Assembly: GCA_965231125.1 (NCBI GenBank)
Contig: OZ246414.1
Location: 81,739 to 145,738, forward strand
Source of the DNA: an uncultured Gammaproteobacteria bacterium
GTDB lineage: Bacteria > Patescibacteriota > Microgenomatia > Woykebacterales > RBG-16-39-9b
Length of the DNA stretch: 64,000 nucleotides
Reading direction: 5' to 3'
This document shows, piece after piece, positions 1-64,000 of this stretch. Positions within the stretch are counted from its first letter, which is position 1. Every line of letters begins with the position of its first letter. A model generated the notes under the pieces. That model had not been told where the DNA came from. It did not search any database and saw nothing but the letters and a program-made list of their open reading frames with translations. A program made the translations under genes and the position numbers.

Positions 1-239
1 TTTATCACGACCAAAATCAAAAAGAGGCGGCTGAAAAAATAATCCAGAAAATGAACAAGGATGTTTATGAGGGCAAAATCGTCACTGAGCTTTCCCATTT
101 TGAAAAATTTTACCCGGCGGAAAATTATCACCAAGATTATTATGCGAAGAACTCTTCGGCCCCATATTGTCGTATTATAATCGACCCAAAAATCACAAAA
201 CTTTATAAGGAATTCAAAGAAATAACCAAGGAAAATTGA
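1..239 (+). CDS. msrA: peptide-methionine (S)-S-oxide reductase MsrA, C-terminal fragment (5' end outside window)
   Basis: Frame is open from the window edge (nt 3) to TGA 237-239. Translation YHDQNQKEAAEKIIQKMNKDVYEGKIVTEL..FYPAENYHQDYYAKN..PYC matches the conserved MsrA C-terminus. Confidence 0.8.
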   Translation, partial: YHDQNQKEAAEKIIQKMNKDVYEGKIVTELSHFEKFYPAENYHQDYYAKNSSAPYCRIIIDPKITKLYKEFKEITKEN

Positions 240-862
240 ACATCTTGTCTATCTTTGATTCGTGGATTGATTGGCTTGGGCCTTTTCTAACCCACCACGG
301 CGCTTACGCGCCAATATTACTGCTGGTTCTCGAGGAAGCTGGCCTTCCTCTTCCAGTCCCCAGTGATGTTATCTTAGCTTACACAGGCTATCAGATTTCC
401 CAAGGCGTTCTTTCCTACTCGATCGCGTTCGGAGCACTTCTTGCGTCAGTACTGACAGGCTCATCAATATTGTACTACCTATCTTCAAAGTACGGAAAGA
501 TTCTTGTCCTTAAACTTGGGCATTATCTTCATCTAAACGAGCAGAAGTTGCTGGTTGTTGAGGAGCATTTTAAAAAATACGGGCCTTGGGCGATAATTTT
601 TGGCCGTCATATCCCCGGTTTTCGGATACCCATAACCGTTTTTGCCGGCATATCTGGGGTCAGCTATAAAACTTTCATCATCAGCACTTTTATTTCCGTT
701 GTCTTTTGGATTGCAGCGTACCTCTCCCTCGGTGAGCGGCTCGGGCCAAAAACCGTCAGCTTACTCCACACTAACCCATTATATCTTTTAGTTGCCTTTA
801 TTCCCTTTATCTTTTTCATCTGTTCCATTGCCTTTATCTATTTCAAAAATAGAAATAATTAA
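236..862 (+). CDS. DedA/SNARE-associated family membrane protein
   Basis: 208 aa, multi-TM. VLEEAGLPLPVPSDVILAYTGY and GRHIPGFR strings are typical of DedA. TTG start overlaps the msrA stop. Confidence 0.7.
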   Translation: MNILSIFDSWIDWLGPFLTHHGAYAPILLLVLEEAGLPLPVPSDVILAYTGYQISQGVLSYSIAFGALLASVLTGSSILYYLSSKYGKILVLKLGHYLHLNEQKLLVVEEHFKKYGPWAIIFGRHIPGFRIPITVFAGISGVSYKTFIISTFISVVFWIAAYLSLGERLGPKTVSLLHTNPLYLLVAFIPFIFFICSIAFIYFKNRNN

Positions 863-918
863 ACTAACGTTGGGATTGGACACGTATGTTAATTAATGTA
901 TAATATGGAACCGTACGT

Positions 919-993
919 TCCGGCGTAGCTCAACGGTAGAGCAGGCGACTGTTAATCGTCTGGTTGTAGGTTCGAATCCTACCGCCGGAGCCA
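919..993 (+). tRNA. tRNA-Asn (anticodon GTT)
   Basis: Cloverleaf read by eye: acceptor tccggcg/cgccgga, anticodon loop ct-GTT-aa, T-arm ggttcgaatcc, encoded CCA. Confidence 0.9.
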
Positions 994-1094
994 AACTTTT
1001 TAGCCTCATTTTTTTATTTCCTGAAATACTCTCTTTTATTTAAATAGGAAAAGTGAAATGATTGACGGGTAAAACTGTAAGGGGGTGATTATTT

Positions 1095-1367
1095 ATGCCA
1101 ATAGGAACGTTCTTAGATTCAATGCCATCCGTCTTATTTATCTCAACCCATATAGTACTTCTTTTGATTGGTTTGTGGGCTGTCAAAAAAGCAATGGATA
1201 TGAAACTACCTTATGCCTCAGCTTTTTGGCTTTATCCGGTTGTGCACGTTGGATTCCTTGCCTACTTTGGAGGACTCTTTACGTTTAAGATGGCTGTCTT
1301 GCTCGAGCAAATGCTCATAGTGGTTATGGTACTTTGGATAGTTAGTAAAGCTCAGAAAGCAAGTTAG
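1095..1367 (+). CDS. small 3-TM membrane protein, paralog A (unknown function)
   Basis: 90 aa, GGGGGTGA SD 8 nt upstream. 75/90 residues identical to the ORF at 2038-2310. Confidence 0.6.
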   Translation: MPIGTFLDSMPSVLFISTHIVLLLIGLWAVKKAMDMKLPYASAFWLYPVVHVGFLAYFGGLFTFKMAVLLEQMLIVVMVLWIVSKAQKAS

Positions 1368-1392
1368 GAATAAATTTTAACGATTTTTTTAA

Positions 1393-1426
1393 GAAAAACG
1401 ATTCGTGAGGGTCGTTTTTCTTTTCG
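1393..1426 (+). terminator. rho-independent terminator of paralog A
   Basis: gaaaaacga / tcgtttttc stem followed by a T-run. An almost identical hairpin follows paralog B. Confidence 0.6.
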
Positions 1427-1520
1427 TAAAAATTCCAATCAAATGTTCTAAGTGCGTCAAGTAGCGGGAGCCATGAACCAGTCACTTAGTTCCGGTTCAC
1501 GGCTTTACTAAAAACCCAGG

Positions 1521-1847
1521 TCACATCCCAGGTATTGGCAGCATTTCAAAGACATCAATAGAGGTTCCTGGTCTTTTTAAATGAGGATGCGTTTTCAGAA
1601 GTTCCAAGAGAGCTTCTTTCGATTCGCCTTCAACAATAGAGTATCCAGAAACTGGATTATCACCTTCTGTTATTCCTTCTGCGGTAACTCGTTTCACTAC
1701 CTGGAGTGGTAAGCCAAAATCCACTTTGAAGTTTTTACTAACCTCGTCTCTCCATTTCAGCCATTCATCCATACTGGCCTTTACCTGCTCGGGGCCAGCA
1801 TTAGACATTACTTCGCTTGCTGACTCCTCTGAATTGTAGAAAATCAT
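1521..1847 (-). CDS. hypothetical small cytoplasmic protein (108 aa)
   Basis: ORF with no TM segment. I recognise no family with confidence (an alpha/beta-barrel YCII/Dabb-like guess only). Confidence 0.45.
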   Translation of the reverse strand: MIFYNSEESASEVMSNAGPEQVKASMDEWLKWRDEVSKNFKVDFGLPLQVVKRVTAEGITEGDNPVSGYSIVEGESKEALLELLKTHPHLKRPGTSIDVFEMLPIPGM

Positions 1848-1888
1848 AAATTTCGCCGTAATACACCTCCAGTTAGTTTAACTACTTC

Positions 1889-1913
1889 CATGGTAGTGCT
1901 ACCATGCTAAAAT
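1889..1913 (+). promoter_or_regulatory. perfect palindrome catggtag-tg-ctaccatg abutting an extended -10 (TGcTAAAAT); candidate operator plus promoter for paralog B
   Basis: 8+8 bp palindrome at 1889-1906, TG 1905-1906, TAAAAT 1908-1913. Lies between divergent genes. Confidence 0.4.
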
Positions 1914-2037
1914 CTCAAGCTTAAGTTACAACATAGGGATTTTAGCTTTGGCTTCTACCTTTAAAAATAACCACTACTCTTTTTTAAATATTCATATAAA
2001 ATGTTTGTTAGGCGAATAATAAAGGAGGTGATATTTT

Positions 2038-2310
2038 ATGCCGATAGGAACATTTCTAGATTCAATGCCTACAATCTTATTTATCTCGACCCATGTGGTT
2101 TTTCTATTGATTGGTCTGTGGGCTGTCAAAAAAGCTTTGGATATGAACCTACCATTTGCGAAGGCTTTTTGGCTCTATCCGTTGGTGCACATTGGATTTC
2201 TTTCCTACTTTGGGGGTATCTTTACGTTTAAGATGGCGGTTCTGCTCGAGCAAATACTTATAGTTATTATGGTTGTTTGGATAGTTAGTAAAGCCCAGAA
2301 AGCAAGTTAA
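2038..2310 (+). CDS. small 3-TM membrane protein, paralog B
   Basis: 90 aa, AAGGAGGTGA SD. Paralog of 1095-1367. Confidence 0.6.
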   Translation: MPIGTFLDSMPTILFISTHVVFLLIGLWAVKKALDMNLPFAKAFWLYPLVHIGFLSYFGGIFTFKMAVLLEQILIVIMVVWIVSKAQKAS

Positions 2311-2335
2311 AAATAGATTTTAATGACTTTTTGAA

Positions 2336-2370
2336 GAAAAACGATCCAAGACGGGTCGTTTTTCTTTTGT
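2336..2370 (+). terminator. rho-independent terminator of paralog B
   Basis: Same gaaaaacga / tcgtttttc stem plus T-run as at 1393-1426. Confidence 0.6.
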
Positions 2371-2486
2371 TATGAAAAAGTATAAAAGATTCTAACGTCA
2401 TCTATTAAGCGGCGGCAGTGGTTTTTAACCTCCAATTTTCCCAGATTACTCTTTTATTTCCTTAGACAAAGTGAGATGATTTGTAA

Positions 2487-3368
2487 GTGGATGAAAAAAC
2501 GAATTCACCAAGCGGCTCTAAACGAAACTTAGTCTTGATTGGTTTAGGGGTGGCAATTCTTGCTCTTGCTTCGACTACTTGGGTTGCTTCGCAATATAAA
2601 ACTACAGCTTTAGAAAAAACTCCTACAACTTCAAAACAAACGAGGGCTACCAAATCTCCAAGCAAGGGGACAACCAAAACTACTGTTCCGAGTAAAGCAA
2701 AAACCAAAACTACAGTTATTGGCCCTGGGGAATCAGCCGAGGTCGACTGCGGCGTTGGTACTGGTGGTACCGAACCTCGATTAGATAGCAGTTCTAACCT
2801 CAAATTTACAACAATCGGTGGGGAGAAGAGAACTCTGAATGTCTACTTAGTGGATAAAGATTATAAACGTGCCGCTGGAGCTCGTCTGAAATGGACATTT
2901 GGGGATTGGGGCTTTGAGGGAAGTCTAGAAATTGATGGGTGTAGCGCGACTTTCACGCCACCCACTTCTATAGGTACAGCTTACAATGCTGGTGCCCATT
3001 TTTATATCAAGGCTGTCTTGCCTACCCCGCCTCCTTCTAAACCAGTTAGTCCAGGTGAGGCAGGACCAATTTTTGCTGGATATACACTTGAACAATCTAT
3101 ACTTGTTTATGACAGCAACAATGGCGGTTCGACTGGCTGTTATGATCCGGCCGGAGTTGCTATTTCTATTAATTCAGTCTCCACGTTCAGCAACGTGCAA
3201 ATAGTAGTAAATACTCCAAGGTACACTGGCCGTAGCTACAGCAGTCGAGTTGCAACAGTCCGTGATGGTCCAGGAACGTACGAGATATACTTCTATGTCA
3301 ACGGTTCTTTGTATGACTCTACCACCTCGCAAGTTGGGGAATGCCAGTTAGCAACGGTAAAACGGTGA
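2487..3368 (+). CDS. N-terminally anchored secreted protein with Thr/Lys-rich linker (unknown function)
   Basis: 293 aa, GTG start, one N-terminal TM (LVLIGLGVAILALAS), low-complexity TTSKQTRATKSPSKGTTKTT linker. Confidence 0.5.
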   Translation: MDEKTNSPSGSKRNLVLIGLGVAILALASTTWVASQYKTTALEKTPTTSKQTRATKSPSKGTTKTTVPSKAKTKTTVIGPGESAEVDCGVGTGGTEPRLDSSSNLKFTTIGGEKRTLNVYLVDKDYKRAAGARLKWTFGDWGFEGSLEIDGCSATFTPPTSIGTAYNAGAHFYIKAVLPTPPPSKPVSPGEAGPIFAGYTLEQSILVYDSNNGGSTGCYDPAGVAISINSVSTFSNVQIVVNTPRYTGRSYSSRVATVRDGPGTYEIYFYVNGSLYDSTTSQVGECQLATVKR

Positions 3369-3386
3369 AATTGATAAAGGTTGCCC

Positions 3387-3986
3387 ATGAAGAATAACAC
3401 AGGATTTTCAGTCATCATTCTATTGATCATTTTGGGACTAGTAGCGGGCGCTACGGTGTATGTTGCTAGGGAAAACCCCTCGATATTTAGAACCGTAGAA
3501 CAGAAACTCAAGACAATGATAACCCCAAAGCCACCGATTGGTAATCTAACACCCTCTCGCGACCTTAAGGGAACCTGGACTTCGGCCATTAGAGGCAAGG
3601 GAATCCAATTATACGGCCAATTCGCCACCGGACCTAGTACTACGAAAGTTTACGAAGATGGCGATGTTAAATTAGTAATAAATACGGTGAAGAACAATAT
3701 TGCTTATGGAAATATACGTTACACCAATCTGTGCTCTTCTGGCCAAACGTCTGTTCCCGGCTATGGCTATATTTCTGTACCAAAACAGTGCACCAGCGAT
3801 TCAGGGGCTAGGCCAATTCAAATAAGAGTTAGTGGTAGCCGGCTGGATTTTGGGACAATTGCCACTGGCAGTGCCACTTTTTCTATGCAGGGCAGTTATA
3901 CAACCCACATTATCTCTGGAACAATGACGATGACCACCTCTTATGGTGTTATTAAGGGGGAGTTCCATCTTAATCGTGTGCGATAG
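3387..3986 (+). CDS. N-terminally anchored secreted protein (unknown function)
   Basis: ATG at 3387 (MKNNTGFSVIILLIILGLVAG). The ORF track starts 2 codons earlier at TTG 3381. Confidence 0.5.
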   Translation: MKNNTGFSVIILLIILGLVAGATVYVARENPSIFRTVEQKLKTMITPKPPIGNLTPSRDLKGTWTSAIRGKGIQLYGQFATGPSTTKVYEDGDVKLVINTVKNNIAYGNIRYTNLCSSGQTSVPGYGYISVPKQCTSDSGARPIQIRVSGSRLDFGTIATGSATFSMQGSYTTHIISGTMTMTTSYGVIKGEFHLNRVR

Positions 3987-4083
3987 CTAGATCAATTGTT
4001 GGATAAAAATTTCTAACATCGTTCACGACTCGGAGCCACGATTTTTAGCCTCAAATTTTAATACCTGGGAAGTCTGTTGCCGG

Positions 4084-4812
4084 CTAGCGGATTTGGAAGT
4101 TGACGGTTACGGTATAGGTAACTTCTTGCTCACCAGTTAATAAAACTGGAGGAGTAGAAGTTGAGGAGTCGCTACTAGGTACTGACTTTCCCTCTAGGGT
4201 TATAGGCCCACCAAACTGTGGTTCGGAAACTGAAATGACCTTCCCTACCTTAACTCCCAGCTCTTTCGCAGTTTGATCAGCTTTCGATCTTGCGTCAGAC
4301 AAGGCTTTACCACGAACCTCGCTTTCTAACTGTTTGCGGGTTTCATTGGCGAACGTACTTTGAGGGGAAACGCTATAAAGCGGACCTGTAATTGTTAAAT
4401 AATCAAGAATTTTTTGGGCTAAAACTTTATCGTTGATGGTAACTGTCAATGAGAACTGGGCAGTGATCTCATCAGTTTCTCGACCAGTTAACGGTTCGTA
4501 CCTTTTCTGGGTTGTAACATTAGTCTGAATAGATTTATCAGCAACTCCAAGTTTCTTTAACTTTGCCACCACACTATTACCTAGTTTTGAAACCTCGGAA
4601 ATAGCGGTGGTAGAATCTTTAGCCTTTTTCTCATAAACCGGTGAAAAAATAAATTCGTCTGGAGCTGCTTTGAGCGTTGCTTCCCCTTGGATTGAAATAG
4701 TTCGCTTTTCTGTACTTCCCCAAGGTCGCCAAACAAAAGCCATGGAAACAATAACAACTAGCAGTACCGCGCTTAAAATCCTAAAATCGAGTCGAAGGTT
4801 AATTGAACCCAT
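4084..4812 (-). CDS. SIMPL/DUF541 family periplasmic-type protein
   Basis: 242 aa, N-terminal TM. The overall pattern (ISIQGEATLKAAPDE ... TVNFQI) resembles SIMPL domain proteins. Confidence 0.6.
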   Translation of the reverse strand: MGSINLRLDFRILSAVLLVVIVSMAFVWRPWGSTEKRTISIQGEATLKAAPDEFIFSPVYEKKAKDSTTAISEVSKLGNSVVAKLKKLGVADKSIQTNVTTQKRYEPLTGRETDEITAQFSLTVTINDKVLAQKILDYLTITGPLYSVSPQSTFANETRKQLESEVRGKALSDARSKADQTAKELGVKVGKVISVSEPQFGGPITLEGKSVPSSDSSTSTPPVLLTGEQEVTYTVTVNFQIR

Positions 4813-4915
4813 TTCCTTAATGCTAGCATATTTTTAGGAAAAAGTATAAAAATTTCTAACTTCCTTTACCAAACGGGGCCAATCATAGGCATTACAGACT
4901 TGATATAATTTCAGT

Positions 4916-5416
4916 ATGAAGAGTCAAGAGAAGAGGTACCGAGTAGACTCGTTTGTCGGAATAAAGAAAATACTTGACGAGGCCGGTGCGAAAAAAGGAA
5001 AAGAGATTGTCACGACACACTATTACGCCCAGCAAGATGGTAATGATGTCGTCAAGTTGGTGGATTATGACAATCGAAACGAGATTCATATTCTTAAAGA
5101 ATCAGATGGAAATTTTTCTCTCACTGAAAAAATACCAGTAGAAAGTGTCGATGTGGGTTTAAAATGGCTTGAAGACAAAGGGTACGAAACAGTTGACGTT
5201 GTTAAGATGATTTATACAGACTACGAATACAAAGGTGGTTTGGTCGGTCTGTACATAATTGACGATTTTCTCCATTCTGTAATTCTAGATTTTCCGCCCG
5301 GACAACATAAAGCGATAGGAAAAGGGTTTGGGTTGAGTAACGCCGAAATCATTAGCGTTCCGTATAATAAATATCTTAAAGAAATTGGTCGTCTCCGCTC
5401 AATGAAACTTAGTTAA
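4916..5416 (+). CDS. hypothetical protein, possibly CYTH-like
   Basis: 166 aa. Weak resemblance of the N-terminus (EKRYRV..L...GA......Q.D.YY) to CYTH/class IV cyclase folds. Low confidence. Confidence 0.3.
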   Translation: MKSQEKRYRVDSFVGIKKILDEAGAKKGKEIVTTHYYAQQDGNDVVKLVDYDNRNEIHILKESDGNFSLTEKIPVESVDVGLKWLEDKGYETVDVVKMIYTDYEYKGGLVGLYIIDDFLHSVILDFPPGQHKAIGKGFGLSNAEIISVPYNKYLKEIGRLRSMKLS

Positions 5417-5427
5417 TAGGAGATTTT

Positions 5428-5901
5428 CTAAGTATGGCGGTCGGCAATTTTAGTGGCCCCGAAGGATTCCGGCTTAATTTTAAATTCAAAACCGCTACCT
5501 AAAACCATTCCGGTCACCCAACGAATCATGTCTCGTGTGGCACCATCTTCCCCAACGTCAAGATGAACCTCTGGCTCGTAGCCAGAAAGTCCGTTGTGTT
5601 GAAAAGTATCGCGAAGTTTCCAGGCAAGTTCAATTGAAAGTTGAGTTTCTTTTGCAATTCTTTCTTGAATGGAAAAAGTTTTTTGGGAAGTATTTCTTTG
5701 CCAAAAGTACACTCCACCTTTGCCAAGTCGGTGCACCACTACGGCCGTGGCAAACTCGACGTGAGAATTTCTCGCTTCAGAATCTGTCCCGACAATAATT
5801 TTATATTTAAAATTAGCGTCTTCTTTTATATAACCGGCCACTTTTTTTATCATTTCCTCGTAGCTTAAAGACCCAAGAGTCGGCGAGATAAAATTATCCA
5901 T
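5428..5901 (-). CDS. YkuK/DUF458 family (RNase H-like fold) protein
   Basis: 157 aa. YKIIVGTDSEARNSHVEFATAVVVHRLGKGGVYFW matches the conserved core of the DUF458 family. Confidence 0.6.
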   Translation of the reverse strand: MDNFISPTLGSLSYEEMIKKVAGYIKEDANFKYKIIVGTDSEARNSHVEFATAVVVHRLGKGGVYFWQRNTSQKTFSIQERIAKETQLSIELAWKLRDTFQHNGLSGYEPEVHLDVGEDGATRDMIRWVTGMVLGSGFEFKIKPESFGATKIADRHT

Positions 5902-5945
5902 AAAGGGCTATTTTACAATTTTTTGGCCGCTTTGCCAAGTTTGAC

Positions 5946-6404
5946 TTAAAGAAAACTTTTGAGAATGGTTATACCGCTTCCCCAAACTAACCCCGTCCAA
6001 AGTATCGAATTGGCGTATGTGCCGGCGACAAGCAAAGCTTTGGCTCTGGCTCCTCTAAAATTTAGAAGTCGAAAAGCCAGCGCCAATGGAAAGGGCCCCG
6101 CCGAAAAAACTAGCGGCAAGAGACTTGCTTCTGTACCTACTTTGAGAGATTTTTGATATGAGGGCGGTAATCTTTCAATCCAGTGGTTCACTTTGTCCAA
6201 TGCTCCTTCCGCAAAAAGGCTCTCGTAAAAAAACAAAACCAAAACACTTGCCAGAGTCCCCATAACTATAGTGGCCGGCACCACCCCAAAAAGGGCAATT
6301 AAACTTATGGTAAGAAATTTAAACAGGGTTACCGGTAGTGGTCCGTTAATTGGTCCGGGCCAGATACTTGCGGCGATTGCGAGGCGAAGTGTTCTCGACA
6401 TCAT
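5946..6404 (-). CDS. small multi-TM membrane protein (unknown function)
   Basis: 152 aa with about 4 hydrophobic segments. Confidence 0.5.
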   Translation of the reverse strand: MMSRTLRLAIAASIWPGPINGPLPVTLFKFLTISLIALFGVVPATIVMGTLASVLVLFFYESLFAEGALDKVNHWIERLPPSYQKSLKVGTEASLLPLVFSAGPFPLALAFRLLNFRGARAKALLVAGTYANSILWTGLVWGSGITILKSFL

Positions 6405-6501
6405 AGAAAGTTAGTTACCTACTCAAGATAATCTTTTAGTTTCTTTAGCCCGCGACCTGTCCGCCGGCAGGCGGGAGTGGTCGCAAGAAGCTGACACCTT
6501 T

Positions 6502-7563
6502 TTACTCTAAGTAGTCCTTAAGCTTCTTTGATCTTGTCGGGTGACGCAACTTTCGCAGTGCCTTGGCTTCTATTTGGCGGATTCGCTCCCGAGTTACTCC
6601 AAACTCCCGTCCTACTTCTTCCAAAGTGCGCTGGCGGCCGTCTTCTAAACCAAAGCGCAACTTTAAAACTTTTTTTTCTCGGTCATTAAGAGTGTCTAAA
6701 ACCTCGGAAAGGTGCGATTTAAGTAACTCAACGCTGGCTTGGTCTTCAGGACGGATTTCTTCATCCGGAATAAAATCTCCTAAAGTGGAGTCTTTTTCCT
6801 CACCAACTGGCGCTTCCAAACTTGTTGGCTGCTGGGAAACTTTTATAATTTCTCGAACCTTTTCCGGCTCAATTTCCATTTCCGCTGCAATTTCCTCTGG
6901 AGTCGGCTCGCGGCCCAGTTCTTGCATCAGCATCCGGCTAACCCGGATAAAACGGTTGATTGTCTCAACCATGTGCACCGGAATCCGGATAGTTCTTGCT
7001 TGGTCGGCAATTGCCCGAGTAATCGCTTGACGAATCCACCAAGTGGCGTAAGTCGAAAATTTATACCCTTTACGCCAGTCAAACTTTTCCACCGCCCTCA
7101 TTAAACCGATGTTGCCTTCTTCGATAAGATCCAGCAGTGAGAGCCCCCGACCAACGTATTTCTTGGCAATTGAAACAACAAGTCTTAAGTTAGAATTTAT
7201 CAGGCGCTCTTTGGCTTTCGCATCGCCACGTTCGGATCTTTTTGCTAGATCGGTTTCTTCCAAAGCTGTCAGAAGAGGCACGCGGCCTATCTCTTTCAAG
7301 TACATTCTAACTGGATCGGTAATTTGAACTTTACCAAGAGTCTCAATAACCTCTATCTCTTTTTCCAGTTCTCCCGCCTTTTTTTCCTCCCCAATTTCAA
7401 AAACGTCGACCCCTTCCTCAGCAAGTCTTGTGTAAAGCTCGTCCAGTGCTATTACATCCACCTCTGCCTCTGGGAAAATTTCCAAAATATCATCCTGAGT
7501 AACAAAACCCTGGTCTTTCCCTTTTTTAATTAAATCTTGAACTGTTTTAAGTGCTTTAGCCAT
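6502..7563 (-). CDS. rpoD: RNA polymerase sigma-70 factor RpoD
   Basis: 353 aa with regions 1.2-4.2: [57 protein letters not shown]. Confidence 0.95.
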
Positions 7564-7565
7564 AA

Positions 7566-9350
7566 TTAGCGAGATTCGCTTTTAAGTTGGGTGAGTTGGA
7601 GTGAAAGATCACGAAATTGTTTAGTTAAATTTTGTATCTTAGTTTCTTGTGAAACAGCTTCCGCTTGCTTGATTTCTAGTCCCAGCTTGCGCAGTTTCGT
7701 TCGTAAGTTTAACTCTTTGATTCGGCTCATGCAAGAGGAGATTTCTTTTTCTGAGCTTTCCGGGGAACCCTCTATCTCTTCACCAAGGTCATACAATATC
7801 GACTCGTCGTACAAAGGAAGAAGGCTTTCTGGAACTTGATTAGAAAAAGTTTTTAATTTTAGCCGACCTTCACTTTTAACTTGGTTTTTAATAAGCTTGA
7901 ATAAAGATTTTGTTTCTTCTTTATAGAAAAATTCTTCGGACAATTCTGCAGGTAAAACTCCGGTCTGTAAAACTAGCACCAGCAAATATTTTTCTAAGAT
8001 ATCTATCCTACTGCTTTTGGCGGCAGGGGTCTGTTCCACGACAGCCTGTTCAGTGTAACCGGCCGTGGTAACCGCTGTCCTTGGCAAGTATTTTTTCAAA
8101 TCGGCTCTTACTGCCTCTTCACTAACATCCAAAAGAGCGGCTATTTTTTGAATGTAATGGTCGCGACTAATTTCGTCGGCGATTTTCGCAATAAAAGGCA
8201 GAACTTCTTTTGAGATTTGCCGTTTACCTTCCGCTTCAGTTAGGTTAGATTGTCGAGCGGCCACGCTAATAACGAAATCGTAAACTGGTACAGCCTTTTT
8301 TATTCTCTCCTTCCAGACAGTTGGGTTTTTCCGAATTAAAAGATCTGGGTCTTTATCTTCGCCGAGTTCAATAACTTTGACAGAAAATCCTGCCTCTTCA
8401 GCAAGTTCAATTCCTCTTTTGGCGGCGGAACCGCCGGCAATATCCACGTCAAACCCAAATAACAGTTTATCGGCGGTTCTTCTTAAAATAGTAAGCTGCT
8501 TTTCTGTCAAAGCAGTTCCCAAGGGCGCAACCGTGTTGGTAACTCCAACTTGGTGGGAAGAAATAACGTCCAGGTTTCCTTCAACCAAAATCGCCGTCTT
8601 TTGCCGGCTTATTTCCCCTTTGGCTAGATCGATACCATAAAGGGAATTACTTTTGTTAAACACGATGCTATCGGGGGAATTTAAATATTTTGGCTCGCGC
8701 GAACCAAGAGCTCTACCAGAAAAAGCAACTACCCGTCCTTGGGAATCTTTAATCGGGAACATCACCCGACCTTTAAACCTGTCAAAATTTTTATTGCCGT
8801 CACCGGAAACGCTCACCCCAGCTGCTCCCAGATCTTCTTTCGAAAAACCTTTTTTAAAGAAAAAACGCGTCGCCAAATCTTGCCTTTCCGGGGCAAAACC
8901 GAGTTGAAATTTTTTTATTGAGGGGTCCGAGATTTTTCTCGCGTGCAGGTATCCAAGGGCCGCTTTTCCCACCTCATGCTTTGTTAGAAGGAAATTGTAA
9001 AGCTCGGCCGCGAGTTTGTTTATCGAAAATATCAGTTCTCTTCTCTTCTCAATTCCGCTCGGTTTATACTCCTTCAGTTGCACACCGGCTCGGGCGGCAA
9101 GTTTCCTAATCGCCTCCCCGAACTCTACACCATCTGCTCTTTTTACAAAAGCAAAAACATCTCCGCCCTCCCCGCAACCAAAACATTTAAAAATTTGCCT
9201 GTCGGCCGAAACCATAAAGGAGGGGGTCTTTTCAGCATGAAAAGGGCACAGTGCCTTGTAGTTGCGCCCGGCTTTTTTCAAAGATACATACTCGCCAATT
9301 AAAGCAACAATATCTACCTTACGTTTTATCTCTTCTATCTGATTATCCAT
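7566..9350 (-). CDS. dnaG: DNA primase DnaG
   Basis: Zn-ribbon [16 protein letters not shown] and TOPRIM EGNLDV. Start set at ATG 9350 (MDNQIEEIK) because the longer ORF runs through the tRNA-Ser gene. Confidence 0.9.
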
Positions 9351-9360
9351 CAAATTTGAA

Positions 9361-9450
9361 TGGCGGAGGGGGTGGGATTTGAACCCACGATACCCTTGCG
9401 GGCATGCACGCTTTCCAAGCGTGTGCACTAGGCCACTATGCGACCCCTCC
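9361..9450 (-). tRNA. tRNA-Ser (anticodon GGA)
   Basis: Reverse complement ggaggggtcgcatagtgg...ct-t-GGA-aa...long variable arm...gggttcaaatccc...ccctccgcca. Confidence 0.9.
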
Positions 9451-9484
9451 AAGTTCAGCCATTATACCAGAAAAATAAATTAAC

Positions 9485-9513
9485 TTGACTAGACAAGCAA
9501 GCAGTAGTATTAT
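9485..9513 (+). promoter_or_regulatory. sigma-70-type promoter TTGACT-N17-TATTAT for the GC-rich ORF
   Basis: TTGACT 9485-9490, 17-nt spacer, TATTAT 9508-9513. Confidence 0.45.
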
Positions 9514-9568
9514 TTGTTCCACAAGGACAGAGGTTTGTTTGGTCGGGCAAAAAGGAAGGAAGGTGCAC

Positions 9569-10051
9569 ATGAAACTCCGAGGAATCTTGACGATGCTATT
9601 CGCGATGTTCGCTTTCGCGCTCACCATCGTCGCGGCTCTCGCCGGTACGAGTGCTTCGTACGCGGTGCCGGCAACACAAGGCATCAAGACGACAAGCCAC
9701 CGACGCAGCTTGCTGGCAACGCTGCTGTTACCTGTAGCGTTCCTCGCAGGTCTACTGCTGACAATCACCAACATCAACGTGACGACGTCAACCGACACAC
9801 CGACGGACACACCGACCGCAAAACACCGCAGATGGGGCCTGTTCGCTCTGATCACTGGAGCAATCGGCGCTCTCATGCTGCTGTTACGACTGTCGACAAC
9901 CGGCACCGACGATCGAGTTCCGATCGAACGTCTGCAAACGCACCTTGACCAGAGCAGGTCGGGCGCGGGGACGAAGGGCGACGGCGACGTTCATCACAAA
10001 GAGGTCAACTACACGACTCCTGTTCCGGTAGCGGCTCCCGCCGGCACGTGA
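9569..10051 (+). CDS. GC-rich membrane/secreted protein (160 aa, unknown function)
   Basis: ATG 9569 preceded by ggaaggaagg. Signal-like MKLRGILTMLFAMFAFALTIVAALA, two further TM segments and a TDTPTDTPT repeat. Composition visibly GC-richer than the neighbours. Confidence 0.5.
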   Translation: MKLRGILTMLFAMFAFALTIVAALAGTSASYAVPATQGIKTTSHRRSLLATLLLPVAFLAGLLLTITNINVTTSTDTPTDTPTAKHRRWGLFALITGAIGALMLLLRLSTTGTDDRVPIERLQTHLDQSRSGAGTKGDGDVHHKEVNYTTPVPVAAPAGT

Positions 10052-10215
10052 ACATCGACGATCGGTACGTAAGCGCTCCTTTCCTTCCTTTCCGGTCGGA
10101 ACTGAGGCGCTCTAGCTAACTACTTAACCCGCTGGTTATTAAGTAGTTCAGTAACCAAGAACCAGCAAGTTTTCATCAGGACGTCCTGGCCCGACCACCA
10201 ACCTCGTCCTGTCTC

Positions 10216-10256
10216 AGCCCACCTTGTGTTTTCACCAGGTGGGCTTTACTTTTTTA
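10216..10256 (+). terminator. terminator hairpin closing the GC-rich insert (overlaps the Nudix stop)
   Basis: agcccacct / aggtgggct 9-bp stem followed by ttactttttt. Confidence 0.55.
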
Positions 10257-10716
10257 ATAACTCTCTTGCTTTTCGGAAAATTTCTTTATCACTTTTGAAG
10301 GAGAGGGTTCCTTCAACCTCATCGCTTGGTATCCACTGCGCGTCTTCCATTTCCCAATCGTGATCCGCTGGATCACCGGACAAATATTCCATCAGAAAAT
10401 ACGTAACTTTTTTCTTAACTAGCTGGCCTTCGAGTTTGTAGAAATATTCTATTGGTGAGAATTCTTGGACTATCTTTGCTTCCACTCCGCCTTCTTCTTT
10501 TACTTCGCGGACGGCAGTTGTTTGTCTGTCTTCGCCCGGATCAATAAGACCTTTGGGAAAAACCCAACCGTGGTGTTGGGAATGCTTTGTAAGGAGAATA
10601 TGAATTTGACTGTCCTCTTTTTTTAGTCCGGCTGGACGCAAGCTCCGCTTTAGTCGAGGACGTAAGCTCCGCTTATAGACAATGCCGCCAGCGCTTTTTT
10701 CAAATTTAAGAGCCAT
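10246..10716 (-). CDS. Nudix hydrolase
   Basis: Nudix box GLIDPGEDRQTTAVREVKEEGGVEA. Carries an N-terminal repeat-encoded insert KRSLRPRLKRSLRPAGLKK. Confidence 0.85.
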   Translation of the reverse strand: MALKFEKSAGGIVYKRSLRPRLKRSLRPAGLKKEDSQIHILLTKHSQHHGWVFPKGLIDPGEDRQTTAVREVKEEGGVEAKIVQEFSPIEYFYKLEGQLVKKKVTYFLMEYLSGDPADHDWEMEDAQWIPSDEVEGTLSFKSDKEIFRKARELLKK

Positions 10717-10783
10717 GTTTTTGCCTTTCAGCTTACTCTCTGGTAAAATTATACGCGTTTTTGAGGTAAAAAAGTAAATTCTT

Positions 10784-10859
10784 GCCCCCGTAGCTCAGTG
10801 GATAGAGCGCAACGTTGCGGACGTTGAGGCCGGAGGTTCGAATCCTCTCGGGGGCACCA
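10784..10859 (+). tRNA. tRNA-Arg (anticodon GCG)
   Basis: gcccccg ta gctc agtggata gagc g caacg tt-GCG-ga cgttg ... ggttcgaatcc ... cgggggc a cca. Confidence 0.85.
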
Positions 10860-10860
10860 T

Positions 10861-10950
10861 GGAGGGATGCCGGAGTGGTTTAACGGCCAGGTCTCGAAAA
10901 CCTTGGGTCCCGTAAGGGGCACGGAGGTTCAAATCCTCCTCCCTCCGCCA
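10861..10950 (+). tRNA. tRNA-Ser (anticodon CGA)
   Basis: ggagggatgccggagtgg..., anticodon loop ct-CGA-aa, long variable arm, encoded CCA. Confidence 0.9.
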
Positions 10951-10958
10951 CTAATATT

Positions 10959-11029
10959 GTCCCAGTAGCTCAGTGGAAAGATCGCTACGCGCTCTGCGAC
11001 CACTTCGTAGTCTAAAAGCGCAAAAACAT
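10959..11029 (+). pseudogene. tRNA-like 5' fragment fused to the dispersed repeat (not a functional tRNA)
   Basis: gtcccagtagctcagtggaaagatcgc mimics the acceptor and D-arm of the adjacent tRNA-Arg(CCG) (gtccctgtggctcaatggatagagcac). It continues as acgcgctctgcgacc... with no T-arm. Confidence 0.45.
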
Positions 11030-11105
11030 GTCCCTGTGGCTCAATGGATAGAGCACCAGTTTCCGGAACTGGGGATTGAGAGTTCGAATCTCTCCAGGGA
11101 CACCA
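11030..11105 (+). tRNA. tRNA-Arg (anticodon CCG)
   Basis: gtccctg tg gctc aatggata gagc a ccagt tt-CCG-ga actgg ... gagagttcgaatctctc cagggac a cca. Confidence 0.9.
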
Positions 11106-11123
11106 CTACCTTCTTAATATCAT

Positions 11124-11762
11124 TTAGCTGGCCATTTTGTGGAATAATTTTGAAAGGGTTTCGCCCAGACTGTCCATCCAAGAAGTTTTTGGAACTTCGC
11201 GGTAGGGCAAATATCTAAGCAGCGCGGATTTAACTTTTTCTTTTTCTTTGGGGTCAATAATCATTATTAACCTAGCTGGAAAATTTACTAAAGTGTCTAT
11301 GTTAAGGACGGTTGACCCGTGTTTTTCGGTAAACCAAAAATCATAAAGTTCTTCCCAAAGATAGTTGTGAGTGCCCGTGATAATACCTTGATTGGTAATT
11401 TTATGATTAAGGTTATCTGGTGGAACGGAAGCCAAAACGTAAGCTAAAAAGGCTATCGCCAAAACGGGCGCAATTATGAAAAACTCCCTAACAAAAACCA
11501 GAATTAGAATAATTAAAATTGTCAGCAAGACAACGTACATAAGCCATTTTTTCCCTCGCGGAATAAAAACGTGGGCGGGGGAGGCCCACTCATACAAGGT
11601 TTTTACCTCAAACTCGCCCTCTCCCTCCTGACCTTCAAGTTCAGCTATTTTTGAGTGAAGACTATCAAGTTGTTCTTTTAACCCTGCGATTTGGTTTTCT
11701 TTGCCAGCTTGAGGGTTTGGAGAAGGGTTTCTCTTAAAAAACCGTTTTTGAGCAGACGCCAT
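11124..11762 (-). CDS. membrane protein (2 TM, unknown function)
   Basis: 212 aa. N-terminal coiled segment, a hydrophobic hairpin, then a soluble C-terminal domain. Confidence 0.5.
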   Translation of the reverse strand: MASAQKRFFKRNPSPNPQAGKENQIAGLKEQLDSLHSKIAELEGQEGEGEFEVKTLYEWASPAHVFIPRGKKWLMYVVLLTILIILILVFVREFFIIAPVLAIAFLAYVLASVPPDNLNHKITNQGIITGTHNYLWEELYDFWFTEKHGSTVLNIDTLVNFPARLIMIIDPKEKEKVKSALLRYLPYREVPKTSWMDSLGETLSKLFHKMAS

Positions 11763-11845
11763 ATATTTTTATGATACTACTAAATTTGCGCTTTTCCAAG
11801 AGCCGTTGAATTTAACCAGCCTTTTTGTTAGAATTTGCACACTCT

Positions 11846-11935
11846 GGAGGGGTCGCATAGCTGGTCCATTGCACGGGTTTGCTAAACCCGCGAGCCTTTT
11901 GGCTCACGTGGGTTCGAATCCCACCCCCTCCGCCA
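11846..11935 (+). tRNA. tRNA-Ser (anticodon GCT)
   Basis: ggaggggtcgcatagctgg..., anticodon loop tt-GCT-aa, long variable arm, CCA. Confidence 0.9.
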
Positions 11936-12025
11936 GGAGAGGTGGCCGAGTGGTTTAAGGCGACGGTCTTGAAAACCGTTTCCCGAGTAATCGGGACGGG
12001 GGTTCGAATCCCTCCCTCTCCGCCA
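11936..12025 (+). tRNA. tRNA-Ser (anticodon TGA)
   Basis: ggagaggtggccgagtgg..., anticodon loop ct-TGA-aa, long variable arm, CCA. Directly abuts the previous tRNA. Confidence 0.9.
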
Positions 12026-12035
12026 GCTTTATCCT

Positions 12036-12704
12036 TTATCTAGATCTAGCCAGAGTTAATCCCCAAACTTTTTCGGCGCCGGCCCTCTTCAAAACTGTCG
12101 CGCAGTTTTTTAAAGTGGCCCCAGAAGTCCAAACGTCATCAAAAAGTAAAAAACCTTCTCCCCGAACAGAGTCTTTATCGATGCACTCGAAAGCCTCTTT
12201 CACATTTTCTTTTCTTTTTTCGCGAGACAAATTAACCTGCGCCCTTGTGGCTTTTTCTCTTTTTAAAATTCCTGTTTTTAACTTCAGTTTTAATTTTTCG
12301 GCCAAAAAACTTGCTAGAAGTTCTGACTGATTAAAATCTCGCCATCTTTGTCTTCCTCCATGTAAAGGTATCGGCGTTAGATAAAATTTTTCAAGAAAGC
12401 TTGGCAATTTAGGGTTTACGTACTCAACCAAACTTTCGGCTAAATCTTTAACAAACTTATATTTTAATTTATACAAGGCTTGGGGGATTGGGTCCGAGTA
12501 ATAAACCAAGCAGTAGAGGCCGTTCAAAGCCAGTCTCGTTTGACATTTTGGGTGGGTTGTACCAAGAATTGAGGCTCTTCCGCAAACGGGGCACGTATGG
12601 TTTGTAACGAACTGAATATTTTTCCGACACTGCCGGCAAATATAAAAACCAAGCTTGCCGCAACCCACACATGTTTTCGGAAAAACTAAATCCAATAGCC
12701 CCAT
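12036..12704 (-). CDS. comF: ComF family protein (phosphoribosyltransferase domain)
   Basis: N-terminal Zn-finger CVGCG..C..C...CPVCG and PRTase motif LLFDDVWTSGATL. Start moved to ATG 12704 because the longer ORF overlaps the tmRNA terminator. Confidence 0.75.
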   Translation of the reverse strand: MGLLDLVFPKTCVGCGKLGFYICRQCRKNIQFVTNHTCPVCGRASILGTTHPKCQTRLALNGLYCLVYYSDPIPQALYKLKYKFVKDLAESLVEYVNPKLPSFLEKFYLTPIPLHGGRQRWRDFNQSELLASFLAEKLKLKLKTGILKREKATRAQVNLSREKRKENVKEAFECIDKDSVRGEGFLLFDDVWTSGATLKNCATVLKRAGAEKVWGLTLARSR

Positions 12705-12749
12705 AAATATAGGTACACAAAAACCCACCTTTTAAGTGGGTTTTTGTGG

Positions 12750-13112
12750 TGGTGGAGATGATGGGTATTGCACCCATGTCCGTGAAAGAATGATAACCAG
12801 ATACTACAAGCTTAGCTAACCTTAATCTCCTTTGGCTCCTACCGGTTAGCAGGATCAGTACCAAAGCAGGTTGTTGATAAGTTCTGAGTAGATTTAGGTT
12901 ACCAACCTAAAAATAATCGTCTTGGCTCCTGTTGCACTCTTAGGGCTTCACCAAGATAAAGCTTAAAAGAGCGCTCGATTACGCGAAAGCGAGTCGAGAT
13001 GAAAATGCCTTGTTGGCATTTACGAATTTGCCTGCAGATTTAACGGCTTCTAACAAGCTTATGCCGGCTTGCATCTAACTCACCAGTCTCACCGTCGAAA
13101 TTAGACATCCCC
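12750..13112 (-). ncRNA. ssrA: tmRNA (ssrA)
   Basis: 5' ggggatgtctaatttcgacgg, 3' T-arm plus catctccacca with a G3:U pair. Tag ORF GCC AAC AAG ... TAA (13017-12979) encodes ANKAFSSRLAFA. Adjacent to smpB. Confidence 0.85.
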
Positions 13113-13145
13113 ATGCTAGCCACTAGACTCTAGCGACTAGGATTC

Positions 13146-13610
13146 TTAATTAGATTGTTTTTGTGCTTTTAATTTTGTCTCGCGAAGAATAGACTCGGCT
13201 TCTCTGTCCAAAGCCCTCTTCTTTAGGGCCTCTCGTTTATCTACTTTCTTTTTGGCCCGAGCCAGAGCAACCTCTACCTTCACCAGATTATGCTTAGTAT
13301 ACACCTTTATAGGCACAATTGTCAAGGAGGAGGTGGTTAGCTTGCCAGCTAGGTGATCTATCTCGTCCCGACGCAAAAGGAGCTTGCGCTTCCTTCTCGG
13401 GTCATAAGAAGGGTCAATTGCAAGTTTGTACGGTGATATATAGGCATTAATTAAAAACGCTTCGGCTCCATCAATTCTCACGTAAGAATCTGCAAGAGTC
13501 GCACTACCTTCTTTTAGAGACTTTACTTCGGCTCCAGAAAGCGCCATTCCCGCCTCAAATTTTTCGTAAAGAAGATAGTTGTAACGCGCCTTTTTATTTA
13601 CTACGCTCAT
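13146..13610 (-). CDS. smpB: SsrA-binding protein SmpB
   Basis: 154 aa: NKKARYNYLL..FEAGMALSGAEVKSL...YDPRRKRKLLL. Confidence 0.95.
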   Translation of the reverse strand: MSVVNKKARYNYLLYEKFEAGMALSGAEVKSLKEGSATLADSYVRIDGAEAFLINAYISPYKLAIDPSYDPRRKRKLLLRRDEIDHLAGKLTTSSLTIVPIKVYTKHNLVKVEVALARAKKKVDKREALKKRALDREAESILRETKLKAQKQSN

Positions 13611-15517
13611 TTATAGTTAAAAACTTTTATGTTGCTGCCGATAGCAGCGTAAATCTTTTTATGTGTTTCGTCCACCGTGAAACTAGACGCGTTACCTAGA
13701 TCATCAGATTTATATTGCGAAACGTAATTTCCACTTTTGGCTAAAATTACAATCCGTTTTCCACCTTTATCCAGAACAAAAATATTGTTACTACTTGCGC
13801 TTGTGTATAGACCGGCGATTTCTCCAAAAGGAGTGTCCAACCCGTTTATTTCAAAATTTTGTTTTTTCCCGGTCAAGAAGTTAAGCAGCGCTCCATTTTT
13901 ACTTCCAATCCAAACTGAACCGTCAATCGCTATCGCCGAAGAAGTGCCTAAATCTGGATTTCCCCGAAAATAGTTCTGGGGCGCTGAAAGACTTGTACCA
14001 TTTCCTAGGTATTTCCAAACCTGTTTCTTTTCTTGATCAAGTAAATAAAGGTTACTTTGATAAGTAGCGGCGCCCACAATTTTCCCCCAACCTGAACTGG
14101 CTCCGGCAAGATTGGTTGTGGTTCCAGAACCTAGGTCCAACTTTTCAATACTGAGGGCTGTCTGAAGATAAAGTACGTTTTCGAAAGAAGCGACTGTATT
14201 TAAACCGACTTTCCTACCCACTTCTTTTTCTTCTTTGGTAGAAAGGTCAACTGCAAATAGTCTCGATTGATTTCTGTCCAAGGCCACCAATGTATTTCCC
14301 ACCACAAGCAAGGTAGATAAATTTGTATCTGAACTAAAGGAGTAAAAACTCCCAAGAGTTGTCTGATAAGCTTTGTTGACGGCTTTTTCCAAAGATTCAA
14401 AACGGGCTTGGAGAGAGTTCAACTTGTTGCTTTTAATTTCCGTTTCTTGCGCCTTTCCCAAATCCTCCCGAATTTGGGCGAGTGTCTTTTTTGCCCCCGT
14501 CGGATCTATAGAATTGAGACTCTCGGCATCAGAGATCTCCGCTTCTATAGAAGCGAGTTTTTTATTAAATTCGGCTACTTTCGCCGAGTTTGTCCGGTGA
14601 ACAAGCGCTCCCGCAATACTTAGTACCAAGAGAATAATTAAAACGCCGGCTATTTGAATCGATCTCGCTCTACGCCTTTTTGCTGGGTCTTCAATATGGC
14701 CAAGTTCACGGGCTTTCCAAGGCTCGGCTATTTTGTTCCACACCCAATTTAAAATTTTTAGTGCTTCATTTCGCAAAGACCCAACTGCGGGTTTTAACTG
14801 GCTTGTTATCAAAGATGCCGCTTGTGCCGAGCCGGATCTTAGATTTTCTATTAATGAGCCTATCTCAAATTTACTAGTGTCCCTAGCCTCAATTACCTCA
14901 CTGCTTTTATCTTGGTGTTCTTCAAGGTAAATTTTAAACGCCAAGGCAGCTGCTCCCTCTGCACTACTTACTTGCTCCTCAACTTCGTTAAGATATTCTC
15001 GAAACTCAGTTTTGTCTTGGGAAAACTTTTCGATCTCAACTGATTCTAAAAATTTCTTGTTAGTTAAAAATACTATGTCGCCTTCTTTTACTGACCCTGA
15101 AGCAGTTTTTTCAAATTTAAGAACTTTAAAGGCGTCACCCCTTTGAAAAACTACTTCCGTTCCAGCGGTCTTGACTAAGTACAAAACTTCACCCCACAAA
15201 ACGGCGGCGACAACGTTTATTAGCGAAGGGGCGGATGAATCCTGCTCGACAGACTTTAAGGAGTGCGCGAGAGCCCCCTCAAGCGTCGCTAGATTACTTC
15301 CGACGGAGCTGGCGTAATAAGCTTCCTGAAAGCTTTGGCAAAAGCTCTGGGCGAGTCTCTGTGCCATATCTGCTTGAACAGTAACTAATATGAAAAGGGT
15401 GCCCTTTGTGCTCCTCAACTCTTCCGTCTCAGGAGAAAATTGATGCGTAGTTGAAAAGCCTCCTTTTATTTCCTTACCTTTTATTCCCGCTGCTTGGGTG
15501 GAAAGTATCCTCGTCAT
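13607..15517 (-). CDS. large hypothetical protein with central TM segment and beta-rich C-terminal domain
   Basis: 636 aa. TM at IAGVLIILLVLSIAGALV. The C-terminal half has repetitive beta-strand-like periodicity. No family recognised. Confidence 0.5.
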   Translation of the reverse strand: MTRILSTQAAGIKGKEIKGGFSTTHQFSPETEELRSTKGTLFILVTVQADMAQRLAQSFCQSFQEAYYASSVGSNLATLEGALAHSLKSVEQDSSAPSLINVVAAVLWGEVLYLVKTAGTEVVFQRGDAFKVLKFEKTASGSVKEGDIVFLTNKKFLESVEIEKFSQDKTEFREYLNEVEEQVSSAEGAAALAFKIYLEEHQDKSSEVIEARDTSKFEIGSLIENLRSGSAQAASLITSQLKPAVGSLRNEALKILNWVWNKIAEPWKARELGHIEDPAKRRRARSIQIAGVLIILLVLSIAGALVHRTNSAKVAEFNKKLASIEAEISDAESLNSIDPTGAKKTLAQIREDLGKAQETEIKSNKLNSLQARFESLEKAVNKAYQTTLGSFYSFSSDTNLSTLLVVGNTLVALDRNQSRLFAVDLSTKEEKEVGRKVGLNTVASFENVLYLQTALSIEKLDLGSGTTTNLAGASSGWGKIVGAATYQSNLYLLDQEKKQVWKYLGNGTSLSAPQNYFRGNPDLGTSSAIAIDGSVWIGSKNGALLNFLTGKKQNFEINGLDTPFGEIAGLYTSASSNNIFVLDKGGKRIVILAKSGNYVSQYKSDDLGNASSFTVDETHKKIYAAIGSNIKVFNYK

Positions 15518-15750
15518 ACTTTGAAAATTTTCAATAAAGAGACTACTAAAACTGCAGTCCCGGCCACAAATTGGGCTAAGGCTAGAATTTTAAGAAGGTG
15601 GTTAGCATTGCGATCAACCACCGAGCACATTACGTTTACTTGTTTTATTACCAAAGCGGAGAAAAAAACATACCCAACTAAAAAGACGATCGTAACCAAA
15701 CTAACTATAAGGTCGATCGAGGCCGGAATAGTAAGATTTCCTACTTGCAT
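15514..15750 (-). CDS. small 2-TM membrane protein
   Basis: 78 aa, translationally coupled (4-nt overlap) to the downstream gene. Confidence 0.45.
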   Translation of the reverse strand: MQVGNLTIPASIDLIVSLVTIVFLVGYVFFSALVIKQVNVMCSVVDRNANHLLKILALAQFVAGTAVLVVSLLKIFKV

Positions 15751-15751
15751 A

Positions 15752-16321
15752 TCAGTTTAACCCTCCGCGTTTTCTCTTTTGACTCAGCAAATTTATTATT
15801 GTTTTCTGAACCAAGTTTGGGTTTGGAATAGCCGTAAACTCAAAACTAGGATTTTCACCGGCGGTCTCAATCACCAAATCCCCATAATTAAATAGAAGCT
15901 GGGCTACCCCGCCCCTTTTTTGAGTTACATCTTGAATGTTATCGATCGTTGTAGACGATATTTGCTTATAAAAAAGGTTAAAAAAATCAACGTCGACTAT
16001 TCTTTTATTAGTCACGATATAAACATTAAAAAACCAAACAAGAAACCTTTGGAATGCAAAGGCAAAAACAAATAAATACCAAGATACAATAAGTATAAGT
16101 TGGGTGCTGGCTGTCAAATTGAAACCTTTAAAGGTGTTGTCTCCCGTAAACACCAGTTTTAACGCTGGTGGAATTAAAATAAGGATGGCCGTTAAAACAA
16201 TCCACCAAAAGTTTGTAAAAAAATGCGCCCGGGAAAAAACAACCACCTCTTCATCATCCGCTTGGGTTTCAAAATGAGGCAGTTTCTTGGCTTCTGTATC
16301 TTCGCTGGCGGCCGCGCTCAT
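15752..16321 (-). CDS. membrane protein with bacterial PH (bPH_2/YdbS-like) domain
   Basis: 189 aa. Two TM segments followed by YIVTNKRIVDVDF...GDLVIETAG. Confidence 0.55.
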   Translation of the reverse strand: MSAAASEDTEAKKLPHFETQADDEEVVVFSRAHFFTNFWWIVLTAILILIPPALKLVFTGDNTFKGFNLTASTQLILIVSWYLFVFAFAFQRFLVWFFNVYIVTNKRIVDVDFFNLFYKQISSTTIDNIQDVTQKRGGVAQLLFNYGDLVIETAGENPSFEFTAIPNPNLVQKTIINLLSQKRKRGGLN

Positions 16322-16367
16322 TGCTTTATTCTAGCGATCGGCGCTGAATCGGTCAACAACTACAGTG

Positions 16368-18122
16368 CTATTTTATTACCACGTCAAAAAGGTTAGTTGT
16401 TAAAGAAAGGGTCCCGGGCGATCGCACGTGATAAATGGAACTGAAGAAAGAAGCGCCAAAAGTTTTTCCGGAAGGGTATTTAGAGCTGACAAAGGTCACC
16501 GATGAGGTGTGCCCTCTATTATCATAGCCGATAAATATACCACTATCATCAAGATTCCCAACGTCTTTTACACCCCGTGTATTTAGTTCGCTGATAACTT
16601 TACTACTACCCCAGCCAGCCGGGCCCAAACACCCATCGGTCGGTGAAAGGTGTTGATTGTAGCTACTGGATACTTGGGAAAGTAACGCCGCGTTGAAAAT
16701 ATCGGTAACCTGCGCCTTCGCTAGCCAAGGGAAATAGCTTCCACCGCAGCGGGAATTGCCCCACGCTTTATGAAACCATGGGGAAGATTTGTCATAAGCC
16801 CCCTTTGGCCAGCTACCGGAATAATCCTTAATACCGATAGCATAAGGTACGTTTGACCCCCAAACTTCTTGCGCCGACAACGTGTAGCCGCCAGCGGTTG
16901 AGGCGTACCAAGCCGTTATTGGTGAACCGCCGTAAGTAATAACAACTCCTTTAGTTGCTTTAACTGCACTGCACCAACGTGCGTTATAGGTACCGCTACA
17001 ATTGGCGTTGCTGGCATTATAAACTTGACAAGCCTGCGTTGTGCAAATTGCCGATCCTGGATTATTATTTAGCCAATTTAGGGCGTACGTGCGGGCGGCC
17101 ACTGCTTGGGCTTTTAAAGCCCCGCTCGGCCAGCTTCTTGGCATTTCGGAAATTCCCAGCAAATATTTATCTTCAAAGGAAATGGACCCGTAACCGGCAA
17201 CATTAATTTTAGACGGCACGGAATATTTTCCAACTGAAACTCCGGAATAGTACGCTTTCAAAATGGCTAAGTAGCTTTGTCCAGCAGCCGCGCGACCGTA
17301 AGCGCCGTATTGATTCATCCCAACTCGGTGCGGATAACCGTAGGAGGCAAATGCATAGGCTGGAGAAAACCCTGCGTTCGGCAGCGGTGTAGATGGTGGT
17401 GCTTGGTCCCCAATAGTTTGGTTTTCTTTGGCAGCGGCCAATTTCTTCGCAATTAGCTCTTTTTGTTTTTCTGTTAAGTTTTTCAAGTTGGAATTTATCT
17501 GGGCGAGTTTGCCTTGCAGGGCATTTTGTTGGTTGTTGACATAGTAATATTGAGAGGTAGTAGCGGCTAGTTGACTTGCAATTCTGGCGGCCGCCGTCTC
17601 TAAATCCTTTTTATCCAAGGCAATTTGGGCACGGGTTTCTTCGGCTAGTGCGATTTCTTTGTTCACATCTTTGATCAAATCCTCACTTTCACCTACAACC
17701 TTTTCCTGATAAACGGAAAGGGCAGTAAAATTCTGGAAATCGGCGCTTGCTAAGAAAAGCTCGAGCCCGGCGTTCGGCGGGTTCATGTAAAGGGCTCTTA
17801 TTTGTTCGTCTCTAATTTTAGTAAGGAAAGCTAAAGTCTCCTTTTTCTGGGAAAGATCCTTTTCGATCCTTTCCAAACTTTTCCGCACAGAAGCTACTTT
17901 CTTATTAGCTGCGGCCAACTGCGCTTGGGTTCCATAAATTGTGTTGGAAAGATAGGTTATATCTTTCCTTATTTGAGAGAGATCTGCCTGAGTTTGAGAA
18001 TAATCAGATTTGTTTTTATCAATGCCCTTCTGAACATCAAGCAGATCATCCGCTTTTACACGGGAAATGAAGGCACTGAATATCAGTAAACCGAAGAAAG
18101 AAATTAGGACAGCCTTTTTCAT
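16368..18122 (-). CDS. secreted coiled-coil protein with SpoIID/LytB-like peptidoglycan-remodelling domain
   Basis: 584 aa. Signal peptide, a coiled coil of about 230 aa, then ALKAQAVAARTYAL...WYASTAGGYT typical of SpoIID-like domains. Confidence 0.65.
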   Translation of the reverse strand: MKKAVLISFFGLLIFSAFISRVKADDLLDVQKGIDKNKSDYSQTQADLSQIRKDITYLSNTIYGTQAQLAAANKKVASVRKSLERIEKDLSQKKETLAFLTKIRDEQIRALYMNPPNAGLELFLASADFQNFTALSVYQEKVVGESEDLIKDVNKEIALAEETRAQIALDKKDLETAAARIASQLAATTSQYYYVNNQQNALQGKLAQINSNLKNLTEKQKELIAKKLAAAKENQTIGDQAPPSTPLPNAGFSPAYAFASYGYPHRVGMNQYGAYGRAAAGQSYLAILKAYYSGVSVGKYSVPSKINVAGYGSISFEDKYLLGISEMPRSWPSGALKAQAVAARTYALNWLNNNPGSAICTTQACQVYNASNANCSGTYNARWCSAVKATKGVVITYGGSPITAWYASTAGGYTLSAQEVWGSNVPYAIGIKDYSGSWPKGAYDKSSPWFHKAWGNSRCGGSYFPWLAKAQVTDIFNAALLSQVSSSYNQHLSPTDGCLGPAGWGSSKVISELNTRGVKDVGNLDDSGIFIGYDNRGHTSSVTFVSSKYPSGKTFGASFFSSIYHVRSPGTLSLTTNLFDVVIK

Positions 18123-18223
18123 GGACTAATTATACTTCAACCCAAAGAGAACTCAAAATTTCCAGGGCTAATTTCTATTTCCCAACTTGTCTCTTGTCAC
18201 TTGTTACTTACTGGCTGATAAGT

Positions 18224-18252
18224 TTGACAACCCCTACCAAACCAGCTACGAT
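18224..18252 (+). promoter_or_regulatory. TTGACA-N17-TACGAT promoter, -10 ends 7 nt before the ATG (leaderless-type)
   Basis: TTGACA 18224-18229, TACGAT 18247-18252, ATG 18260, no SD. Confidence 0.5.
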
Positions 18253-18259
18253 TAAGCTA

Positions 18260-19333
18260 ATGTCCTTGCCCAAAACCAAGATACTGTTTTTACCCGTATC
18301 GCTCCTATTAATAGCTTTTTACCTTACTTTTTTCATTTCCCCCGCATACGCTGGGTGCAATATAACCACCCCAGAGGGCGATTATTTCACTCCAGGTACT
18401 GCTATTAACTTTAAAATAACAGGTGTATTACCAAACCACAGTATAAAACTTGATCTTATTCAAGTCCACGGCGGTAATACTATCGATACAAAAACGCTCA
18501 CATCAGATCAAAACGGGGAAGCGAGTTTCACCTATAACGCTCCACCGGCGTTGGGAGATTATGTATGGATAGCTGACAACGATCCGAGAGATTGTACACC
18601 TGGCATCGGCAGTTCCCCTGGATTTACTGTTTCTAATCAAAGCTCTGGGGGTATTAATTTTGTAACTTTCCCGGCGCAAGTCGATAATGGGCGAACAACC
18701 ATAAGTATTAAAGTCACCGGCCTAGACCCAAATAGCTGTTATATAGTAAAAAAGGTTGACGGTTTTACCGGCAATATAGTAACCCAACATAACAGCCCCA
18801 TCGACAACGTCTGTCAGGATTTTACACAACTAGGTATGACGATAATTAAAAGCGACGATCAAGGTGCCCTCCAAATTGAAAATATCTGCGAAAATATGGA
18901 AGGCGCAAGAACCGATTGCACTAATCCTTTTGACGCCAATAAAACTTACTCTTTCCAAGTATATAAGTTCAAGTCTGGTTGTCATGTTATTGATCTACTA
19001 GATTGTTTTACAAAGGTCGGTGATCCCCTAAGTTTTACTGTCTCCAAAAGTATCAAATTTCCTCCAACAGAAGATCGAGGGAAAGAACTGTCAGGAGATA
19101 CTCGCAAATTTGTAAATACACTTGTTAGTTTCGGCATCGGGATTGCTGGAGGAGTCGCGTTTTTACTACTCATATACGGTGGGTTTAAATTTATCTTTAG
19201 CCTAGGCAATCCTGAAGCAGTGCAGCAGGGAAGGGAAATTATAACCGCTGCTCTAATTGGTCTAATTGTGGTTGTTTTTTCAGTTTTTCTTTTACGATTA
19301 GTCGGGATAAGTATTTTAGGTCTACCCTTATGA
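18260..19333 (+). CDS. secreted Ig-like-domain protein with C-terminal VirB2/TrbC-like two-TM pilin module
   Basis: Start MSLPKTKILFL with signal peptide ..SPAYA. The C-terminus GVAFLLLIYGGFKFIFSLGNPEAVQQGREIITAALIGLIVVVFSVFLL matches the module shared by 6 genes here. Confidence 0.6.
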   Translation: MSLPKTKILFLPVSLLLIAFYLTFFISPAYAGCNITTPEGDYFTPGTAINFKITGVLPNHSIKLDLIQVHGGNTIDTKTLTSDQNGEASFTYNAPPALGDYVWIADNDPRDCTPGIGSSPGFTVSNQSSGGINFVTFPAQVDNGRTTISIKVTGLDPNSCYIVKKVDGFTGNIVTQHNSPIDNVCQDFTQLGMTIIKSDDQGALQIENICENMEGARTDCTNPFDANKTYSFQVYKFKSGCHVIDLLDCFTKVGDPLSFTVSKSIKFPPTEDRGKELSGDTRKFVNTLVSFGIGIAGGVAFLLLIYGGFKFIFSLGNPEAVQQGREIITAALIGLIVVVFSVFLLRLVGISILGLPL

Positions 19334-20772
19334 GAACACCAACCTCAAGGAGAATTTTATCTTTTCTAGCCTTAGTCCTTGCCCTGCTTATTTTGAATCT
19401 AAATCAAACGTCTGGTCACAGAGTTTATGCGGCTGATCCTTGTCCCGTAGCGTTTCCCGCTTTTGACGGTACTGAGGGAACTACTACTACCGCCGATGGA
19501 GGGATAATAAAATCTTCCAACCCAATTCCAGAGGGTGCAAGTATTAAGGTTTTTTATAAAGCGTCAAGCGCTGTTCAATCCCAATCCCAACCAAATGATT
19601 GGATAGTAAGGGTAGATAGCGATATTGGTACAAGTGAGGCCCTAAGTGATGTGACCGTAGGGCCTCCTAATCCAGAACATTTGTGGTCCGCTTCGCTTGG
19701 TGCTACTATCCCATCTGGTGATCATTCCGTTTCGCTTATTTACCGCCCTACTGGAACTGTATGCGACACCCAAGGTTTCCACGTTTCGCTAACAGCTGAT
19801 TCTTCGAAGGGAATTTTTTCTGGTATTCTAGATCCTCTTCACGGGCGTTTTTCTAGCTTTGGGGAAATTGCCTCAAAACTTGCACCTTTTATACTGGCTC
19901 TTGGTGGAATGGTTGCTTTTCTCTTCCTTATCTGGGGTGGTATTAAATACATGCTGTCTCAAGGAGACCCAAAAGCAGTAACATCCGCCCGCAGCACAAT
20001 TGTTTCCGCCATAATTGGTTTAATAATACTGGCCTCCGTTTTTGTAATTCTCCAGCTCATAAACCTCATATTCAAAATTCCGGTGTTAGGCGCAACTTCG
20101 AACCAAGTGTTTGCCGCTAACTGTTCTTACCAACTATCAACTAATCAGATCGCCTACAACGGATCATTCAATGTAACAACCACTGTCCAAGGTAGTAATT
20201 ATTACACAATATCTTTCAATCCTGGTAACAATAACAAGATATTTATGGCCAACATTGCTGAAACATCCCACACCGAAACTATAAACATAGGTACCTTTTA
20301 CACCAACCCTCCTACTCAGATTACAGTGACAGTAGGACATGGGATTCCCTCCCAACATCCCGCGCCGTGTGATTTGCAAGGGAGTAATGAAGTAACCATA
20401 ACCCCTGCTCCCAACCCAACCGGGGGAAACAATAACGACGGTAACGACAACAGTACAACTGCGAAAGGTGGAATAAACATCGGAGATGCCTTCAAATTCG
20501 GAACTAAAGGTGTCAAAGACGTGTTTCCAAACTTTGGGGTGTTATTAACTAGTGTGGTTAATTTCGCTATAGCCGCAGCCGGTTTAATTTTCTTCTTCAT
20601 GCTAGTTTGGGGCGGCATGCGCTATATGCTTGCTAGAGGTGACGACAAACTAATCGTGGACGCAAGACAAACAGTCACCAATGCGGTGATAGGTCTCTTG
20701 ATAGTTGTTGCTTCTTTCGCGATAATTAAGTTAATAGCTTTAGCAACCGGGGCTCATATTTCTATTTTTTAA
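19330..20772 (+). CDS. secreted protein carrying two VirB2/TrbC-like two-TM pilin modules
   Basis: 480 aa. Module 1 at about nt 19858-20080 (LIWGGIKYMLSQGDPKAVTSARSTIVSAIIGLIIL). Module 2 at about nt 20521-20772 (LVWGGMRYMLARGDDKLIVDARQTVTNAVIGLLIVV). Confidence 0.6.
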   Translation: MRTPTSRRILSFLALVLALLILNLNQTSGHRVYAADPCPVAFPAFDGTEGTTTTADGGIIKSSNPIPEGASIKVFYKASSAVQSQSQPNDWIVRVDSDIGTSEALSDVTVGPPNPEHLWSASLGATIPSGDHSVSLIYRPTGTVCDTQGFHVSLTADSSKGIFSGILDPLHGRFSSFGEIASKLAPFILALGGMVAFLFLIWGGIKYMLSQGDPKAVTSARSTIVSAIIGLIILASVFVILQLINLIFKIPVLGATSNQVFAANCSYQLSTNQIAYNGSFNVTTTVQGSNYYTISFNPGNNNKIFMANIAETSHTETINIGTFYTNPPTQITVTVGHGIPSQHPAPCDLQGSNEVTITPAPNPTGGNNNDGNDNSTTAKGGINIGDAFKFGTKGVKDVFPNFGVLLTSVVNFAIAAAGLIFFFMLVWGGMRYMLARGDDKLIVDARQTVTNAVIGLLIVVASFAIIKLIALATGAHISIF

Positions 20773-20774
20773 TT

Positions 20775-21104
20775 ATGCCAGCTTCTAGTGCATCTTCAAG
20801 TAGTTCAAGTCTGCCGGTAATCGGTCATATAAAGCCGCCTTCTGGTTTCCCCATCGATCCTAACACTATTATCTCCGGCCTAATAAGCTTGATAATAGGG
20901 TTTGCTGGGTTAGTTTTCTTTGCAATGCTCGTTATTGGTGGGTTTCGGTATTTAACTGCCGGTGGGGACGAAAAAGCCGCCCAGGAAGCCCGTAAAACTC
21001 TAACCAACGCCGGGGTTGGGTTGATTATAATTGTGGCCGCGTTTTTAATCGCCCAACTACTCTTTCAAGTGTTTGGGCTGGAATCTTTAGTTAAGATAGG
21101 CTAA
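20775..21104 (+). CDS. VirB2/TrbC-like pilin-type protein
   Basis: 109 aa. Ser-rich N-terminus, then LVIGGFRYLTAGGDEKAAQEARKTLTNAGVGLIIIVAAF. Confidence 0.6.
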   Translation: MPASSASSSSSSLPVIGHIKPPSGFPIDPNTIISGLISLIIGFAGLVFFAMLVIGGFRYLTAGGDEKAAQEARKTLTNAGVGLIIIVAAFLIAQLLFQVFGLESLVKIG

Positions 21105-21108
21105 GCTG

Positions 21109-21591
21109 ATGTTTAAAAAATTTCTGCTGGGCAACGGATTAAACAAAATATCAACTTTCCTGATGACCGGGGGCATTTTGTTTCCGATAATTAACAGCTT
21201 GGCTGTAAAAACAATTTACGCAGCGCCAACAACTCCTACATCCGCTACCGCCAGCTCTACCGTCAGCGCAAGTTCGTCGGCAACCTTCCATATTCCAAAC
21301 CTAATCCCTTTTAAAAATCTTGGTGATCTTTTCCAAGTCCTTTTGAGTCTGGCTTTTTTTGCAGCGGGGCTCGCTTTTTTTCTCAATTTAATTGTCGGCG
21401 GCTTTCAGTGGATTTCCTCTGGTGGAGACCCCAAAGCCTTGCAAACCGCCAGAGGCCGAATAATGAACGCTTTTGTAGGATTGATTATAGTGGTTGCCGC
21501 CTACGCAATTGCCTTAATAGTCCAAACTGTGTTGGGAATAAGAATAGTCAGTGGTTTTTGTATTCGTTTGCCGGGCGGAACATGTCCTTGA
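21109..21591 (+). CDS. VirB2/TrbC-like pilin-type protein
   Basis: 160 aa. Signal/TM, Ser/Thr/Ala-rich linker, LIVGGFQWISSGGDPKALQTARGRIMNAFVGLIIVVAAY, C-terminal FCIRLPGGTCP. Confidence 0.6.
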   Translation: MFKKFLLGNGLNKISTFLMTGGILFPIINSLAVKTIYAAPTTPTSATASSTVSASSSATFHIPNLIPFKNLGDLFQVLLSLAFFAAGLAFFLNLIVGGFQWISSGGDPKALQTARGRIMNAFVGLIIVVAAYAIALIVQTVLGIRIVSGFCIRLPGGTCP

Positions 21592-21664
21592 CAGATTGGC
21601 ACTTGCCAAAGTATTTTTTATCTGTATATAATTATGTTAGAGGAAAGGTGGGGGTAGACAGTCT

Positions 21665-22063
21665 ATGAAAAAACTCGTCTCTGCCACAATAGTAAGTGTT
21701 GCTACATTCTTTAGTTTTGCGGGAGCTGCATTCGCGGTGGATTCCCCAAATATACGGGGTTTTGATTCAAACAGCATTCCTTTCCCAAACTTAGGTAAGT
21801 TGATAAGTAATATTCTCTCGTTATTATTTTTCTTCGCCGCCCTACTTGCATTTCTTTTTATTATCTTAGGTGGTATCCAATGGATTACTGCCGGTGGTGA
21901 CAAAGTCGCTGCTCAATCGGCCCGAGATAGAATTACAGCGGCGGTCATTGGTTTGGTAATAGTAGTCGCCGCTTTCGCCATAACCGTTATTCTCTCGAAG
22001 GTCTTGGGAATTAATCTCTTCGAATACAACTTCCCCGGCACATCCACTACCGCCGGCGCCTAA
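21665..22063 (+). CDS. VirB2/TrbC-like pilin-type protein
   Basis: 132 aa. Signal peptide ..AGAAFA, then IILGGIQWITAGGDKVAAQSARDRITAAVIGLVIVVAAF. Confidence 0.6.
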   Translation: MKKLVSATIVSVATFFSFAGAAFAVDSPNIRGFDSNSIPFPNLGKLISNILSLLFFFAALLAFLFIILGGIQWITAGGDKVAAQSARDRITAAVIGLVIVVAAFAITVILSKVLGINLFEYNFPGTSTTAGA

Positions 22064-22076
22064 AACTCTAAAAACG

Positions 22077-23255
22077 CTAATTTGAGAATCCGGTAGTTCC
22101 AGTAAGAATAGTAAAGTAGATTTTTGAGACAGGTAGACCAGTAAGTAATGGGTAGTAAAAAGCAAACAGCCCAAAGCACGAAATTATAAACCCCGCAAGT
22201 AAAAACTTTTTCCCCTCAAAATTCTCTTCTATCATTTTACTAAGTAAAATTACCCCAAACGGCAGCGCTGGGAGCAGATAATACTGTAGAGTGTTGTGGT
22301 AAGCGAAAAACCAAGGGAGCCAAAAGCAGGCAAAGGCTCCCAGCAAAAAGAGCTTTTCAGACGTAAAGTCTCTTTTTTTTATCACCAAAATAATTGCCCC
22401 CAGAATTCCCCAAAAAATGGCGGGGTTAAAGAGAAAAATAACGCTGCGGACTGTGTTTCCGACAGTTTGACCCAAATAAGGAAGCGGTGGATCCAAAAAC
22501 CAAAGCCAGGGAGGATAACCCAAGTTGTCTTTGGATTTTAGAAAAAGATGGTAATTAGCCATTTGCCACTGCAGGTGAAAAAGGCTGTCAAGAGTGTGGT
22601 TTTTTAAATAAAAACTATACGAGGCGAAGTAGACTAACAAAACAACTGTTATTAACTGAGCAATTTTCAACAGGGAACGGGGTTTCTTCTTAAGAAGATA
22701 AAATCCCAAAGCAAAAATTAGTAAAAATAGACCGCTCCATTTTGACGATATTGCCAGCCCAAAGAAAAACCCGCTTAATAATAAATCTTTGGAACTTTCG
22801 CTTTTAAGAAATTTCCAAAAGAAATAGCCAGCTGCCAGGCTAAAAGCAGCCACGTAAATTTCGATAGTACCGAGCCGTGAACTTACAAACCAACCAAACT
22901 CGGCTGTTAAAAAGAGGCTTGCCAAAACTGGAATAAACTTTCCGCCAAACATTTTTTCCGCCAGCAGGTAAATAAATACGACCCCCAAACTCCCGACTAA
23001 AACTTCTGGTATTCGCCAACCCCAAACGTTGTCACCAAAAACATGGATACTTGCCGCCATAAAAAGTTTTGCGACTGGCGGGTGTTGGAAATTAGCTAAA
23101 AAATCCCCGTGCAGGTAGGCACGGGCCGCCGGTATGTAAAAAGCGCCCTCGTCAAAATAAGCGCTTTGGGGAGAATTTAGTAGAAAAAGTTTCGTCAGAA
23201 AGTTAAAGAGAAAAATCAGCGTAAGGAATACAAAGTCAAAACGAGCAAATCTCAT
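22077..23255 (-). CDS. polyprenyl-phosphate-dependent glycosyltransferase (GT39/PMT_2, ArnT-like)
   Basis: 392 aa, about 10 TM segments. First-loop YFDEGAFY acidic motif typical of PMT/ArnT-type enzymes. Confidence 0.65.
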   Translation of the reverse strand: MRFARFDFVFLTLIFLFNFLTKLFLLNSPQSAYFDEGAFYIPAARAYLHGDFLANFQHPPVAKLFMAASIHVFGDNVWGWRIPEVLVGSLGVVFIYLLAEKMFGGKFIPVLASLFLTAEFGWFVSSRLGTIEIYVAAFSLAAGYFFWKFLKSESSKDLLLSGFFFGLAISSKWSGLFLLIFALGFYLLKKKPRSLLKIAQLITVVLLVYFASYSFYLKNHTLDSLFHLQWQMANYHLFLKSKDNLGYPPWLWFLDPPLPYLGQTVGNTVRSVIFLFNPAIFWGILGAIILVIKKRDFTSEKLFLLGAFACFWLPWFFAYHNTLQYYLLPALPFGVILLSKMIEENFEGKKFLLAGFIISCFGLFAFYYPLLTGLPVSKIYFTILTGTTGFSN

Positions 23256-23305
23256 TAACCAAATTCTAGCATAATTTAGAGGTTTCTAGACTCAGGTGTC
23301 TTTAA

Positions 23306-23334
23306 TTGACAGACTTCTCATTATTACTTAAAAT
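23306..23334 (+). promoter_or_regulatory. TTGACA-N17-TAAAAT promoter, -10 ends 7 nt before the ATG (leaderless-type)
   Basis: TTGACA 23306-23311, TAAAAT 23329-23334, ATG 23342, no SD. Confidence 0.55.
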
Positions 23335-23341
23335 CTAGTTA

Positions 23342-23746
23342 ATGCCGCCACCAAAGAAATTCGGGCCGTTATTATCTGCGATGCTATTTCTTTCAACCGC
23401 AGCCCCAATCTACGCTCAAGCCAAACTAGTTGACACTTCGCCCGGCTACGCTCCTCTAACAGAGCTGGAAACAATCTTCGGCAACGTTTTAAATGTCGTG
23501 ACGCTTTTAGCTGGATTTGCAGTTCTGCTTATGCTCATTATTGGGGCTTTTCGCTACATGGCGGCTCAAGGCGATCCAAAAGCAATAGGTTCCGCAAGAA
23601 GTCATATTACTTGGGCCTTTATTGGTCTTTTCTTCATTGTCGCGGCTTGGCTTGTATTACTCTTCGTCGCTCAATTTACCGGGGTTAATCTAACGCACTT
23701 TTGCGTTCAGCTTCCTGGTGGGACTACTTGTAAGCTTCAACGTTAG
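23342..23746 (+). CDS. VirB2/TrbC-like pilin-type protein
   Basis: 134 aa. Signal peptide ..PIYAQA, LIIGAFRYMAAQGDPKAIGSARSHITWAFIGLFFIVAAW, C-terminal FCVQLPGGTTC. Confidence 0.6.
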   Translation: MPPPKKFGPLLSAMLFLSTAAPIYAQAKLVDTSPGYAPLTELETIFGNVLNVVTLLAGFAVLLMLIIGAFRYMAAQGDPKAIGSARSHITWAFIGLFFIVAAWLVLLFVAQFTGVNLTHFCVQLPGGTTCKLQR

Positions 23747-24390
23747 TGAAGAAGCGATCCTTGTGGTACGTAGTTTATATTCAACGCGCCAATATCTTTT
23801 ATCCCCTCATCAGTAAACCAAGAAATCGCTTTCTGTTTGTAAAATTCAATCGGAGCTTTGTTAATAAAAACAAAAAACTGATCAGGAGCATCAAAACTTA
23901 TACCAAACCCATTCTTATTAATCGGCAGTTTTTTTCTTATCTTGTTGATTATTTCTGCTAAATTTTCTTGAGAAGTAGTTCCCTTTCCGGTTTTAAAATT
24001 CCAAGCAAAAAGTGGTTGGTTTGCTACCAAAACTTGTAAACTATATTTTGTATTTGGTTTAAGATTTACGCTCGGGCTAAAAGTAGCTGTCTGCCCATCC
24101 TTACTAAGATTCGTGCTAAATTTTACGCTGGGTGTACTTTTTAAATACACTGTGTAGTTTGCTACCGAGTCTGAAAAAGTAACCACCATTTGAGGCGTCG
24201 TGCTGACACCTTTTTGCCCTTGCAAAGGGTTTACACTAACTACTCTTGCGGATATTACTGGCGCGGTTTGGTTGTTATTGTTGTTTTGACTAGTTCGACT
24301 CTTAGGCGTAAACAAAATACCAACAACAATTAAACTAATTGCAAGAGCGGCTCCGCCTCCAAGTAAAATTTTATCTTTTGTAGTGATCAT
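23743..24390 (-). CDS. N-terminally anchored protein with Ig-like (SbsA-type) domain
   Basis: 215 aa. TM, Asn-rich linker, then VVSVNPLQGQKGVSTTPQMVVTFSDSV. Confidence 0.45.
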   Translation of the reverse strand: MITTKDKILLGGGAALAISLIVVGILFTPKSRTSQNNNNNQTAPVISARVVSVNPLQGQKGVSTTPQMVVTFSDSVANYTVYLKSTPSVKFSTNLSKDGQTATFSPSVNLKPNTKYSLQVLVANQPLFAWNFKTGKGTTSQENLAEIINKIRKKLPINKNGFGISFDAPDQFFVFINKAPIEFYKQKAISWFTDEGIKDIGALNINYVPQGSLLH

Positions 24391-24392
24391 AA

Positions 24393-24956
24393 TTAAAAAA
24401 TGTCTGGTTTTTTATCTTGCAAGCGATCAATCTGCGCCAACCTAGACTCAATATTTATTAAAGTATCGGGTGCAAAATACCATTGTTCGCTCACGCTCTG
24501 ACTTATCTCATCAACAACCTGACCCCTACCTTTGTTCGACAAAAGTAAAATTTTAAATCCCACATAATCAGGACTATAAACTAGGTCCGCGCCATCATCA
24601 AGCACTTTAATCCCAGCCGCTAAAGACGGTTTTACTTTTACTAAAATAACTATACTGTCTTTTACGTAAACCTTCGCTTCGTCACTACCAATTTTATATT
24701 TAAATAGTAGCATCCTGGTTTTTGCAAGAGTATAAGTTTGGTTTGGCTTTCCCAGGATCTTATTTAAACTCTCAACCGAAGTTTTTCCCGGCACAACGCC
24801 TCGCCAACCGTAACCAACTCCCCTAAAAAATATTAGATAAGTCAAAATTAGTAGGGCCAGGAGACCCAAAATTATTGGTGCTAAGACTTTTAGATTTTCG
24901 GACAGTTTAGTGAGGGTAAACATAACCAGCAAAAATATTATCTCTAACCCAAGCAT
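24393..24956 (-). CDS. membrane-anchored hypothetical protein
   Basis: 187 aa with two N-terminal TM segments. The start is uncertain because the ORF overlaps the upstream gene by 50 nt. Confidence 0.4.
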   Translation of the reverse strand: MLGLEIIFLLVMFTLTKLSENLKVLAPIILGLLALLILTYLIFFRGVGYGWRGVVPGKTSVESLNKILGKPNQTYTLAKTRMLLFKYKIGSDEAKVYVKDSIVILVKVKPSLAAGIKVLDDGADLVYSPDYVGFKILLLSNKGRGQVVDEISQSVSEQWYFAPDTLINIESRLAQIDRLQDKKPDIF

Positions 24957-26364
24957 ACTGGTGCGGGTACTCGCCCTGCAGATTTACTTGAATGCCAGAA
25001 CCAGAGGTATACGTACCATCCGCAACGTACCAAGCGTCGGATTCCGCTACTGATTCATTGTAACAGGTGATTGGTATATCCCCATCTACAGTGCAATCCG
25101 CTCCTCCTAAAGCCGCAGACGGGTAACTTTTTATTAAACCGCCATCATCTTCGTAAACATGCGCATTTTCAAAGCTCTGAAGAAGGCCACTATTGCGACC
25201 CATAATCACATGGGTAGATTCGTGAGCCAAAACAAAGATCCGTGTAGACTGGGATGTCGCTGCCGATTGTGCCAAGTATATTCCTGGATCAAAGCCGGAT
25301 GGGTTCACTTCGCTGTATCTTGCTGTCCATTTATGCAAAACTACGGCCCCGCCTTGACTACAAAGCAATTGAACAAATTTTGCCGATTGGGTAATGAAGC
25401 CGATTGCCTGCAGCTCCGAAGCCTGATCATCTGACGTCCAACTTCTGTCAAACTGGTAACACGCCTGCCCCCCCGGACCAGGCGAAACTCCCAAATCTTG
25501 TTTCCTTTGGTAAAACTGCCAAACGCTGTCACAATAATGGACATCAGGGTACCTTGGGTCCACACACGCCCCTAAATACGATCCCGCAACTGAATCCACT
25601 AAACTTTTATCCCAAGCGGAACTACTTCCTGAATAATTGTATTTTGTAAAATGTCCCGAGGTGCATTCTTCGACGGCGGCTGCGTCGCTTGAAGAAATAC
25701 TGTCACATTTAATTTTCCAGGCGGCCGCGTAAATAGAGTCCTCAATATTACAAATGTTCGGGGTCCGGCTTTGTCCAGTAGCAATATTCACAGCGTTTTT
25801 ATACCTATCCCATGTACTTGGTAAAAACTGCATCGGTCCTTGGGCGTTATCAACTGATACAGCACACCCTGGCATCACCGCCCCAGGCGCGCTATACTGC
25901 GTTATTTGAGACTCACTTAATATCATTGCTCCTCCCAAATTTTCACTAAGACCAATGCCGTTTAAAACTCCAGCCGGCACCTTCGCCCAACTCGCTGCTT
26001 GAAGAATAATCCCTTCCAATACTATAGAACAATCGTTGCGAGTGCCATCCCCATTTAAATCGTCAGGGCTCAAGTTTGTCTGACAGTAATTTTGGTTAAC
26101 TCCTAATCCGCCTCCCGGCGATGCATGGGCGGCCCCACCACCTGAACCAAGAATCCCAACTCCAACTAAAATTACTACTATTAGAATTACGGTAAATATA
26201 ACAACACCCATCACCGCCAAAAATCCAGGTAGCCATGGGGCCACCGCACCAATAGCGGCTGATATACCCGACCAAGCCGCTTGTCCGAAACGAGCGGCTT
26301 GATAAGCATCGCTAAGTGTACTAAGGGGGCTTTTTTTGTTTTGTTGGTCTTCTTGTTGGGCCAT
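24907..26364 (-). CDS. membrane-anchored cell-wall hydrolase: lytic transglycosylase-like region plus HExxH metallopeptidase-like region (VirB1 analogue)
   Basis: 485 aa. TM, then AQGPMQFLPSTWDRY (SLT-type motif) and C-terminal VLAHESTHVIMG (HExxH). Confidence 0.6.
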   Translation of the reverse strand: MAQQEDQQNKKSPLSTLSDAYQAARFGQAAWSGISAAIGAVAPWLPGFLAVMGVVIFTVILIVVILVGVGILGSGGGAAHASPGGGLGVNQNYCQTNLSPDDLNGDGTRNDCSIVLEGIILQAASWAKVPAGVLNGIGLSENLGGAMILSESQITQYSAPGAVMPGCAVSVDNAQGPMQFLPSTWDRYKNAVNIATGQSRTPNICNIEDSIYAAAWKIKCDSISSSDAAAVEECTSGHFTKYNYSGSSSAWDKSLVDSVAGSYLGACVDPRYPDVHYCDSVWQFYQRKQDLGVSPGPGGQACYQFDRSWTSDDQASELQAIGFITQSAKFVQLLCSQGGAVVLHKWTARYSEVNPSGFDPGIYLAQSAATSQSTRIFVLAHESTHVIMGRNSGLLQSFENAHVYEDDGGLIKSYPSAALGGADCTVDGDIPITCYNESVAESDAWYVADGTYTSGSGIQVNLQGEYPHQYAWVRDNIFAGYVYPH

Positions 26365-26431
26365 GGCAGGTGTATTTAAATTCTATCCTTTGATAGCTTT
26401 AAAAACAATCCTTATCAAGAAGGTGTCCTTA

Positions 26432-26537
26432 GCTAGCCATTAAGATGGCTAGCACAGGATTCGGGAGTACCCGAATCACTTGGATTTGGTTACGGAGAAT
26501 CCTTAGTCCAAAGGACGCGGGACACTTTAAGTGTCCC
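26432..26537. repeat. hairpin cluster containing the left copy of the 33-bp inverted repeat
   Basis: Four consecutive hairpins: 26432-26453 (9-bp perfect stem), 26456-26503 (aggattc/gaatcct outer stem), 26506-26516, 26519-26537 (gggacac/gtgtccc). The 33-mer 26465-26497 is the reverse complement of 33337-33369 (32/33). Confidence 0.6.
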
Positions 26538-26549
26538 ATAGCCAATGTA

Positions 26550-26558
26550 TGCTATAAT
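26550..26558 (+). promoter_or_regulatory. extended -10 promoter TGcTATAAT for the GC-rich lipoprotein gene
   Basis: TG 26550-26551, TATAAT 26553-26558, about 52 nt upstream of ATG 26611. Confidence 0.45.
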
Positions 26559-26610
26559 ATGGTGCAAAACTAGCTCTCAAACAAAACCATACTTCAGAAG
26601 GAGGAGAGAC

Positions 26611-27501
26611 ATGAAAAGGCTGCTGCCACTGGCAGCGATAACGCTTTTGGTTGTTCTGGCTTACGCTTGCGGAGCTAAGGCCAGTACGCTAAAGAGCAAC
26701 ACTAACGCAGCTTCTGGCCTAGAAGCACAAATAACGCCTTGGGAAAAAGCTCAAGACGTGGCGAATGTTTCGCCAGAGATCACCAAAGCAGAGCTTGGTG
26801 ATGGAGCAGAGCTTGCAAACGAAATTTCGTTTGCAACTCTACGTCCGTTTTACCTAGCTCAATTCACGGGACTATCCTACGACTCCAATTACCAGTGGTC
26901 CGATTGGAGTTCCGATCCGCAAGGACAGCAGTTGGCCAGTGAAATCGAGCAAGAAGGGGTGGCGAGTAAACAAGAAACGCTGGACGGTTTGTACGCATCT
27001 AGTTTCATCCGCTACCATACCGGTACACTGAGCTGGGATGGGACTTCGCTTGGTGCTTGCCCACCAGGACCGCAGCATTTGGTGATTATCACCACAATCG
27101 TGTTCGGGCAAGCCGAAGGGGCCGCTTCCTTCTTCAACAATATTGTTCTACCGGAAGACGACGGTCTGAAGGGCCAGGTGGAGGCTCACCCTACTAACGG
27201 TACCACCGGGTTCGCTTGGTTCGACGAGCAAGAGAAGCAAAACACTTGTCTCTTGCCGGTCCAAAACGATGGGATGGTGGAGACTCACTACATAACCTAC
27301 CCAAGAAAGCAGAGTATTGCCTGGGTAGTCACTGGTACTTTTGTGATCAGAGTGGTAGAGACACTCGGCACATCAACAACAGCCAATCTAACTACCAACA
27401 CTGGTGAGTCCTTTAATCCAGACCCGAACCACTCTGCTGGCAATTACGCTAGCGATCAGGAAACGGCACTGAGATCGGCTTTACCGGAATATTTCCAGTA
27501 A
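26611..27501 (+). CDS. GC-rich putative lipoprotein (296 aa, unknown function)
   Basis: ATG 26611 with GAAGGAGGAG SD. MKRLLPLAAITLLVVLAYAC is lipobox-like. The upstream-extended ORF start at 26545 is unlikely. Confidence 0.55.
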   Translation: MKRLLPLAAITLLVVLAYACGAKASTLKSNTNAASGLEAQITPWEKAQDVANVSPEITKAELGDGAELANEISFATLRPFYLAQFTGLSYDSNYQWSDWSSDPQGQQLASEIEQEGVASKQETLDGLYASSFIRYHTGTLSWDGTSLGACPPGPQHLVIITTIVFGQAEGAASFFNNIVLPEDDGLKGQVEAHPTNGTTGFAWFDEQEKQNTCLLPVQNDGMVETHYITYPRKQSIAWVVTGTFVIRVVETLGTSTTANLTTNTGESFNPDPNHSAGNYASDQETALRSALPEYFQ

Positions 27502-27504
27502 CCC

Positions 27505-27537
27505 AAAGCGGTTCGAAATCACATCGAACCGCTTTTT
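27505..27537 (+). terminator. rho-independent terminator of the lipoprotein gene
   Basis: aaagcggttcga / tcgaaccgcttt 12-bp stem plus T-run. Confidence 0.7.
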
Positions 27538-27539
27538 CA

Positions 27540-27568
27540 TTGACAAATAAACTCGGCATCTATAAAAT
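27540..27568 (+). promoter_or_regulatory. TTGACA-N17-TAAAAT promoter, -10 ends 7 nt before the ATG (leaderless-type)
   Basis: TTGACA 27540-27545, TAAAAT 27563-27568, ATG 27576, no SD. Confidence 0.55.
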
Positions 27569-27575
27569 TGAATTA

Positions 27576-29270
27576 ATGTCTCTGCCCAAAAGATTAATTT
27601 TAATCTTTACTGTAATTTTAATTGCGATTTCCTTTTTTAGCTTAATTCCCCTAACGCAAGCCGCCTCTTCGGCTAGCAAACCTCAGAATAATCAACCGGT
27701 AAGTTCTAATAAAATCCAACCGATACCGGCTTCTTCAAACACAAATTTTCAGTACATTCCGACACCAAATGGAAATTACCAAAACCAAGAAGTAGCCCTT
27801 GGACCTGTTGGCGATTGGTTTGCTAATCGATTTCACGACGCAATCACCTTTTTCAGTGACCCTCTAGCTCCAATAGTAAAAGCGGCTCTCTTCTGGACTC
27901 AAGACGCTGCCTACCAACAGGCGGAAGGTTGTCCTTTTGAGGATGCCCAGTGCCATAATGATCAACGCCAACAATACCTTGCCGGAACTGATATTGCCCA
28001 CCTTTCTCACCCTGGAGCGCTGGATTACGCTTCCACCCTTTTGAGTAGTAGTTTAGATCTTCCGGTCCCCCTCGACTCAAGTCAATACTTCGCCTCGATT
28101 AATCCTTTTAGCCAGGCCCATGCATCCGGGGTTGGGGACCTCGCTCAAGACCCCATCCTTCACGTCTGGCAAAGAGTCCGAAATGTTGCCTACGCTGCCA
28201 GTGCGGTGATAATGATAATTTTGGGCTTTATGATAATGCTGCGTTGGAAACTAGACCCCCGAACCTCTGTGACAATTGCAAATTCCCTGCCCCGAATAAT
28301 TGTTGCTTTACTTTTAATTACCTTTAGCCTGGCTATTGCCGGTTTAATGATTGACCTCGCCAGAATAGTCACCAACCTTGCCACTGATTTGATTCCAATT
28401 ACGCTGCGCGGGGCGATGGGGTTAGCAGTTCTCGGTTTTTTTGCAGTGGGATCTTTGGTCCTGCTTTTTACTGCTGGCAGTACTATTGCTGCGGGCCCGG
28501 CTGGCCTCAGTATCGCCTTCATTACAGTTCTTCTGCTGTCGTTGATTTTGGTGATAATAATACTAGTTGTCTTCATTGTCCTTATTTATAAAATCTTAAT
28601 GCGCTATATAACCTTCATCGTTTTGACAATTTTTGCGCCTTTCTTTTTCTTAATTGGGGCCATTCCGGGGCTGGAAGGCGTAACCGCCAGCTGGTTTAAA
28701 CGCCAAATTGCCGCCCTTCTGGCAATACCGGCCATTGCCCTGATGGTTAATCTTTCCTTTTGGATTGGTTTTTCTGGTGCTGGCAATCTACCCAATCCCT
28801 GGCAGACAGGACCGTTACCAGTTGGTATCGTTGGAAATATTTTAAACTGGACAATTCTTTCCCCGATTGTCGGGCTTGGACTTTTCTTCTTCGCCACAAA
28901 AATGCCGGATATTATTGATGAGATGTTGCAAGTTAAACCTCTCGGTGCCAGAGCCGGAATCGGCCCCGGTGCTATACTCGGCGCCCCGATCGCTGCCTTT
29001 GGAACGCTCGGAACTGTTAACAGAGGTTTTCGAACCTTCCAACAAGGAGGTATGCTTTACGGCGCTTTACAAAATGATTCCCTTCTTGGCCGCTTATACC
29101 GACCTGTGGCACGTTTTGGTAGTTCTTTCCGTAAAAACCCAAAACCAGCCTTTCCACCTGCAGCTGGTGACGCGTGGGGTCAGGGTCTAAGAGATTTTGA
29201 ACGAAGCCGACAGGCTCAAGGACAACCTAGACAGGAAGGTGAACCACCCGACAGACCCCCAGGGACATAG
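27576..29270 (+). CDS. polytopic membrane protein, VirB6/TrbL-like (type IV secretion channel component analogue)
   Basis: 564 aa from MSLPKRLILIF. Signal/TM, an extracellular region of about 150 aa, then about 7 TM segments and a Pro/Gly/Arg-rich tail. Assignment rests on architecture and context only. Confidence 0.5.
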   Translation: MSLPKRLILIFTVILIAISFFSLIPLTQAASSASKPQNNQPVSSNKIQPIPASSNTNFQYIPTPNGNYQNQEVALGPVGDWFANRFHDAITFFSDPLAPIVKAALFWTQDAAYQQAEGCPFEDAQCHNDQRQQYLAGTDIAHLSHPGALDYASTLLSSSLDLPVPLDSSQYFASINPFSQAHASGVGDLAQDPILHVWQRVRNVAYAASAVIMIILGFMIMLRWKLDPRTSVTIANSLPRIIVALLLITFSLAIAGLMIDLARIVTNLATDLIPITLRGAMGLAVLGFFAVGSLVLLFTAGSTIAAGPAGLSIAFITVLLLSLILVIIILVVFIVLIYKILMRYITFIVLTIFAPFFFLIGAIPGLEGVTASWFKRQIAALLAIPAIALMVNLSFWIGFSGAGNLPNPWQTGPLPVGIVGNILNWTILSPIVGLGLFFFATKMPDIIDEMLQVKPLGARAGIGPGAILGAPIAAFGTLGTVNRGFRTFQQGGMLYGALQNDSLLGRLYRPVARFGSSFRKNPKPAFPPAAGDAWGQGLRDFERSRQAQGQPRQEGEPPDRPPGT

Positions 29271-29353
29271 CTTCGCCAGCAATACCACTAGTTGCACCAT
29301 CCTGATATAATTCAAGTCACGGGAAATACTGACCTGACGCTAAAGGAGAGGTT

Positions 29354-29542
29354 ATGGTAAAAATAATATCCTTCCTATTAGGTCTCCAACGAGGTGGTTT
29401 ACTTTGGTCCCTGCTGGCTCAGCCTGATGGAGTTCTTCGCAGGTTAGCCAAATCGCTTCTGCGAATTGGTAGTTTTCGAAGAAAACGACAGATACCAGCA
29501 ATACCGCCAGACCCTTCACAGACACGCAGGATCCGAAACTAG
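29354..29542 (+). CDS. possible small basic protein (62 aa)
   Basis: AAAGGAGAGG SD 2-3 nt from the ATG and an extended -10 TGaTATAAT at 29312-29320. No homology recognised, so it could be non-coding. Confidence 0.3.
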   Translation: MVKIISFLLGLQRGGLLWSLLAQPDGVLRRLAKSLLRIGSFRRKRQIPAIPPDPSQTRRIRN

Positions 29543-29603
29543 GCAAAAGAAAAGGGCCGGTTCGTACATTAAGCATTTCTGCTTATTGCACTTACCGGCC
29601 CTT
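29543..29603 (-). terminator. terminator of the 1111-aa gene
   Basis: On the minus strand, aagggccggt / accggccctt 10-bp stem (32-nt loop with inner agca/tgct stem) followed by ttcttttg. Confidence 0.5.
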
Positions 29604-29609
29604 CGCAAC

Positions 29610-32600
29610 CTAAGCGGCTACAATCACAAATCCGCTATTGGGTTCTGGCACTGCGCTCGTAACTAGGTTGTTGTGGCCCATATAGACCATCTTGATGTAC
29701 CTGATGTAACGCTGCTTCTCCTCCTCTCCTATGTTCCTAATCGCTTCCCGTAGAACGTTATTGATTTGGTCCCAGCGATATTTGTCGACGATCATTTCCG
29801 CAAGCTTCATAGAGTATCGGGAGTCAATTTTTGCCCAGCGGGCAATAGTGACAGTCAGGCGATCAACGTCCATCTCCCTCATCGCCTTGCCTCTCTGGAC
29901 TCCATCTTGCTCTTTGAACCTAGAGAGCCACCAACTATTACCCTTTAGGCTCTTGGCGCTTTCCTTAACGAACTCGAGTTCGTCTGTCTCACTCCAGTGA
30001 CCAAGCTCCCGCGCCCTGGCTTTACCGAGACTGTTGTCGAACACTCGGTTCCACCAAACCCATTCCCCATCTCGAACAAATTTGGACTCTGACTCAGCAT
30101 CGTCCCCGATTCGGAAGGGGTAACCCTCGCTGATCCAGGAACCGTAGGTGCCTCCGGAGAAAGCGTGGGCCCGACCCAAAAGGGTGAGCTCCATCTCCCT
30201 CTCTTCCTGGTAAGCGATCGCTGGTCTGCGCAGATCCCAAATCATTCGCTCCATACCGATCCGGCGACCACCAGGAAGCCCGAGATCGAATCTGCCCTTC
30301 GGAATTACGATGGTGGGTAGGCCTTCGGTGTTCCGCCGGACTACGGGGACCACCTGCTGCACCCGGTTAGTCATCGCTTCTTGCAAAGCGTACTGAACCC
30401 TAGCCCGCTTTGGCTCCTCGGGCTGGTGAGCCCACATTGCGTACATGAAGTTACGCGCTGCAGTGGCGTTGTCGTAGTTCACCCGAATGAAGCTATCATA
30501 GCCGTACGTATTTGGGTTGGACAAGCGCACGTTAAGCACCGCCAACGCATTCATCTGACCTAGAATCGCCTCGTTCTGCAGCCAAACGGTGATAGGGTCT
30601 CGGACGGCAAACTCGATGGTACGGGTCCAATCGTCCTCGTCTCGGTAGTTGCGTACCCTGCTGGTGAACTCCTTAACTAGCGTGTCAAAGTCGGGCATCG
30701 CCCCATCACCAGCCGCCGAGTTTAGCCCTCGCTCGCGCTTGAGCTGATCCAAGGCGACTGCCATTGCCTCGGCGTACAAAGTTGCCTGAGCACCGTCGTG
30801 AGGCATCTTCTGCCAGGGTTCCTTGAAGAACCAGGCCCAGTCAAGTAGCGAGCGACGAAGCTCAACCCTTTCCTGGGACACCTCCACGAAACGCTCAAAT
30901 ATCTCGTTTCCGAGAACGTACGCTTCCCTTTCGTCCCGAGTCGGTTCTTTGATCTCCGAGAAGACAGCCTGCCATTCCTCATGAACAAGCTTGTCCGGTA
31001 TCTCTTCTGGACTAGGGATCGGCGCAAAAGCCTCCCCCCGATGCAGTTTGCCCAGAAGGTGGGCCTGGAACCGAGCGCACCGATGCAGAATCATGTACCG
31101 CCGGTCGCAGGTATAATCGATGCTCTCCCACTCACCACCGAAGTTGTTCTGGACATACCGAGCTACGTCCGCATCTTCCATATTCCAACCCTCACGTTTG
31201 GTCCGCATAGAGCGGGCCATCTGCCAGAATTGAATACGGTGCAGACGCTTTCTGCGTCGCTCGATATTTTCCGCCCTGTAGCGGAAGGTGGAGTGATCCA
31301 CCACTGGTTCCCAGCTACCGTAGGAAGGCTGGTAAACTAGCTTCCCTGTCTCCTTATCAACCTTGGATTTACCAGGACGGTATACCCAAGTCACGGTGGA
31401 TGGTTGCTCCACGTACACCGCGAGCTGCACGAGCTCCTTGAGAGCCTGTGCCTGGCTGACTGGATCCGAGGTTTGCGCCCCAAAAATATCCGCCAGAAGC
31501 CAAGGCTCGTTCATCTGCTCGCTTGGATACGAACGGTCCATGTTTTGGTCCACGAAGCTATCCTGATCGCGGAGCCAACGTGCCCACCATTTCTTTAGGG
31601 CTTTGCGACCCTTTGTCTTTTCGAGCTCTATCATCTCTTCTTCGGTGGGTATGCGGAATCCGCTAACTACCTCACCAGTTTTAGGATCGCGTTTCTGCTT
31701 CCGACGGACCGTTTCTTCGAAGTATTTCCACGTCGCCCCGTAACCGAAGTACTCGGTTCCATCCTCATCCGTATAGTAGAGGATTTTCTCCGAACACACT
31801 TTGTGAGCGAGCATGGTGCGGCCTTTTATGTTCAGGTCGCCCACGTCGATTTCGTACTTCTCAGTGTGCGGATTGTAGTGCAGGCCTTCGGGAAATTCCT
31901 GAAAGACCCCTTCACGAACGTTTGCACCATTGCGGTAATACTCCGCTTCCACGCGGCTGCGGAGTGCCTCTTTTTCAGCTTCAGACAGCTCTTCGAGCTC
32001 CCCGGTTTCGGGGTTCTCCACGAAGTAATACCACTGATCTGGTTCCTTCGGGCGAAGCTTCAGCCGAAGCGCGCGGCGGTAGACGTTGTCTTTCTCCCGC
32101 CATTCATCCATTGGTGCGTTGGGTTTGTGCGGTGGAGGGACTTTATTCAACCCTTCGTTGTTCACTGGAAGGTCTCCAGCTCCAACAGCAGGGTAGAACA
32201 CTCGATAGCGAGTAAAGTCCTCTCTCTTCGCGATATCCTCCGCGTGCAACTTGCGCATAACTTCCAGCCGGGAAGAGCCAGGGTTCTTTTTGAGAGCCCG
32301 ACGCATCCGGTGGTAGCTACGCGACACACGCCGAATTTCCCGGTGGTACATCCAGTTAGGATAGCGTCCACCGGGACCAATGTCTTGACGAACTCTAGCG
32401 TGGTTCAGCTCGGGCGAAAGAACGAACATGTTCGTGTCGATACGAACCTGCCCAAGAGAAACCTCAGAGTTCTCTATTTCTTGTTGAAGTTTCTGTACTT
32501 CTTCCCACATGTGCTTTTGTTTTACGGTGTCCGAGATTCCAAACGAGAGAGTGCTGATGAGAAACGGGTTTTTTCCCTTACGCTCAATAGCGTAGCATAG

Positions 32601-32945
32601 AATCGGTTCCCGCTCTCCCATTGGGAATTCGGGCTTTCCGTCTCTGCCAACCCGCCATACCCCGTCCCTTGGTACAACGACTCGCTCCTTAGGCTTGGCT
32701 GTAACCACTTCCATGAAGAAGCGGCGGCCACCCCTCTGCCCGTTGATCTGGAAACCTTGTTCCGAATACTGCGTCTCAGCCAGAGCTTTGAGCTCCTGCT
32801 CTAGCGATGGGAGACCAGCGTATGCCCCCGATCCATATTCGGCTGGGGTTATTACCAGATCCGGTATTCTACCGAACCTAGTTCCGGGAAGAGCTTCCTC
32901 GAACTCTTCGCCATAACCGTCACCGTCCCCATTACCATTTGTCAT
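29610..32945 (-). CDS. large GC-rich orphan protein (1111 aa, no recognisable domains)
   Basis: Uninterrupted ORF. Best start is ATG 32945 (MTNGNGDGDGYGEEF) with GAGGAGGA 8 nt upstream. No signal peptide or TM. Arg/Glu/Trp-rich. Confidence 0.7.
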   Translation of the reverse strand: MTNGNGDGDGYGEEFEEALPGTRFGRIPDLVITPAEYGSGAYAGLPSLEQELKALAETQYSEQGFQINGQRGGRRFFMEVVTAKPKERVVVPRDGVWRVGRDGKPEFPMGEREPILCYAIERKGKNPFLISTLSFGISDTVKQKHMWEEVQKLQQEIENSEVSLGQVRIDTNMFVLSPELNHARVRQDIGPGGRYPNWMYHREIRRVSRSYHRMRRALKKNPGSSRLEVMRKLHAEDIAKREDFTRYRVFYPAVGAGDLPVNNEGLNKVPPPHKPNAPMDEWREKDNVYRRALRLKLRPKEPDQWYYFVENPETGELEELSEAEKEALRSRVEAEYYRNGANVREGVFQEFPEGLHYNPHTEKYEIDVGDLNIKGRTMLAHKVCSEKILYYTDEDGTEYFGYGATWKYFEETVRRKQKRDPKTGEVVSGFRIPTEEEMIELEKTKGRKALKKWWARWLRDQDSFVDQNMDRSYPSEQMNEPWLLADIFGAQTSDPVSQAQALKELVQLAVYVEQPSTVTWVYRPGKSKVDKETGKLVYQPSYGSWEPVVDHSTFRYRAENIERRRKRLHRIQFWQMARSMRTKREGWNMEDADVARYVQNNFGGEWESIDYTCDRRYMILHRCARFQAHLLGKLHRGEAFAPIPSPEEIPDKLVHEEWQAVFSEIKEPTRDEREAYVLGNEIFERFVEVSQERVELRRSLLDWAWFFKEPWQKMPHDGAQATLYAEAMAVALDQLKRERGLNSAAGDGAMPDFDTLVKEFTSRVRNYRDEDDWTRTIEFAVRDPITVWLQNEAILGQMNALAVLNVRLSNPNTYGYDSFIRVNYDNATAARNFMYAMWAHQPEEPKRARVQYALQEAMTNRVQQVVPVVRRNTEGLPTIVIPKGRFDLGLPGGRRIGMERMIWDLRRPAIAYQEEREMELTLLGRAHAFSGGTYGSWISEGYPFRIGDDAESESKFVRDGEWVWWNRVFDNSLGKARARELGHWSETDELEFVKESAKSLKGNSWWLSRFKEQDGVQRGKAMREMDVDRLTVTIARWAKIDSRYSMKLAEMIVDKYRWDQINNVLREAIRNIGEEEKQRYIRYIKMVYMGHNNLVTSAVPEPNSGFVIVAA

Positions 32946-33086
32946 TTGTGTTTCCTCCTCGCTGTTGAACCACCTCGACTTAGTCGAGGGTGCTGACCGG
33001 CAAACTTTCTTTGTGAGAACTGTTTCCCACTTTGGTGTTTGCTGGATCAGCAGCAACACCAAGGGGCGGCCGAAGGCCAGTTTTAA

Positions 33087-33113
33087 ATTATAAGACGCGG
33101 GACATATGTCCAA
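33087..33113 (-). promoter_or_regulatory. candidate promoter (TTGGAC-N15-TATAAT) overlapping palindrome ggacatatgtcc
   Basis: Minus-strand TATAAT is the reverse complement of 33087-33092. TTGGAC is the reverse complement of 33108-33113. The spacer is short (15 nt). Confidence 0.3.
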
Positions 33114-33204
33114 AACACTAGAATCTTACATCCTAAATCTGACATCCATCCGTCCCTCGGTGTTACCTATACTAAGGAGGGGTCCTGGTTTTCACCGGGA
33201 CTTC

Positions 33205-33233
33205 GACTTGTCTAACGACAAGTCTTGTTTTTT
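33205..33233 (+). terminator. plus-strand terminator-like hairpin with no obvious upstream plus-strand gene
   Basis: gacttgtc-taac-gacaagtc perfect 8-bp stem followed by ttgtttttt. A second hairpin plus T-rich tract lies at 33260-33290. Confidence 0.45.
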
Positions 33234-33336
33234 GCTTGTTACCTCAATTTTTCGGCGTACTACAGGTTTAATCCTGTAGTTCTTTTGATCTTTATTCGTT
33301 TTTTAAGGTGCACATTAGCTTTTCGAAAATAGATCG

Positions 33337-33399
33337 CTCCGTAACCAAATCCAAGTGATTTGGGTACTCTCGCGTTCTGTGCTTTAAAAAAGCTAAGGG
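33337..33399. repeat. right copy of the inverted repeat (33-mer plus extended imperfect arm)
   Basis: ctccgtaaccaaatccaagtgatttgggtactc (33337-33369) is the reverse complement of 26465-26497 with 1 mismatch. The arm continues ...gttctgtgct..agctaaggg, matching 26427-26457. Confidence 0.65.
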
Positions 33400-33817
33400 C
33401 TCTGGGTGACAAATTTCTTATCAACCAGAGCCCACCTTCGGGGTCCTATGAAGGGACACCTCAACTCGGAGGTGGCTCTGGATTATTTAGTTTAATTTTA
33501 AGTTCGCCCTTACTCATTTTTTCTAGCCTCTACTGACTGGCCGAATTTTAGCATAACTTAGCTTAAATGTCAACTATAAGTCATTTTGTAACTTCGAAAC
33601 CTGCGAGCTCTTGGTTTCTCAGGTACTCTCACGTCTCGCGCTAGGCGTCTTAACGCCTAGCTAAGAGCGCATCGGTTTTTATTCGCGCAGTACGATACAG
33701 TTTGACTCGGTTGCTTTTAGCCTCCCCATGAGCCATAATAATCCCTACAATAGTCGTAAAAAGCTATTTTTCGGCGAAGGATCAGCGAAGCGAGCCGAAG
33801 TATTGTAACCAAAAGTT

Positions 33818-34342
33818 ATGCAACAGCATCCTGTCCCACAGAACATAACAAGTTTTGAATTTAAGCTAGTTGGGTTTCTGACGATTAAGCAATTCGGCTA
33901 TCTTGCCGCTGCCGGAATTTTTTCCTTTGTCTTTTTCATTTCTCCAATACCGACCCTTTTAAAAACTATCGTTATTACTCCTTTTGCCGCAGCCGGACTT
34001 GCCTTTGCTTTTGCTAACATAAACGGTCTCTCGTTTGACAAGTGGATCGTTGCCTTTATTCACTCGGTCTATTCCCCGTCAAGAAGGGTTTGGCACAAAG
34101 TGCCGAAGGAGATAAGTTTTCTCGCGCCAAATTTTTCCTACTATCTCAAGCGGCCGCCTACCCAACAAAAAATTGCCAGTGGCGATCGGACTCGTTTAGA
34201 AAAATATCTTGCGCAGTTGCGAAACCAGCGTTTTAATTCTAATCTCGATGTTTTTGAGGAAATGCGCCTTTCAAAAATTGACTTTAGGGCGACTGTTCCT
34301 CACTTTACAACCGTAGACTCCCAAAGGGATGAAGGCGACTGA
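33818..34342 (+). CDS. PrgI-like (VirB3 analogue) membrane protein
   Basis: 174 aa. The N-terminus HPVPQNITSFEFKLVGFLTIKQFGYLAAAG followed by two TM segments is the pattern I associate with PrgI family proteins of Gram-positive-type T4SS. Confidence 0.55.
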   Translation: MQQHPVPQNITSFEFKLVGFLTIKQFGYLAAAGIFSFVFFISPIPTLLKTIVITPFAAAGLAFAFANINGLSFDKWIVAFIHSVYSPSRRVWHKVPKEISFLAPNFSYYLKRPPTQQKIASGDRTRLEKYLAQLRNQRFNSNLDVFEEMRLSKIDFRATVPHFTTVDSQRDEGD

Positions 34343-35825
34343 GATGGCAGAACCCAACCAAGAAAAGACAGCGGCATATTTTCCTGAGATACCGACAGAT
34401 TTGCCGGAGAACGTCCCGTCTTATCCTGGCAAAAATCTACCCCGCGCCTATAAACCGGCGGCACCCTCCCGCGACGTTACTCACGGGCTGTTGGAGGGGA
34501 CGCGGAGTTTTGCCTCGGAAGTAAATTTTGATCCAGTTACAACTTTAAACCTGCCGGATAAAAACGTCTACGTGCGGCCGGTTAAAAACCTAAAATCCCG
34601 GGATATCACTCCATTACCTCTCAACGGCCCATTAAGTTTGCCTTCCAAAGGGGAGAAGATTTTTGATCTCTCGGCCGACTTTCAACGTCAGATTGAAGCG
34701 CGACTTTCTTATATTATGAATCAGTATGAAACCAAATCTAACCCTAACTTACCTGATTTAGCTCCACCACCTAACCTTAGTCCGGAGACTCCCAGTCCGG
34801 CGGAAACTGCTCCTGCCGCTGCCCAACCTGGGCAAGCTGTCCAGCGCCCGGTTATCAGCCCAGAAATTAGCGCGGCGGCCCAAGTCCCTCAAAGAGCACT
34901 GGAGACGCCACCTGCTCAACCCCAGAGTCCGGTTCCATATCAATCAGCCAATCGGTTACCTTCTGACCAAGAAGCTCTGCTTGATATTCTAACTAGACTA
35001 GAGAGGCAAATCCGAGAGTTGGAGATTCAAAAAAACGCCGCCCAAGCAAGGGTTGTTGAGCTAACCAACAAATATCAATCGCAAATTTTGGCGCTGGCAA
35101 AAAACCAAGAAGGTTTTAGCTCTGTTATTGAGCAGCTGAAAAATCAACTTGTCGAGGAGCAAAAAAAGAAACTGGCCGGGGACGCCATGGTCAACACTAT
35201 TAAAACAGAATCCCAAGTCGAAATTCAAAGACTAAAGATTGAAAGAGACTCTCTTCTTTCCCAGCTAAAAGAGGCCCAGACCAAAATTTCTGATCTACAA
35301 CAGACCGCGTCTAAATTCCCAGTTTCAGAAATACAAGTATCCGAACTTAAGGCCCGCCTGGCCCAGGTGGAGAGGGAAAGATCTGATTCCGAGGAAAAGA
35401 TAATGAAGTTGCAAAGTTTGGTGGACGATTTAAGGACGGGTTCCCGTGTGGCTGAGGAAGAAAGACACGTTATCACTGCTCAGGCGGTACCAGTAGAGTC
35501 TCTGACCACGGCAAAAATCGTGTCCCCGGCCCCAGCGTTTGGAAAAATGGCGCCTCCACTTACCACCATTCCTAACGTTGTTAACGGTATCATCAAAGAT
35601 CGCGCTGGCCTGCTCTTAACTGATGTCATAATTGTCGTAAAAGATGAGGCGAGTAACCCTGTAAGGGCCTTAAAATCGAATAAAATTGGTCAATTTGCTA
35701 TCTCAACACCACTACCAACCGGCACTTACACTATGGAACTTGAAAAAGAGGGTCAAGAATTTGATCTTGTCCAAATAAAATTGGAAGGAAAAGTAATGCC
35801 ACCCGTGGAAATAAAATCTCGGTAA
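34329..35825 (+). CDS. Pro-rich / coiled-coil protein with C-terminal carboxypeptidase-regulatory-like beta-sandwich
   Basis: 498 aa. Pro-rich spacer, coiled coil of about 150 aa, C-terminal VNGIIKDRAGLLLTDVIIVVKD..GQFAISTPLPTGTYTMELEKEG. Alternative start at ATG 34344. Confidence 0.5.
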   Translation: MKATEMAEPNQEKTAAYFPEIPTDLPENVPSYPGKNLPRAYKPAAPSRDVTHGLLEGTRSFASEVNFDPVTTLNLPDKNVYVRPVKNLKSRDITPLPLNGPLSLPSKGEKIFDLSADFQRQIEARLSYIMNQYETKSNPNLPDLAPPPNLSPETPSPAETAPAAAQPGQAVQRPVISPEISAAAQVPQRALETPPAQPQSPVPYQSANRLPSDQEALLDILTRLERQIRELEIQKNAAQARVVELTNKYQSQILALAKNQEGFSSVIEQLKNQLVEEQKKKLAGDAMVNTIKTESQVEIQRLKIERDSLLSQLKEAQTKISDLQQTASKFPVSEIQVSELKARLAQVERERSDSEEKIMKLQSLVDDLRTGSRVAEEERHVITAQAVPVESLTTAKIVSPAPAFGKMAPPLTTIPNVVNGIIKDRAGLLLTDVIIVVKDEASNPVRALKSNKIGQFAISTPLPTGTYTMELEKEGQEFDLVQIKLEGKVMPPVEIKSR

Positions 35826-35847
35826 GGGCAGCTGGTTTCAAAACCTT

Positions 35848-36564
35848 ATGGCCAACAAAAAAATTTACACAACTCAAGAACATTTAGATATCGATGACGT
35901 TAGAGACAATTTGGCCGTTCTAAAAAACGGGGAGGCGGTCGCGATTATTCAGACAAACGCGATCAACTTTGACCTTTTAAGTGAAAGGGAGCAGGACGCA
36001 ATGATCTTTGCCTACGCTGGCTTGCTAAACTCCCTCACGTTTCCGATACAAGTTTTGGTGAGATCAAAACGTTTAGATCTTTCCAATTATTTACAGTATC
36101 TTGCTCTTTACCGGCGGCAAGCCAAAAACCCACTTTTGGTTGCCCAAATGGATAAGTACGCCTCTTTTATTAAGGATTTAGTTGCAAGGAATGAGGTTTT
36201 GGATAAGAGATTTTATATAGTTGTGCCTTATCTAGCTATTAGCCTTACTCAATTAAAAAGTCTAGGCGGCGGCCTTTTAGGTAAAAAACCGCGAGGCACA
36301 AATCGCTGGAGCACCATTGAGAAAGCTAAAGTTAATCTTGAGCCAAAAATCGAACACATCGTTAAACAGCTTGCTCGGATTGGAATTAAAGCCAAACAGC
36401 TTACCACTGAAGAATTAGTCGAGCTTTTTTACGACTACTACAACCCCGAGGTAGCCAGGGAACAGAAAGCAGCTCTTTCCACCTCGGAGTACACAACTCC
36501 AATTGTGGAACCGGCGGTAAGCCCAATTTTAGAGCAGTCACAAGGAGACACGAATGCAACTTAA
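35848..36564 (+). CDS. hypothetical T4SS-associated protein (238 aa)
   Basis: The ORF overlaps the VirB4-like gene start by 11 nt. No family recognised with confidence. Confidence 0.45.
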   Translation: MANKKIYTTQEHLDIDDVRDNLAVLKNGEAVAIIQTNAINFDLLSEREQDAMIFAYAGLLNSLTFPIQVLVRSKRLDLSNYLQYLALYRRQAKNPLLVAQMDKYASFIKDLVARNEVLDKRFYIVVPYLAISLTQLKSLGGGLLGKKPRGTNRWSTIEKAKVNLEPKIEHIVKQLARIGIKAKQLTTEELVELFYDYYNPEVAREQKAALSTSEYTTPIVEPAVSPILEQSQGDTNAT

Positions 36565-38428
36565 TCCTTTTAAAAAAAGGGAAAAGGTTGACCCGGTAGA
36601 AGCAGAACTGGCTCAAACCCGAGCAAAAGTGGCCAATGTTCTCGGTAGGGGAATGACAGATGTAAAGGACGTGATTGCTCCACCGGCCATTGAAATCGAC
36701 TTTGATTACTTAAGAATTGGTGAGTTGTACTTCCGCACATTATTTATCACTGGCTACCCTCGCTTTGTCGGTGCTAATTGGCTGGCTCAAATTATAAATT
36801 TTGACCATACCCTTGATATTTCCTTCTACTACTACCCCGTTGAATCGAAGGGAATACTTGACGATCTGCGGCGAAAAATCGCCGAGATGGAGGCTACGAT
36901 TGAAAGCGACCTAGAGGCAGGTAGAGTCTTAGATCCTGGGGTCCGAATTGCTTTAGAGGATGCTCAAGCCCTCCAGGAACAGCTAACCGCTGGTATCGAA
37001 CGCTTCTTCCAGTTTTCTTTCTACATAACCATACCCGCTTACTCCTTAGAAGAACTCAACTCTGTTACCAAACAAGTAGAAGCGGCCCTTGGGTCTCTTT
37101 TGGTCGTCTCCAAGCACGCGACGCTACAACAAGAACAGGCTTTTCAATCTGTCTTACCTACCTTCACCGATAAACTTTTGGTGACTCGGAACATGGACAC
37201 GACTTCTTTGGCTACAACTTTTCCTTTTGTTTCTAGCGAGCTAACTGCTAATGAAGGGGTTATGTACGGCATTAACGAACACAATGGATCTTTGGTCATT
37301 TTTGACCGCTTTAGCCTGGAAAATGCAAACTGCGTCGTCTTTGCAAAATCCGGAGCCGGAAAAAGCTACTTAGTTAAACTGGAGACTTTGCGTCAATTAA
37401 TGTTTGGCACTGAAGTTTTAGTTATCGATCCAGAAAACGAGTATCAAGCCTTAGCCGAGGCGATTGGAGGAGAATATATGGAATTTAAGGCCGAGTCCGG
37501 AATAAAAATAAACCCCTTCGATCTTTCCGGTATCTACCAGCAAGGAGAAAACGAACTAGGTTTAAAAATTTTGGCTCTTCACTCCCTTTTCCGAATTATG
37601 ATGGGTCAGCTAACGCCAATGGAAGATGCTGTTTTAGACAGAGCCTTGGTTGCTACCTATAAATTAAAGGGTATAACTCCAGACCCGGCCACCCAAACAA
37701 GACAGCCGCCGATTATGGAGGACCTTTACAATATCTTACTTAACATGGCGGAGCCGGAAGCTAAGGGAATGGCAACTCGTCTGGAAAAATTCATTCGGGG
37801 TTCTTTATCCGGTGTATTTAATGAGCAAAGCAATATTAACCTTAGAAATACCTTTACTGTTTTTTCTATCCGTGATATGGAGGACGAACTGCGCCCAATT
37901 GCAATGTTCATCGTCTTAGACTTTATCTGGACGAGGATCAAAAGAAATCTTAAAAAGCGGGTTCTTGTGGTAGACGAGGCTTGGTATTTAATGAAGTACC
38001 CTGACTCAGCTGCTTTCATGTACTCCATCGCAAAAAGAGCCCGTAAATACTTTTTAGGGGTGACAACAATAACTCAAGACGTCGAAGACTTTCTTTCTGG
38101 AGATTACGGTAAGGCAATTGTTACTAACTCATCTATGCAATTTCTATTAAAGCAGTCACCGGCGGCGATAGATGCAGTTACTGATATTTTTTATTTGTCC
38201 GAGGGGGAGAGAAATTTACTGCTTTCTGCCGAGATCGGCGAGGGCCTTTTCTTTGCTGGCCCTAACCACGTGGCTATTAGGGTTCAGGCTGCACCACACG
38301 AACACGGGTTAATTACTTCAAACCCAGCTGAGCTTGTTGAGAGTAACCAGCCCTCAAATATTTCCGCGCCAAACAGCCCCCCGACAGAAGAAACTACTTA
38401 TCCGGGGTCTACCCCAAACCAACTCTAA
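36554..38428 (+). CDS. VirB4/TraC/PrgJ-like type IV secretion ATPase
   Basis: 624 aa. Walker A FAKSGAGKSY, Walker B RVLVVDEAW, and a VirB4-like N-terminal domain (FRTLFITGYPRFVGANWL). Confidence 0.85.
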   Translation: MQLNPFKKREKVDPVEAELAQTRAKVANVLGRGMTDVKDVIAPPAIEIDFDYLRIGELYFRTLFITGYPRFVGANWLAQIINFDHTLDISFYYYPVESKGILDDLRRKIAEMEATIESDLEAGRVLDPGVRIALEDAQALQEQLTAGIERFFQFSFYITIPAYSLEELNSVTKQVEAALGSLLVVSKHATLQQEQAFQSVLPTFTDKLLVTRNMDTTSLATTFPFVSSELTANEGVMYGINEHNGSLVIFDRFSLENANCVVFAKSGAGKSYLVKLETLRQLMFGTEVLVIDPENEYQALAEAIGGEYMEFKAESGIKINPFDLSGIYQQGENELGLKILALHSLFRIMMGQLTPMEDAVLDRALVATYKLKGITPDPATQTRQPPIMEDLYNILLNMAEPEAKGMATRLEKFIRGSLSGVFNEQSNINLRNTFTVFSIRDMEDELRPIAMFIVLDFIWTRIKRNLKKRVLVVDEAWYLMKYPDSAAFMYSIAKRARKYFLGVTTITQDVEDFLSGDYGKAIVTNSSMQFLLKQSPAAIDAVTDIFYLSEGERNLLLSAEIGEGLFFAGPNHVAIRVQAAPHEHGLITSNPAELVESNQPSNISAPNSPPTEETTYPGSTPNQL

Positions 38429-39528
38429 ACTTTAACTTCGACAGTTCCTTCATTAACTTTAAAAATTTTACTCTCCTTTAAAATCCACTCAGGGAAGATA
38501 GTCTCCGAAGTGGCGGTGATAATACTTTGCTGCTTTGGCAAAGCCTTAAGTATATGTTCTTGGTTAATTTTATCAAACTCACTTAAAACATCGTCCAAAA
38601 GAAGGGTAGGGTCGGTGCCGAAACTCTCTTTAATAAAGGCTAGCTCGACCAATTTTAAGGCTAAGGTGGCAAGTCTTTTCTCACCCCGAGATCCAAAGAT
38701 ATTAATATCTTTTTCCAGAAGCACGTCCGACTTTAAAGTTTCAAACACTATTTTGAAATCGTCTCGGTGGGGACCAAAAGACGTTACCATTTTTTCGATA
38801 TCGGTTTCTTTGTTTTTTACTAGTTGCAGGCTAATTAGCCTTTTTATTTCACTGGCGTCTTTAACTTTTTCTTTGAACGGCGCGTAATCTATGCGTATAG
38901 TCGCGTTTGCAATTTTTTCACTGGTTTTTTTCAGAAGCTTGTTTATCTCTCCAACAAACGCGAGCCGCCTCTCCCAAATGAAGCTTCCTAGGCTGGCAAT
39001 CTGTTTGTCCCAAGGCAAAAGGTCTTGGGGTTTACCTGCCTTTATAAGCCAGAGGAGTTTATTGCGGTTTTTCATGGCTCTAAAGTACCGGCTCAAAGAG
39101 TAGAGATAGTTTTTATCCGTCACCGAAAGGGTCTGGTCTAAAAACCGTCGTCTTTTTTCCGGACCGCCGGAAACAATATCCAAGCTTTCTGGTGAGAACA
39201 GGACTACCGGAAAGACTCCAATTACGGAGGCTCTGTTTTTGGGTTGATTGTTAACAGAAACTTTTTTCATCGTTTTGTTGATAAGAATTTTAATTTCGTT
39301 ATGCGCGGCGTTACCCCTAACTTGGGCTTCTTCCGCAGCCCAATTAATTAGATCCGCGTCGATATTCGTCCGAAACGATTTCGTGGTGGCTAAAAGATAA
39401 ATGGCTTCAATTATATTTGTCTTACCTTGAGCGTTATTACCGACAAGCAGATTAATTTTCTGAGAAAGAGGTAGTTTCAAATTTGAAATGTTTCTAAAAT
39501 TTTTTAAATAGAGGTTTTCTAACCACAT
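38425..39528 (-). CDS. recF: DNA replication/repair protein RecF
   Basis: 367 aa: LKNFRN...GNNAQGKTNIIEAIYLL and signature LLLDDVLSEFD. Confidence 0.9.
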   Translation of the reverse strand: MWLENLYLKNFRNISNLKLPLSQKINLLVGNNAQGKTNIIEAIYLLATTKSFRTNIDADLINWAAEEAQVRGNAAHNEIKILINKTMKKVSVNNQPKNRASVIGVFPVVLFSPESLDIVSGGPEKRRRFLDQTLSVTDKNYLYSLSRYFRAMKNRNKLLWLIKAGKPQDLLPWDKQIASLGSFIWERRLAFVGEINKLLKKTSEKIANATIRIDYAPFKEKVKDASEIKRLISLQLVKNKETDIEKMVTSFGPHRDDFKIVFETLKSDVLLEKDINIFGSRGEKRLATLALKLVELAFIKESFGTDPTLLLDDVLSEFDKINQEHILKALPKQQSIITATSETIFPEWILKESKIFKVNEGTVEVKV

Positions 39529-40631
39529 TAGTTCTGGGTTCGAACCGGCATAACAAGATACATAAATGAGGGGTCTTCGGCAGACTTTATCAGTGCTGGT
39601 TTATCGGGGCCGGCGAATTGAACCTCAAACTTTTCGCCGGTTAGTACTCCTACGCCCTCGGCGAGAAAACGACTGTTAAAAGATATTTTGATATCCTGTC
39701 CCTTAACTTTAGCCTGTAGACTTACCCTTCCTTCCCCAATTTGCGCTGAAGAAGCGCTTATAGATTGCTCTTTCTCGCTAAAGAGTAGGTGAACAACATT
39801 TCCGATATCTTTTGCAAAGGTGGTCGCCGTTTTTAGATTACTAAGAAAATCCTCTTTTTCTAAGAGAGCACTCGCGATAAATTGATCTGGAATTATTTGT
39901 TCAAACTTAGGGAATTCTCCCGCAAGTAGTTTTGTAAATACTTCTGTATGGGCTACTTCAAAGTAGGCTTGATTATCGCCCCGCGATATACCTATATTTA
40001 TAAACTCATCTTCTGATTCATCAAGAATTTTGCTTGACTCCATAAGTACACGCGCCGGAACAATTACTTCTTCCTCGTCCAGAAGGACTCCCATATCTTT
40101 TTTGGCGAGCCGATAACCGTCGGTTGCAACTAGCTGAGTGTTTTCTTTATTGGTCCTAAACAAGACTCCTGTTAGGATTGGTCGCCCTTCGTCTAAACTT
40201 GCAGCTACCCCTACTTGTTTTACCGAAGACAAGAGAGATTTTTTTTTAATTTTTTTGCTTTTTGATTTCTCTGCTTCCGGTGGGGTGGGGAACTCGCTGG
40301 CGGAAATTGTCGGCACGCTCGCGTGCGTTTTGGCGGTGTTGATCACTAAGCTTTCTTTTTCTAATTCTAATGATATCTTCTCGTCCGCTACACTAGCCAA
40401 AAACTCAATTAAAGTTCTTGCTGGAGCGGTTACTGCCCCTTCATTTAAAATCTTCGCTGGGACCCAGGTTTTGATTGTTGTTTCTAAATCCGTACCAATT
40501 AATCTCAACCCCCCAGATTCTGTTTCCATGAGGATATTACCTAAGACCGGAGTTGTCGGTTTAACCGTCACTGCTTTACCAACAAAACTGACCGCTTTGT
40601 AAATATCATCTTTGTTGATCTGTAATTTCAT
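39528..40631 (-). CDS. dnaN: DNA polymerase III beta sliding clamp
   Basis: Start at ATG 40631 (MKLQINKDDIYKAV). Three-domain clamp length. PILGNILMET, TDGYRLA. Confidence 0.9.
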   Translation of the reverse strand: MKLQINKDDIYKAVSFVGKAVTVKPTTPVLGNILMETESGGLRLIGTDLETTIKTWVPAKILNEGAVTAPARTLIEFLASVADEKISLELEKESLVINTAKTHASVPTISASEFPTPPEAEKSKSKKIKKKSLLSSVKQVGVAASLDEGRPILTGVLFRTNKENTQLVATDGYRLAKKDMGVLLDEEEVIVPARVLMESSKILDESEDEFINIGISRGDNQAYFEVAHTEVFTKLLAGEFPKFEQIIPDQFIASALLEKEDFLSNLKTATTFAKDIGNVVHLLFSEKEQSISASSAQIGEGRVSLQAKVKGQDIKISFNSRFLAEGVGVLTGEKFEVQFAGPDKPALIKSAEDPSFMYLVMPVRTQN

Positions 40632-40765
40632 ATATAGTATATATAATATAATAGTAGTATTAGGCGGTGTCAAAATGTCAGTAACTAGATGCAGGTTACA
40701 ATGACGTTAGAGGGCAGCAAAGGACACACTTCTCTGTGCAAAACATGTGAGCAGAAGGTGAGTAA
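40632..40765. other. dnaA-dnaN intergenic region with AT-rich tract (candidate origin/DUE)
   Basis: tatatagtatatataatataatagtagtatta at 40631-40662. I could not find clear consensus DnaA boxes. Confidence 0.25.
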
Positions 40766-42160
40766 CTACACCCCGTTTATGGAGTTTGTGAAAACACGCG
40801 CCCTTATCTGAGTGATTAATCCACGAGTTTTTGACGAGCCGTCAAGCAGGCGTTTGATTTTTTCCACAGAGTAAATCACACTGGTGTGGTCGGACTTGTT
40901 TAACAAGGAGGCGATTTTTTGCAGCGGTAGAGTTAGATCCATTCTCAGAATGTACATAGCTATCTGGCGAGGGAACACAATGTCAGACCGGCGGCTCGCG
41001 CTTTTCAAATCCTTTATCGAAAGCGAGAAGTATTTAGCCACCTGTAAAATAACAAAATCTGAGTTTGTCTGCGCGGTCTTCTCAAGACGGGTCAACTGAA
41101 GAACTTGCTGGACTAAATCTTCTGAGACAGGCTGGTTAGAAAATTTAGAATAAGTTAGCAGTCTAATGAAACCACCTTCAAGATCACGGATATTATTAAC
41201 GTAGACCTGCGCCAAAAGGCGGATTATTTTAGTCGGAAGCTGGACGCTTCGATCTTTACATTTTTGATAAAGTACAGCTTCGCGAAGTTCGAACTCTGGA
41301 GCGGCGATGTCGGCTATCATCCCGGCCTCAAAACGACTTTTTAATCTTTCGGCAAGACGGCCAATTAAAGCCGGCTGTCGATCGGCGGCCAAAACTACCT
41401 GTTTTCTCGCCGCGAATAGAGCATTGAAAGTGTGGAAGACCTCCTCTTGGGTAGATTCCCGTCCTGATAAAAACTGGACATCGTCGATCACGAGTAGATC
41501 AGCACTGCGGTATTTAGCTCTAAAATTAGTAGTCGTCTTGGTTTGAATGGCAGCAACTAAATCATTAGTAAATTCTTCACAGGTAGAATAGAAGACTTTA
41601 AGTTTGGGATTTTTCGCTAAAGCCTCCTGGGCAATAGCCTGGATGAGATGAGTCTTACCAACCCCAACCCCGCCGTAAATGAAAAGGGGGTTGTAAGGCT
41701 TGTCACCAAGTTCGGAGACCGCTTTAGCGGCAGCATAAGCGAGTTGGTTACTTTTGCCGGAGACGAAAGCGTTGAAGGAAAAGGCCGGGTTAAGCCGTGC
41801 CTTTGTTAAAGCTTCCTGTAATTCATCAACGTCGGTATTAGTGAAAAGCGCTGGCAATGAGTAAGCTTCCCGTACCCTTCTGAGTTTAGATTTGTTGGTA
41901 ACCTCTTTTTCCAAAGGGCGAACGCTAAAAACGATGCTAATATTTTTGGCAGTAGCTTTGTCTAAAATAGATTTAATTTGGCCATGGTAGCGAGATTCCA
42001 GCCAGTTTTTTACGTAGGAAGAGCTGCAGCCAATTTCTACCAAATTTTCGTCCAAAGAAACTAAGGTGGTCTTTCCTTTAAACCAAGTCTGAAAATTTGC
42101 AGCCGATAAATCCATCTGCAATTGAGCTAAGGTTGATTCCCAAAGATTATTTTTATCCAT
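40766..42160 (-). CDS. dnaA: chromosomal replication initiator DnaA
   Basis: Start at ATG 42160 (MDKNNLWESTLAQLQ). AAA+ GGVGVGKTHL, LLVIDDVQFL, C-terminal DNA-binding KSASRRSDIVFPRQIAMY. Confidence 0.95.
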   Translation of the reverse strand: MDKNNLWESTLAQLQMDLSAANFQTWFKGKTTLVSLDENLVEIGCSSSYVKNWLESRYHGQIKSILDKATAKNISIVFSVRPLEKEVTNKSKLRRVREAYSLPALFTNTDVDELQEALTKARLNPAFSFNAFVSGKSNQLAYAAAKAVSELGDKPYNPLFIYGGVGVGKTHLIQAIAQEALAKNPKLKVFYSTCEEFTNDLVAAIQTKTTTNFRAKYRSADLLVIDDVQFLSGRESTQEEVFHTFNALFAARKQVVLAADRQPALIGRLAERLKSRFEAGMIADIAAPEFELREAVLYQKCKDRSVQLPTKIIRLLAQVYVNNIRDLEGGFIRLLTYSKFSNQPVSEDLVQQVLQLTRLEKTAQTNSDFVILQVAKYFSLSIKDLKSASRRSDIVFPRQIAMYILRMDLTLPLQKIASLLNKSDHTSVIYSVEKIKRLLDGSSKTRGLITQIRARVFTNSINGV

Positions 42161-42392
42161 AAGATGGCAATTAATGACGTCCTCCCCGAGCCAAGTCGGG
42201 GTTGCCGACGTTTTCTCGCCCCGATAAATCGGGCCTCGAAAATAAATCACGCGAGCGTGATGGGCCGAGTTAAGGACTCGGTAGGCAGGGGGTAGATCTT
42301 TCAAAAGAGGTAAAACTATATTAGGTAAAAGTACCGAGACGGTCAAGAAGGACATACTACTACCTTTCTGTATCAGTAGATTCTGGGCGCAT

Positions 42393-42421
42393 TTGACATT
42401 GGTAGAGTCCTTATCTATACT
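42393..42421 (+). promoter_or_regulatory. TTGACA-N17-TATACT promoter 6 nt upstream of the rpmH start
   Basis: TTGACA 42393-42398, TATACT 42416-42421, GTG 42428. Confidence 0.5.
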
Positions 42422-42427
42422 ACTCTC

Positions 42428-42565
42428 GTGCCAAAAAGAACGTACCAACCAAAAAAATTAAAAAGAGCCAAAAAACACGGCTTTCGGGCTAGGGCCAAAA
42501 CAAAAGGCGGACAACAAGTCCTTAAAAGAAGAATATTAAAGGGAAGAAAACGACTTTCGGTTTAA
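42428..42565 (+). CDS. rpmH: 50S ribosomal protein L34 (absent from the ORF track because it is under 60 aa)
   Basis: GTG start. Translation (M)[44 protein letters not shown]. Stop TAA 42563-42565 overlaps the rnpA ATG. Confidence 0.9.
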
Positions 42566-42909
42566 TGCTCCCGAAAAGAAATAGATTAAATTTAAAAAAA
42601 GACAGGTTTTTAAAAGGGAGTACTCAATTTGCGAGCCCCTTTTTTAAGTTGCTTTTAAAGAAAAGCGCAGGAGACGGACCAAAGATCGGGTTTATTGTCA
42701 GTGGTAAAGTAGGCAAGGCGGCTTCTCGAAACCGGGTTAAAAGACTACTGTCCGAGGCAGCGGCAAGTAAATTAGAAATGATTTCCGAAGACGCTCTCCT
42801 CATTTTTATCGCTTTTCCTGCTTCTGGCAAAGCCGGTCTGGAGGAAATAAAAACTAGTGTTGATGATACCCTCTCTAAAGCAAAAATACTCAAAGGAGGA
42901 AGTCTATAA
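42565..42909 (+). CDS. rnpA: ribonuclease P protein component
   Basis: 114 aa, LPKRNRL...FIVSGKVGKAASRNRVKR. Canonical rpmH-rnpA-yidC order. Confidence 0.85.
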   Translation: MLPKRNRLNLKKDRFLKGSTQFASPFFKLLLKKSAGDGPKIGFIVSGKVGKAASRNRVKRLLSEAAASKLEMISEDALLIFIAFPASGKAGLEEIKTSVDDTLSKAKILKGGSL

Positions 42910-43632
42910 ATGGTAAATTTTTTTGTAGACCTCTTGATTAAACTTAATAACATAACGGGAAACTTAGGCGTAACGCTAATTGTTGTTGGAATTGTCAGCA
43001 GAGCAATCTTCTACCCGTTCTTAAAATCAGCCTACAAACAAAGTCAGCTCCAAAGAGAATTAAAGTCGAAAATGGATGAGCTCAAGAAAAAGCACAAAGA
43101 TAAATCCAGGCTTGCTAAAGAGCAAATGAGGCTTTATCGCGAAATGGGGATTAACCCTGTCGCTGGTTGCCTTTCTCTACCAATTCAGCTCGTCGTGCTC
43201 TACCTGATATTTGCTGGGTTGCGGCGGATTCTGGGCTCTGGGGTGGAAACCCATTTTTTAATTTGGGATTTAGCAAAGCCAGATACATATAAATTTGCGA
43301 GTATACCGTTTGCTATACCGGGCATTCTTATCGTTCTTACGGCGGTAGCGACTTTTTTCCAGACGAAAATGGCGACCCCGACTGCCCCAACACCGCCTCC
43401 CAAAAACCAGAAAGATGGTAGTGGGAATGTAGATTTTACCGAAGCATTAGCCGCCTCGCAAGGCCAAATGGTATTCTTATTACCAATTGTAATCTTATTC
43501 AGCGGTATTAGCTTTCCCGCTGGACTCGCGCTCTATTGGTTTGCGGGAAGTTTCTTTGGTATAATCCAACAATATTATATCGCTGGCTGGGGAGGTTTAA
43601 CTCCATGGGTAAAGATGTTGAAAAAAGCCTAG
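42910..43632 (+). CDS. yidC: membrane protein insertase YidC (short form)
   Basis: 240 aa: LQRELKSKMDELKKKHKDK..QMRLYREMGINP..GC. Confidence 0.85.
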   Translation: MVNFFVDLLIKLNNITGNLGVTLIVVGIVSRAIFYPFLKSAYKQSQLQRELKSKMDELKKKHKDKSRLAKEQMRLYREMGINPVAGCLSLPIQLVVLYLIFAGLRRILGSGVETHFLIWDLAKPDTYKFASIPFAIPGILIVLTAVATFFQTKMATPTAPTPPPKNQKDGSGNVDFTEALAASQGQMVFLLPIVILFSGISFPAGLALYWFAGSFFGIIQQYYIAGWGGLTPWVKMLKKA

Positions 43633-44078
43633 CTGTCGCCGAGGAGCTAACTAAAAAGTTGCTTAAGGACCTAGGGTTTTCCACCAAGGTAGAGGCTCGT
43701 CAGGAAAAAGATTTTGTCCAGGTCAATGTAAGTGGAGCGGATTTAGGCCTTTTGATAGGGTATCACGGCGAAAATCTAGGAGCGCTCCAGCTTATCCTAG
43801 GGCTGATGATAAATAAAAAATTAGAAGCCGAGGATTGGACACCAATTAATCTTGATGTTGGTGGTTGGCGCGATGAAAGATTAGACGCTTTAAAAAGTTT
43901 GGTAGAGAAAGCGGCCACCGAAGTAGGAGCCTCCAAGAAAGAGATTGCGTTGCCACCGATGCCGGCTTCACAAAGACGCAGTGTTCACATGATTCTGGCG
44001 GAAGAATTTCCGCACTTAACTTCGGAATCCGAAGGTGAAGAACCAAACCGCCGGATTGTAATCAAAAAAGCTTCGTAA
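43605..44078 (+). CDS. jag: Jag/KhpB-like RNA-binding protein (KH + R3H)
   Basis: Start ATG 43605 with GGAGG 9 nt upstream. LIGYHGENLGALQLIL (KH) and SQRRSVHMIL (R3H). Confidence 0.7.
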   Translation: MGKDVEKSLAVAEELTKKLLKDLGFSTKVEARQEKDFVQVNVSGADLGLLIGYHGENLGALQLILGLMINKKLEAEDWTPINLDVGGWRDERLDALKSLVEKAATEVGASKKEIALPPMPASQRRSVHMILAEEFPHLTSESEGEEPNRRIVIKKAS

Positions 44079-44080
44079 GA

Positions 44081-44548
44081 GTGGTCGAGAGGAACGAACT
44101 TTTGGAAATTTCTAAAAATAGTAAACCCCAACATTTAACTATCTATACTGATGGTGGAGCGAGAGGCAACCCAGGGCCAGGAGCGTGCGCCTGCGTAATT
44201 GAGGATTCTGCGGGAAAATTGCGGTTATTAAGCGGGAAATACTTGGGAATAACTACGAATAACGCTGCTGAATATCAAGGTGTGATTTTGGCCTTTGAGG
44301 AGCTGGTGAAAATTAAAGAAAACTTGGCGTCTGACATAAAATTAGAGTTTAGACTAGATTCGTCTTTGGTGGTGAACCAACTCAACGGAATCTATAAAGT
44401 TAAGGATAAGAACATAAGAGCGCAAGTGCTCCGGATTCGGCAGTTGGAAGCTGTCTTCCCGAACTTGTCTTATCGTTACATACCTCGAGAGCAGAATAAA
44501 ACTGCGGATGCTTTGGTAAACGAGACTCTCGATAAGGCAGTGGAGTAG
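44081..44548 (+). CDS. rnhA: ribonuclease H (type 1)
   Basis: 155 aa: IYTDGGARGNPGPGA, NNAAEYQGVI, DSSLVVNQL, EQNKTADALVN. Confidence 0.8.
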   Translation: MVERNELLEISKNSKPQHLTIYTDGGARGNPGPGACACVIEDSAGKLRLLSGKYLGITTNNAAEYQGVILAFEELVKIKENLASDIKLEFRLDSSLVVNQLNGIYKVKDKNIRAQVLRIRQLEAVFPNLSYRYIPREQNKTADALVNETLDKAVE

Positions 44549-44604
44549 CGGCAGGTATTTATTCTCTTGTAAATTCTTTCAACATTACTTAAAATCGAGG
44601 ATCT

Positions 44605-46263
44605 ATGAGTGAGTCTGCCAAAGAAAAAATTTTCCCCTTCGCCTTAAAAAACAAAGAAACTGCTTTGGTTGTGGGCGGTGCTGGTTTTATTGGAGCCTCC
44701 GTCTGCGAAAAACTACTTTCGGAAGGGCTCTCAGTAATTTGTATTGATAACCTAACTTCTGGGGTCAAGGAGAATGTTGAGCATCTTTTAAACGCACCAA
44801 ACTTTTCGTTTATAAACGCTGATATAAATACTCCCGGGTTTAGATTACCGGCAGCTGTAAAAGTCGATTTAATTTTTCACATCGCCGGAGTCGAGGAATT
44901 TCCTGCCAACACGAACCTTTCACTAGAAACACTTTTAGTAAATTCTTTAGGAACAAGAGTTTTACTGGAGATTGCGAAAGATCAGGCAGCGAAATTCATT
45001 CTTGTTTCGTCCGCGACTTTTTATCCAGAAGTTTTTTCTGCAAGTTCGCTTAAATATTATTTTGGCAAAGATCCTAAGGATGAATCTGTATTTACTTATG
45101 GAGAGGCCAAGCGGTTCGCCGAAGCGCTTGTTGTTGAGTACTTTAAAAACTACGGACTTTTCGCTGTCGTTACCCGAGTTAAAGATGTTTACGGTCCAAG
45201 AATGAATTTAGAGGCCCAGGGGGATTTGAATAGACTAGTCTCCGAGACATTAATTGGTAAAAAACTGACGGTTGCGGGGGACGGCCTGAAAATACTTAAC
45301 CCGACGTTTATTACGGATGTTAGTGAGGGGATTGTTAAGGCGGCCGTGGCGGGGCGCAAAGGCGAAATTTACAATTTGATTAACCCCGAAAAAATTACAG
45401 TGGCCTCCCTGGTCCAAACTATTAGACAGGTAGTTGGCAGCGTTGAAATAGTGCGTAAAAACGTTGATGAAGACCTCGAGCCTGCCTTTCACCAACCAGA
45501 TTTAACGACAAGTTTTGAGACTCTTTCCTGGCGCCCTAAAGTGGCTTTGGCGGACGGAGTCTCGGAGACGGTGGCGTATTTCCGAAAAAAAGGGGGTGGA
45601 AGAGCTCCCCAACCGACGTACCTTTTGCTGGAAAACAAAAACCAACCAGTAATCAAAACTAAAGAAAACAAGAAGAAACCGCATTTTAACTACCTAAGGC
45701 TGGTTATTTTCTTAGCTTCCCTGCTACTGATACTAATTACGGTTGTCTATCCGGCAGTTGCGCTAGTTTTTAATACTTATCAGGCCAATAGAAGTTTTAA
45801 GGCTGCCGCCGACAATTTACAAGGAGACAGAACGAGAGAGACGGAGAAGTCTGCGCAAAGCGCCCAAGACCATTACCAAAAGGCTTCTCAAGATCTACAA
45901 AACCTTTCTTGGCTATTGAGTATTTTTGTCAAGAGAGAAAAACTCTCCGCTCTTGACGATTTTTATTTCAGTGGCGAAAATGTGGCGCAGGCAACCTACT
46001 CAACCGCAAACGGGCTAGATATTCTTATCCAAGATACAACTGGCACCAAACTTAGCGCTGCCCAGTCTCAACAAGCACTAGAGGCAATTAAAAACGATGC
46101 TGCGGAGTCAAAGGGAAAATTGGATTTGGTTTCGCCAACTTTGGAGTCACTTGATGATAGGAGCATCCCCCAATCTTTAAGAGACGATTTAAACCGGATT
46201 AAGCAAACGCAGAGTGTTTTAGACGAAATTAATGCGCAGCTTCTGGGCTCGACAGGTACTTGA
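44605..46263 (+). CDS. NAD-dependent sugar epimerase/dehydratase fused to a TM segment and C-terminal extracytoplasmic-type domain
   Basis: 552 aa. VVGGAGFIGAS Rossmann motif, YGEAKRFAE (YxxxK), then TM LRLVIFLASLLLILITVVYPAV and a helical tail of about 190 aa. Confidence 0.65.
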   Translation: MSESAKEKIFPFALKNKETALVVGGAGFIGASVCEKLLSEGLSVICIDNLTSGVKENVEHLLNAPNFSFINADINTPGFRLPAAVKVDLIFHIAGVEEFPANTNLSLETLLVNSLGTRVLLEIAKDQAAKFILVSSATFYPEVFSASSLKYYFGKDPKDESVFTYGEAKRFAEALVVEYFKNYGLFAVVTRVKDVYGPRMNLEAQGDLNRLVSETLIGKKLTVAGDGLKILNPTFITDVSEGIVKAAVAGRKGEIYNLINPEKITVASLVQTIRQVVGSVEIVRKNVDEDLEPAFHQPDLTTSFETLSWRPKVALADGVSETVAYFRKKGGGRAPQPTYLLLENKNQPVIKTKENKKKPHFNYLRLVIFLASLLLILITVVYPAVALVFNTYQANRSFKAAADNLQGDRTRETEKSAQSAQDHYQKASQDLQNLSWLLSIFVKREKLSALDDFYFSGENVAQATYSTANGLDILIQDTTGTKLSAAQSQQALEAIKNDAAESKGKLDLVSPTLESLDDRSIPQSLRDDLNRIKQTQSVLDEINAQLLGSTGT

Positions 46264-46286
46264 GTCGCGTGCTATACTTAAGTTGA

Positions 46287-46661
46287 ATGTTAGGTAAGGG
46301 TGTGAATCGAGAGTTTCAAGAACAGTTTGGGAGGCAGTGGCGGTGCACGTGTAAAGCGCAGTTTAGACCGGAGAGTTTAGAGATTTTGTCAGAATCGGAG
46401 AATTCCCTGCTCGCCCATTATCAATGCCCTAAATGTGGGAGGGAACAGATGTTAGCAGCAGCAATTTCTGAAGAAGAAACAAACGAACAAACCTCAGAAA
46501 AATTGATCAAGTTACCGAAAACTACAGTTACAACTGACGATGTGCTGGATATAAAAGCTATGGTTTCGAAAATGAAATTAGCCTCTATAAAAGCACTTGG
46601 CCGAGAGCGCCAAAAACGTTCCAGCATCACTATCTCCCGGATAACTTCTCCGAAAAGCTAA
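46287..46661 (+). CDS. zinc-ribbon-containing small protein
   Basis: 124 aa. CTC...CPKCG. TGcTATACT extended -10 lies 8 nt upstream of the ATG. Confidence 0.4.
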   Translation: MLGKGVNREFQEQFGRQWRCTCKAQFRPESLEILSESENSLLAHYQCPKCGREQMLAAAISEEETNEQTSEKLIKLPKTTVTTDDVLDIKAMVSKMKLASIKALGRERQKRSSITISRITSPKS

Positions 46662-46705
46662 TCTGACAGCTGTCGGATTGACAGCCCCAATATAATAGAG
46701 GACGT

Positions 46706-47425
46706 ATGGAAAAAATTGCACTGAACGCCTCGGCGCGAAAGATTTTAGGGAAAAAAGTTAAAAACCTGCGCAAAGAAGGGTCTATCCCCGCGAATCTTTT
46801 TGGAAAAGATATAAAATCGCAAGCTTTGCAAGTGGATGACAAAGATTTTCGTAAAGTGTTTAGGCAGGCCGGTGAAACCGGAATAGTGGAAATAAAAGAA
46901 GATAAAGAGACTCATCCAGTGTTAATTCATAATGTGCAGCTGGACCCAAAGACAGACCTAATTCTTCACGTTGATTTTCATAAAGTAAACTTAAAAGAAA
47001 AGATTACTACCCACGTGCCCGTTGTTTTGGAAGGCGAGTCTCCAGCCGCGAAAAGCGGTGTAGGATTAGTTTTGCAAACTCTGAACGAACTTGAAGTAGA
47101 ATCTTTGCCGGCAGATATTCCCCACGAAATAAAAGTGGACGCTTCTAAGTTGACAGAAGTAGGGCAGTCGATCCACGTTAAAGATTTAAAAATCGATAGA
47201 GAAAAAGTGGAAGTTAAGAATGATCCAGAAGCAACGGTTGTAAATGTGCAAACCGCGGAAATGAAAGAAGAAGTTGAAGAGACGCCAGTTTCGCCAGAAG
47301 AGGTCGAAGCCATTGCCGAAAAGGGTGAAAAAGAAGAGGCCGCAGAAGGCGAAGAGGGTAAAGAAGCTCCAACAGACGAGGGGGCTAAGGAAGAGCCTCA
47401 AACTAGCGAAGAAATCCCAGCATAA
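46706..47425 (+). CDS. rplY: 50S ribosomal protein L25/general stress protein Ctc with acidic C-terminal tail
   Basis: 239 aa: LNASARKILGKKVKNLRKEGSIPANLFGK, HPVLIHNVQLDP. Confidence 0.85.
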   Translation: MEKIALNASARKILGKKVKNLRKEGSIPANLFGKDIKSQALQVDDKDFRKVFRQAGETGIVEIKEDKETHPVLIHNVQLDPKTDLILHVDFHKVNLKEKITTHVPVVLEGESPAAKSGVGLVLQTLNELEVESLPADIPHEIKVDASKLTEVGQSIHVKDLKIDREKVEVKNDPEATVVNVQTAEMKEEVEETPVSPEEVEAIAEKGEKEEAAEGEEGKEAPTDEGAKEEPQTSEEIPA

Positions 47426-47492
47426 TAACCTAGAGTTGGTTAGTGAAAAAGTCCCTAGTTCGAGAAAATAGTTGTAAACTATTCTCGAACGC

Positions 47493-47543
47493 AGGATTCA
47501 CAGTAGCTGGCTCGCCAAGCGAGGTATAAGCTACGAGAATCCT
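47493..47543. repeat. hairpin with the same outer stem (aggattc...gagaatcct) as 26456-26503 but a different interior
   Basis: Outer stem 47493-47499 / 47537-47543. Inner stems gtagc/gctac and ctcgc/gcgag. Lies 5 nt upstream of the -35. Confidence 0.5.
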
Positions 47544-47547
47544 ATAG

Positions 47548-47576
47548 TTGACAAATCCTTTAAGTTGTGTTAAAAT
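47548..47576 (+). promoter_or_regulatory. TTGACA-N17-TAAAAT promoter of the 47.6-48.5 kb GC-rich unit
   Basis: TTGACA 47548-47553, TAAAAT 47571-47576. Confidence 0.5.
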
Positions 47577-47582
47577 ACACCC

Positions 47583-47825
47583 ATTAACAATTGAAAATAG
47601 ATCGCTAACGCGCTCTGCGTCGCTAGCGCTCCTAATGGTTACAAGGTAAAAACTTTTAAAGGCACTTTGTAACTGGAGTTGAAGTTATAGCTAACTGTCA
47701 TTACGGAAACGTCCTGAAGTCTAGAACAATTCGAGTCCAGTTACCAGGTGCCTTTGTGTATCTAGGCGGTACGTCTTGCTGACCCGGCAAGCTATCGTTA
47801 AACAAATTATGGGTATGGAGGAACG
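47583..47825 (+). promoter_or_regulatory. long (~245 nt) structured 5' leader containing a copy of the dispersed repeat
   Basis: Repeat copy 47594-47638. Long-range stem aaaggcac..taactgga (47658-47677) / tccagtta..gtgccttt (47735-47754). SD atGGAGGa 47816-47822. Confidence 0.4.
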
Positions 47826-48152
47826 ATGTCAGTCAGACACCCCCTGTCAGACGTCGAAAGTTTCGAAAAGAAAGGTGTTAGGTATGTTCGGGTTTGCCAC
47901 GTAGGAAAGGGATCATTCCACTTCGAAGTCTACAGACGAATCAAACGAAGTGGGAGGCTCCATATGATTATCAGACCAGAGGCATACTCTCCTATCAGTG
48001 GGGAACTTCGCCCTTCTTCATCAGCGGTGTTCGTGGCTGAAGCGCAAGAGGATCTGTTCTGGCGTATGGTGCTCCCTTTCACAGACGCTGTAAACAGGTT
48101 GCCCGACGACGTGTCAATACAATTCATAGGCTGGACAAAGTATGGTGTGTAG
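47826..48152 (+). CDS. GC-rich hypothetical protein (108 aa)
   Basis: ATG with GGAGGA SD. No family recognised. Confidence 0.45.
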   Translation: MSVRHPLSDVESFEKKGVRYVRVCHVGKGSFHFEVYRRIKRSGRLHMIIRPEAYSPISGELRPSSSAVFVAEAQEDLFWRMVLPFTDAVNRLPDDVSIQFIGWTKYGV

Positions 48153-48264
48153 TGGTAATAATCCACAATCAAGCTTTGCTTGATCCCCAAATCCTAAGCA
48201 AATCTCACATACGGTGTCGTCGCTGTCGTTAGCGGCTGACAAAATAGTCAGCTAGAAAGGACGA

Positions 48265-48480
48265 ATGGTGATGGATCAGTTCACGCGGTTAGTTCTCGGG
48301 TGTATTGGCACGGTGATAGTTGCCATTGCTACACTTTGGCTGATCGATGGCATCTTCTGGACGCAAGTCTCGCCAAGGGCACTCATAATCGCGCCGGCGG
48401 TGATCGTTCTAGCGGTTGGAGGAGTCATGGTTCTAACCGCTGTGCTAACAGGAGACAGGGCACCGAGGGTACGACTGTAG
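48265..48480 (+). CDS. GC-rich small 2-TM membrane protein (71 aa)
   Basis: Two hydrophobic helices. AAAGGA SD. Alternative start at ATG 48271. Confidence 0.4.
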   Translation: MVMDQFTRLVLGCIGTVIVAIATLWLIDGIFWTQVSPRALIIAPAVIVLAVGGVMVLTAVLTGDRAPRVRL

Positions 48481-48503
48481 AAGGAGTAAAATCGGTGCCA
48501 CAG

Positions 48504-48546
48504 AAAGACCACAAAGCGAGTAATCGCAGCGTGGTCTTTTTATTTT
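48504..48546 (+). terminator. terminator of the GC-rich unit, overlapping the valS stop codon
   Basis: aaagaccac / gtggtcttt stem followed by ttatttt. Confidence 0.6.
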
Positions 48547-50753
48547 GGCCACGCGGAAACCATGATGGAATCATCCTTTTTTAGTCCGTTAGGACGCAGA
48601 GCGCGAAGCGATCTATTTGGTAACTTCTGCCAAAGATCTTCGGTTATGTACGGCATGAAGGGGTGGAGTAGTCGCAAAGATTCTTCAAGGACTTTTTCCA
48701 AAACCGGCTGAGCTTCGTCTCGTCGGGATTTTGAACTTTCAATATATTTATCGGCAAAGCGGTGCCAGACGAAATCGTAAAGCTCTCCGACCGCCTGACC
48801 AAAACGATAATTCTCGATTGCTTTGGTTACAATTTCTCTTGTTTTCTCCAATTCCTCCAAAATCCATTTGTCATCCAGGTGAGTGGGTGTAGGGTGTAGG
48901 GTATAGGGTTTAGGGTTTTTTGATTCGGGTTCATTCGAGTTATTATTCGCGTCCATTAGAATATACCGGCCGATGTTCCAGAGTTTATTAGTGAAATTGC
49001 GCATTCCTTTTATTTTATGTTCGCCAAGGTTAGCATCATTGCCTGGACCAGTTCCGAAGACGAGGGCCATCCGGACTGCGTCCGCACCGTATTTTTCCGC
49101 AACATCCAGCGGATCAATGACATTATTTTTACTCTTGCTCATTTTTTGACCCTTTTCGTCGCGAACCAGGCCATGTAAGTAAACCGTTTCAAAAGGGACT
49201 TTACCGGTCACATAAAGACCAAGCATGATCATGCGCGCGACCCAGAAGAAAAGGATATCGTAGCCAGTTTCCATTACAGAGGTTGGGTAAAATTTCTTAA
49301 AATCGGCTTCATCTTTTTGTCCGTAACCCAAAGTGGTAAACGGCCATTGCCCCGAGGAAAACCAAGTATCGAGGGTGTCCGGATCCTGTTCAAACTTGGT
49401 TGAGTCGCAATTTGCGCACCTAGTCGGGGGTTCAACTGAGACAAACTCCCCATTTTTCATTTTGCATTCTTCATTCTTCATTTCCTGACAGTAATAAACT
49501 GGCAGGCGGTGGCTCCACCACAGTTGCCGGGATATACACCAATCGTGAATATTCTCCATCCAATTAAAATAAATTTTTTCGAAACGGGGTGGAATGATTT
49601 TGATTTTGTTACTCTTAACCGCTGCCAGGGCGTCTTTAGCCAAATTCTTGCCGCTCTTACCGGTTTTGTTGACAGCAACAAACCATTGTTTGGAAACTAG
49701 AGGCTCGACGACAGTATCAGAGCGTTCGCAGACACCGACACTAGTCTTGTGATGCTGCGTTTTTTCCAACAGGTCCAGTTTTTCCAGATCGGTAACGATT
49801 TGTTTGCGGGCGGCGTATTTATCCAAACCAGAGTACTTACCTGCCTCTTTGGTCATTTTGTCGTCAAAACCGATGACTTGAATTTGGGCTAGTGAGTGAC
49901 GCTGTCCGACTTCATAATCGTTCGGATCGTGTGCTGGTGTTATCTTCACCGCTCCACTACCGAACTTTGGGTCAACGTAGGAATCTTTAATAATAGGAAT
50001 CTCCCGGTTCATCAACGGTAGGATGGCTGCCTTTCCAACTAAAGTCTTGTAACGTTTATCGCCCGGGTTAACCGCGACCGCTGTGTCGCCCAGCATTGTT
50101 TCCGGTCGGCTCGTGGCTACAGTTACAGTTTCTTTAGAATTCTTAACTGGATAACGGATAAACCAAAGGTTCGATTCTTTTTCTTTGTGAAGCACTTCGA
50201 GATCGGAAAGTACAGTCGCGCAGCGCGGACACCAATTAACCATTCGGCTGCCGCGGTAAATTAACCCGTCGTCATAAAGGTCTTTGAAGGTTTGGTAAAC
50301 TACTTTGGAGATTTCTGGATCAAGAGTAAATTTTTCGCGAGACCAATCTAAGCTAAATCCCATTGCCCGTAGTTGGTCGTACATTTGCTTTTTATTTTCT
50401 TGGGTGAATGCGTAAGTTTGCTTGAAGAATTCTTCCCGGCCAAGGTGGTGGCGAGTCTTACCTTGCCTTTCCAAAACCTCCCGTTCGTAAACGACTTGGG
50501 TTTGGATGCCGGCGTGATCTGCTCCTGGCAGCCACAAAGTCGAATCCCCAAGCATCCGGTGGTAGCGGATTAAAATATCCTCGATGACGTACATGGCGTG
50601 GCCGATGTGGAGCCGACCGTTGGCGTTTGGCGGAGGTAAAATAATTGAATAAGGTTTGCCTTTAGGATTGGTCTCTGGCTTGAAAAACTCCCCCTTTTCC
50701 CAAAGGGAATACCATTTGCTTTCAACTTGTTTATGCTCGTAAACTTTTTCCAT
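48540..50753 (-). CDS. valS: valine--tRNA ligase (short form without C-terminal coiled coil)
   Basis: 737 aa. PPPNANGRLHIGHA (HIGH), KMSKSKNN (KMSKS). Carries the repeat-encoded insert NRSLRALRPNGLKK near the C-terminus. Confidence 0.95.
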   Translation of the reverse strand: MEKVYEHKQVESKWYSLWEKGEFFKPETNPKGKPYSIILPPPNANGRLHIGHAMYVIEDILIRYHRMLGDSTLWLPGADHAGIQTQVVYEREVLERQGKTRHHLGREEFFKQTYAFTQENKKQMYDQLRAMGFSLDWSREKFTLDPEISKVVYQTFKDLYDDGLIYRGSRMVNWCPRCATVLSDLEVLHKEKESNLWFIRYPVKNSKETVTVATSRPETMLGDTAVAVNPGDKRYKTLVGKAAILPLMNREIPIIKDSYVDPKFGSGAVKITPAHDPNDYEVGQRHSLAQIQVIGFDDKMTKEAGKYSGLDKYAARKQIVTDLEKLDLLEKTQHHKTSVGVCERSDTVVEPLVSKQWFVAVNKTGKSGKNLAKDALAAVKSNKIKIIPPRFEKIYFNWMENIHDWCISRQLWWSHRLPVYYCQEMKNEECKMKNGEFVSVEPPTRCANCDSTKFEQDPDTLDTWFSSGQWPFTTLGYGQKDEADFKKFYPTSVMETGYDILFFWVARMIMLGLYVTGKVPFETVYLHGLVRDEKGQKMSKSKNNVIDPLDVAEKYGADAVRMALVFGTGPGNDANLGEHKIKGMRNFTNKLWNIGRYILMDANNNSNEPESKNPKPYTLHPTPTHLDDKWILEELEKTREIVTKAIENYRFGQAVGELYDFVWHRFADKYIESSKSRRDEAQPVLEKVLEESLRLLHPFMPYITEDLWQKLPNRSLRALRPNGLKKDDSIMVSAWPK

Positions 50754-50794
50754 GCCGGCTGATTATAACAAAAACCTGCTAAAATGAGTGTAAC

Positions 50795-52000
50795 ATGGAT
50801 TTTACGGATTTTTCCTTAGGAATAAATTACTGGCCCCAAAAAGAGGCCTTCTCCCTTTGGAAAAAATTTGATGCAGGAATCTTGAAAAGAGACTTTGAAC
50901 TGATCAAAAGTTTTGGTATGGACTGTGTAAGGATCTTTTTAGTCTGGGAAGATTTTCAGCCTTCCCCAAACAAAGTTTCCGCAGAGAAACTTAACTATCT
51001 TGTAACGAGCGCAAATATTGCTGCCGAAGCCGGTCTTCAAATTATCCCGACATTTTTCTGTGGGCATATGTCGGGAGCAAATTTTTTACCTTCTTGGATT
51101 TTGGGTAAAAGGGTCGGAGGCGGTAGATTTCCCATAGTCTCCCACGGTCATGTCGGTCTCTATGAAATTAAGAATTTTTATGAAGATAAAGAGTTGCAGC
51201 AGAGCCAAAAACTGCTTTTAAAAGAAGTAGCGGCAGTCTTAAAAAACCACCCGGCGATAAAAGCTTGGGATTTGGGCAATGAGCCTTCAGTGTATATCAC
51301 TCCGAGGACCGGCGAAGGCGCGGAACGTTGGCTGGCGGAAATGACCGGAACTTTGCGAGGGGTTGATGCGGATGTTCCAATTACAATTGGTACCCACATG
51401 GAGGATTTAATAAAGGACAACAAAATAGCGTTTGAAGCGATCGGTAAGTATTGCGACTTCTTAGTAATGCACGGTTACACTGTCTATAGCCCCGTCGCAA
51501 TTGATATTTACGACAGACGGTTCATATTGTTTTTGGTTGAATTAACAAAATGGTTAGGCGGCAAGAGAGTGCTACTAGAAGAGTTTGGTTTCCCGACGAG
51601 TGTCGACAGTGCCCAAATAAAACTTGCCAAAGAAAAGGGCCTAGTACTACTTTCCGACAGTGAGGGAGAAAAAACTGTCCAGTTTACCCAAGATTTGTTC
51701 GAGGATCTTTATGAAGAGGGTTGCCTAGGGGCCTATTGGTGGTGCTTTGCCGATTATGATAAATCGGCTTGGTCAAAGCCACCCTTGGACCAAAGAATCC
51801 ACGAGAGGTTCTTTGGCATTAAAAGAGTCGATGGAACCATAAAGCCAGTAGCCAGTGTTTTTAAAAAATTTGGGAAAAGACTATATAAGGATCGGCAACT
51901 AGAAAGTTTCTGGCGCACGCAAGACCGCGAAGACTACTTTAGTAATCCTGAAAAAAGTTTCAAAGACCTTTGGGAGAAATTTAAAAATCGGAAAGATTAG
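50795..52000 (+). CDS. clan GH-A glycoside hydrolase (GH5-like TIM barrel)
   Basis: 401 aa, no signal peptide. WDLGNEP (acid/base-type NEP) and LLEEFGFP (nucleophile-type EFG) motifs. Confidence 0.55.
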   Translation: MDFTDFSLGINYWPQKEAFSLWKKFDAGILKRDFELIKSFGMDCVRIFLVWEDFQPSPNKVSAEKLNYLVTSANIAAEAGLQIIPTFFCGHMSGANFLPSWILGKRVGGGRFPIVSHGHVGLYEIKNFYEDKELQQSQKLLLKEVAAVLKNHPAIKAWDLGNEPSVYITPRTGEGAERWLAEMTGTLRGVDADVPITIGTHMEDLIKDNKIAFEAIGKYCDFLVMHGYTVYSPVAIDIYDRRFILFLVELTKWLGGKRVLLEEFGFPTSVDSAQIKLAKEKGLVLLSDSEGEKTVQFTQDLFEDLYEEGCLGAYWWCFADYDKSAWSKPPLDQRIHERFFGIKRVDGTIKPVASVFKKFGKRLYKDRQLESFWRTQDREDYFSNPEKSFKDLWEKFKNRKD

Positions 52001-53028
52001 AAAAGTAATCCAGGGTCAGTTTTCACCTTTTCCCAAGGTATGGGTATGAAGTTGAAAAAGGCGGCGGAAGCAACCATCGCCCCATTATCCACAGAAAGTT
52101 TTGGGTTCGAAGAAATTACTCGACCAGAAAAAGATTGAGTCATCTTTTCTCTTAGCCTTTGGTTGGCGGCTACTCCACCAGCCAAAAGAATTTCTTTAAC
52201 ACCAGTAATTTCAGCAGCTTTAAGAGTTTTATTTACAAGAGAGTCCACAATAGCTTCTTGAATACTTGCGGCTAGATCGGCAGTCTGTTTTTGGGTTAGT
52301 TCCTGATCAGAATTTTTCCCTTTAACAGTGTTAACCAAATTAACAACGGCGGTTTTCAAACCAGAAAAAGAAAAATCTAGATCGCTAGAATCTGCAAGAG
52401 GTCTCGGCAAACGGAAAGCGTTTGGATCGCCGTTCCCACCCGCTTCCTGAATAGCCGGACCGCCGGGATAGGAAAGACCGAGCGTTCGGGCGGTTTTATC
52501 AAACGCTTCGCCAGCGGCATCGTCTCGGGTGCCTCCCAACCATTTAAATTTACCGTGACCTTTCATTAAAACTAATTCAGTGTGCCCGCCGCTGACAATT
52601 AAGGAAAGGTTTGGAAAAGTCGGGGGCTTGGGATTATCTAACCAGTTTGCATAAATATGCCCGATAAGGTGGTTAACCGGAACCAGCGGCTTATTCCAAG
52701 AATACGCGAGACTTTTAGCAGTTTCCACCCCTACTAGTAAGGAGCCAACTAGGCCAGGACCATAAGTGACGGCAACTGCGTCCACACTGGATTTATAGTT
52801 ATCAATACCTTTTTTATCTGTCCCAATCTTTAAATATTCAAAAACGGCATCCAAAACCGCTGTCATCGATTTGACCTGTTCTCGGGCGGCAACTTCGGGA
52901 ATAATACCACCAGTTTTAGCATGAATGGGTAAGGAAGAATAGGCAATATTGGATAGTATTTTTACTCCGTCTTCAACAACAGCGGCGGCCGTCTCATCGC
53001 AGCTAGTTTCGATTCCTAAAATCTTCAT
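51997..53028 (-). CDS. tsaD: tRNA N6-adenosine threonylcarbamoyltransferase TsaD
   Basis: 343 aa: ILGIETSCDETAAAV, GPGLVGSLLVG, VSGGHTEL, GGVAAN. Confidence 0.9.
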   Translation of the reverse strand: MKILGIETSCDETAAAVVEDGVKILSNIAYSSLPIHAKTGGIIPEVAAREQVKSMTAVLDAVFEYLKIGTDKKGIDNYKSSVDAVAVTYGPGLVGSLLVGVETAKSLAYSWNKPLVPVNHLIGHIYANWLDNPKPPTFPNLSLIVSGGHTELVLMKGHGKFKWLGGTRDDAAGEAFDKTARTLGLSYPGGPAIQEAGGNGDPNAFRLPRPLADSSDLDFSFSGLKTAVVNLVNTVKGKNSDQELTQKQTADLAASIQEAIVDSLVNKTLKAAEITGVKEILLAGGVAANQRLREKMTQSFSGRVISSNPKLSVDNGAMVASAAFFNFIPIPWEKVKTDPGLLF

Positions 53029-53155
53029 AAATCCTACTGAGCATTATACAAAATTAATAGAAATCTAAAAAGGTCAAGAAAATTGCTCGCGTGGGTTATA
53101 ATAGCTAAAACCGCATCGTAAGACTGAGAGATCAGAGAAAGGAGAGCGTAGGTAC

Positions 53156-53746
53156 GTGGGATATTCGCAGAGAGTGGCGGTATGGGTTTTGGTCTCGGTT
53201 TTTCTGACGGCGTGTTTTTCAGGGACGCAAGTAAGATCCAGCCAGCTGGGCGGGACACTCCAACCCACACTATTGCCAGAACAAACTCCTAAACAAGAGT
53301 TGGGTGTGGCAGTGTCGGTTCCACCTCAAAGCTCTTCACTCACAATTCCACCCGAGACCAAAGTAGTGAGAGGAAGTTGTAGCTCGGATGGAGAATGTCA
53401 TTGGTACAATTTTTACTGGGCGCCAACCCACGAAGCAGTGGTTCAGGAGGGAGAATCGCAAATCAAGGTGGAGCACGAGCTTTGCCATGCCCACCAGCAT
53501 TGGTCGATAAACGGTGGCGCACTGCTACCGCCAGACGACTACGACTTGCATACCTGGTACGACACGGCCGAAGGCAAGAGTTTTTTCGGGGCCGCCTCCG
53601 GTCTTTCTTGGCTCTGGAGTCACAGTGCGGTCAATGATCTCGAAGATTTTGCCTGGACGTGTGCTTACTGGTACCTAGGTCCAGTGTATCTGAACAAGAT
53701 TAGTCCGCAGCGTTACGATTGGGCAGCAGCCAATCTAACTAAGTAA
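53156..53746 (+). CDS. GC-rich putative lipoprotein with HExxH motif
   Basis: GTG start with AAAGGAGAG SD. Lipobox-like VFLTAC. KVEHELCHAHQH contains HExxH. Trp/Tyr-rich. Confidence 0.5.
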   Translation: MGYSQRVAVWVLVSVFLTACFSGTQVRSSQLGGTLQPTLLPEQTPKQELGVAVSVPPQSSSLTIPPETKVVRGSCSSDGECHWYNFYWAPTHEAVVQEGESQIKVEHELCHAHQHWSINGGALLPPDDYDLHTWYDTAEGKSFFGAASGLSWLWSHSAVNDLEDFAWTCAYWYLGPVYLNKISPQRYDWAAANLTK

Positions 53747-53750
53747 ATCC

Positions 53751-53787
53751 AACCGCCCTCTCAATTTTGAAAGGGCGGTTACTTTTT
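53751..53787 (+). terminator. rho-independent terminator
   Basis: aaccgccct / agggcggtt stem followed by actttttt. Confidence 0.7.
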
Positions 53788-53807
53788 TAATTCGCTAGAC
53801 CTTTCTT

Positions 53808-54371
53808 TTAGAGTTGCTCTGGTCCAAAATGCAGCGGTTTTTTTGTAGAAGCCTTTTCTCTACCAGGAAGTAGAAATTTATCGTAAACTTCATCCATATC
53901 GACAAACTCATCCACCTCACCGATTAGCTTAGCAGAAGTACTTTTTCCGAAAGCGACTACCTCTACCCGATGACCTTGGTTTCTTAAATATTCAACTAAG
54001 GGAACGTAGTCGCCGTCTCCAGAGACAAGAATTAAAACATCAAGCCGGGGAGCAAGCCGAATCATATCAAGAGCAATTCCAACATCCCAGTCCCCCTTTT
54101 TTACCCCGCCAGGAAAAACTTGTATTTCTTTAGATTTTACTTCAAAACCAGCTTTTTCTAAGGCATCAAAAAAAGATTGTTCCTCGGGCATGGATGCTTT
54201 GACAACGTAAGCAATTGCCCGTATTAGTTGTCGGTTTGATGTAGCAACTTCTAAAATACTACTAAAATTTACGCGTTTACCGTACAAATTTTTGGCAGAA
54301 TAATACATATTTTGGACGTCAACAAAAACGCCAACTCTTTGGTTTGGATTCTTTTTTAGCATAAAATTCAC
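53808..54371 (-). CDS. NYN/LabA-like (DUF88) domain protein
   Basis: 187 aa: RVGVFVDVQNMYYSAKN ... LILVSGDGDYVPLV. Confidence 0.75.
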   Translation of the reverse strand: MNFMLKKNPNQRVGVFVDVQNMYYSAKNLYGKRVNFSSILEVATSNRQLIRAIAYVVKASMPEEQSFFDALEKAGFEVKSKEIQVFPGGVKKGDWDVGIALDMIRLAPRLDVLILVSGDGDYVPLVEYLRNQGHRVEVVAFGKSTSAKLIGEVDEFVDMDEVYDKFLLPGREKASTKKPLHFGPEQL

Positions 54372-54484
54372 CTCCTTCGTTTTCTCACCCCGATGAATCC
54401 GGGGATCGGTCGAGCAGCTTTACTCGATTACGTTCCTATGATAACATTAATTCACAAATTTAGCTGAAAAAGTCAAGAGAAATA

Positions 54485-55369
54485 ATGAAAAAAATCACCA
54501 AAGCAGTTATCCCGGCAGCTGGTTACGGAACGCGATTTTTACCAGTTACTAAAGCCATGCCTAAAGAGATGCTGCCGATACTGGCCAAGCCTATTATTCA
54601 GTATGTAGTTGAAGAAGCAGTTTCATCCGGAATTGAAGATATAATCTTGGTTACAGGTGGGAACAAAAGAGCGATCGAAGATCATTTTGACCGCTCCCCG
54701 GAACTTGAAGATTGGTTAAAAGAGTCCGGCAAAGAAGGGCAGCTCGCAGAAATCATCCGCGTCGCCCACCTAGCGAACTTTATTTATATTAGGCAAAAAG
54801 GCCCCTATGGCAATGCTACTCCGGTGCTATCCGCTAAAAAGCTTGTTGAAAACGATCCCTTTGCTGTGCTTTGGGGAGACGAGATAATCTATGCAGAACC
54901 ACCCCGCCTTAAGCAACTTATAGATACCTTTGAAAAATACCAAGCGAGTATTATTAGTGGAGTTAAAATCGAAAAAAAGGAAGATTTAGCAAAGTACGGA
55001 ATTGCTGAAGTTGAACATGTAGAAGGCCCGGTCTATAAAATAAAAAAAATTGTTGAAAAGCCGGTACCAGGAGAGGCACCTTCTGATATCGCTACTCACG
55101 GGGCGTACGTTTTCACACCGACTATTTTTGAACATCTAGAAGCGCTTAAACCAGGTAAAGGTGGAGAACTTTGGCTACCAGAGGCGATTGATTCTCTGAT
55201 AAAAAAAGAGCCAGTCTACACAGTGATTGTTGAAAATGGAAGCTATTACGATCTCGGCAATAAATTGGGCTTTATCAGGGCTAACATTGAATTTGCTCTG
55301 AAAGATGAAGATCTGAGGAAAGAACTTATACCTTACCTGACAAAACTTGCCGAAAAGCCCCCATCCTAA
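54485..55369 (+). CDS. galU: UTP--glucose-1-phosphate uridylyltransferase
   Basis: 294 aa: KAVIPAAGYGTRFLPVTKAMPKEMLPI, VLWGDE. Confidence 0.9.
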   Translation: MKKITKAVIPAAGYGTRFLPVTKAMPKEMLPILAKPIIQYVVEEAVSSGIEDIILVTGGNKRAIEDHFDRSPELEDWLKESGKEGQLAEIIRVAHLANFIYIRQKGPYGNATPVLSAKKLVENDPFAVLWGDEIIYAEPPRLKQLIDTFEKYQASIISGVKIEKKEDLAKYGIAEVEHVEGPVYKIKKIVEKPVPGEAPSDIATHGAYVFTPTIFEHLEALKPGKGGELWLPEAIDSLIKKEPVYTVIVENGSYYDLGNKLGFIRANIEFALKDEDLRKELIPYLTKLAEKPPS

Positions 55370-55387
55370 TACAATTGATTTACTGCC

Positions 55388-56758
55388 ATGACTTCCACAA
55401 ACAAGAAATTAATCTGGATTGCTCTTGCCCTTCTCTCTCTTGAGGCAGTTGTGGGTTTAGTAATTGTCAGCGTAAAAAAAGAATTTTTTAAGAAAAAGGA
55501 AAAGCCCGTTTTTATTAGTTACGTTGGGCTTTGGGACTCATCAATAATTAACCCATTGAAAGTAGAATTTCAAAGAGAAAATCCAAATGTTACTATCGAA
55601 TACGAACAAAAGGACCAGACCTTGTATTTTAAAACCCTAAAAAATTTAATTTCGGCGGAAAAAGCTCCCGATATATTTTGGTGGCACTCCGGTTGGGGAC
55701 CAATGCTGCAAAACGATTTAGCACCGCTAGCTAGCCAGGTTTTGTCCGATTCCACTTACAAAAAAACCTATTATCCTATCACTACGCAAGACGCTAAGAT
55801 TGCAGGAACGTATAGAGGAATACCGCTTGAGTTTGACGGTCTTGCACTAATTTACAATAAGGCCCGTTTGCAAAGTAAGCACCTAAAACGACCACCCAAA
55901 ACTTGGAGTGAGCTACAACGAAGTTATGTCCCCTCCCTAACACGCAGAGACTCTTCCAATAACATAATTACGTCAGCAGTTGCCTTAGGCACGAGCAATA
56001 ATATTTCTAATTTTTCTGAAATTCTCGGTCTACTCTTCTTCCAGAATGGGGTTAACTTTGTTAAAAATGGACAAGTGACAGCGGCGAATAGTACTGCTGA
56101 AAACGGCGATAATTTGGGAGAACAAACGCTCGAGTTTTACACAAGCTTTGCTAAAAACCCAAAAGTTTGGGACACGAATATGCCCAACTCGATTCGGGCC
56201 TTTGCCCAAGGAAAAGTGGCGATGATAATTTTACCGGTCTATAAAATACCGGTTCTTGTAGGTCAAATAAAAGCTTTTGGCGATCGTGTGAAGTTTGGTG
56301 TTGCGCCGGTGCCCCAGCCCCCAGATAGTCCGAACGTAACGTGGGGAAGTTATTGGCTTTCCGGGGTCTCGGCAAAAAGTAAAAATCAAAACGAGGCTTG
56401 GAGTTTTATTAATTTTCTCTCGCAACCTGAAAATTTAAGAAAAATTTTCACCGCCGAGGCAAAAATTAGAGGTATTGGTCGGGTGTATCCAAGACTTGAT
56501 ATGGGAAGCGGATTAAGAAAAGACTCAGTACTATCCCCCTATGTTGCTCAAGCTCCCTACGCCACTAGCTGGTATTTAGATTCGGATACCCACGACGGAG
56601 CCTTAAACGACAAGATGATTGACAGTTTAGACGAACTTGTAACAAACGAAGTTTTGGAAAAGGGATCCACCACATCTAATTTAAAAACTTTTGCGCAGGA
56701 AGCCACCGGAATTTTGTCCTCCTACGGGGTGTTGAGCCCTGCGATAATAGAACGCTAG
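55388..56758 (+). CDS. ABC transporter substrate-binding protein (family 1, sugar-type), TM-anchored
   Basis: 456 aa. N-terminal TM anchor, PDIFWWH and GKVAMIILPVY strings typical of SBP_bac_1. No permease or ATPase genes adjacent. Confidence 0.6.
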   Translation: MTSTNKKLIWIALALLSLEAVVGLVIVSVKKEFFKKKEKPVFISYVGLWDSSIINPLKVEFQRENPNVTIEYEQKDQTLYFKTLKNLISAEKAPDIFWWHSGWGPMLQNDLAPLASQVLSDSTYKKTYYPITTQDAKIAGTYRGIPLEFDGLALIYNKARLQSKHLKRPPKTWSELQRSYVPSLTRRDSSNNIITSAVALGTSNNISNFSEILGLLFFQNGVNFVKNGQVTAANSTAENGDNLGEQTLEFYTSFAKNPKVWDTNMPNSIRAFAQGKVAMIILPVYKIPVLVGQIKAFGDRVKFGVAPVPQPPDSPNVTWGSYWLSGVSAKSKNQNEAWSFINFLSQPENLRKIFTAEAKIRGIGRVYPRLDMGSGLRKDSVLSPYVAQAPYATSWYLDSDTHDGALNDKMIDSLDELVTNEVLEKGSTTSNLKTFAQEATGILSSYGVLSPAIIER

Positions 56759-56782
56759 GAGAGTGGTTGCCTAAGCGATCAC

Positions 56783-56810
56783 TTGACAAACTCTAGGACT
56801 TTTGTATAAT
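56783..56810 (+). promoter_or_regulatory. TTGACA-N16-TATAAT promoter of groES-groEL
   Basis: TTGACA 56783-56788, TATAAT 56805-56810. Confidence 0.5.
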
Positions 56811-56893
56811 TAGCGGATTAAGCTCATGAGTGCGAATTTTGCGCTCTCCCCGACAATTTCTGCCTAGAAGAAAAATTATTTTTTGGAGGTAAA

Positions 56894-58838
<1,945 letters not shown>

Positions 58839-58867
58839 GTTAGTTAATTAGCCGACGGGCCACTTTT

Positions 58868-58896
58868 TTGACAAATCCTCTCCGCAAAATTACAAT
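58868..58896 (+). promoter_or_regulatory. TTGACA-N17-TACAAT promoter, -10 ends 6 nt before the ATG (leaderless-type)
   Basis: TTGACA 58868-58873, TACAAT 58891-58896, ATG 58903. Confidence 0.5.
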
Positions 58897-58902
58897 CGAC
58901 GC

Positions 58903-59535
58903 ATGATAAAGGCAGTTATTTTTGATTTGGACGGAGTCTTAGTCGATACCGAGCCTTTGTGGTACGAAACGTTTGCCAAAGTTAGTAGAGAATTTGGGTT
59001 TGAATACTCAGACGAACTTCATAGTTTGACTACGGGGCGTTACGACGGCGCTAAACAAATAGCAAAGGCTTTGGGCTTTGCTGAAAAACATTTAGAGTTT
59101 AGGGACAAGAGCCGGGAAATTTACAAGGATCTTTTTAAAAAAAGAGCAAAGCTTATCCCGGGTGTGGTAAATGTTCTAAACAATTTAAAAGGGAAATATA
59201 AGTTGGCCATAGCTACTTCAGCTTACAAACCCAGACTCGAATACAATTTAGATAAGTTTCCAGAGCTTAAAGAATTTTTTGATATAACTACCCATGGTGA
59301 GGAAGTCGAAAAAAGTAAGCCAGCGCCGGATATTTTTCTTTTTACAGCGAAAAAGTTGAAAGTTAAGCCAAAGGAATGTGTTGTTGTAGAAGATGCAAAA
59401 TACGGGATAGAAGCGGCTAAAGCTGCTGGTATGAAAGCAATTGGGTTAAAACTACCCCACGTTTTTCCCCAAGATTTGTCGCAGGCAGATAAAGTGGTAA
59501 CCTCCTTTTCAGAAATTGATCTAACCTCCCTATAA
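58903..59535 (+). CDS. HAD-superfamily hydrolase (beta-phosphoglucomutase-like)
   Basis: 210 aa: IKAVIFDLDGVLVDTEP, ATSA, KPAPDIF, VVEDAKYG. Confidence 0.8.
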   Translation: MIKAVIFDLDGVLVDTEPLWYETFAKVSREFGFEYSDELHSLTTGRYDGAKQIAKALGFAEKHLEFRDKSREIYKDLFKKRAKLIPGVVNVLNNLKGKYKLAIATSAYKPRLEYNLDKFPELKEFFDITTHGEEVEKSKPAPDIFLFTAKKLKVKPKECVVVEDAKYGIEAAKAAGMKAIGLKLPHVFPQDLSQADKVVTSFSEIDLTSL

Positions 59536-59619
59536 ACCCCAAATTTGACTATAAGATTTATAATTTAGCTAGTTCCTAAGCGAATTGCTGACGCCCAATA
59601 AACCAAGGAGGTTGAGAGA

Positions 59620-59886
59620 ATGGTAGGAGGAAGGGTTCGTCGGCCCAGCGTAATTGTTAAGGCCGATTGGGATAAACTTAGTGAAAAGCAGCAGCGGATC
59701 GTAGCTTTCATGGCTAAACACATACTTGAGCGTTTTTCGACCCGTTCTATCGCAGAAGGCGCGGGTCTAAAATCGGTGGAGGGTGTGGATCTGACTAAAT
59801 TGAACATTAAGTTTCAGAAGTTGGGAGTGGTAGTCAGAGTATCTTGGGAAGACGTTGGACAACAGACCTTTTGGTTTATGAGTTAA
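59620..59886 (+). CDS. hypothetical protein (88 aa)
   Basis: AAGGAGG SD 8 nt upstream. Hairpin 59909-59947 downstream. No family recognised. Confidence 0.45.
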   Translation: MVGGRVRRPSVIVKADWDKLSEKQQRIVAFMAKHILERFSTRSIAEGAGLKSVEGVDLTKLNIKFQKLGVVVRVSWEDVGQQTFWFMS

Positions 59887-59908
59887 TTGAGTCGTAACAC
59901 TAATCTTT

Positions 59909-59947
59909 GGCGGATCTTCAAGCCAAAAGAAGATCCGCCGTTACTTT
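59909..59947 (+). terminator. terminator-like hairpin
   Basis: ggcggatcttc / gaagatccgcc 11-bp stem with a weak T-tract. Explains why the ORF-track start at 59907 is spurious. Confidence 0.5.
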
Positions 59948-59974
59948 GACAAATACACCGACAAGCCGTAAACT
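59946..59974 (+). promoter_or_regulatory. TTGACA-N17-TAAACT promoter, 10 nt before the ATG
   Basis: TTGACA 59946-59951, TAAACT 59969-59974, ATG 59985. Confidence 0.45.
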
Positions 59975-59984
59975 TTTTTCAAAT

Positions 59985-60590
59985 ATGGTTAAAAAATCTG
60001 TAAAAGTATCCAAAGGAAAATCTAAAAAAGAAGAGAGGAAAAGGTTAATTGTGGTTCATGGGTGGGAAGGGTCCCCGGAACATGGTTGGTTCCCCTGGTT
60101 AAAAAGTGAAATGGAAAAAAGGGGCTGGCAAGTTCAAATCCCCGCAATGCCCAGTGCCGCGGCCCCAAAAGTTTACGAATGGGTCCCTTACCTCTTAGAA
60201 GTTGCCGGAAGAGTTGATGAAAACACTTTTATGATTGGCCATTCTCTTGGCTGTGTTACAATTTTGAAATTTTTAGAGAGCCTGCCAAAAGGAAAAATGC
60301 TTGGTGGAGCAATTCTTGTGGCTGGGTTTGATAATTCGTTGACTTTCAAAGAGCTGGAAAATTTTTTTGATACGCCGATTGATTGGGAAAAAGCTAAGAA
60401 GAAGTGCAAGAAATTTGTTTCTATTCATTCCGAAAATGATCCTTCGGTACCCGTGGAAAATAGTATAAAATTCGAAAAAGGTTTGGGCGCCAAGAAAATT
60501 ATTGTCGATGGTTACAAACATTTTAGTGGTGATGATGGCTTCACTTCATTGCCACTTATTCTTGAAGAACTACTTGAGATTTCACAATAA
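59985..60590 (+). CDS. alpha/beta hydrolase, RBBP9/YdeN family
   Basis: Start MVKKSVKV. LIVVHGWEGSPEHGWFPWL and nucleophile elbow GHSLG. Confidence 0.7.
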   Translation: MVKKSVKVSKGKSKKEERKRLIVVHGWEGSPEHGWFPWLKSEMEKRGWQVQIPAMPSAAAPKVYEWVPYLLEVAGRVDENTFMIGHSLGCVTILKFLESLPKGKMLGGAILVAGFDNSLTFKELENFFDTPIDWEKAKKKCKKFVSIHSENDPSVPVENSIKFEKGLGAKKIIVDGYKHFSGDDGFTSLPLILEELLEISQ

Positions 60591-60626
60591 TGTCTCGTCT
60601 ACTGATCAGTCGAGCCCTGACACAAA

Positions 60627-61133
60627 TTAGTAATATCTTTTTTCGCCAGCTGTCACTGCGACATTCAAAGTGTTTTCGTCTGGTGTTATCGGACAACGGA
60701 AATGGTTATTGTAGGCACAATAAGGGTTGTAGGCGTAGTTAAAATCTAAGTCCACTTTACCTTGATCTTCCTCCACCTCAATGTAACGGCCATCGTGATA
60801 AGTCTCGCTGGAATTAGTTTTATCTCGGAAAGATAAAAATAAGTGACTTCTATCCAGACTTTGGAAAACGGCCAGGTTATAATTGTTCCCATCTATTTGG
60901 AATTTAATCTCTCCGTACCGTTTGTAGGTCTCCGTGTCGCCAGCGCTGGTTTTAATGTCGACAATTTCTTGGCTTTCACTTTTTTCTAAGAAAGCTTTAA
61001 CATGAAATTTAGGGTTTTCGGGATAATACTGCAGGCCTTTAAATTTTTCTCTTTGCTCAGAAGTTATCGGTGGATCTTCACTTGAGCCGAAAAACTCGTC
61101 TTTTTCTTTGCGAAATTTTACGAGCTGGTCCAC
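60627..61133 (-). CDS. DUF1684 domain protein
   Basis: 168 aa: FRKEKDEFF, FKGLQYYPENPKF, DFNYAYNPYCAYN..RCP..P..N.L...V.AGEK. Confidence 0.7.
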   Translation of the reverse strand: MDQLVKFRKEKDEFFGSSEDPPITSEQREKFKGLQYYPENPKFHVKAFLEKSESQEIVDIKTSAGDTETYKRYGEIKFQIDGNNYNLAVFQSLDRSHLFLSFRDKTNSSETYHDGRYIEVEEDQGKVDLDFNYAYNPYCAYNNHFRCPITPDENTLNVAVTAGEKRYY

Positions 61134-61219
61134 AGACTAATTTTAACAAAAGGTAAAAACCCCAGTCCAGAAGTTTTGTTTTGACAAAATCTTGTAAAAG
61201 CGCTAAGCTGTATTTAATA

Positions 61220-62896
61220 ATGGATCCGCAGCCTGCTCAGACTAACACGTCTAATATTGAAGCTTTAAGTAAGGAATCAAAATCCAAAACTCCGGTAGCT
61301 GCCTTGTTAATAATTTTAATTATATTGGCTTTGGGCGTCGGTTGGTTTTTATATACTAAGAACCAGACATCTAAATCTCCCGAAGAAAAAATAGTCACCG
61401 GGTTGCCGCGGGACTCGATTACCATCGGCCAAACAGTTGCTCCTTCGGGAGTTTTCCCAAATTCTGTTGCCGAGGATGCCGATGTAGCCTTCAACGCCAA
61501 TATTTTTGACGGGTTAGGAAAGATAACGGATGGTAAGGTTGAACCTGCTCTAGCAGTCAGTTGGAGTAATCCAGATAAAAACACTTGGAGATTCAATCTG
61601 CGTAAGGGGGTTACATTTCAAAACGGAGATCCGTTCACCGCTGCCGATGTAAAGTTTAGCATCGAGGAAGCGCTGAATAGTATAAAGGATGATGTTAATG
61701 GGGTTGATGTTTTAAAGAACGATTGGCCGGACGTAGCCAACTTAGGATCTGTAAAAGCGGTGAAAGTTACCGACGACTATACGGTGGATGTCGAGACAGT
61801 CTCACCGGATCCAGTCCTTTTTAACCGGCTTGTTTTTGTACCGATTGTTTCCAAAAAACAATTCGGCGAAAATACCGGTAAATTTACTGCGGTGGGTACA
61901 GGAGCATATAAGTTGGTTAGTATAACTGGGACTAGCGCGGTGTTGGAAGCGAATGCGGATTATTATTTAGGAGCGCCGCGAGTTAAAAAGGTAGTTTATA
62001 AATTTTTCCCTGAAAATACCCCGGATTCGAAGCTGATTGCTGCTCTTAACAAAGGAGAAACCGATTTACTAAGAGTTAGCGACGAGAAGTTACTCGCCAA
62101 GCTCGACAGCGGTTTTCAAGTAAAGACTTTAGTAGACCCATCCATCGCCTTTATCTGGATGGATACGGCTCGTGATAAAAGTCCTTTTGTGAATAAAACT
62201 CCCAACCCCCTTAAGAACAAGCTTGTTAGACGAGCTATTTACGATGCAATCGATATAAATAAAGCCACTAAGGAAGCGAGTATCTCCGCCGAGCCTGCAT
62301 CTCAACTTGTTCCAAATTCCATCTTTGGATTTAACCCAGAGATAAAAAGACCGCAGCCTAATATAGAAGAAGCAAAAAATTTATTAATGCAGGCGGGAGA
62401 TAAAAGCTTTAGCCTAACTTTAGATGTCCCGGCTTTACAGACAGACGTAGCTAAAAAAATTGCAGTACAGCTTGACCGAATTGGTATTAAGATTAAAGTA
62501 AACCCATTAGTAAAGCAGGGTGGTCTCAACAAGTTGTTTACAGGCGATACCTCTGCGTTCATACTTAATTATAGTGCCGGGACTTATGATGCCGGAGAAA
62601 TTTTTACCGATGTGTTACACACTAGAACGGGCTCGTTTGGGGGTAGTAATATAACCAATTTTAGTGACCCAGAAATTGATAAGATCACCGATGAAATCGC
62701 CGTCACGTTTGACCCTAAATCTAGAGCTGAAAAACTGCAAGAGGCAATGACAAAAGCAATGGACTCTCTTCCGTTGGTACCTCTTTACAGCTATAAATTT
62801 TCCTACATTATCCGCAATAATTTTGATTGGACACCAACTGCATTTGGTGTGGTGTACCCCGACGAAATTTCTGGGCGCGATGTTATTGGGCAGTAA
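61220..62896 (+). CDS. ABC transporter substrate-binding protein (family 5, peptide/nickel-type), TM-anchored
   Basis: Start ATG 61220 (MDPQPAQ). The TTG at 61181 is the -35 TTGACA of its promoter. Strings such as WRFNLRKGVTFQNGDPFTAADVKFS. Confidence 0.7.
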   Translation: MDPQPAQTNTSNIEALSKESKSKTPVAALLIILIILALGVGWFLYTKNQTSKSPEEKIVTGLPRDSITIGQTVAPSGVFPNSVAEDADVAFNANIFDGLGKITDGKVEPALAVSWSNPDKNTWRFNLRKGVTFQNGDPFTAADVKFSIEEALNSIKDDVNGVDVLKNDWPDVANLGSVKAVKVTDDYTVDVETVSPDPVLFNRLVFVPIVSKKQFGENTGKFTAVGTGAYKLVSITGTSAVLEANADYYLGAPRVKKVVYKFFPENTPDSKLIAALNKGETDLLRVSDEKLLAKLDSGFQVKTLVDPSIAFIWMDTARDKSPFVNKTPNPLKNKLVRRAIYDAIDINKATKEASISAEPASQLVPNSIFGFNPEIKRPQPNIEEAKNLLMQAGDKSFSLTLDVPALQTDVAKKIAVQLDRIGIKIKVNPLVKQGGLNKLFTGDTSAFILNYSAGTYDAGEIFTDVLHTRTGSFGGSNITNFSDPEIDKITDEIAVTFDPKSRAEKLQEAMTKAMDSLPLVPLYSYKFSYIIRNNFDWTPTAFGVVYPDEISGRDVIGQ

Positions 62897-62940
62897 TCTT
62901 TTAAACCCCCTTGTGCTAAACTGAAGATGTTTGGAGATAA

Positions 62941-64000
62941 ATGCTGCTACCCGGAATAATTCGCAAATCCATAAGAGTTAAGTTTAGCTTGTTAATATTT
63001 GCGTTACTTTTGTTGGTCTTTTCCATCTCTTCTGGAATTCTAATTTACCAAAATATAGGTACACAGAGAAAAAATCTTATCAATCAAGCCCGTGCCTTTG
63101 CGAAACTATCAGCTAGGCCAATTGGCGATACTTATTCATTGTATTACGACTCCGGATATTTGAAATTTCAGGAACTCACCGGTGATGTTTTATCCTTAAA
63201 CTCTGATATCGAAAAAGTACAGATAATCTCAGTAAACGGCGACATTTTATTCGATTCAGACAGCCTGAACAACCCTAAACCCAGCACGACCCTTGCTATT
63301 GCAGACAAGGACACTCTTTCTAAGATTAACTCTAACTCAGAGACTGAAATCCCGGCAAAGGCCGGCAACTCACGTCCGGAACAGATAATCGAGCCTTATG
63401 TAGAAGATTTTGGGGCTCATCCTTTTTCCATCCGCTATTTTATTTCTTACGATGCTATTTCAAAAAATCTTCTGTACACGGTACTGACGACATTGGTCTT
63501 AAGTTCAATCTTTTTTCTGGGCTCCATCGCATTGATAGTTGTGGTGATTAACAGGACGATTCTTTCTCCAATCGAGGCAGTTATTCAAGGAACCAAAAAA
63601 ATTAGCGGCGGAAACTTATCGCACATAATTGAAGTTAAAACAAACGATGAAGTAGCTGATTTGGCCGCCGCCGTAAACCAAATGGCGCAGACTCTTAGAA
63701 AAAATATTGAAGATCTTAAAGAGCTGGACAAGCTTAAAGACGAATTTATTTTCCTCGCTTCTCATAATTTGCGCACGCCTCTGACAGTTATTAAAGGGTA
63801 TTTGGGCCTTCTTGAGGTGGACAAATCGTTGAGTACCCAAGTGCGAGGTAGCATCAGAAAAATTGTCGAGAGCACTAGCGATCTTGAAGAAATAACCGAA
63901 AATCTTCTCAGCCTAGTTTCATTGGAAAAAGGTAAAGAGAAGGCCATAACAAAGCGGGTGGACTTAGTAGAATTGCTAGAAAAAGTAACAAGTAAGCTTT
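62941..64000 (+). CDS. sensor histidine kinase, N-terminal part (runs off the window; absent from the ORF track)
   Basis: Own translation: MLLPGIIRKS.., two TM segments, HAMP (INRTILSPIEAVIQGTKKISGGNL..VADLAAAVNQMAQTL), H-box FIFLASHNLRTPLT. Confidence 0.8.
   Translation, partial: MLLPGIIRKSIRVKFSLLIFALLLLVFSISSGILIYQNIGTQRKNLINQARAFAKLSARPIGDTYSLYYDSGYLKFQELTGDVLSLNSDIEKVQIISVNGDILFDSDSLNNPKPSTTLAIADKDTLSKINSNSETEIPAKAGNSRPEQIIEPYVEDFGAHPFSIRYFISYDAISKNLLYTVLTTLVLSSIFFLGSIALIVVVINRTILSPIEAVIQGTKKISGGNLSHIIEVKTNDEVADLAAAVNQMAQTLRKNIEDLKELDKLKDEFIFLASHNLRTPLTVIKGYLGLLEVDKSLSTQVRGSIRKIVESTSDLEEITENLLSLVSLEKGKEKAITKRVDLVELLEKVTSKL

Follow-up and report, generated by a model that had tools for sequence, protein, structure and literature searches.

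What does a 1111-aa protein without recognisable motifs do amid the genes of a T4SS, and how is its synthesis controlled? Its gene is the longest ORF of the window, by which we mean the whole 64,000-nt stretch of DNA analysed here; the runner-up ORF encodes 737 aa. The stop-to-stop frame spans 29610..33113 on the minus strand, and the start at ATG 32945, proposed in the initial annotation, is confirmed by the ORF scan and by the strong Shine-Dalgarno sequence GAGGAGGA 7 nt upstream. The terminator that had been assigned to the gene proved to be real as well (Table 1), and an AAGGAGG-type Shine-Dalgarno sequence is found upstream of every gene of the family described below.

Table 1. Features of the orphan gene, its leader and its neighbours (positions in the window).
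Feature	Position	Strand	Basis
CDS of the 1111-aa orphan protein, stop codon included	29610..32945	-	identical protein on JGI, Logan and NCBI contigs; HMMER family; AF2 model
Terminator of the orphan gene (24-nt arms, then TTTTCTTTTG)	29542..29603	-	inverted repeat 29552-29603 plus T-run
Shine-Dalgarno sequence GAGGAGGA	32953..32960	-	7 nt 5' of the ATG of the orphan gene
Hairpin CCTCGAC/GTCGAGG directly upstream of the Shine-Dalgarno sequence	32973..32989	-	conserved
Hairpin CCCCTTGGTG..TGCTG..CAGCA..CACCAAAGTGGG	33026..33066	-	aligned in 11 loci
Leader motif G[CT]AC[CT]TT[AT]A[AC]AA	33300..33311	-	conserved
Intrinsic-terminator-like hairpin: segment 2 GGTGGGCTCTGG (33436-33425), segment 3 CCAGAGCCC (33405-33397), tail TTAGCTTTTTT	33386..33436	-	folding
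Segment 1 (CCAGAGCCACC), 3' end of the mini-ORF and 5' arm of the putative antiterminator	33471..33481	-	RNA folding
Leader mini-ORF MSKGELKIKLNNPEPPPS*, 18 codons plus stop	33461..33517	-	predicted translation
Sigma-70 promoter with extended -10 (TTGACA-N14-TGCTAAAAT)	33545..33573	-	11/12 consensus positions plus TG extension
PrgI/VirB3-like gene, divergent	33818..34342	+	PF12666 on identical JGI contig
TraC-like/TrsD gene (35848-36564) and VirB4 ATPase gene (36554-38428)	35848..38428	+	PF26593; PF01935/PF12846/PF19044
Gene of a multi-pass membrane protein, convergent with the orphan gene	27540..29270	+	translation; ORF at the equivalent site in all loci

In agreement with the earlier claim, the gene product has neither a signal peptide nor a TM segment (maximum of the 19-aa hydropathy, KD19, 0.87); disorder is predicted for its acidic N-terminus. 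An AF2 model reached a pLDDT of 79.3 and a pTM of 0.74, compared with a pLDDT of only 31.6 in a run on a 2-sequence alignment, and the structure search with this confident model gave no meaningful fold match in PDB and BFVD. The protein is thus predicted to be a soluble, folded cytoplasmic protein of ~130 kDa. A regex search found no Walker A, DEAD, HExxH or YxDD motif; HxH, His-triad, catalytic-Tyr relaxase, P-loop, integrase and transposase motifs are likewise missing from the protein, and searches against Pfam, NCBIfam, PHROGs, PADLOC and PDB sequences returned zero matches, bearing out the statement that no motif is recognisable.

Relatives of the protein are rare. An exhaustive HMMER search of 1.84 billion proteins matched only 28 cluster representatives and a word-indexed search of 5.8 billion proteins only 2, and none of the 28 family members matches any Pfam or NCBIfam model, relaxase domains included, or the AAA or TraG models of Pfam. 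The orphan status is therefore strongly upheld, with no confident homology to a characterised family in the profile searches, and the family is previously undescribed. It is restricted to Woykebacteria-like Microgenomates (Patescibacteria). No relatives were found in plasmids, phages or IMG/VR, nor in narrow-pattern family scans of genome, metagenome and viral contig collections that evidently lack the source contigs. Nearby large ORFs in other Microgenomates are unrelated to the family or absent. Homology to those at similar sites was rejected by hhalign, except for L019 (90.6% probability), and several of them carry an M23 or CHAP domain and are probably VirB1-like hydrolases.

A decaying or non-functional frame, kept open by chance in GC-rich DNA, would also appear as an orphan, yet nothing else speaks for this explanation, whose probability we regard as negligible. 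All full-length family copies are intact, with 920-1170 aa despite >50-75% amino-acid divergence, and each has the consensus promoter and a Shine-Dalgarno sequence. The regulatory leader and several motifs (HDG, RGLNSAAGDG, VRNYxxE, RDP, NxRL and MW) are strongly conserved, ~25 H/D/E/R/N/W/Y residues are invariant across the family, and the fold prediction is confident. For dN/dS, synonymous sites are saturated, since the closest non-identical pair is only 46% identical. The C-terminal tails (IVAA, PLDVK, FFEINQ, LLPR) are conserved within subfamilies only.

The embedding in a T4SS-like locus, part of the initial annotation, is strongly supported by a slot between PrgI and a VirB6-like gene that is strictly conserved in 12 divergent Woykebacteria-like loci. 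The order in these loci is recF / VirB4-TrsD-(400-1035 aa)-PrgI, a leader of 0.6-0.8 kb, the orphan gene, the VirB6-like gene and then pilins, with the orphan gene divergent from PrgI/VirB3 and convergent with the VirB6-like gene. The convergent gene has no Pfam match and is probably VirB6-like, as judged from its position and topology. The T4SS locus adjoins recF-dnaN-dnaA and contains neither a coupling protein (T4CP) nor a relaxase. The orphan gene is a constant, vertically transmitted component of the chromosomal, ori-proximal MPF-FATA-type T4SS locus of these bacteria.

Similar neighbourhoods, with VirB4, TrsD/TraC-like, PrgI/VirB3, VirB6-like proteins and multiple pilins, are described in the T4SS passages of two studies on chromosomal MPF-FATA-like loci of Patescibacteria (Quinonero-Coronel et al. 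2025, PMC12102498; S. epibionticum SEML1_0006-0019, Wang et al. 2023, PMC10633639), and, like the present locus, these loci adjoin dnaA-dnaN-recF and lack a relaxase and a coupling protein. According to the same passages, the T4SS is essential to epibiotic growth in a Saccharibacterium and has been proposed to export proteins (PMC10633639; PMC12102498). The T4SS and cluster passages of the two papers describe no cytoplasmic ~1000-aa protein in this slot. Few systems have been shown to be indispensable to epibiotic CPR life, and the T4SS is one of them; in one lineage, the orphan protein is a testable candidate for its cargo or for the missing cytoplasmic partner.

Alternatively, the gene could encode a lineage-specific cytoplasmic enzyme or a nucleic-acid- or ligand-binding factor unrelated to secretion, which lies beside PrgI by inherited ori-proximal gene order. 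However, the gene sits amid the T4SS genes rather than at their edge, its slot is kept in loci whose dnaN identity ranges from 57% down to 33%, and the structure and profile searches turned up neither an enzyme fold nor an enzyme motif of a known type, all of which makes such a protein rather unlikely.

How the gene is expressed could be deduced in part from its upstream region. The initial annotation had taken a TATAAT at 33092-33087 as the promoter, followed by a leader of ~135 nt, and neither assignment could be maintained. The TATAAT has no -35 box, is not conserved in L001 and is absent from the promoter-scan calls, whereas 13/13 loci have a single promoter with the consensus TTGACA-N14-TGnTAnAAT, 337-755 nt 5' of the start codon, and this motif was also seen in L091 and L093. 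Because this conserved promoter lies at 33573-33545, ~600 nt upstream of the gene, the leader is ~590 nt long.

Downstream of the promoter follows a Pro-rich leader mini-ORF of 17-21 codons. In 10/12 loci, an ATG mini-ORF of 15-23 codons stops 15-45 nt ahead of segment 2 (Table 1), compared with 7.7% by chance, a nominal P of ~4e-10 that overstates the support because the loci are related. The peptides of these mini-ORFs mostly end in PEPPP, SPP, GPP or TP, with other ends in L008 and L015; the Ile, Leu and Lys codons further upstream are typical of AT-rich sequence. In an RNA that ends after segment 2, this segment pairs with segment 1 (11/12 bases, -27.6 kcal/mol), and the same pairing is predicted on the truncated RNA in 11/12 loci. 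Segments 2 and 3 form the terminator-like hairpin (-23.4 kcal/mol), which is found with its T-rich tail in 12/12 loci (-16 to -28 kcal/mol), shows compensatory pair changes at 6 stem positions and, among 90 loci examined, is exclusive to family loci. Judged by sequence and folding, the promoter and the mini-ORF, together with an antiterminator and a terminator hairpin that exclude each other, resemble a leader-peptide attenuator. Such an element had been overlooked in the first reading. The RNA pairing segment and the proline codons occupy one stretch, so that peptide-level and RNA-level constraint are inseparable here.

In the working model, the consensus promoter would drive the ~590-nt leader, whose mini-ORF, with prolines at its end, shares sequence with the 5' arm of an antiterminator that competes with the intrinsic terminator. 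A ribosome at, or stalled on, the Pro-Pro end would mask this arm, so that the terminator folds and the gene stays silent. Poor or early-stalled translation of the leader, for example when amino acids are short, would leave the arm free, allowing the antiterminator to form and transcription to read through into the gene. The direction of the switch is inferred from geometry alone, and any signal sensed by it is equally conjectural.

Proline-codon leaders are known from Salmonella, where mgtL and mgtP precede the mgtA and mgtCBR operons, and trp, his and leu are the classical attenuators. Like these, the present leader combines a promoter-proximal short ORF with mutually exclusive hairpins, one of them an intrinsic terminator that ends in a U-run, and has consecutive proline codons at what would be the decisive site. 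In contrast to these attenuators, it has a three-segment layout in which the 3' end of the mini-ORF is itself an antiterminator arm. It also differs from known attenuators in that ~400 nt more of conserved, structured leader follow downstream, in that it has no Rfam match and in that it precedes a non-metabolic orphan gene in a CPR bacterium. If true, this would be a rare case of ribosome-mediated attenuation in a CPR genome, and the leader would offer access to nutritional-state sensing in minimal CPR cells.

Folding of the entire 600-nt leader gives a z-score of -9.9, and the leader yielded only noise-level matches to miRNA/snoRNA models in Rfam 15. The motif G[CT]AC[CT]TT[AT]A[AC]AA, located 221-379 nt before the start codon, is exact in 9/14 loci and has 1-2 mismatches in the other 5. 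The leader hairpins ttggtgttgctg/cagcaaacaccaa and CCTCGAC/GTCGAGG, already noted in the initial annotation, exist and are conserved with compensatory changes, from TTGGTG/CACCAA to TTGATG/CATCAA in the hairpin at 33026..33066 and from CCTCGAC/GTCGAGG in the window to CCCCGAC/GTCGGGG in L001. Because a long structured RNA is paired with a large protein, we also considered a CRISPR/OMEGA-like RNA-guided nuclease, a retron and a group II intron, which were rejected as there is no RT, RuvC or HNH motif, Rfam match or repeat array.

A further indication of the role of the protein comes from its rate of divergence. Between the window and L001, the orphan protein is 46% identical, compared with 81% for VirB4, 77% for TrsD, 65% for PrgI, 61% for recF and 57% for dnaN; in L011, whose VirB4 is 85% identical to that of the window, it is undetectable with tblastn. 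Thus, the orphan protein diverges faster than VirB4, TrsD, dnaN and recF. Fast divergence is expected of host-facing proteins, and that of the orphan protein fits such a location.

A cytoplasmic accessory or structural T4SS subunit, e.g., a recruiting or gating platform that replaces the VirD4-type coupling protein and is not an ATPase, would explain the strict synteny and single copy, as for machine genes, as well as the strongly conserved motifs, and according to the T4SS passages of PMC10633639 a recognisable coupling protein is missing from these systems. Like VirD4-type coupling proteins and MOB relaxases, the orphan protein is cytoplasmic and encoded in a T4SS locus. Unlike VirD4, it has no Walker A/B and no N-terminal TM segment, unlike MOB relaxases it has no His-triad and no catalytic Tyr, and the Pfam, NCBIfam and structure searches showed no resemblance to either group. 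A subunit of this kind is somewhat unlikely, since the protein evolves far faster than its presumed cytoplasmic partners VirB4 and TrsD and has no P-loop, transcription of its gene, from a promoter of its own with a putative attenuator, runs away from the machine operon, and no homologue is detectable in most of the other Microgenomates that share this VirB4 (62-75% identity).

Our tentative preference, which keeps the secreted effector suggested in the initial annotation, is that the orphan protein is a cargo of the T4SS that is delivered to the host cell, its synthesis being gated by attenuation in the leader. It would be made without a Sec signal, under control separate from that of the machine genes, and passed to the adjacent T4SS for presumed export into the host cell. 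T4SS effectors such as those of Dot/Icm and VirB/D4 systems and conjugatively transferred proteins are likewise encoded together with a T4SS, large, fast-evolving and lineage-specific, without a Sec/Tat signal, TM segment or conserved domains. Several observations run against cargo. The orphan protein differs from such effectors in having no recognised C-terminal or other T4SS translocation signal and no T4CP partner, and no coupling protein that could recruit a substrate is known from these systems. It is also encoded in single copy at a rigidly fixed site, unlike typical effector repertoires, its ~25 invariant residues are equally compatible with an enzyme or a machine part, and streamlined CPR genomes can keep synteny without functional linkage.

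The gene also stands out in base composition. The hand-counted G+C of the initial annotation is exact (38/60 at 30301-30360, 19/60 at 14011-14070), and 1-kb windows across 30001-33000 have 54-57% GC compared with ~43% in the surroundings. GC3 of the orphan ORF is 0.618, compared with 0.403 +/- 0.047 in 49 other ORFs (+4.6 SD). High-expression codon bias was rejected as the source, since the bias is not shared by GroEL and L25, whose genes also lie in the window.

With GC and GC3 far above host values and a codon usage different from that of GroEL and L25, the gene might be foreign DNA, i.e., a mobile-element or prophage-remnant gene inserted into the T4SS locus, and in line with this the subfamily tree conflicts with VirB4, as L011 (VirB4 85% identical) has another subfamily of the big protein. 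However, the flanking inverted repeat noted in the initial annotation was not found, there being neither direct nor inverted repeats around the gene, and integrase, transposase and relaxase motifs, as well as relatives in plasmids, phages and IMG/VR, are lacking. Moreover, the slot is equal in 12 loci, the GC3 excess does not extend beyond the ORF, and the conserved leader is not GC-rich. A foreign origin is thus very improbable and already largely refuted, and the enzyme of a novel mobile element that had been suggested finds no support.

The codon usage may instead reflect recurrent allelic exchange with biased gene conversion, or selection at the mRNA level. A wider reading that we consider doubtful sees in the protein, with a fold absent from the PDB, the first candidate for a substrate of the essential Patescibacteria T4SS or for a factor that handles its substrates; a proline-stall attenuator would turn the gene on when translation in the epibiont falters, and the non-native codon usage would stem from selection on this mRNA or locus. 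The ORF-confined GC3 excess, which differs from the high-expression codon bias of the genome, is an evolutionary signal that deserves its own study. Raised GC3 is common to the whole orphan family, a family-wide property that had been overlooked in the first reading.

Translation confirmed the longest ORF of the window with the boundaries, start codon and length proposed in the initial annotation, and a Shine-Dalgarno sequence precedes the start (see table). The encoded 129.6-kDa protein (pI 6.6) shows no hydrophobic segment in a 19-aa hydropathy scan (maximum 0.87), in line with the reported lack of a TM segment, and none of the catalytic motifs sought earlier turn up in it. Neither the single sequence nor the family profile gave a match in Pfam, PHROGs, NCBIfam, PADLOC or PDB sequences. 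Its structure is predicted with confidence, and neither PDB nor BFVD contains a known structural relative of the predicted model. Among 5.8 billion proteins, a word-indexed search recovered nothing beyond the query and a single relative of 46% identity, and HMMER, run exhaustively with a profile over 1.84 billion cluster representatives (E <= 1e-3), yielded 28 proteins, mostly of 920–1170 aa, so that its description as an orphan is borne out. The family alignment contains ∼25 invariant residues and motifs clustered at residues 470–970 (DRxxPxEQ, HWKMxKS, NDxGGxWN, MxHDG, RGLNSAAGDG, VRNYxxE, RDP, NxRL, MW), together with an acidic, poorly conserved N-terminus and C-terminal tails that differ by subfamily. 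An identical protein is present on one JGI contig, two Logan contigs and one NCBI record.

This new protein family has a narrow distribution. We ran the family HMM over all six-frame ORFs of 80 loci (L numbers are handles for loci fetched for comparison) retrieved from GTDB species representatives with the window's VirB4, whose closest matches are from Candidatus Woykebacteria and other Microgenomates. Among these, the protein was detected only where VirB4 is most similar (73–85% identity), i.e., in L011, L012, L013, L015, L016, L020, L021 and L054; a profile-sequence comparison with hhalign added L019 (probability 90.6%). The large ORFs that other Microgenomates carry in comparable places were rejected as homologues (hhalign probability < 1%), and some of them are M23/CHAP proteins.

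The position of the gene inside the T4SS locus is invariant. The common order is (dnaA-dnaN-)recF, VirB4, TraC-like/TrsD, a 400–1035-aa protein, PrgI/VirB3, a non-coding gap of 0.6–0.8 kb and the divergent gene of the family; beyond it come the convergent gene of a multi-pass membrane protein that is VirB6-like from its position, and then pilin (PF18895), PMT and M23 genes. The arrangement is kept in L001, which carries the 46% relative, and in the distant L006, L008, L091, L092 and L093 (22–27% identity). VirB4, TrsD, PrgI/VirB3 and pilins thus lie around the gene across the family loci, as the earlier label "embedded in a T4SS-like locus" implied. This neighborhood agrees with the Patescibacteria T4SS, which passages of PMC12102498 and PMC10633639 describe as MPF-FATA-like, ori-proximal and devoid of a relaxase or coupling protein, essential to epibiotic growth in a Saccharibacterium and a proposed protein exporter; the passages of both papers retrieved by term search contain no description of the 1111-aa protein. 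In the window, YidC, dnaA, dnaN and recF directly abut VirB4, an origin-proximal setting that fits the published ori-proximity. L093 has an extra 371-aa ORF without Pfam match between PrgI and the family gene (6251–7366, + strand). The protein between PrgI and TrsD, of 400–1035 aa across the counterparts in L001, L006, L008, L091 and L092, is well conserved only in its C-terminal ∼100 residues (CarboxypepD_reg-like domain, 55–64% identity) and counts as a second component of the locus that evolves fast.

In L037, whose VirB4 is 67% identical, the corresponding slot, divergent from PrgI, is filled by a 908-aa ORF (4289–7012, − strand) with an acidic N-terminus, a GC3 of 0.66 vs. 0.49, a long leader and a promoter of the same type (TTGACT-N14-TGCTATAAT) 468 nt upstream; no homology to the family was detected (hhalign 0.3%). 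This ORF could be a homologue that has diverged beyond recognition, or else an analogue, so that the slot may predate the family in its recognisable form.

Between the window and L001, the protein is 46% identical, compared to 81% for VirB4, 77% for TrsD, 65% for PrgI, 61% for recF and 57% for dnaN. In L011, where VirB4 is 85% and dnaN 50% identical, the copy belongs to another subfamily and was not detected by tblastn. Thus, the protein outpaces the cytoplasmic parts of the machine as well as housekeeping genes in divergence. The closest non-identical pair is just 46% identical, and every full-length copy is intact, so that a decaying ORF is hardly conceivable.

One-kb windows across the gene have 54–57% GC vs. 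∼43% in the surroundings, and the hand counts of G+C in the initial annotation were exact on recount. The gene's GC3 is 0.618, compared to 0.403 ± 0.047 across 49 further ORFs in the window, with NNC favored in two-fold boxes (TTC 0.71 vs. 0.26), NNG preferred for Lys, Glu and Gln, and TTA absent (0.00 of Leu codons vs. 0.23 in other ORFs); GCC and CCG show no increase. High-expression codon bias was rejected as the cause, since GroEL (GC3 0.39, GAA 0.91, TTT 0.70) and ribosomal protein L25 (GC3 0.37) of the same window lack it. The excess is family-wide: in 12 loci (the window, L001, L005, L006, L008, L010, L011, L015, L016, L019, L020 and L054) the large ORF has a GC3 of 0.50–0.75 vs. 0.39–0.47 in the remainder of each locus, and in three further family loci it has 0.46–0.66. 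It ends at the ORF boundaries, the 400-nt leader having 0.40–0.48 GC.

Such foreign-looking composition could indicate mobile DNA, and the initial annotation had considered an enzyme of a novel mobile element and had mentioned a flanking inverted repeat. However, the gene is not flanked by direct or inverted repeats, and the only strong inverted repeat there is its own terminator; the annotation had likewise given the gene a terminator of its own. The protein has no tblastn match in 72,556 plasmids and 50,697 phage records, nor was any relative confirmed when IMG/VR was scanned by pattern. Moreover, the slot is constant across genomes with dnaN only 33–57% identical, which argues for vertical inheritance. 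A foreign or mobile origin is thus very improbable, and recent transfer does not explain a codon usage that has outlasted >50–75% divergence of the protein in a slot passed on vertically. The long mRNA may itself be under selection, or GC-biased gene conversion may have accompanied allelic exchange, as suggested by subfamilies that are discordant with the VirB4 tree. The 62–74-aa ORFs called on JGI and Logan contigs, which overlap the terminator hairpin on both strands, are probably spurious.

The TATAAT at 33092–33087 previously taken as the promoter has no −35 element, is unconserved and is absent from the promoter scan calls. Instead, a near-consensus extended −10 promoter lies further upstream, giving a leader of ∼600 nt. 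In 13/13 family loci whose sequence reaches far enough upstream, its motif occurs exactly once, 337–755 nt ahead of the start codon; L091 and L093 have it too. Compared to shuffled controls, the 600-nt leader is far more stably folded (z = −9.9), and it matches no Rfam family.

Features of the window and mini-ORF peptides of related loci (each peptide is followed by a stop codon)
Feature	Coordinates	Strand	Remark
Large gene, stop-to-stop frame	29610-33113	-	product from ATG 32945, 1111 aa
Shine-Dalgarno	32960-32953	-	GAGGAGGA, ahead of ATG 32945
Extended -10 promoter	33573-33545	-	TTGACA-N14-TGnTAnAAT, 11/12 consensus positions + TG extension
Downstream leader motif	33311-33300	-	G[CT]AC[CT]TT[AT]A[AC]AA, conserved
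Structured leader 3' of attenuator	32990-33385	-	∼400 nt, conserved, no Rfam match
Mini-ORF peptide, window			MSKGELKIKLNNPEPPPS
Mini-ORF peptide, L001			MIGLVRIENLIPEPPPE
Mini-ORF peptide, L011			MNEAELRIKKLIIPEPPPW
Mini-ORF peptide, L012			MKQVRLIFNKILMEPPPRR
Mini-ORF peptide, L010			MKNLIFKLNIIRAQSPPDG
Mini-ORF peptide, L054			MKNKLIDLDIFAQSPPG
Mini-ORF peptide, L093			MRSLTIKLNILKAQGPPIR
PrgI-TrsD intervening protein	34329-35825	+	
Origin-proximal region	38425-43632		
dnaA	40766-42448	-	
YidC	42910-43632		
62-74-aa ORFs	29352-29576	both	
tRNA cluster, tmRNA and SmpB	9361-13610		
tmRNA	12750-13112	-	within tRNA cluster region
SmpB	13146-13610	-	within tRNA cluster region
155-aa ORF	44081-44548	+	
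L25	46706-47425		
GroEL	57204-58838		

In most loci, a mini-ORF of 16–21 codons follows directly on the promoter. An ATG mini-ORF of the right length and position is found in 10/12 loci vs. 7.7% in shuffled sequence (nominal P ∼4e-10, overstated as the loci are related). Its last codons form the first of three pairing arms (segments 1–3). In RNA ending after segment 2, segments 1 and 2 pair in the MFE fold in 11/12 loci (−19 to −46 kcal/mol), and all 12 can form an alternative segment 2:segment 3 hairpin (−16 to −28 kcal/mol) with a T-rich tail behind it. In the latter stem, base pairs at six positions have changed in a compensatory way, e.g., C-G to U-A, and its sequence motif is confined to family loci among 90 loci fetched. 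Judged from sequence, the leader has the anatomy of a leader-peptide transcription attenuator, and we refer to it as attenuator-like. We infer the putative signal sensed by the switch and, from the geometry, its direction: a ribosome at the mini-ORF end, terminating or stalled on Pro-Pro-Pro, would cover segment 1 and the terminator would form, while in a leader untranslated or stalled early segment 1 would be free and the antiterminator would form.

The leader runs 220–380 nt further past the attenuator's terminator. Its downstream hairpins are conserved with compensatory changes and include both that the initial annotation quoted when it called the leader hairpin-rich. Two similar hairpins, CTTGGTG..CACCAAGGG and CCCCTTGGTG..CACCAAGGGG, have arms that could cross-pair, and this part may be a second switch. 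L003 and L004 (Logan, SRR6155503 and SRR6155504) both start at window ∼33358, 413 nt upstream of the ATG, so that two independent assemblies break at one point inside the leader.

The protein is cytoplasmic, lacks a Sec signal, is regulated apart from the machine and evolves faster than any other cytoplasmic product of the locus; the adjoining T4SS is believed to export proteins. From these properties we infer, tentatively, a T4SS cargo or effector as our first-ranked reading. A cytoplasmic accessory or recruiting subunit acting in place of the missing coupling protein would suit the invariant slot and is a possible but less favored role. An unrelated lineage-specific cytoplasmic function, with the gene retained by synteny, seems unlikely.

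Elsewhere in the window, six tRNA genes (four Ser, two Arg) are clustered with tmRNA and SmpB genes, and a 155-aa ORF is an RNase H-like protein according to its RVT_3 and RNase H Pfam matches.

Follow-up and report, generated by a model that had tools for sequence, protein, structure and literature searches.

Known Leader Systems

The classical attenuators trpL, hisL and pheL are built from a promoter, a short leader open reading frame (ORF), overlapping antiterminator and terminator hairpins, a U-tract and the regulated gene. A ribosome at the end of the leader ORF masks one half of the antiterminator.

For pheL, a description is given in PMC3082878. In Salmonella, the 18-aa leader ORF mgtP contains three consecutive Pro codons and selects between alternative stem-loops, as outlined in PMC5299641, and EF-P affects the read-through of intrinsic terminators, as summarized in PMC5021804. 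For gene regulation in the CPR (Patescibacteria), almost unexplored so far, our literature search on Patescibacteria combined with leader peptides or attenuation returned nothing pairing the two, and the word "promoter" is absent from a recent survey of patescibacterial type IV secretion loci (PMC12102498).

The locus analyzed here is a gap at 32946-33817 of a 64,000-nt stretch of DNA (the window). Computation finds in it a promoter, a small upstream ORF (uORF) and alternative helices, with conservation, covariation and a strand preference. Its predicted elements follow the same order as in trpL, hisL and pheL, including a leader ORF overlapping the 5' half of a putative antiterminator. However, no run of codons for a single biosynthetic amino acid lies upstream of the first switch segment (A), three segments alternate instead of four, and the gene is not biosynthetic, but encodes a large, fast-evolving protein in a secretion locus. 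Salmonella mgtP is the closest functional analogue: as in mgtCBR/mgtP, the leader RNA is long (296 nt in Salmonella, ~590 nt here), and a leader ORF of ~18 aa with three Pro codons in a row lies beside alternative stem-loops. In contrast to mgtP, with which it shares no sequence homology and which belongs to an unrelated phylum, this leader has an additional translational tier (X/Y/Z). Moreover, the Pro-Pro-Pro codons come immediately after, and partly within, the 5' half of the putative antiterminator, and a stalled ribosome should therefore favor termination here, whereas stalling in mgtP favors read-through. As for Sinorhizobium rnTrpL, presented in PMC6614838 and PMC7298713, the prematurely terminated leader of ~150 nt could accumulate and function as an sRNA, with a possible separate role for the leader peptide. 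Finally, the alternation of an anti-Shine-Dalgarno segment (Y) between a decoy (X) and the Shine-Dalgarno (SD) region (Z) recalls RNA thermometers and translational riboswitches, but no known aptamer or thermometer family matches.

Judged from sequence comparison, it is fairly probable that the gap consists mostly of a promoter and a ~590-nt minus-strand leader, which would combine ribosome-mediated transcription attenuation with SD sequestration. Its probable target is a giant gene that evolves fast and lies next to the type IV secretion genes of a CPR bacterium, a tiny symbiont.

Folding and Strand Preference

As the initial annotation stated, the 872 nt contain no ORF of 60 aa or more (the longest have 58, 57 and 54 aa), and all the hairpins and repeats it listed were found in the sequence, at exact positions or 1-2 nt away. 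The region is indeed unusually structured, folding far beyond chance (z = -6.7 for the plus strand and -12.7 for the minus strand). The fold of the 620-nt leader gave z = -6.3 (plus) and -9.5 (minus), and ten other 620-nt windows of the same sequence ranged from +2.0 to -2.4. The region is also kept in relatives that carry the flanking genes, which leaves the initial suspicion of a functional non-coding element standing. It very probably encodes a structured regulatory RNA. The proposed comparison with Rfam assigned no part of it to a family: 32946-33817 had no match among the Rfam 15 covariance models at gathering thresholds; relaxing the limit to E = 10 added only two chance-level hits, to MIR868 (20 bits, cutoff 200) and Enterococcus-1 (14 bits, cutoff 71). 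Three terminator-like sites occur where 1.7 ± 1.4 are expected, no enrichment by count alone.

The alignment and covariation analysis suggested by the initial annotation upheld a conserved structured region, but the signal favors the minus strand, not the plus strand. Six full-length leaders were available (the window and five Woykebacteria-like relatives, L031, L032, L034, L035 and L046), in addition to 9-10 partial ones, a small sample. In the six, fold z values are -7 to -11 on the minus strand vs. -5 to -7 on the plus strand, the minus-strand fold being better by 14-36 kcal/mol in each. The Alifold energy is -64.4 for the minus and -52.0 for the plus strand. The same structure has 89.8% of its cells paired on the minus strand and 79.4% on the plus strand, with 60 vs. 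16 G.U cells. In the pairing test, in which the structure was derived from the alignment that was tested, these 89.8% stand against 33-46% for slid controls, and the 17 pair changes on both sides were matched in none of 500 shuffles. The conserved promoter, the G.U-containing helices, the fold energies and a conserved small ORF agree on a transcript of the minus strand, directed toward the 1111-aa "orphan" gene.

Terminator-like sites on the plus strand, at 33205-33224 (followed by TTGTTTTTTG) and 33259-33280 (followed by TCTTTTGATC), bear on the initial proposal of a plus-strand sRNA (~33175-33233), or of a plus-strand insulator or antisense element. The candidate sRNA corresponds to a terminator-like, strain-specific hairpin pair with a T-run at 33182-33236. 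A perfect 8-bp stem runs there into TTGTTTTTTG, one pair of the hairpin at 33182-33201, T.G, can form on the plus strand only, and L034 carries a different perfect hairpin ahead of the same conserved T-run. However, a segment of ~48 nt with the hairpins has no counterpart in any of the five aligned relatives and no promoter-like site was found on the plus strand. Only the T-run of 33182-33236 is conserved, and it is equally a conserved A-run of the minus-strand leader; the global strand signal also favors the minus strand. A plus-strand element of this kind is highly improbable. A plus-strand promoter for an antisense RNA was likewise rejected, none being conserved on inspection of the 5- and 6-way alignments.

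Promoter and Upstream ORF

The consensus scan of 32700-34000 detected a single promoter-like site, the sigma-70 promoter P2 (33545-33573, minus strand), composed of TTGACA, a 17-nt spacer with TGn, and TAAAAT, and matching the consensus at 11 of 12 positions. The pattern TTGAC[A/T]-17-TAnnnT, with the extended -10 TG, is found at the homologous place in all nine relatives, with a variable spacer sequence. P2 lies upstream of the 1111-aa gene, on the same strand. Transcription is predicted to start at ~33538, and the 1111-aa gene would thus have a structured 5' leader of ~590 nt (32946-33538, minus strand; extent taken from the promoter and the start codon). Conserved blocks of this leader could be aligned with the five relatives, the downstream proteins of which are at most 46% identical or undetectable by BLAST.

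Overlooked by the initial annotation, a uORF of 18 codons plus stop (translation MSKGELKIKLNNPEPPPS*) occupies 33461-33517 of the minus strand. Its SD sequence, GAGG, is located 9 nt upstream (33527-33530), and (G/A)AGG precedes the start by 8-9 nt in five of eight cases. An ORF of 17-19 codons, starting at the aligned AUG and with its Pro-rich end a few codons past segment A, is kept in eight of nine lineages, the chance of such an ORF being ~0.04-0.056 per sequence; in the ninth, L032, the frame is shifted by a 1-nt deletion in an A-run. The uORF indels are multiples of 3, and synonymous Pro-codon changes occur (CCA/CCG, CCU/CCA and CCG/CCU/CCC/CCA). The uORF ends in PEPPPE*, PEPPPEW*, PEPPPW*, PEPQRKR*, SPPG* or ISP*, the last three without PPP; by lineage, PPP is present in five (including L032, with its frame corrected), PEPQRKR in two, and PPG and Pro-stop in one each. 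The peptide is poorly conserved, and the differences by codon position (22/52/51) have no third-position excess typical of coding sequence. The PPP codons and the uORF stop are spanned by hairpin H1 (CACCUC/GAGGUG, 33457-33474, minus strand). Every relative has a hairpin at this place, built of different stems: CCUC/GAGG, CCGC/GCGG, CCAC/GUGG and CACC/GGUG. From these features, we infer that the uORF is translated.

Proposed Three-Segment Switch

The stem ccagagcccacc/ggtggctctgg at 33425-33481 has a third partner, GGGCTCTGG at 33397-33405, which the initial annotation missed. On the minus strand, segment A (CCAGAGCC, 33474-33481) coincides with the Pro-Glu-Pro codons of the uORF and forms the 5' half of the putative antiterminator. 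Segments B (33425-33433) and C (33397-33405) form the putative terminator hairpin at 33385-33435, with 16 pairs and followed by UUAGCUUUUUU. A repeats C and can pair with B, and its overlap with the uORF is exact. In the window, L057 and L061, the nascent RNA folds A:B before C is made and the full RNA folds B:C. The latter is the minimum free energy state of the full RNA and, with 16-20 bp, is very stable.

B:C is also a helix of the RNAalifold structure (columns 129-165), 99% paired; three of its pairs differ on both sides, and many are of the G.U type, impossible on the plus strand. The 8-bp core of A, B and C is invariant in six sequences. Covariation comes from one lineage, L057, in which the three segments change together (CAAAGCC / GGCUUUGG / CCAAAGCC), and from L061, with a G.U within B:C and a register shift; as MAFFT misplaces A and B of both, covariation was read there directly from the sequences and not by pair counting. 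A U-rich tail 3' of C exists in eight of eight relatives. The tract of the window is interrupted, and the 16-bp stem is present in all relatives. The consensus terminator scan of the region did not flag B:C, which, as modeled, should terminate transcription.

The following mechanism can be proposed for the first tier. Transcription would start near 33538 from the strong sigma-70 promoter and the 18-codon uORF would begin ~20 nt downstream, its last codons, Pro-Glu-Pro-Pro-Pro, serving as segment A of the three-part switch. When A is free of ribosomes as B emerges, the A:B antiterminator would form and RNA polymerase would read on. When a ribosome translating the uORF is held over A and H1 by a polyproline or Pro-stop stall, B:C would form instead. 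Its 16-bp stem and U-tract would then stop transcription near 33385 and release an RNA of ~150 nt. Candidate signals are the translation capacity, the proline or EF-P status, and starvation; these signals, like the direction of regulation, are those that we infer. A gene for EF-P (efp) was not found in the 64-kb window, which says nothing about a genome with a 915-kb contig.

The stability and thermodynamic preference of B:C, with its 16-20 bp, would also suit an independent gene of ~150 nt. Promoter, uORF and B:C would then make up a self-terminating unit for an sRNA, an 18-aa micro-protein or both, the big gene would depend on a separate, unrecognized promoter, and the other hairpins would lie in the 5' UTR of the big gene. 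Attenuator-derived RNAs can act in trans, with rnTrpL as an example outlined in PMC6614838, and the 5' domain is missing in L008 despite the presence of the 3' domain. On the other hand, a plain terminator has no need of a segment that duplicates C, complements B and covaries with them in L057. Moreover, inspection of the alignment between 33385 and 32946 gave no conserved second promoter on the minus strand (the TATAAT of the window at 33087-33092 is not conserved), and in L057, the 5' domain has remained beside the big gene. An independent gene is considered unlikely, and attenuation of the 1111-aa gene is the preferred interpretation.

3' Domain and Proposed Shine-Dalgarno Sequestration

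Downstream of the putative terminator, the leader holds a conserved central block (GCACCUUAACAnGCGAAUA...CCGAAAAAU, 33250-33318, minus strand), which has columns without variation in both the 5-way and the 6-way alignment. It includes the hairpin 33259-33280 (helix 3), the place of which is kept with different stems (ACUACAGG/CCUGUAGU vs. AAACC/GGUUU). A long hairpin follows at 33053-33167 (minus strand), closed by segments X (33153-33167) and Y (33053-33066). X:Y is a 13-bp helix (columns 428-440 with 531-543) and many of its positions swap A-U and G.U on the minus strand. The duplex energy in the relatives is -20 to -43 kcal/mol. The apex, which contains the palindrome at 33100-33111, is variable, yet self-complementary in each lineage.

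Between this hairpin and the start codon, a branched domain at 32991-33055 (minus strand) is closed by UGCUGCUGAUCCAGCA / UGCCGGUCAGCA. Its helices 6-8 are 91%, 75% and 88% paired, each with pair changes on both sides. Helix 9, a hairpin just upstream of the SD sequence (CCUCGAC uua GUCGAGG, 32973-32989, minus strand), has four of seven pairs changed on both sides, e.g., CCCCGAC/GUCGGGG and UCCCGAU/AUCGGGA. Segment Z (CAACAGCGAGGAGG, 32954-32968, minus strand) contains the SD sequence of the 1111-aa gene, the ATG of which is located at 32945-32943 on the minus strand. Y (CCCCUUGGUGUUG) is an anti-SD segment and is complementary to Z, with a duplex of -16 to -30 kcal/mol across ten loci; in nine loci, both Y:Z and X:Y are stable. 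In L008, the three segments change together (AUCAUCGAGGGG / CCCCUUGAUGAU / UAUCAAGGAGG). In the second tier, Y of the read-through RNA would either pair with the decoy X, which would create the long hairpin and keep the SD sequence accessible, or pair with Z and block the SD region of the big gene. The two tiers seem separable, since L008 apparently possesses the 3' domain without the uORF domain.

Such a branched, conserved domain with an SD-sequestering switch, and without a uORF of its own, is what a ligand-, tRNA- or protein-binding riboswitch could look like; an effector would then drive the alternative helices and the uORF, weakly conserved as a peptide, would be incidental. Against this, the uORF retains its frame, its length and a Pro-rich end from lineage to lineage in spite of indels, its overlap with segment A is exact, and no Rfam family matches even at E = 10. 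A riboswitch is a very unlikely explanation.

The palindrome of the initial annotation (ggacatatgtcc) is present at 33100-33111, and the shared sequence, GACGCGGGACA, at 26514 and 33094. The shared 11-mer is weakly supported, at least two matches being obtained in nine of 100 shuffles. As a protein-binding site, the gacgcgggaca palindrome motif finds no support from the relatives: it occurs in this strain only, and at 33100-33111, it is the variable apex of the conserved long hairpin. GACGCGGGACA was therefore rejected as a regulator site, the spacing of the palindrome half-sites being different as well (7 nt vs. 2 nt). The idea that the TATAAT (33087-33092) marks a proximal promoter and the palindrome its operator was also discarded: both lack conservation, and the palindrome forms the variable X:Y apex.

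Repeat Module M

The inverted repeat noted initially, 26451-26497 vs. 33337-33383, is real, with 47 nt and 89% complementarity, and a second, weaker copy exists at 33619-33665. These repeats belong to module M, present in three copies. Copy L, the left arm (26426-26497), lies in the divergent intergenic region of genes encoding 485 and 296 aa. Copy RA, the right arm (33337-33396), is an 89% match to 26451-26497 in inverted orientation, and at its position, it was found only in the window and L031, being absent from L032, L034, L035 and L046. Copy RB (33585-33668), between two divergent promoters, is arranged as GTAAC-hairpin-GGTACTCTC...CGCG-hairpin(ctaggcgtcttaacgcctag)-CTAAG and includes the ggtactctc module described earlier, here placed at 33622-33668. 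M-like cores are present at the RB position in L035 and L056. The second hairpins of L (ctagCCATcttaATGGctag) and RB (ctagGCGTcttaACGCctag) differ by compensated changes only. In the sequences compared, module M is lineage-specific.

In independent assemblies of this strain, which is also present in SRR6155503/4 and JGI 3300010391, contigs break within the right repeat copy. Logan assemblies use k = 31. A 6.8-kb inversion was rejected as an explanation for the breaks in the Logan contigs, as the left copy is unbroken and the exact shared core of 24 nt is shorter than k. A diversity-generating retroelement, considered because of a bAvd gene in L061, was dismissed, the window containing no template/variable repeat pair.

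These breaks and the genuine inverted repeat would be compatible with a role of the elements chiefly as DNA: as terminal inverted repeats (26451-26497 vs. 33337-33383) of a cassette of 6.8 kb that moves or inverts, as an oriT-like or recombination site of the type IV secretion locus, or as operator arrays for a transcription factor (three GGGCTCTGG; M). Copies RB and L lie between divergent promoters without a predicted transcript, and the GGGCTCTGG cores are invariant in six sequences. However, the gene order across 26.5-33.3 kb is the same in relatives without module M, and the unbroken left copy also speaks against a cassette. Compensatory helix changes and the 60:16 G.U asymmetry are properties of RNA rather than of duplex DNA, and patescibacterial type IV secretion loci generally lack relaxases, according to the general picture in PMC12102498. 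A DNA-level role is quite unlikely as the explanation of the gap, and the minus-strand leader remains the preferred one.

Flanking Genes and Distribution

On the other side of the gap, a putative promoter of the PrgI operon, TTGCTT-17 nt-CATAAT (33711-33739), with the upstream box TACGATACAGTTTGACTCGG, extends over 33691-33739 of the plus strand. TTGnTT-17-CATAAT and the upstream box are kept in L031, L032, L034, L035, L046, L056 and L008. The cttcggc/gccgaag stem of the initial annotation was recovered at 33769-33799 as a plus-strand hairpin (uucggc...gccgaa) in the predicted PrgI 5' UTR. The block UUUUUCGGCGAA...GAAG is kept in L032, L034 and L035, with a plus-strand G.U pair in L032. In L057 and L058, a 354-aa gene and a ParE pair separate the 5' domain from PrgI, and the 5' domain stays beside the big gene.

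The orphan protein had no tblastn match in 24 PrgI-anchored genomes and was linked to the syntenic big proteins by profile methods only. It is represented by 23 cluster representatives among 1.84 billion, and diverges beyond the reach of BLAST between relatives. In a metagenome scan for the three-segment pattern, 17 of 19 matches were an unrelated GC-rich element, and the only true relatives were L046 and L051.

Implications for CPR Bacteria

The host dependence of CPR bacteria is thought to be mediated by their type IV secretion loci, and in one cultured species, PrgI is essential for epibiotic growth, as indicated in PMC12102498. The non-coding DNA ahead of the giant gene is much better conserved than its protein, a pattern suggesting that the timing of synthesis of this variable protein is tightly controlled. 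It is possible, though doubtful at this stage, that the locus represents an undescribed two-tier leader RNA of one CPR (Patescibacteria) group, in which a polyproline uORF attenuator and an SD decoy would couple the translational or nutrient state of an ultra-small episymbiont (proline, EF-P or starvation) to the expression of a hypervariable giant protein of its type IV secretion locus. If true, no ribosome-mediated attenuator and no cis-regulatory RNA family would have been defined in the CPR radiation before this leader. The model makes testable predictions on where transcription starts and stops, on a stalling motif and on compensatory mutants, and it provides a covariance model for CPR genomes.

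Genomic Context

The 872-nt gap (32946-33817) lies between two divergent genes: a minus-strand gene (29610-32945) encoding a 1111-aa protein without any Pfam match, and a plus-strand PrgI-like gene starting at 33818. The latter heads a T4SS block with a 498-aa protein, a TraC-like protein and VirB4. The organism is placed in the Microgenomates group of the CPR, the closest relatives of its PrgI are found in Woykebacteria, and the window is carried by the 82-kb JGI contig Ga0136847_10506507 (3300010391). Because recF, dnaN and dnaA follow directly after VirB4 (38425-42909), the 42449-42909 gap probably contains the replication origin. A T4SS locus adjoining dnaA is typical of patescibacteria (PMC12102498); T4SS loci at the origin itself have been reported for some Patescibacteria, and that of the window probably sits there.

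Between the large gene and the convergent VirB6-like gene, a 24-bp inverted repeat (29552-29603; 83% complementary, 4-nt loop) looks like a bidirectional terminator. Further along the window, a tmRNA (12750-13112, minus strand) is found close to six clustered tRNA genes (9361-12025; four Ser and two Arg), and a seventh tRNA (Asn) is located at 919-993.

Relatives of the Locus

A single homologue of the supposedly orphan protein was identified by word index (P0002, 46% identity); its contig, L031, has the same gene order and a gap of 815 nt. PrgI homologues gave access to further Woykebacteria-like loci (L032/L033, L034 and L035), in which a large minus-strand gene (920-985 aa) is followed by a 720-830-nt gap and PrgI. 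Locus L046 was obtained by a metagenome scan, and L055-L062 are partial or rearranged additional cases. Divergence among the large proteins is such that BLAST connects only part of them, and the window protein joins the family by profile comparison only (hhalign probability 95%, E = 2.5e-8). An HMMER scan of 1.84 billion representatives yielded 23 relatives at E <= 1e-3, all about 900-1170 aa. On these sequence comparisons, the 1111-aa protein is not truly an orphan: it is, by position, a highly diverged orthologue of the large proteins in Woykebacteria T4SS loci.

The 1111-aa protein changes much more rapidly than the leader DNA that precedes its gene. Unlike the large proteins, the gap DNA can be aligned across relatives with the flanking genes as a series of clearly conserved blocks, so the lack of conservation that the initial annotation regarded as an argument against a functional RNA is not observed.

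In relatives, insertions recur between the large-gene leader and PrgI, marking this region as a hotspot: a YafQ toxin pair (L008, 9309-9843), a ParE toxin pair with a 354-aa gene (L057, 2973-4724), a bAvd/23S_rRNA_IVP-type gene (L061, 3826-4913) and an insert of roughly 300 nt (L046, ~770-1070). The pattern GGGCTCTG..CCAGAGCCC..GGCTCTGG also matches an unrelated GC-rich element recurring in 17 JGI metagenome contigs (L036-L054 minus L046 and L051), which bears several closely spaced GGCTCTGG repeats.

A Probable Structured RNA on the Minus Strand

All hairpins and repeats listed initially are present in the sequence. The initial interpretation holds in part, as the gap very probably encodes structured, conserved regulatory RNA; the strand and the element that it emphasised were wrong. 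Folding is far beyond controls, and blocks are kept in relatives. The 872 nt fold with z = -6.7 (plus) and -12.7 (minus), and the 620-nt leader with -6.3 and -9.5, respectively, while ten control windows of equal length (620 nt) from the window sequence range from +2.0 to -2.4. A search of Rfam with the region returned no matching family.

The initial annotation favoured the plus strand, yet four lines of evidence (promoter, folding, alifold and pairing) argue for the minus strand. The region has a single strong promoter-like site, TTGACA-17-TAAAAT (33573-33545, minus), which matches the consensus at 11/12 positions, with a TG ahead of the -10; TTGAC[A/T]-17(TGn)-TAnnnT recurs at the homologous position in 9/9 lineages with varying spacer sequence. 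Each of the six full-length leaders folds more stably on the minus strand, by 14-36 kcal/mol (z of -7 to -11 vs. -5 to -7). The RNAalifold energy is -64.4 kcal/mol (minus) vs. -52.0 (plus), with 89.8% vs. 79.4% of the consensus structure cells paired; slid controls reach 33-46%. On the minus-strand reading, 60 cells are G.U against 16 A.C, the latter being those that would pair as G.U on the opposite strand. In the six-sequence alignment, from which the consensus structure was itself predicted, 17/72 pairs are changed on both sides, a count reached in 0/500 shuffles.

The proposed plus-strand sRNA, with its hairpin and terminator pair at 33182-33233, finds support in neither a promoter nor conservation, the pair being missing in 5/5 aligned relatives, in which nothing of it but the neighbouring T-run is conserved. 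As L034 carries a different perfect hairpin at that place, the site may still act as a plus-strand terminator. Terminator-like sites are indeed present in the region, but their number is not above chance (3 observed vs. 1.7 +/- 1.4 expected). The 11-mer GACGCGGGACA, noted as common to two palindromes, exists but is only weakly unusual.

The uORF and the 5' Domain

Transcription is predicted to start near 33538, and an AUG at 33517 opens an 18-codon uORF, MSKGELKIKLNNPEPPPS*. The aligned AUG opens an ORF of 17-19 codons in L031, L034, L035, L046, L056, L057 and L061, ending in ...PEPPPE*, ...PEPPPEW*, ...PEPPPW*, ...PEPQRKR* (L046 and L056), ...SPPG* and ...ISP*, respectively. In L032 (about 9700; also L033 and L051), an A-run has lost one base (A6 vs. 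A7 in L034), so that the AUG is no longer in frame with the intact PEPPPKR* end, and restoring the base gives ...PEPPPKR*. Either a sequencing error or true phase variation may account for the deletion. Indels of the uORF region are multiples of three across lineages, and the Pro codons differ at their third positions. For any one sequence, only about 4-6% of shuffles yield such an ORF. The peptide is poorly conserved, as leader peptides usually are.

The uORF codons CCA-GAG-CC form segment A, complementary to segment B (GGGCUCUGG, 33433-33425), which is also complementary to segment C (33405-33397). The B:C stem reaches 16 pairs, several of them G.U, and has covarying positions; in each relative, a U-rich tail comes after it. 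When folded to just before C, the transcript adopts A:B, and the whole RNA adopts B:C (window, L057 and L061). In L057, all three segments carry a matching change (A CAAAGCC, B GGCUUUGG, C CCAAAGCC), the best single evidence for putative selection on both pairings. A covariance model of the 5' domain matches upstream of the large gene only, even in L057/L058, where the 354-aa gene and the ParE toxin pair lie between the domain and PrgI; hence, the element is best assigned to the large gene rather than to PrgI.

The 3' Domain

Toward the large gene, the minus-strand RNA continues with a conserved block containing a covarying hairpin (33259-33280), a long hairpin X:Y (33053-33167), a branched domain (32991-33055) and a covarying hairpin just before the SD (32973-32989). 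The palindrome reported initially is the variable apex, in this strain, of X:Y. Segment Y (CCCCUUGGUGUUG) is complementary to X and also to Z (CAACAGCGAGGAGG), which contains the SD. Across loci, the energy of the Y:Z duplex ranges from -16 to -30 kcal/mol and that of X:Y from -20 to -43. In L008, X, Y and Z are changed together (AUCAUCGAGGGG, CCCCUUGAUGAU and UAUCAAGGAGG).

The PrgI Side of the Gap

The PrgI promoter, TTGCTT-17-CATAAT (33711-33739, plus), is conserved, as are the box upstream of it (33691-33713, plus) and a hairpin in the predicted PrgI 5' UTR. A 60-85-nt repeat, module M (GTAAC, hairpin, GGTACTCYC...YCTGYG, hairpin, CTAAGG), occurs in three copies in the window, two of which make up the inverted repeat seen initially. 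Differences among copies in the second hairpin are fully compensated, and M-like cores are found in L031, L035 and L056. Copy L adjoins a self-complementary promoter-like arrangement, TTGATA-N17-TATCAA (26401-26429), identical on both strands, in the divergent gap of a 485-aa and a 296-aa gene. Logan contigs of the same strain (L002, L003, L005 and L006) end or start inside the first hairpin of copy RA (33343 / 33358), overlapping by 16 nt only, and contigs of three other relatives (L055, L056 and L060) begin 149-485 nt upstream of PrgI. These breaks in independent assemblies may stem from strain variation or repeats.

Proposed Mechanism

We infer from this layout a ribosome-mediated attenuator with an SD-sequestering switch downstream of it. 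On reaching the uORF end, a ribosome would cover A and the hairpin H1 (33457..33474), where PPP, PPG or Pro-stop, which are slow or EF-P-dependent contexts (PMC5299641, PMC5021804), would hold it. B would then be free and the B:C terminator would form; with no ribosome on A, A:B would form first and transcription would go on. This direction of the logic is tentative, and somewhat doubtful. The closest precedent is Salmonella mgtP, whose 18-aa leader ORF with three consecutive prolines selects between alternative stem-loops (PMC5299641). There, however, stalling favours read-through, whereas the geometry of the present leader suggests termination. From wholly computational evidence and a small sample of relatives, the best-supported reading, and a reasonably likely one, is that the region represents a new form of leader-peptide attenuation, combined with SD sequestration, before a hypervariable giant gene of a CPR T4SS locus.

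What the first reader, a model, noticed from the sequence alone, without database searches (positions are those of the whole stretch)
47583..47825. ~245-nt structured leader with a long-range helix upstream of a 108-aa GC-rich ORF
From the TTGACA-N17-TAAAAT promoter (47548-47576) the transcript would carry a copy of the dispersed repeat (47594-47638). It would then carry a long-range helix, aaaggcac-tttg-taactgga (47658-47677) pairing with tccagtta-ccag-gtgccttt (47735-47754) and enclosing about 57 nt. Next come gccgg-containing stems and finally the SD. This length and degree of structure are unusual for such a compact genome. It may be a riboregulator (riboswitch, thermosensor, protein-binding leader) or an independent ncRNA.
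Basis: seen in the sequence. Interest (0 to 1): 0.5.

Follow-up and report, generated by a model that had tools for sequence, protein, structure and literature searches.

The report
Conserved structured leader RNA of CPR gene islands
The helix is real and belongs to an uncatalogued, conserved structured RNA of candidate-phyla-radiation bacteria that sits behind its own strong promoter, ends in a terminator-like 98-nt hairpin, and heads short GC-rich insertions carrying variable orphan genes, so it most likely gates their transcription.

Summary
The 47658-47755 helix recurs in 5 related genomes and 51 metagenome contigs (44 distinct hairpin sequences aligned). Covariation beats all 500 shuffles, and no Rfam family matches. 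The region holds two motifs. RNA A (about 47583-47762) has a 5' tail, a variable hairpin that is the "dispersed repeat", a GUUAC box, a 98-nt rod hairpin with an invariant core, and a U-tract. Motif B (47765-47814) is a small pseudoknot-like hairpin before the SD.

The RNA is not tied to the 108-aa ORF, which is an orphan. In 35 of 44 loci, A is followed by a strong SD and a different GC-rich ORF with no consensus promoter between them. A relative, L007, has the L25 and valS stop codons almost touching, so window 47426-48539 is an insertion.

Best reading (confidence 0.5): an island-borne leader/attenuator that makes a short RNA and meters read-through into cargo; the effector is unknown. Main rival: a stand-alone sRNA. 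A possible antiterminator pairing exists, but its covariation is not significant.

The parts
47458..47490 (+). Hairpin H1 (GTTCGAGAA..TTCTCGAAC), first part of a conserved module upstream of the promoter
   Evidence: Read from the sequence. Homologous stretch in L044 and L004:10944-11030 (nhmmer E 3e-5 and 8e-4).
47493..47543 (+). Hairpin H2: outer stem AGGATTC/GAATCCT enclosing TAGCT..AGCTA. Its 3' arm runs into the CCTATAG box (47541-47547) that abuts the -35.
   Evidence: The outer stem changes on both sides in the two other loci seen: GGATCC/GGATCC in L004, GTATCC/GGATAC in L044. Only three sequences. A CCYATAG box accompanies the promoter in nearly all homologs.
47548..47576 (+). Sigma-70-type promoter TTGACA-N17-TAAAAT with extended TG. 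Inferred transcription start near 47583.
   Evidence: 11/12. A TTGACW-N17-TAtAAT promoter lies at the same distance in 42 homologs. The start site is inferred, not mapped.
47583..47762 (+). RNA A: inferred primary short transcript of about 175-180 nt (about 125 nt in relatives that lack P1)
   Evidence: The covariance model scores 98.7 bits on + and 50.5 on -. It is the only copy in the 64-kb window.
47594..47638 (+). Variable hairpin P1, which is the dispersed repeat R
   Evidence: Absent in L004, different in L006/L008/L009/L042. Other R copies.
47637..47647 (+). GUUAC box (GGUUACAAGGU). It can pair with 47663-47673 (CACUUUGUAAC), the 5' strand of the rod hairpin, and so is a possible antiterminator.
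   Evidence: 8-11 bp are possible in nearly all homologs. It forms in the fold of the nascent transcript. Covariation is not significant.
47658..47755 (+).
47693..47719 (+). Near-invariant apical core AACUGUCAUU / CCUGAAG flanking a covarying 3-4 bp stem with a GAAA tip (47703-47712)
   Evidence: C-G<->A-U, A-U<->U-A and GC<->AU<->CG exchanges. Tandem pyrimidine-pyrimidine mismatches are conserved.
47753..47762 (+). Degenerate U-tract (UUUGUGUAUC) after the hairpin
   Evidence: 36 of 42 homologs have at least 5 T in the 8 nt after GGTGC. The window has CTTTGTGT.
47765..47814 (+). Motif B: P1 47765-47771/47793-47799, P2 47775-47779/47787-47791, possible pseudoknot 47782-47785/47811-47814, A-rich linker
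   Evidence: Found 13-18 nt after the hairpin in 6 lineages and nowhere else in the fetched DNA. 93.7% paired against 84.7 shuffled (0/500), with 3 compensatory pairs in P2.
47817..48152 (+). SD (47817-47821) and ORF108 (47826-48152; alternative start 47964, the one used by the source's gene caller)
   Evidence: No homolog among 5.8 billion proteins apart from itself. No Pfam or NCBIfam match. Atypical codon usage.
48141..48215 (+). Motif D remnant: GTGTAGTGGTAA-hairpin-CCCCAAATCCTAAGCAAATCTC, an island/cassette 3' element
   Evidence: Homolog at L024:1711-1823 with a compensatory hairpin (TCAAGC/GCTTGA against GACAGC/GCTGTC). The CYAAGCAAATCTC..GAGGTTT box follows GC-rich ORFs in more than 15 loci.
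48265..48480 (+). ORF71, predicted two-helix membrane protein, GC 0.55
   Evidence: Small hydrophobic ORFs also follow RNA A in L008, L040, L061 and L063.
48504..48546 (.). Stem AAAGACCAC/GTGGTCTTT followed by a T-run: shared terminator of the island transcript and convergent valS
   Evidence: Read from the sequence. Not reported by the scan because its loop exceeds 8 nt.
48580..48618 (-). Inverted copy of repeat R, present as an in-frame 11-12-codon insertion in the valS C-terminus
   Evidence: In the tblastn alignments printed (L004, L008, L007, L002), the relatives lack RSLRALRPNGLK.

Best explanation
The finding is the 5' end of a small inserted island. A strong promoter (47548-47576) transcribes a conserved, uncatalogued structured RNA, RNA A. 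Its 98-nt rod hairpin followed by a U-tract acts as an intrinsic terminator.

Most transcripts would stop there and leave an abundant RNA of about 125-180 nt. The remainder read through into promoterless cargo: motif B, ORF108 and ORF71, ending at the 48504-48546 terminator.

The invariant apical core (AACUGUCAUU/CCUGAAG) is the likely binding site of an unknown factor. That factor is more probably a protein or RNA than a metabolite. The upstream GUUAC box can transiently pair with the 5' strand of the hairpin and so offers an antiterminator conformation.

Status of each step:
- Shown: structure, conservation, covariation, promoter consensus, the U-tract in homologs, absence of an intervening consensus promoter, insertion status.
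- Inferred: transcription start, termination, regulated read-through, the effector.
For: - Conserved structure with covariation, with the strand assigned by G-U exchanges and the model score.
- Promoter: the only sigma-70-like + strand site in 46500-49000. An equivalent promoter lies before all 42 homologs with enough upstream sequence.
- 36 of 42 homologs carry at least 5 T right after the hairpin.
- In 35 of 44 distinct loci an SD plus ORF starts 23-340 nt after the hairpin (within 74 nt in 19), with no TTGAC-N16-19-TAnnnT in between. These ORFs can therefore only be transcribed through the hairpin.
- The ORFs are unrelated to each other. They are GC-richer (0.49-0.59) than the flanks (0.35-0.50).
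- Empty site in L007, where the L25 and valS stops almost touch. The same junction is occupied by 1.1-5 kb in the window, L004, L008 and L009, always with RNA A at the left edge.
- The nascent-transcript fold forms the GUUAC-box hairpin (-10.3 kcal/mol) before the -42.6 kcal/mol terminator can form. The same pairing is possible in nearly all homologs.
Against: - No transcript ends are mapped.
- Covariation for the antiterminator pairing is not above shuffles (77.0% against 75.7%, 51/500).
- A 17-bp stem plus U5 should terminate efficiently, so cargo might simply be poorly expressed.
- In some loci the next genes have their own promoters or lie on the other strand (L004 toxin-antitoxin pair, L037, L030). 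There the RNA looks like a stand-alone gene.
- Heterogeneous cargo gives no clue to a signal.
- Homologs were collected with a pattern that fixes 21 fully specified bases, so diversity is under-sampled.
Confidence: 0.5

Rival explanations
1. A stand-alone small RNA gene (promoter, RNA, terminator). Its product works in trans, as the RNA part of a ribonucleoprotein or as a base-pairing or immunity-type RNA. Downstream genes merely exploit leaky termination.
For: - Own promoter and terminator-like end.
- Extreme sequence conservation of paired and unpaired core positions, typical of protein-bound RNAs.
- Often placed next to stable-RNA genes: tRNA-Cys in 7 loci, tRNA-Asn, 5S rRNA.
- Two diverged paralogs lie 3.2 kb apart in L046.
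- Loci such as L004, L030 and L037 have no promoterless ORF after the RNA.
Against: - 35 of 44 loci have a tightly spaced, promoterless SD-ORF behind it.
- The RNA is missing from the same genomic position in close relatives (L002, L003, L007, L010, L012), so it is not a fixed housekeeping gene there.
- No partner or target is identified.
Confidence: 0.3
2. A classical metabolite-binding riboswitch, with RNA A and/or motif B as aptamer and the hairpin/U-tract or the SD as expression platform.
For: - Conserved internal loops.
- Terminator plus a candidate antiterminator.
- Motif B is a small hairpin-type pseudoknot with an A-rich linker just before the SD, an architecture shared by several small riboswitch classes (my own knowledge); its pairs were counted.
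Against: - Downstream genes are unrelated orphans, hydrolases and small membrane proteins. There is no coherent pathway.
- The tip of the hairpin tolerates a 15-nt insertion (L004) and varied loops.
- No Rfam riboswitch matches, even at E <= 10.
Confidence: 0.08
3. A DNA-level element: the imperfect palindrome is a recombination or attachment site of the mobile island (attC-like or a transposon-end hairpin), not an RNA.
For: It sits at the edge of an insertion. It is palindromic, so the model also scores 50.5 bits on the minus strand. Dispersed repeat R occurs in inverted orientation at the far end of the island.
Against: - G-U<->G-C and A-U<->G-U exchanges (81 one-sided cells) keep pairing only on the + strand.
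- The + strand scores twice the - strand.
- A conserved promoter and U-tract flank it.
- The integron core sites RYYYAAC/GTTRRRY are not matched (sequence is ..GTAAC / GTTACCA).
- No partial duplicate of the hairpin was found at any island end.
- Units in L060 with the same ends lack the hairpin, so it is not needed for insertion.
Confidence: 0.06
4. A highly diverged copy of a universal hairpin RNA (SRP 4.5S RNA or 6S RNA).
For: About 100-nt hairpin, GNRA tip in many members, own promoter, neighbourhood of tRNA and rRNA genes.
Against: - No SRP or 6S hit at E <= 10 in the window region, nor at E <= 1 in 20 homologous loci.
- The SRP helix-8 motif (GGAA..AGCAG) is absent and the tip is variable.
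- There is no central bubble and the RNA is too short for 6S.
- It is absent from the same locus in close relatives and duplicated in L046.
Confidence: 0.03

Closest known systems
Intrinsic-terminator attenuators and leader RNAs that also yield a short stable RNA (e.g. terminated riboswitch leaders acting as sRNAs; phage P4 CI RNA immunity, from my own knowledge)
   Same: Promoter-proximal conserved structure, hairpin plus U-tract ahead of promoterless genes, competing upstream pairing, location on an inserted element.
   Different: No known effector. The terminator stem is itself the 98-nt conserved structure. No sequence or model similarity to any Rfam family, including C4/CI RNA. Cargo differs from locus to locus.
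tRNA-targeting integrative islands with partial-tRNA scars, such as tycheposons (bioRxiv 10.1101/2020.12.28.424599)
   Same: In related loci the units follow tRNA-Cys or tRNA-Asn genes, or degenerate tRNA-3'-like remnants. They occur in series (L060, L046) and carry variable cargo in streamlined genomes.
   Different: No integrase was seen in the fetched flanks. Units are only about 0.8-1.5 kb and each has its own promoter, leader and terminator. The window copy sits between rplY and valS, not at a tRNA.
Integron gene cassettes / attC sites
   Same: An imperfect palindrome of about 100 nt lies next to short, mostly orphan ORFs and toxin-antitoxin pairs.
   Different: Core sites do not match. 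The hairpin lies behind a promoter and is strand-specific (G-U pairs). There are no arrays of hairpins and no IntI.
Rickettsia palindromic elements (for repeat R only; my own knowledge)
   Same: A short dispersed repeat is inserted in frame into protein genes (valS, a Nudix-like ORF) and into RNA genes.
   Different: About 33 nt instead of 100-150 nt, a different sequence, and a CPR host.

Membership tests
Any Rfam 15 family | Covariance-model match at the gathering score, or at least a credible E-value | tested here: not met
   Nothing in 47300-48700 at gathering score. The best hit at E <= 10 is a plant miRNA precursor at E = 0.38. No match to the RNA in 50 homologous or related loci.
Bacterial SRP (4.5S) RNA | Helix-8 motif: conserved GNRA tetraloop with the symmetric loop (..AGG / AGCA..) recognised by Ffh | tested here: not met
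   The core is AACUGUCAUU / CCUGAAG. The tip varies (GAAA, GUGA, UUGUAU, UUAA, a 15-nt insertion). No RF00169 hit.
6S RNA | Rod of about 180 nt with a large central bubble and a closing stem formed by the 5' and 3' ends | tested here: not met
   The rod is 98 nt and almost fully paired. The 5' tail shows no complementarity to the 3' flank beyond chance. No Rfam hit.
T-box leader | Stem I with specifier loop, the T-box sequence in an antiterminator bulge, and a downstream aminoacyl-tRNA-related gene | tested here: not met
   No RF00230 hit. Downstream genes are orphans. valS is convergent, not downstream.
Intrinsic terminator / attenuator | Stable stem directly followed by a U-tract | tested here: met
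   Hairpin -42.6 kcal/mol. At least 5 T in 8 nt in 36 of 42 homologs. The window tract is interrupted (CTTTGTGT).
Intrinsic terminator / attenuator | Mutually exclusive antiterminator supported by covariation | tested here: inconclusive
   The pairing is present, but 77.0% against 75.7% paired and 51/500 shuffles as good.
Intrinsic terminator / attenuator | Termination and regulated read-through observed | not testable with these tools
   Needs transcript-end mapping or in vitro transcription.
Metabolite riboswitch | Association with a coherent set of genes and a ligand-binding aptamer | tested here: not met
   Downstream ORFs fall into many unrelated families. Ligand binding is not testable here.
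Integron attC site | R''/R' core sites RYYYAAC ... GTTRRRY, arrays of cassettes, IntI nearby | tested here: not met
   The arms read ..GTAAC.. / GTTACCA. There is a single copy per window and no repeated hairpins.
tRNA-targeting integrative element | Flanking full or partial tRNA repeats | tested here: inconclusive
   Met in relatives: tRNA-Cys or tRNA-Asn directly upstream in L021, L052, L054, L057 and L069; tRNA-3'-like remnants before each unit in L060 and L046. Not met in the window, where only hairpins H1/H2 and repeat R are present.
tRNA-targeting integrative element | Integrase / recombinase gene | tested here: not met
   None was recognised among the ORFs I inspected or scanned in the fetched flanks. 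The flanks are short and only some ORFs were scanned against Pfam, so absence from the genomes is not shown.

The most novel reading that the evidence does not exclude
RNA A is the signature leader of an undescribed class of promoter-bearing, GC-rich mini-islands ('cassettes') in candidate-phyla-radiation genomes. Each unit has modular conserved ends:
- a tRNA-like or hairpin module;
- a CCYATAG-box promoter;
- leader A, with or without motif B;
- cargo;
- motif D plus a terminator.

These units insert next to tRNA, 5S rRNA and ribosomal-protein genes. The RNA acts as a cis/trans transcriptional gate or immunity factor for newly acquired genes.
Probability: 0.25. Interest if true: 0.8.

Novelty: new member of a known kind. 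Interest (0 to 1): 0.62.

Why it matters
Almost nothing is known about RNA-based regulation in candidate-phyla-radiation bacteria, and they cannot be grown alone. This gives a well-supported new structured RNA family: 44 distinct hairpin sequences aligned, significant covariation, and a defined promoter and 3' end. A second small motif comes with it.

Both are tied to insertion hot spots that carry GC-rich orphan genes in otherwise compact, AT-rich genomes. If the RNA gates expression of acquired genes, it would show directly how these reduced genomes take up and control foreign DNA. The idea can be tested with metatranscriptomes and in vitro transcription.

Tried and rejected
- **Rfam:** gathering and permissive scans of the window and 50 loci gave nothing.
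- **SRP, 6S, 5S, T-box, hammerhead, K-turn and sarcin-ricin readings of the core:** rejected on the motif checks and the Rfam result.
- **Truncated valS:** rejected. Relatives end at the same ..WPK; the window copy instead has an in-frame insertion.
- **5'-tail / 3'-flank closing stem:** own-partner energies equal cross-partner energies.
- **Small conserved peptide in RNA A or after motif B:** reading frames are not conserved.
- **Phage origin:** no match in viral contigs or phage genomes.
- **Partial duplicates of the hairpin as att scars:** none found.
- **ORF108 homologs:** none. No family match for ORF108, ORF71 or the recurrent 190-aa membrane protein.
- **Repeat R as an anticodon arm of tRNA-Arg:** only a weak D-arm resemblance.
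- **Literature:** five library searches found no description of this RNA.
- **One call failed** because it exceeded the size limit.

Full report
**1. What is in the sequence**

The finding lies in the 1.1-kb gap between two convergent genes. These are a ribosomal protein L25/Ctc gene (46706-47425, Pfam E 1e-20) and valS (48540-50753, minus strand).
- The promoter TTGACA-N17-TAAAAT with an upstream TG is at 47548-47576. It is the only sigma-70-like + strand site between 46500 and 49000.
- 47583-47840 folds at -79.7 kcal/mol (z = -3.74; 0 of 200 shuffles as stable).
- Rfam has nothing here, either at gathering scores or at E <= 10.

**2. The ORF is an orphan and the organism is a CPR bacterium**

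ORF108 has no relative among 5.8 billion proteins except its own record, which the source's gene caller started at 47964, giving 62 aa. It has no Pfam or NCBIfam match. Its codon usage is atypical for the window.

The L25 protein places the window among Patescibacteria. The best match is 73% identity to a Candidatus Woykebacteria genome.

**3. The hairpin is conserved**

- nhmmer and BLAST found the hairpin and its promoter downstream of L25 in L004, L006, L008 and L009, and elsewhere in L005.
- An exact-pattern scan of metagenome contigs (GTAACTGG-N45-75-CCAGYTACSAGGTGC) returned 51 contigs. With the genome loci, 44 distinct hairpin sequences were aligned.
- All 42 copies with enough upstream sequence carry a TTGACW-N17-TAtAAT promoter accompanied by a CCYATAG box.
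- The RNA then has a short 5' tail (GUUAACAAUU.. or GUUCUUUGAAAA..), an optional variable hairpin, a GUUAC box, the rod hairpin and a U-tract. 36 of 42 have at least 5 T in the next 8 nt; the window has CTTTGTGT.
- A covariance model finds exactly one copy in the window: 98.7 bits on + against 50.5 on -. It finds none near L25 in L002, L003, L007, L010-L012.

**4. Covariation**

On the MAFFT alignment, 27 pairs are 97.9% paired against 94.4 +/- 0.3 in shuffles (0/500). There are 47 compensatory cells against 14.8 (0/500), and the covariation score is 0.197 against 0.131 (0/500). Slid registers drop to 29-52%.
- Informative exchanges lie in the apical stem (GC/AU/CG/UA), the C-G<->A-U pair inside the invariant core, and the middle stem (AU/GU/GC).
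- The outer 17 bp were fixed by my search pattern and prove nothing by themselves. Their many G-U<->G-C changes do assign the RNA to the + strand.
- The core AACUGUCAUU / CCUGAAG, with tandem pyrimidine mismatches, is nearly invariant. The tip is variable and often GNRA.

**5.

*(a) The dispersed repeat.* It is the variable hairpin P1. It is absent from L004 and different in other lineages. Near-copies in the window:
- one inverted inside the valS C-terminus, as an in-frame insertion RSLRALRPNGLK that is missing from the relatives aligned;
- one in a Nudix-like ORF;
- one in a tRNA-like pseudogene.

Two other genomes also carry copies.

*(b) The 'gccgg stems'.* These belong to motif B (47765-47814). 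Motif B occurs 13-18 nt after the hairpin in six lineages and nowhere else in the fetched DNA. With two stems and a possible pseudoknot it is 93.7% paired against 84.7% (0/500), with three compensatory pairs. This rests on six sequences only.

**6. Leader or independent gene?**

- In 35 of 44 distinct loci an AGGAGG-type SD and an ORF start 23-340 nt after the hairpin, within 74 nt in 19 of them. None has a consensus promoter in between.
- These ORFs are unrelated to one another. Most have no Pfam family; two are alpha/beta hydrolases. One uncharacterised 190-aa membrane protein recurs in nine loci.
- They are consistently GC-richer (0.49-0.59) than the upstream flank (0.35-0.50).
- In other loci (L004, L030, L037) the next genes are toxin-antitoxin pairs or lie on the other strand, so there the RNA looks autonomous.

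**7. It is part of an insertion**

- In L007 the L25 and valS stop codons are a few bases apart.
- The same junction holds 1.1 kb in the window and in L004, and 4-5 kb of GC 0.5-0.6 DNA in L009 and L008. The RNA is always at the left edge.
- The conserved unit extends upstream into two hairpins (47458-47490, 47493-47543) shared with L044, L030 and a second site in L004.
- It extends downstream to a 3' element, motif D (window 48141-48215). Motif D follows GC-rich ORFs in more than 15 loci.
- L060 shows four successive units. Three of them are preceded by a tRNA-3'-like remnant with a CCCATAG-box promoter; the fourth has only a CCTATAG box with a -10-like element. Each has a leader (RNA A in one, short leaders in the others) and a GC-rich ORF. 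Three are followed by motif D and a terminator.
- RNA A lies directly after tRNA-Cys in four loci, near it in three more, after tRNA-Asn in one, and after 5S rRNA in another.
- The only other promoter of this CCTATAG type in the window (33583, minus strand) also drives a GC-rich ORF.

**8. Mechanism**

The most economical reading is an island-borne leader. Its hairpin and U-tract terminate most transcripts, giving a short stable RNA, and let a fraction continue into cargo. In the window the interrupted U-tract should increase read-through.

The GUUAC box (47637-47647) pairs with the 5' strand of the hairpin. This happens in the fold of the nascent transcript, and the pairing is possible in nearly all homologs. 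Its covariation is no better than shuffles, so the switch remains a hypothesis.

The effector is unknown. The invariant core and the heterogeneous cargo point to a protein or RNA factor rather than a metabolite.

Rivals:
- a purely trans-acting sRNA;
- a metabolite riboswitch;
- a DNA recombination site, which the strand-specific G-U pairs and the lack of duplicated ends argue against;
- a diverged SRP or 6S RNA, which the motif checks and Rfam argue against.

**9. Comparison and verdict**

- By function it resembles terminator-based leader RNAs on mobile elements.
- By context it resembles tRNA-targeting islands with partial-tRNA scars, such as tycheposons.
- It is a member of no catalogued RNA family.
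- No paper in the library describes it.

The element is a new family of a known kind, with an unusual and possibly novel genomic role.

Noticed in passing
window 48580-48618(-), 10609-10656(-), 10975-10998(+); also L004:10907, L048:4262: The ~33-nt repeat R is inserted in frame in valS (RSLRALRPNGLK, absent from the aligned relatives) and, in tandem, in a Nudix-like ORF (RLKRSLRPAGLKKEDS). It also lies inside a tRNA-like pseudogene (10957-11028). This behaviour resembles Rickettsia palindromic elements.
   Followed up: partly
window 33583-33113(-) and 29610-33113(-); inverted repeat 26451-26497 / 33337-33383: A second CTTATAG-TTGACA-N17-TAAAAT promoter is followed by a structured leader of about 470 nt and a GC-rich (0.52-0.58) 1167-aa ORF. 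The region is bracketed by a 47-nt, 89% complementary inverted repeat.
   Followed up: partly
window 919-5000: tRNA-Asn (919-993) is followed by degenerate copies of its 3' end plus TTTTTAGCCTCA (4003-4060; weaker at 2382-2417 and 4846-4881). There is also a 300-nt direct repeat (1056-1355 / 1999-2298, 81%). This looks like scars of successive integrations.
   Followed up: partly
window 9485-10240: A GC-rich (0.57) membrane-protein ORF (ATG at 9560, ending 10051; listed from 9485) has its own TTGACT-N17-TATTAT promoter, immediately beside tRNA-Ser(gga) 9361-9450(-). It is followed by hairpins and a terminator.
   Followed up: no
window 48141-48215; L024:1711-1823; L060 (four copies): Motif D: a variable GC-rich hairpin followed by CCYAAGCAAATCTC-loop-GAGGTTT. 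It recurs right after GC-rich ORFs in many CPR loci and is often followed by the terminator CTAGCTGAAAGGCTAGTTTTTT. The window copy lacks the 3' half.
   Followed up: partly
L023, L024, L025, L027, L034, L045, L046, L055, L006: An uncharacterised ~190-aa multi-pass membrane protein (no Pfam or NCBIfam match) is the only recurrent gene downstream of RNA A. It is not present in the window.
   Followed up: partly
L046:858-937 and 4100-4181: Two diverged copies of the whole unit (tRNA-like remnant, promoter, RNA A, different GC-rich ORF) lie 3.2 kb apart on one contig.
   Followed up: partly
L001:2950 versus window 47723: The metagenome copy of the same locus differs by a single base inside the hairpin (GTCTTGAAC against GTCTAGAAC), in an unpaired stretch.
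   Followed up: no
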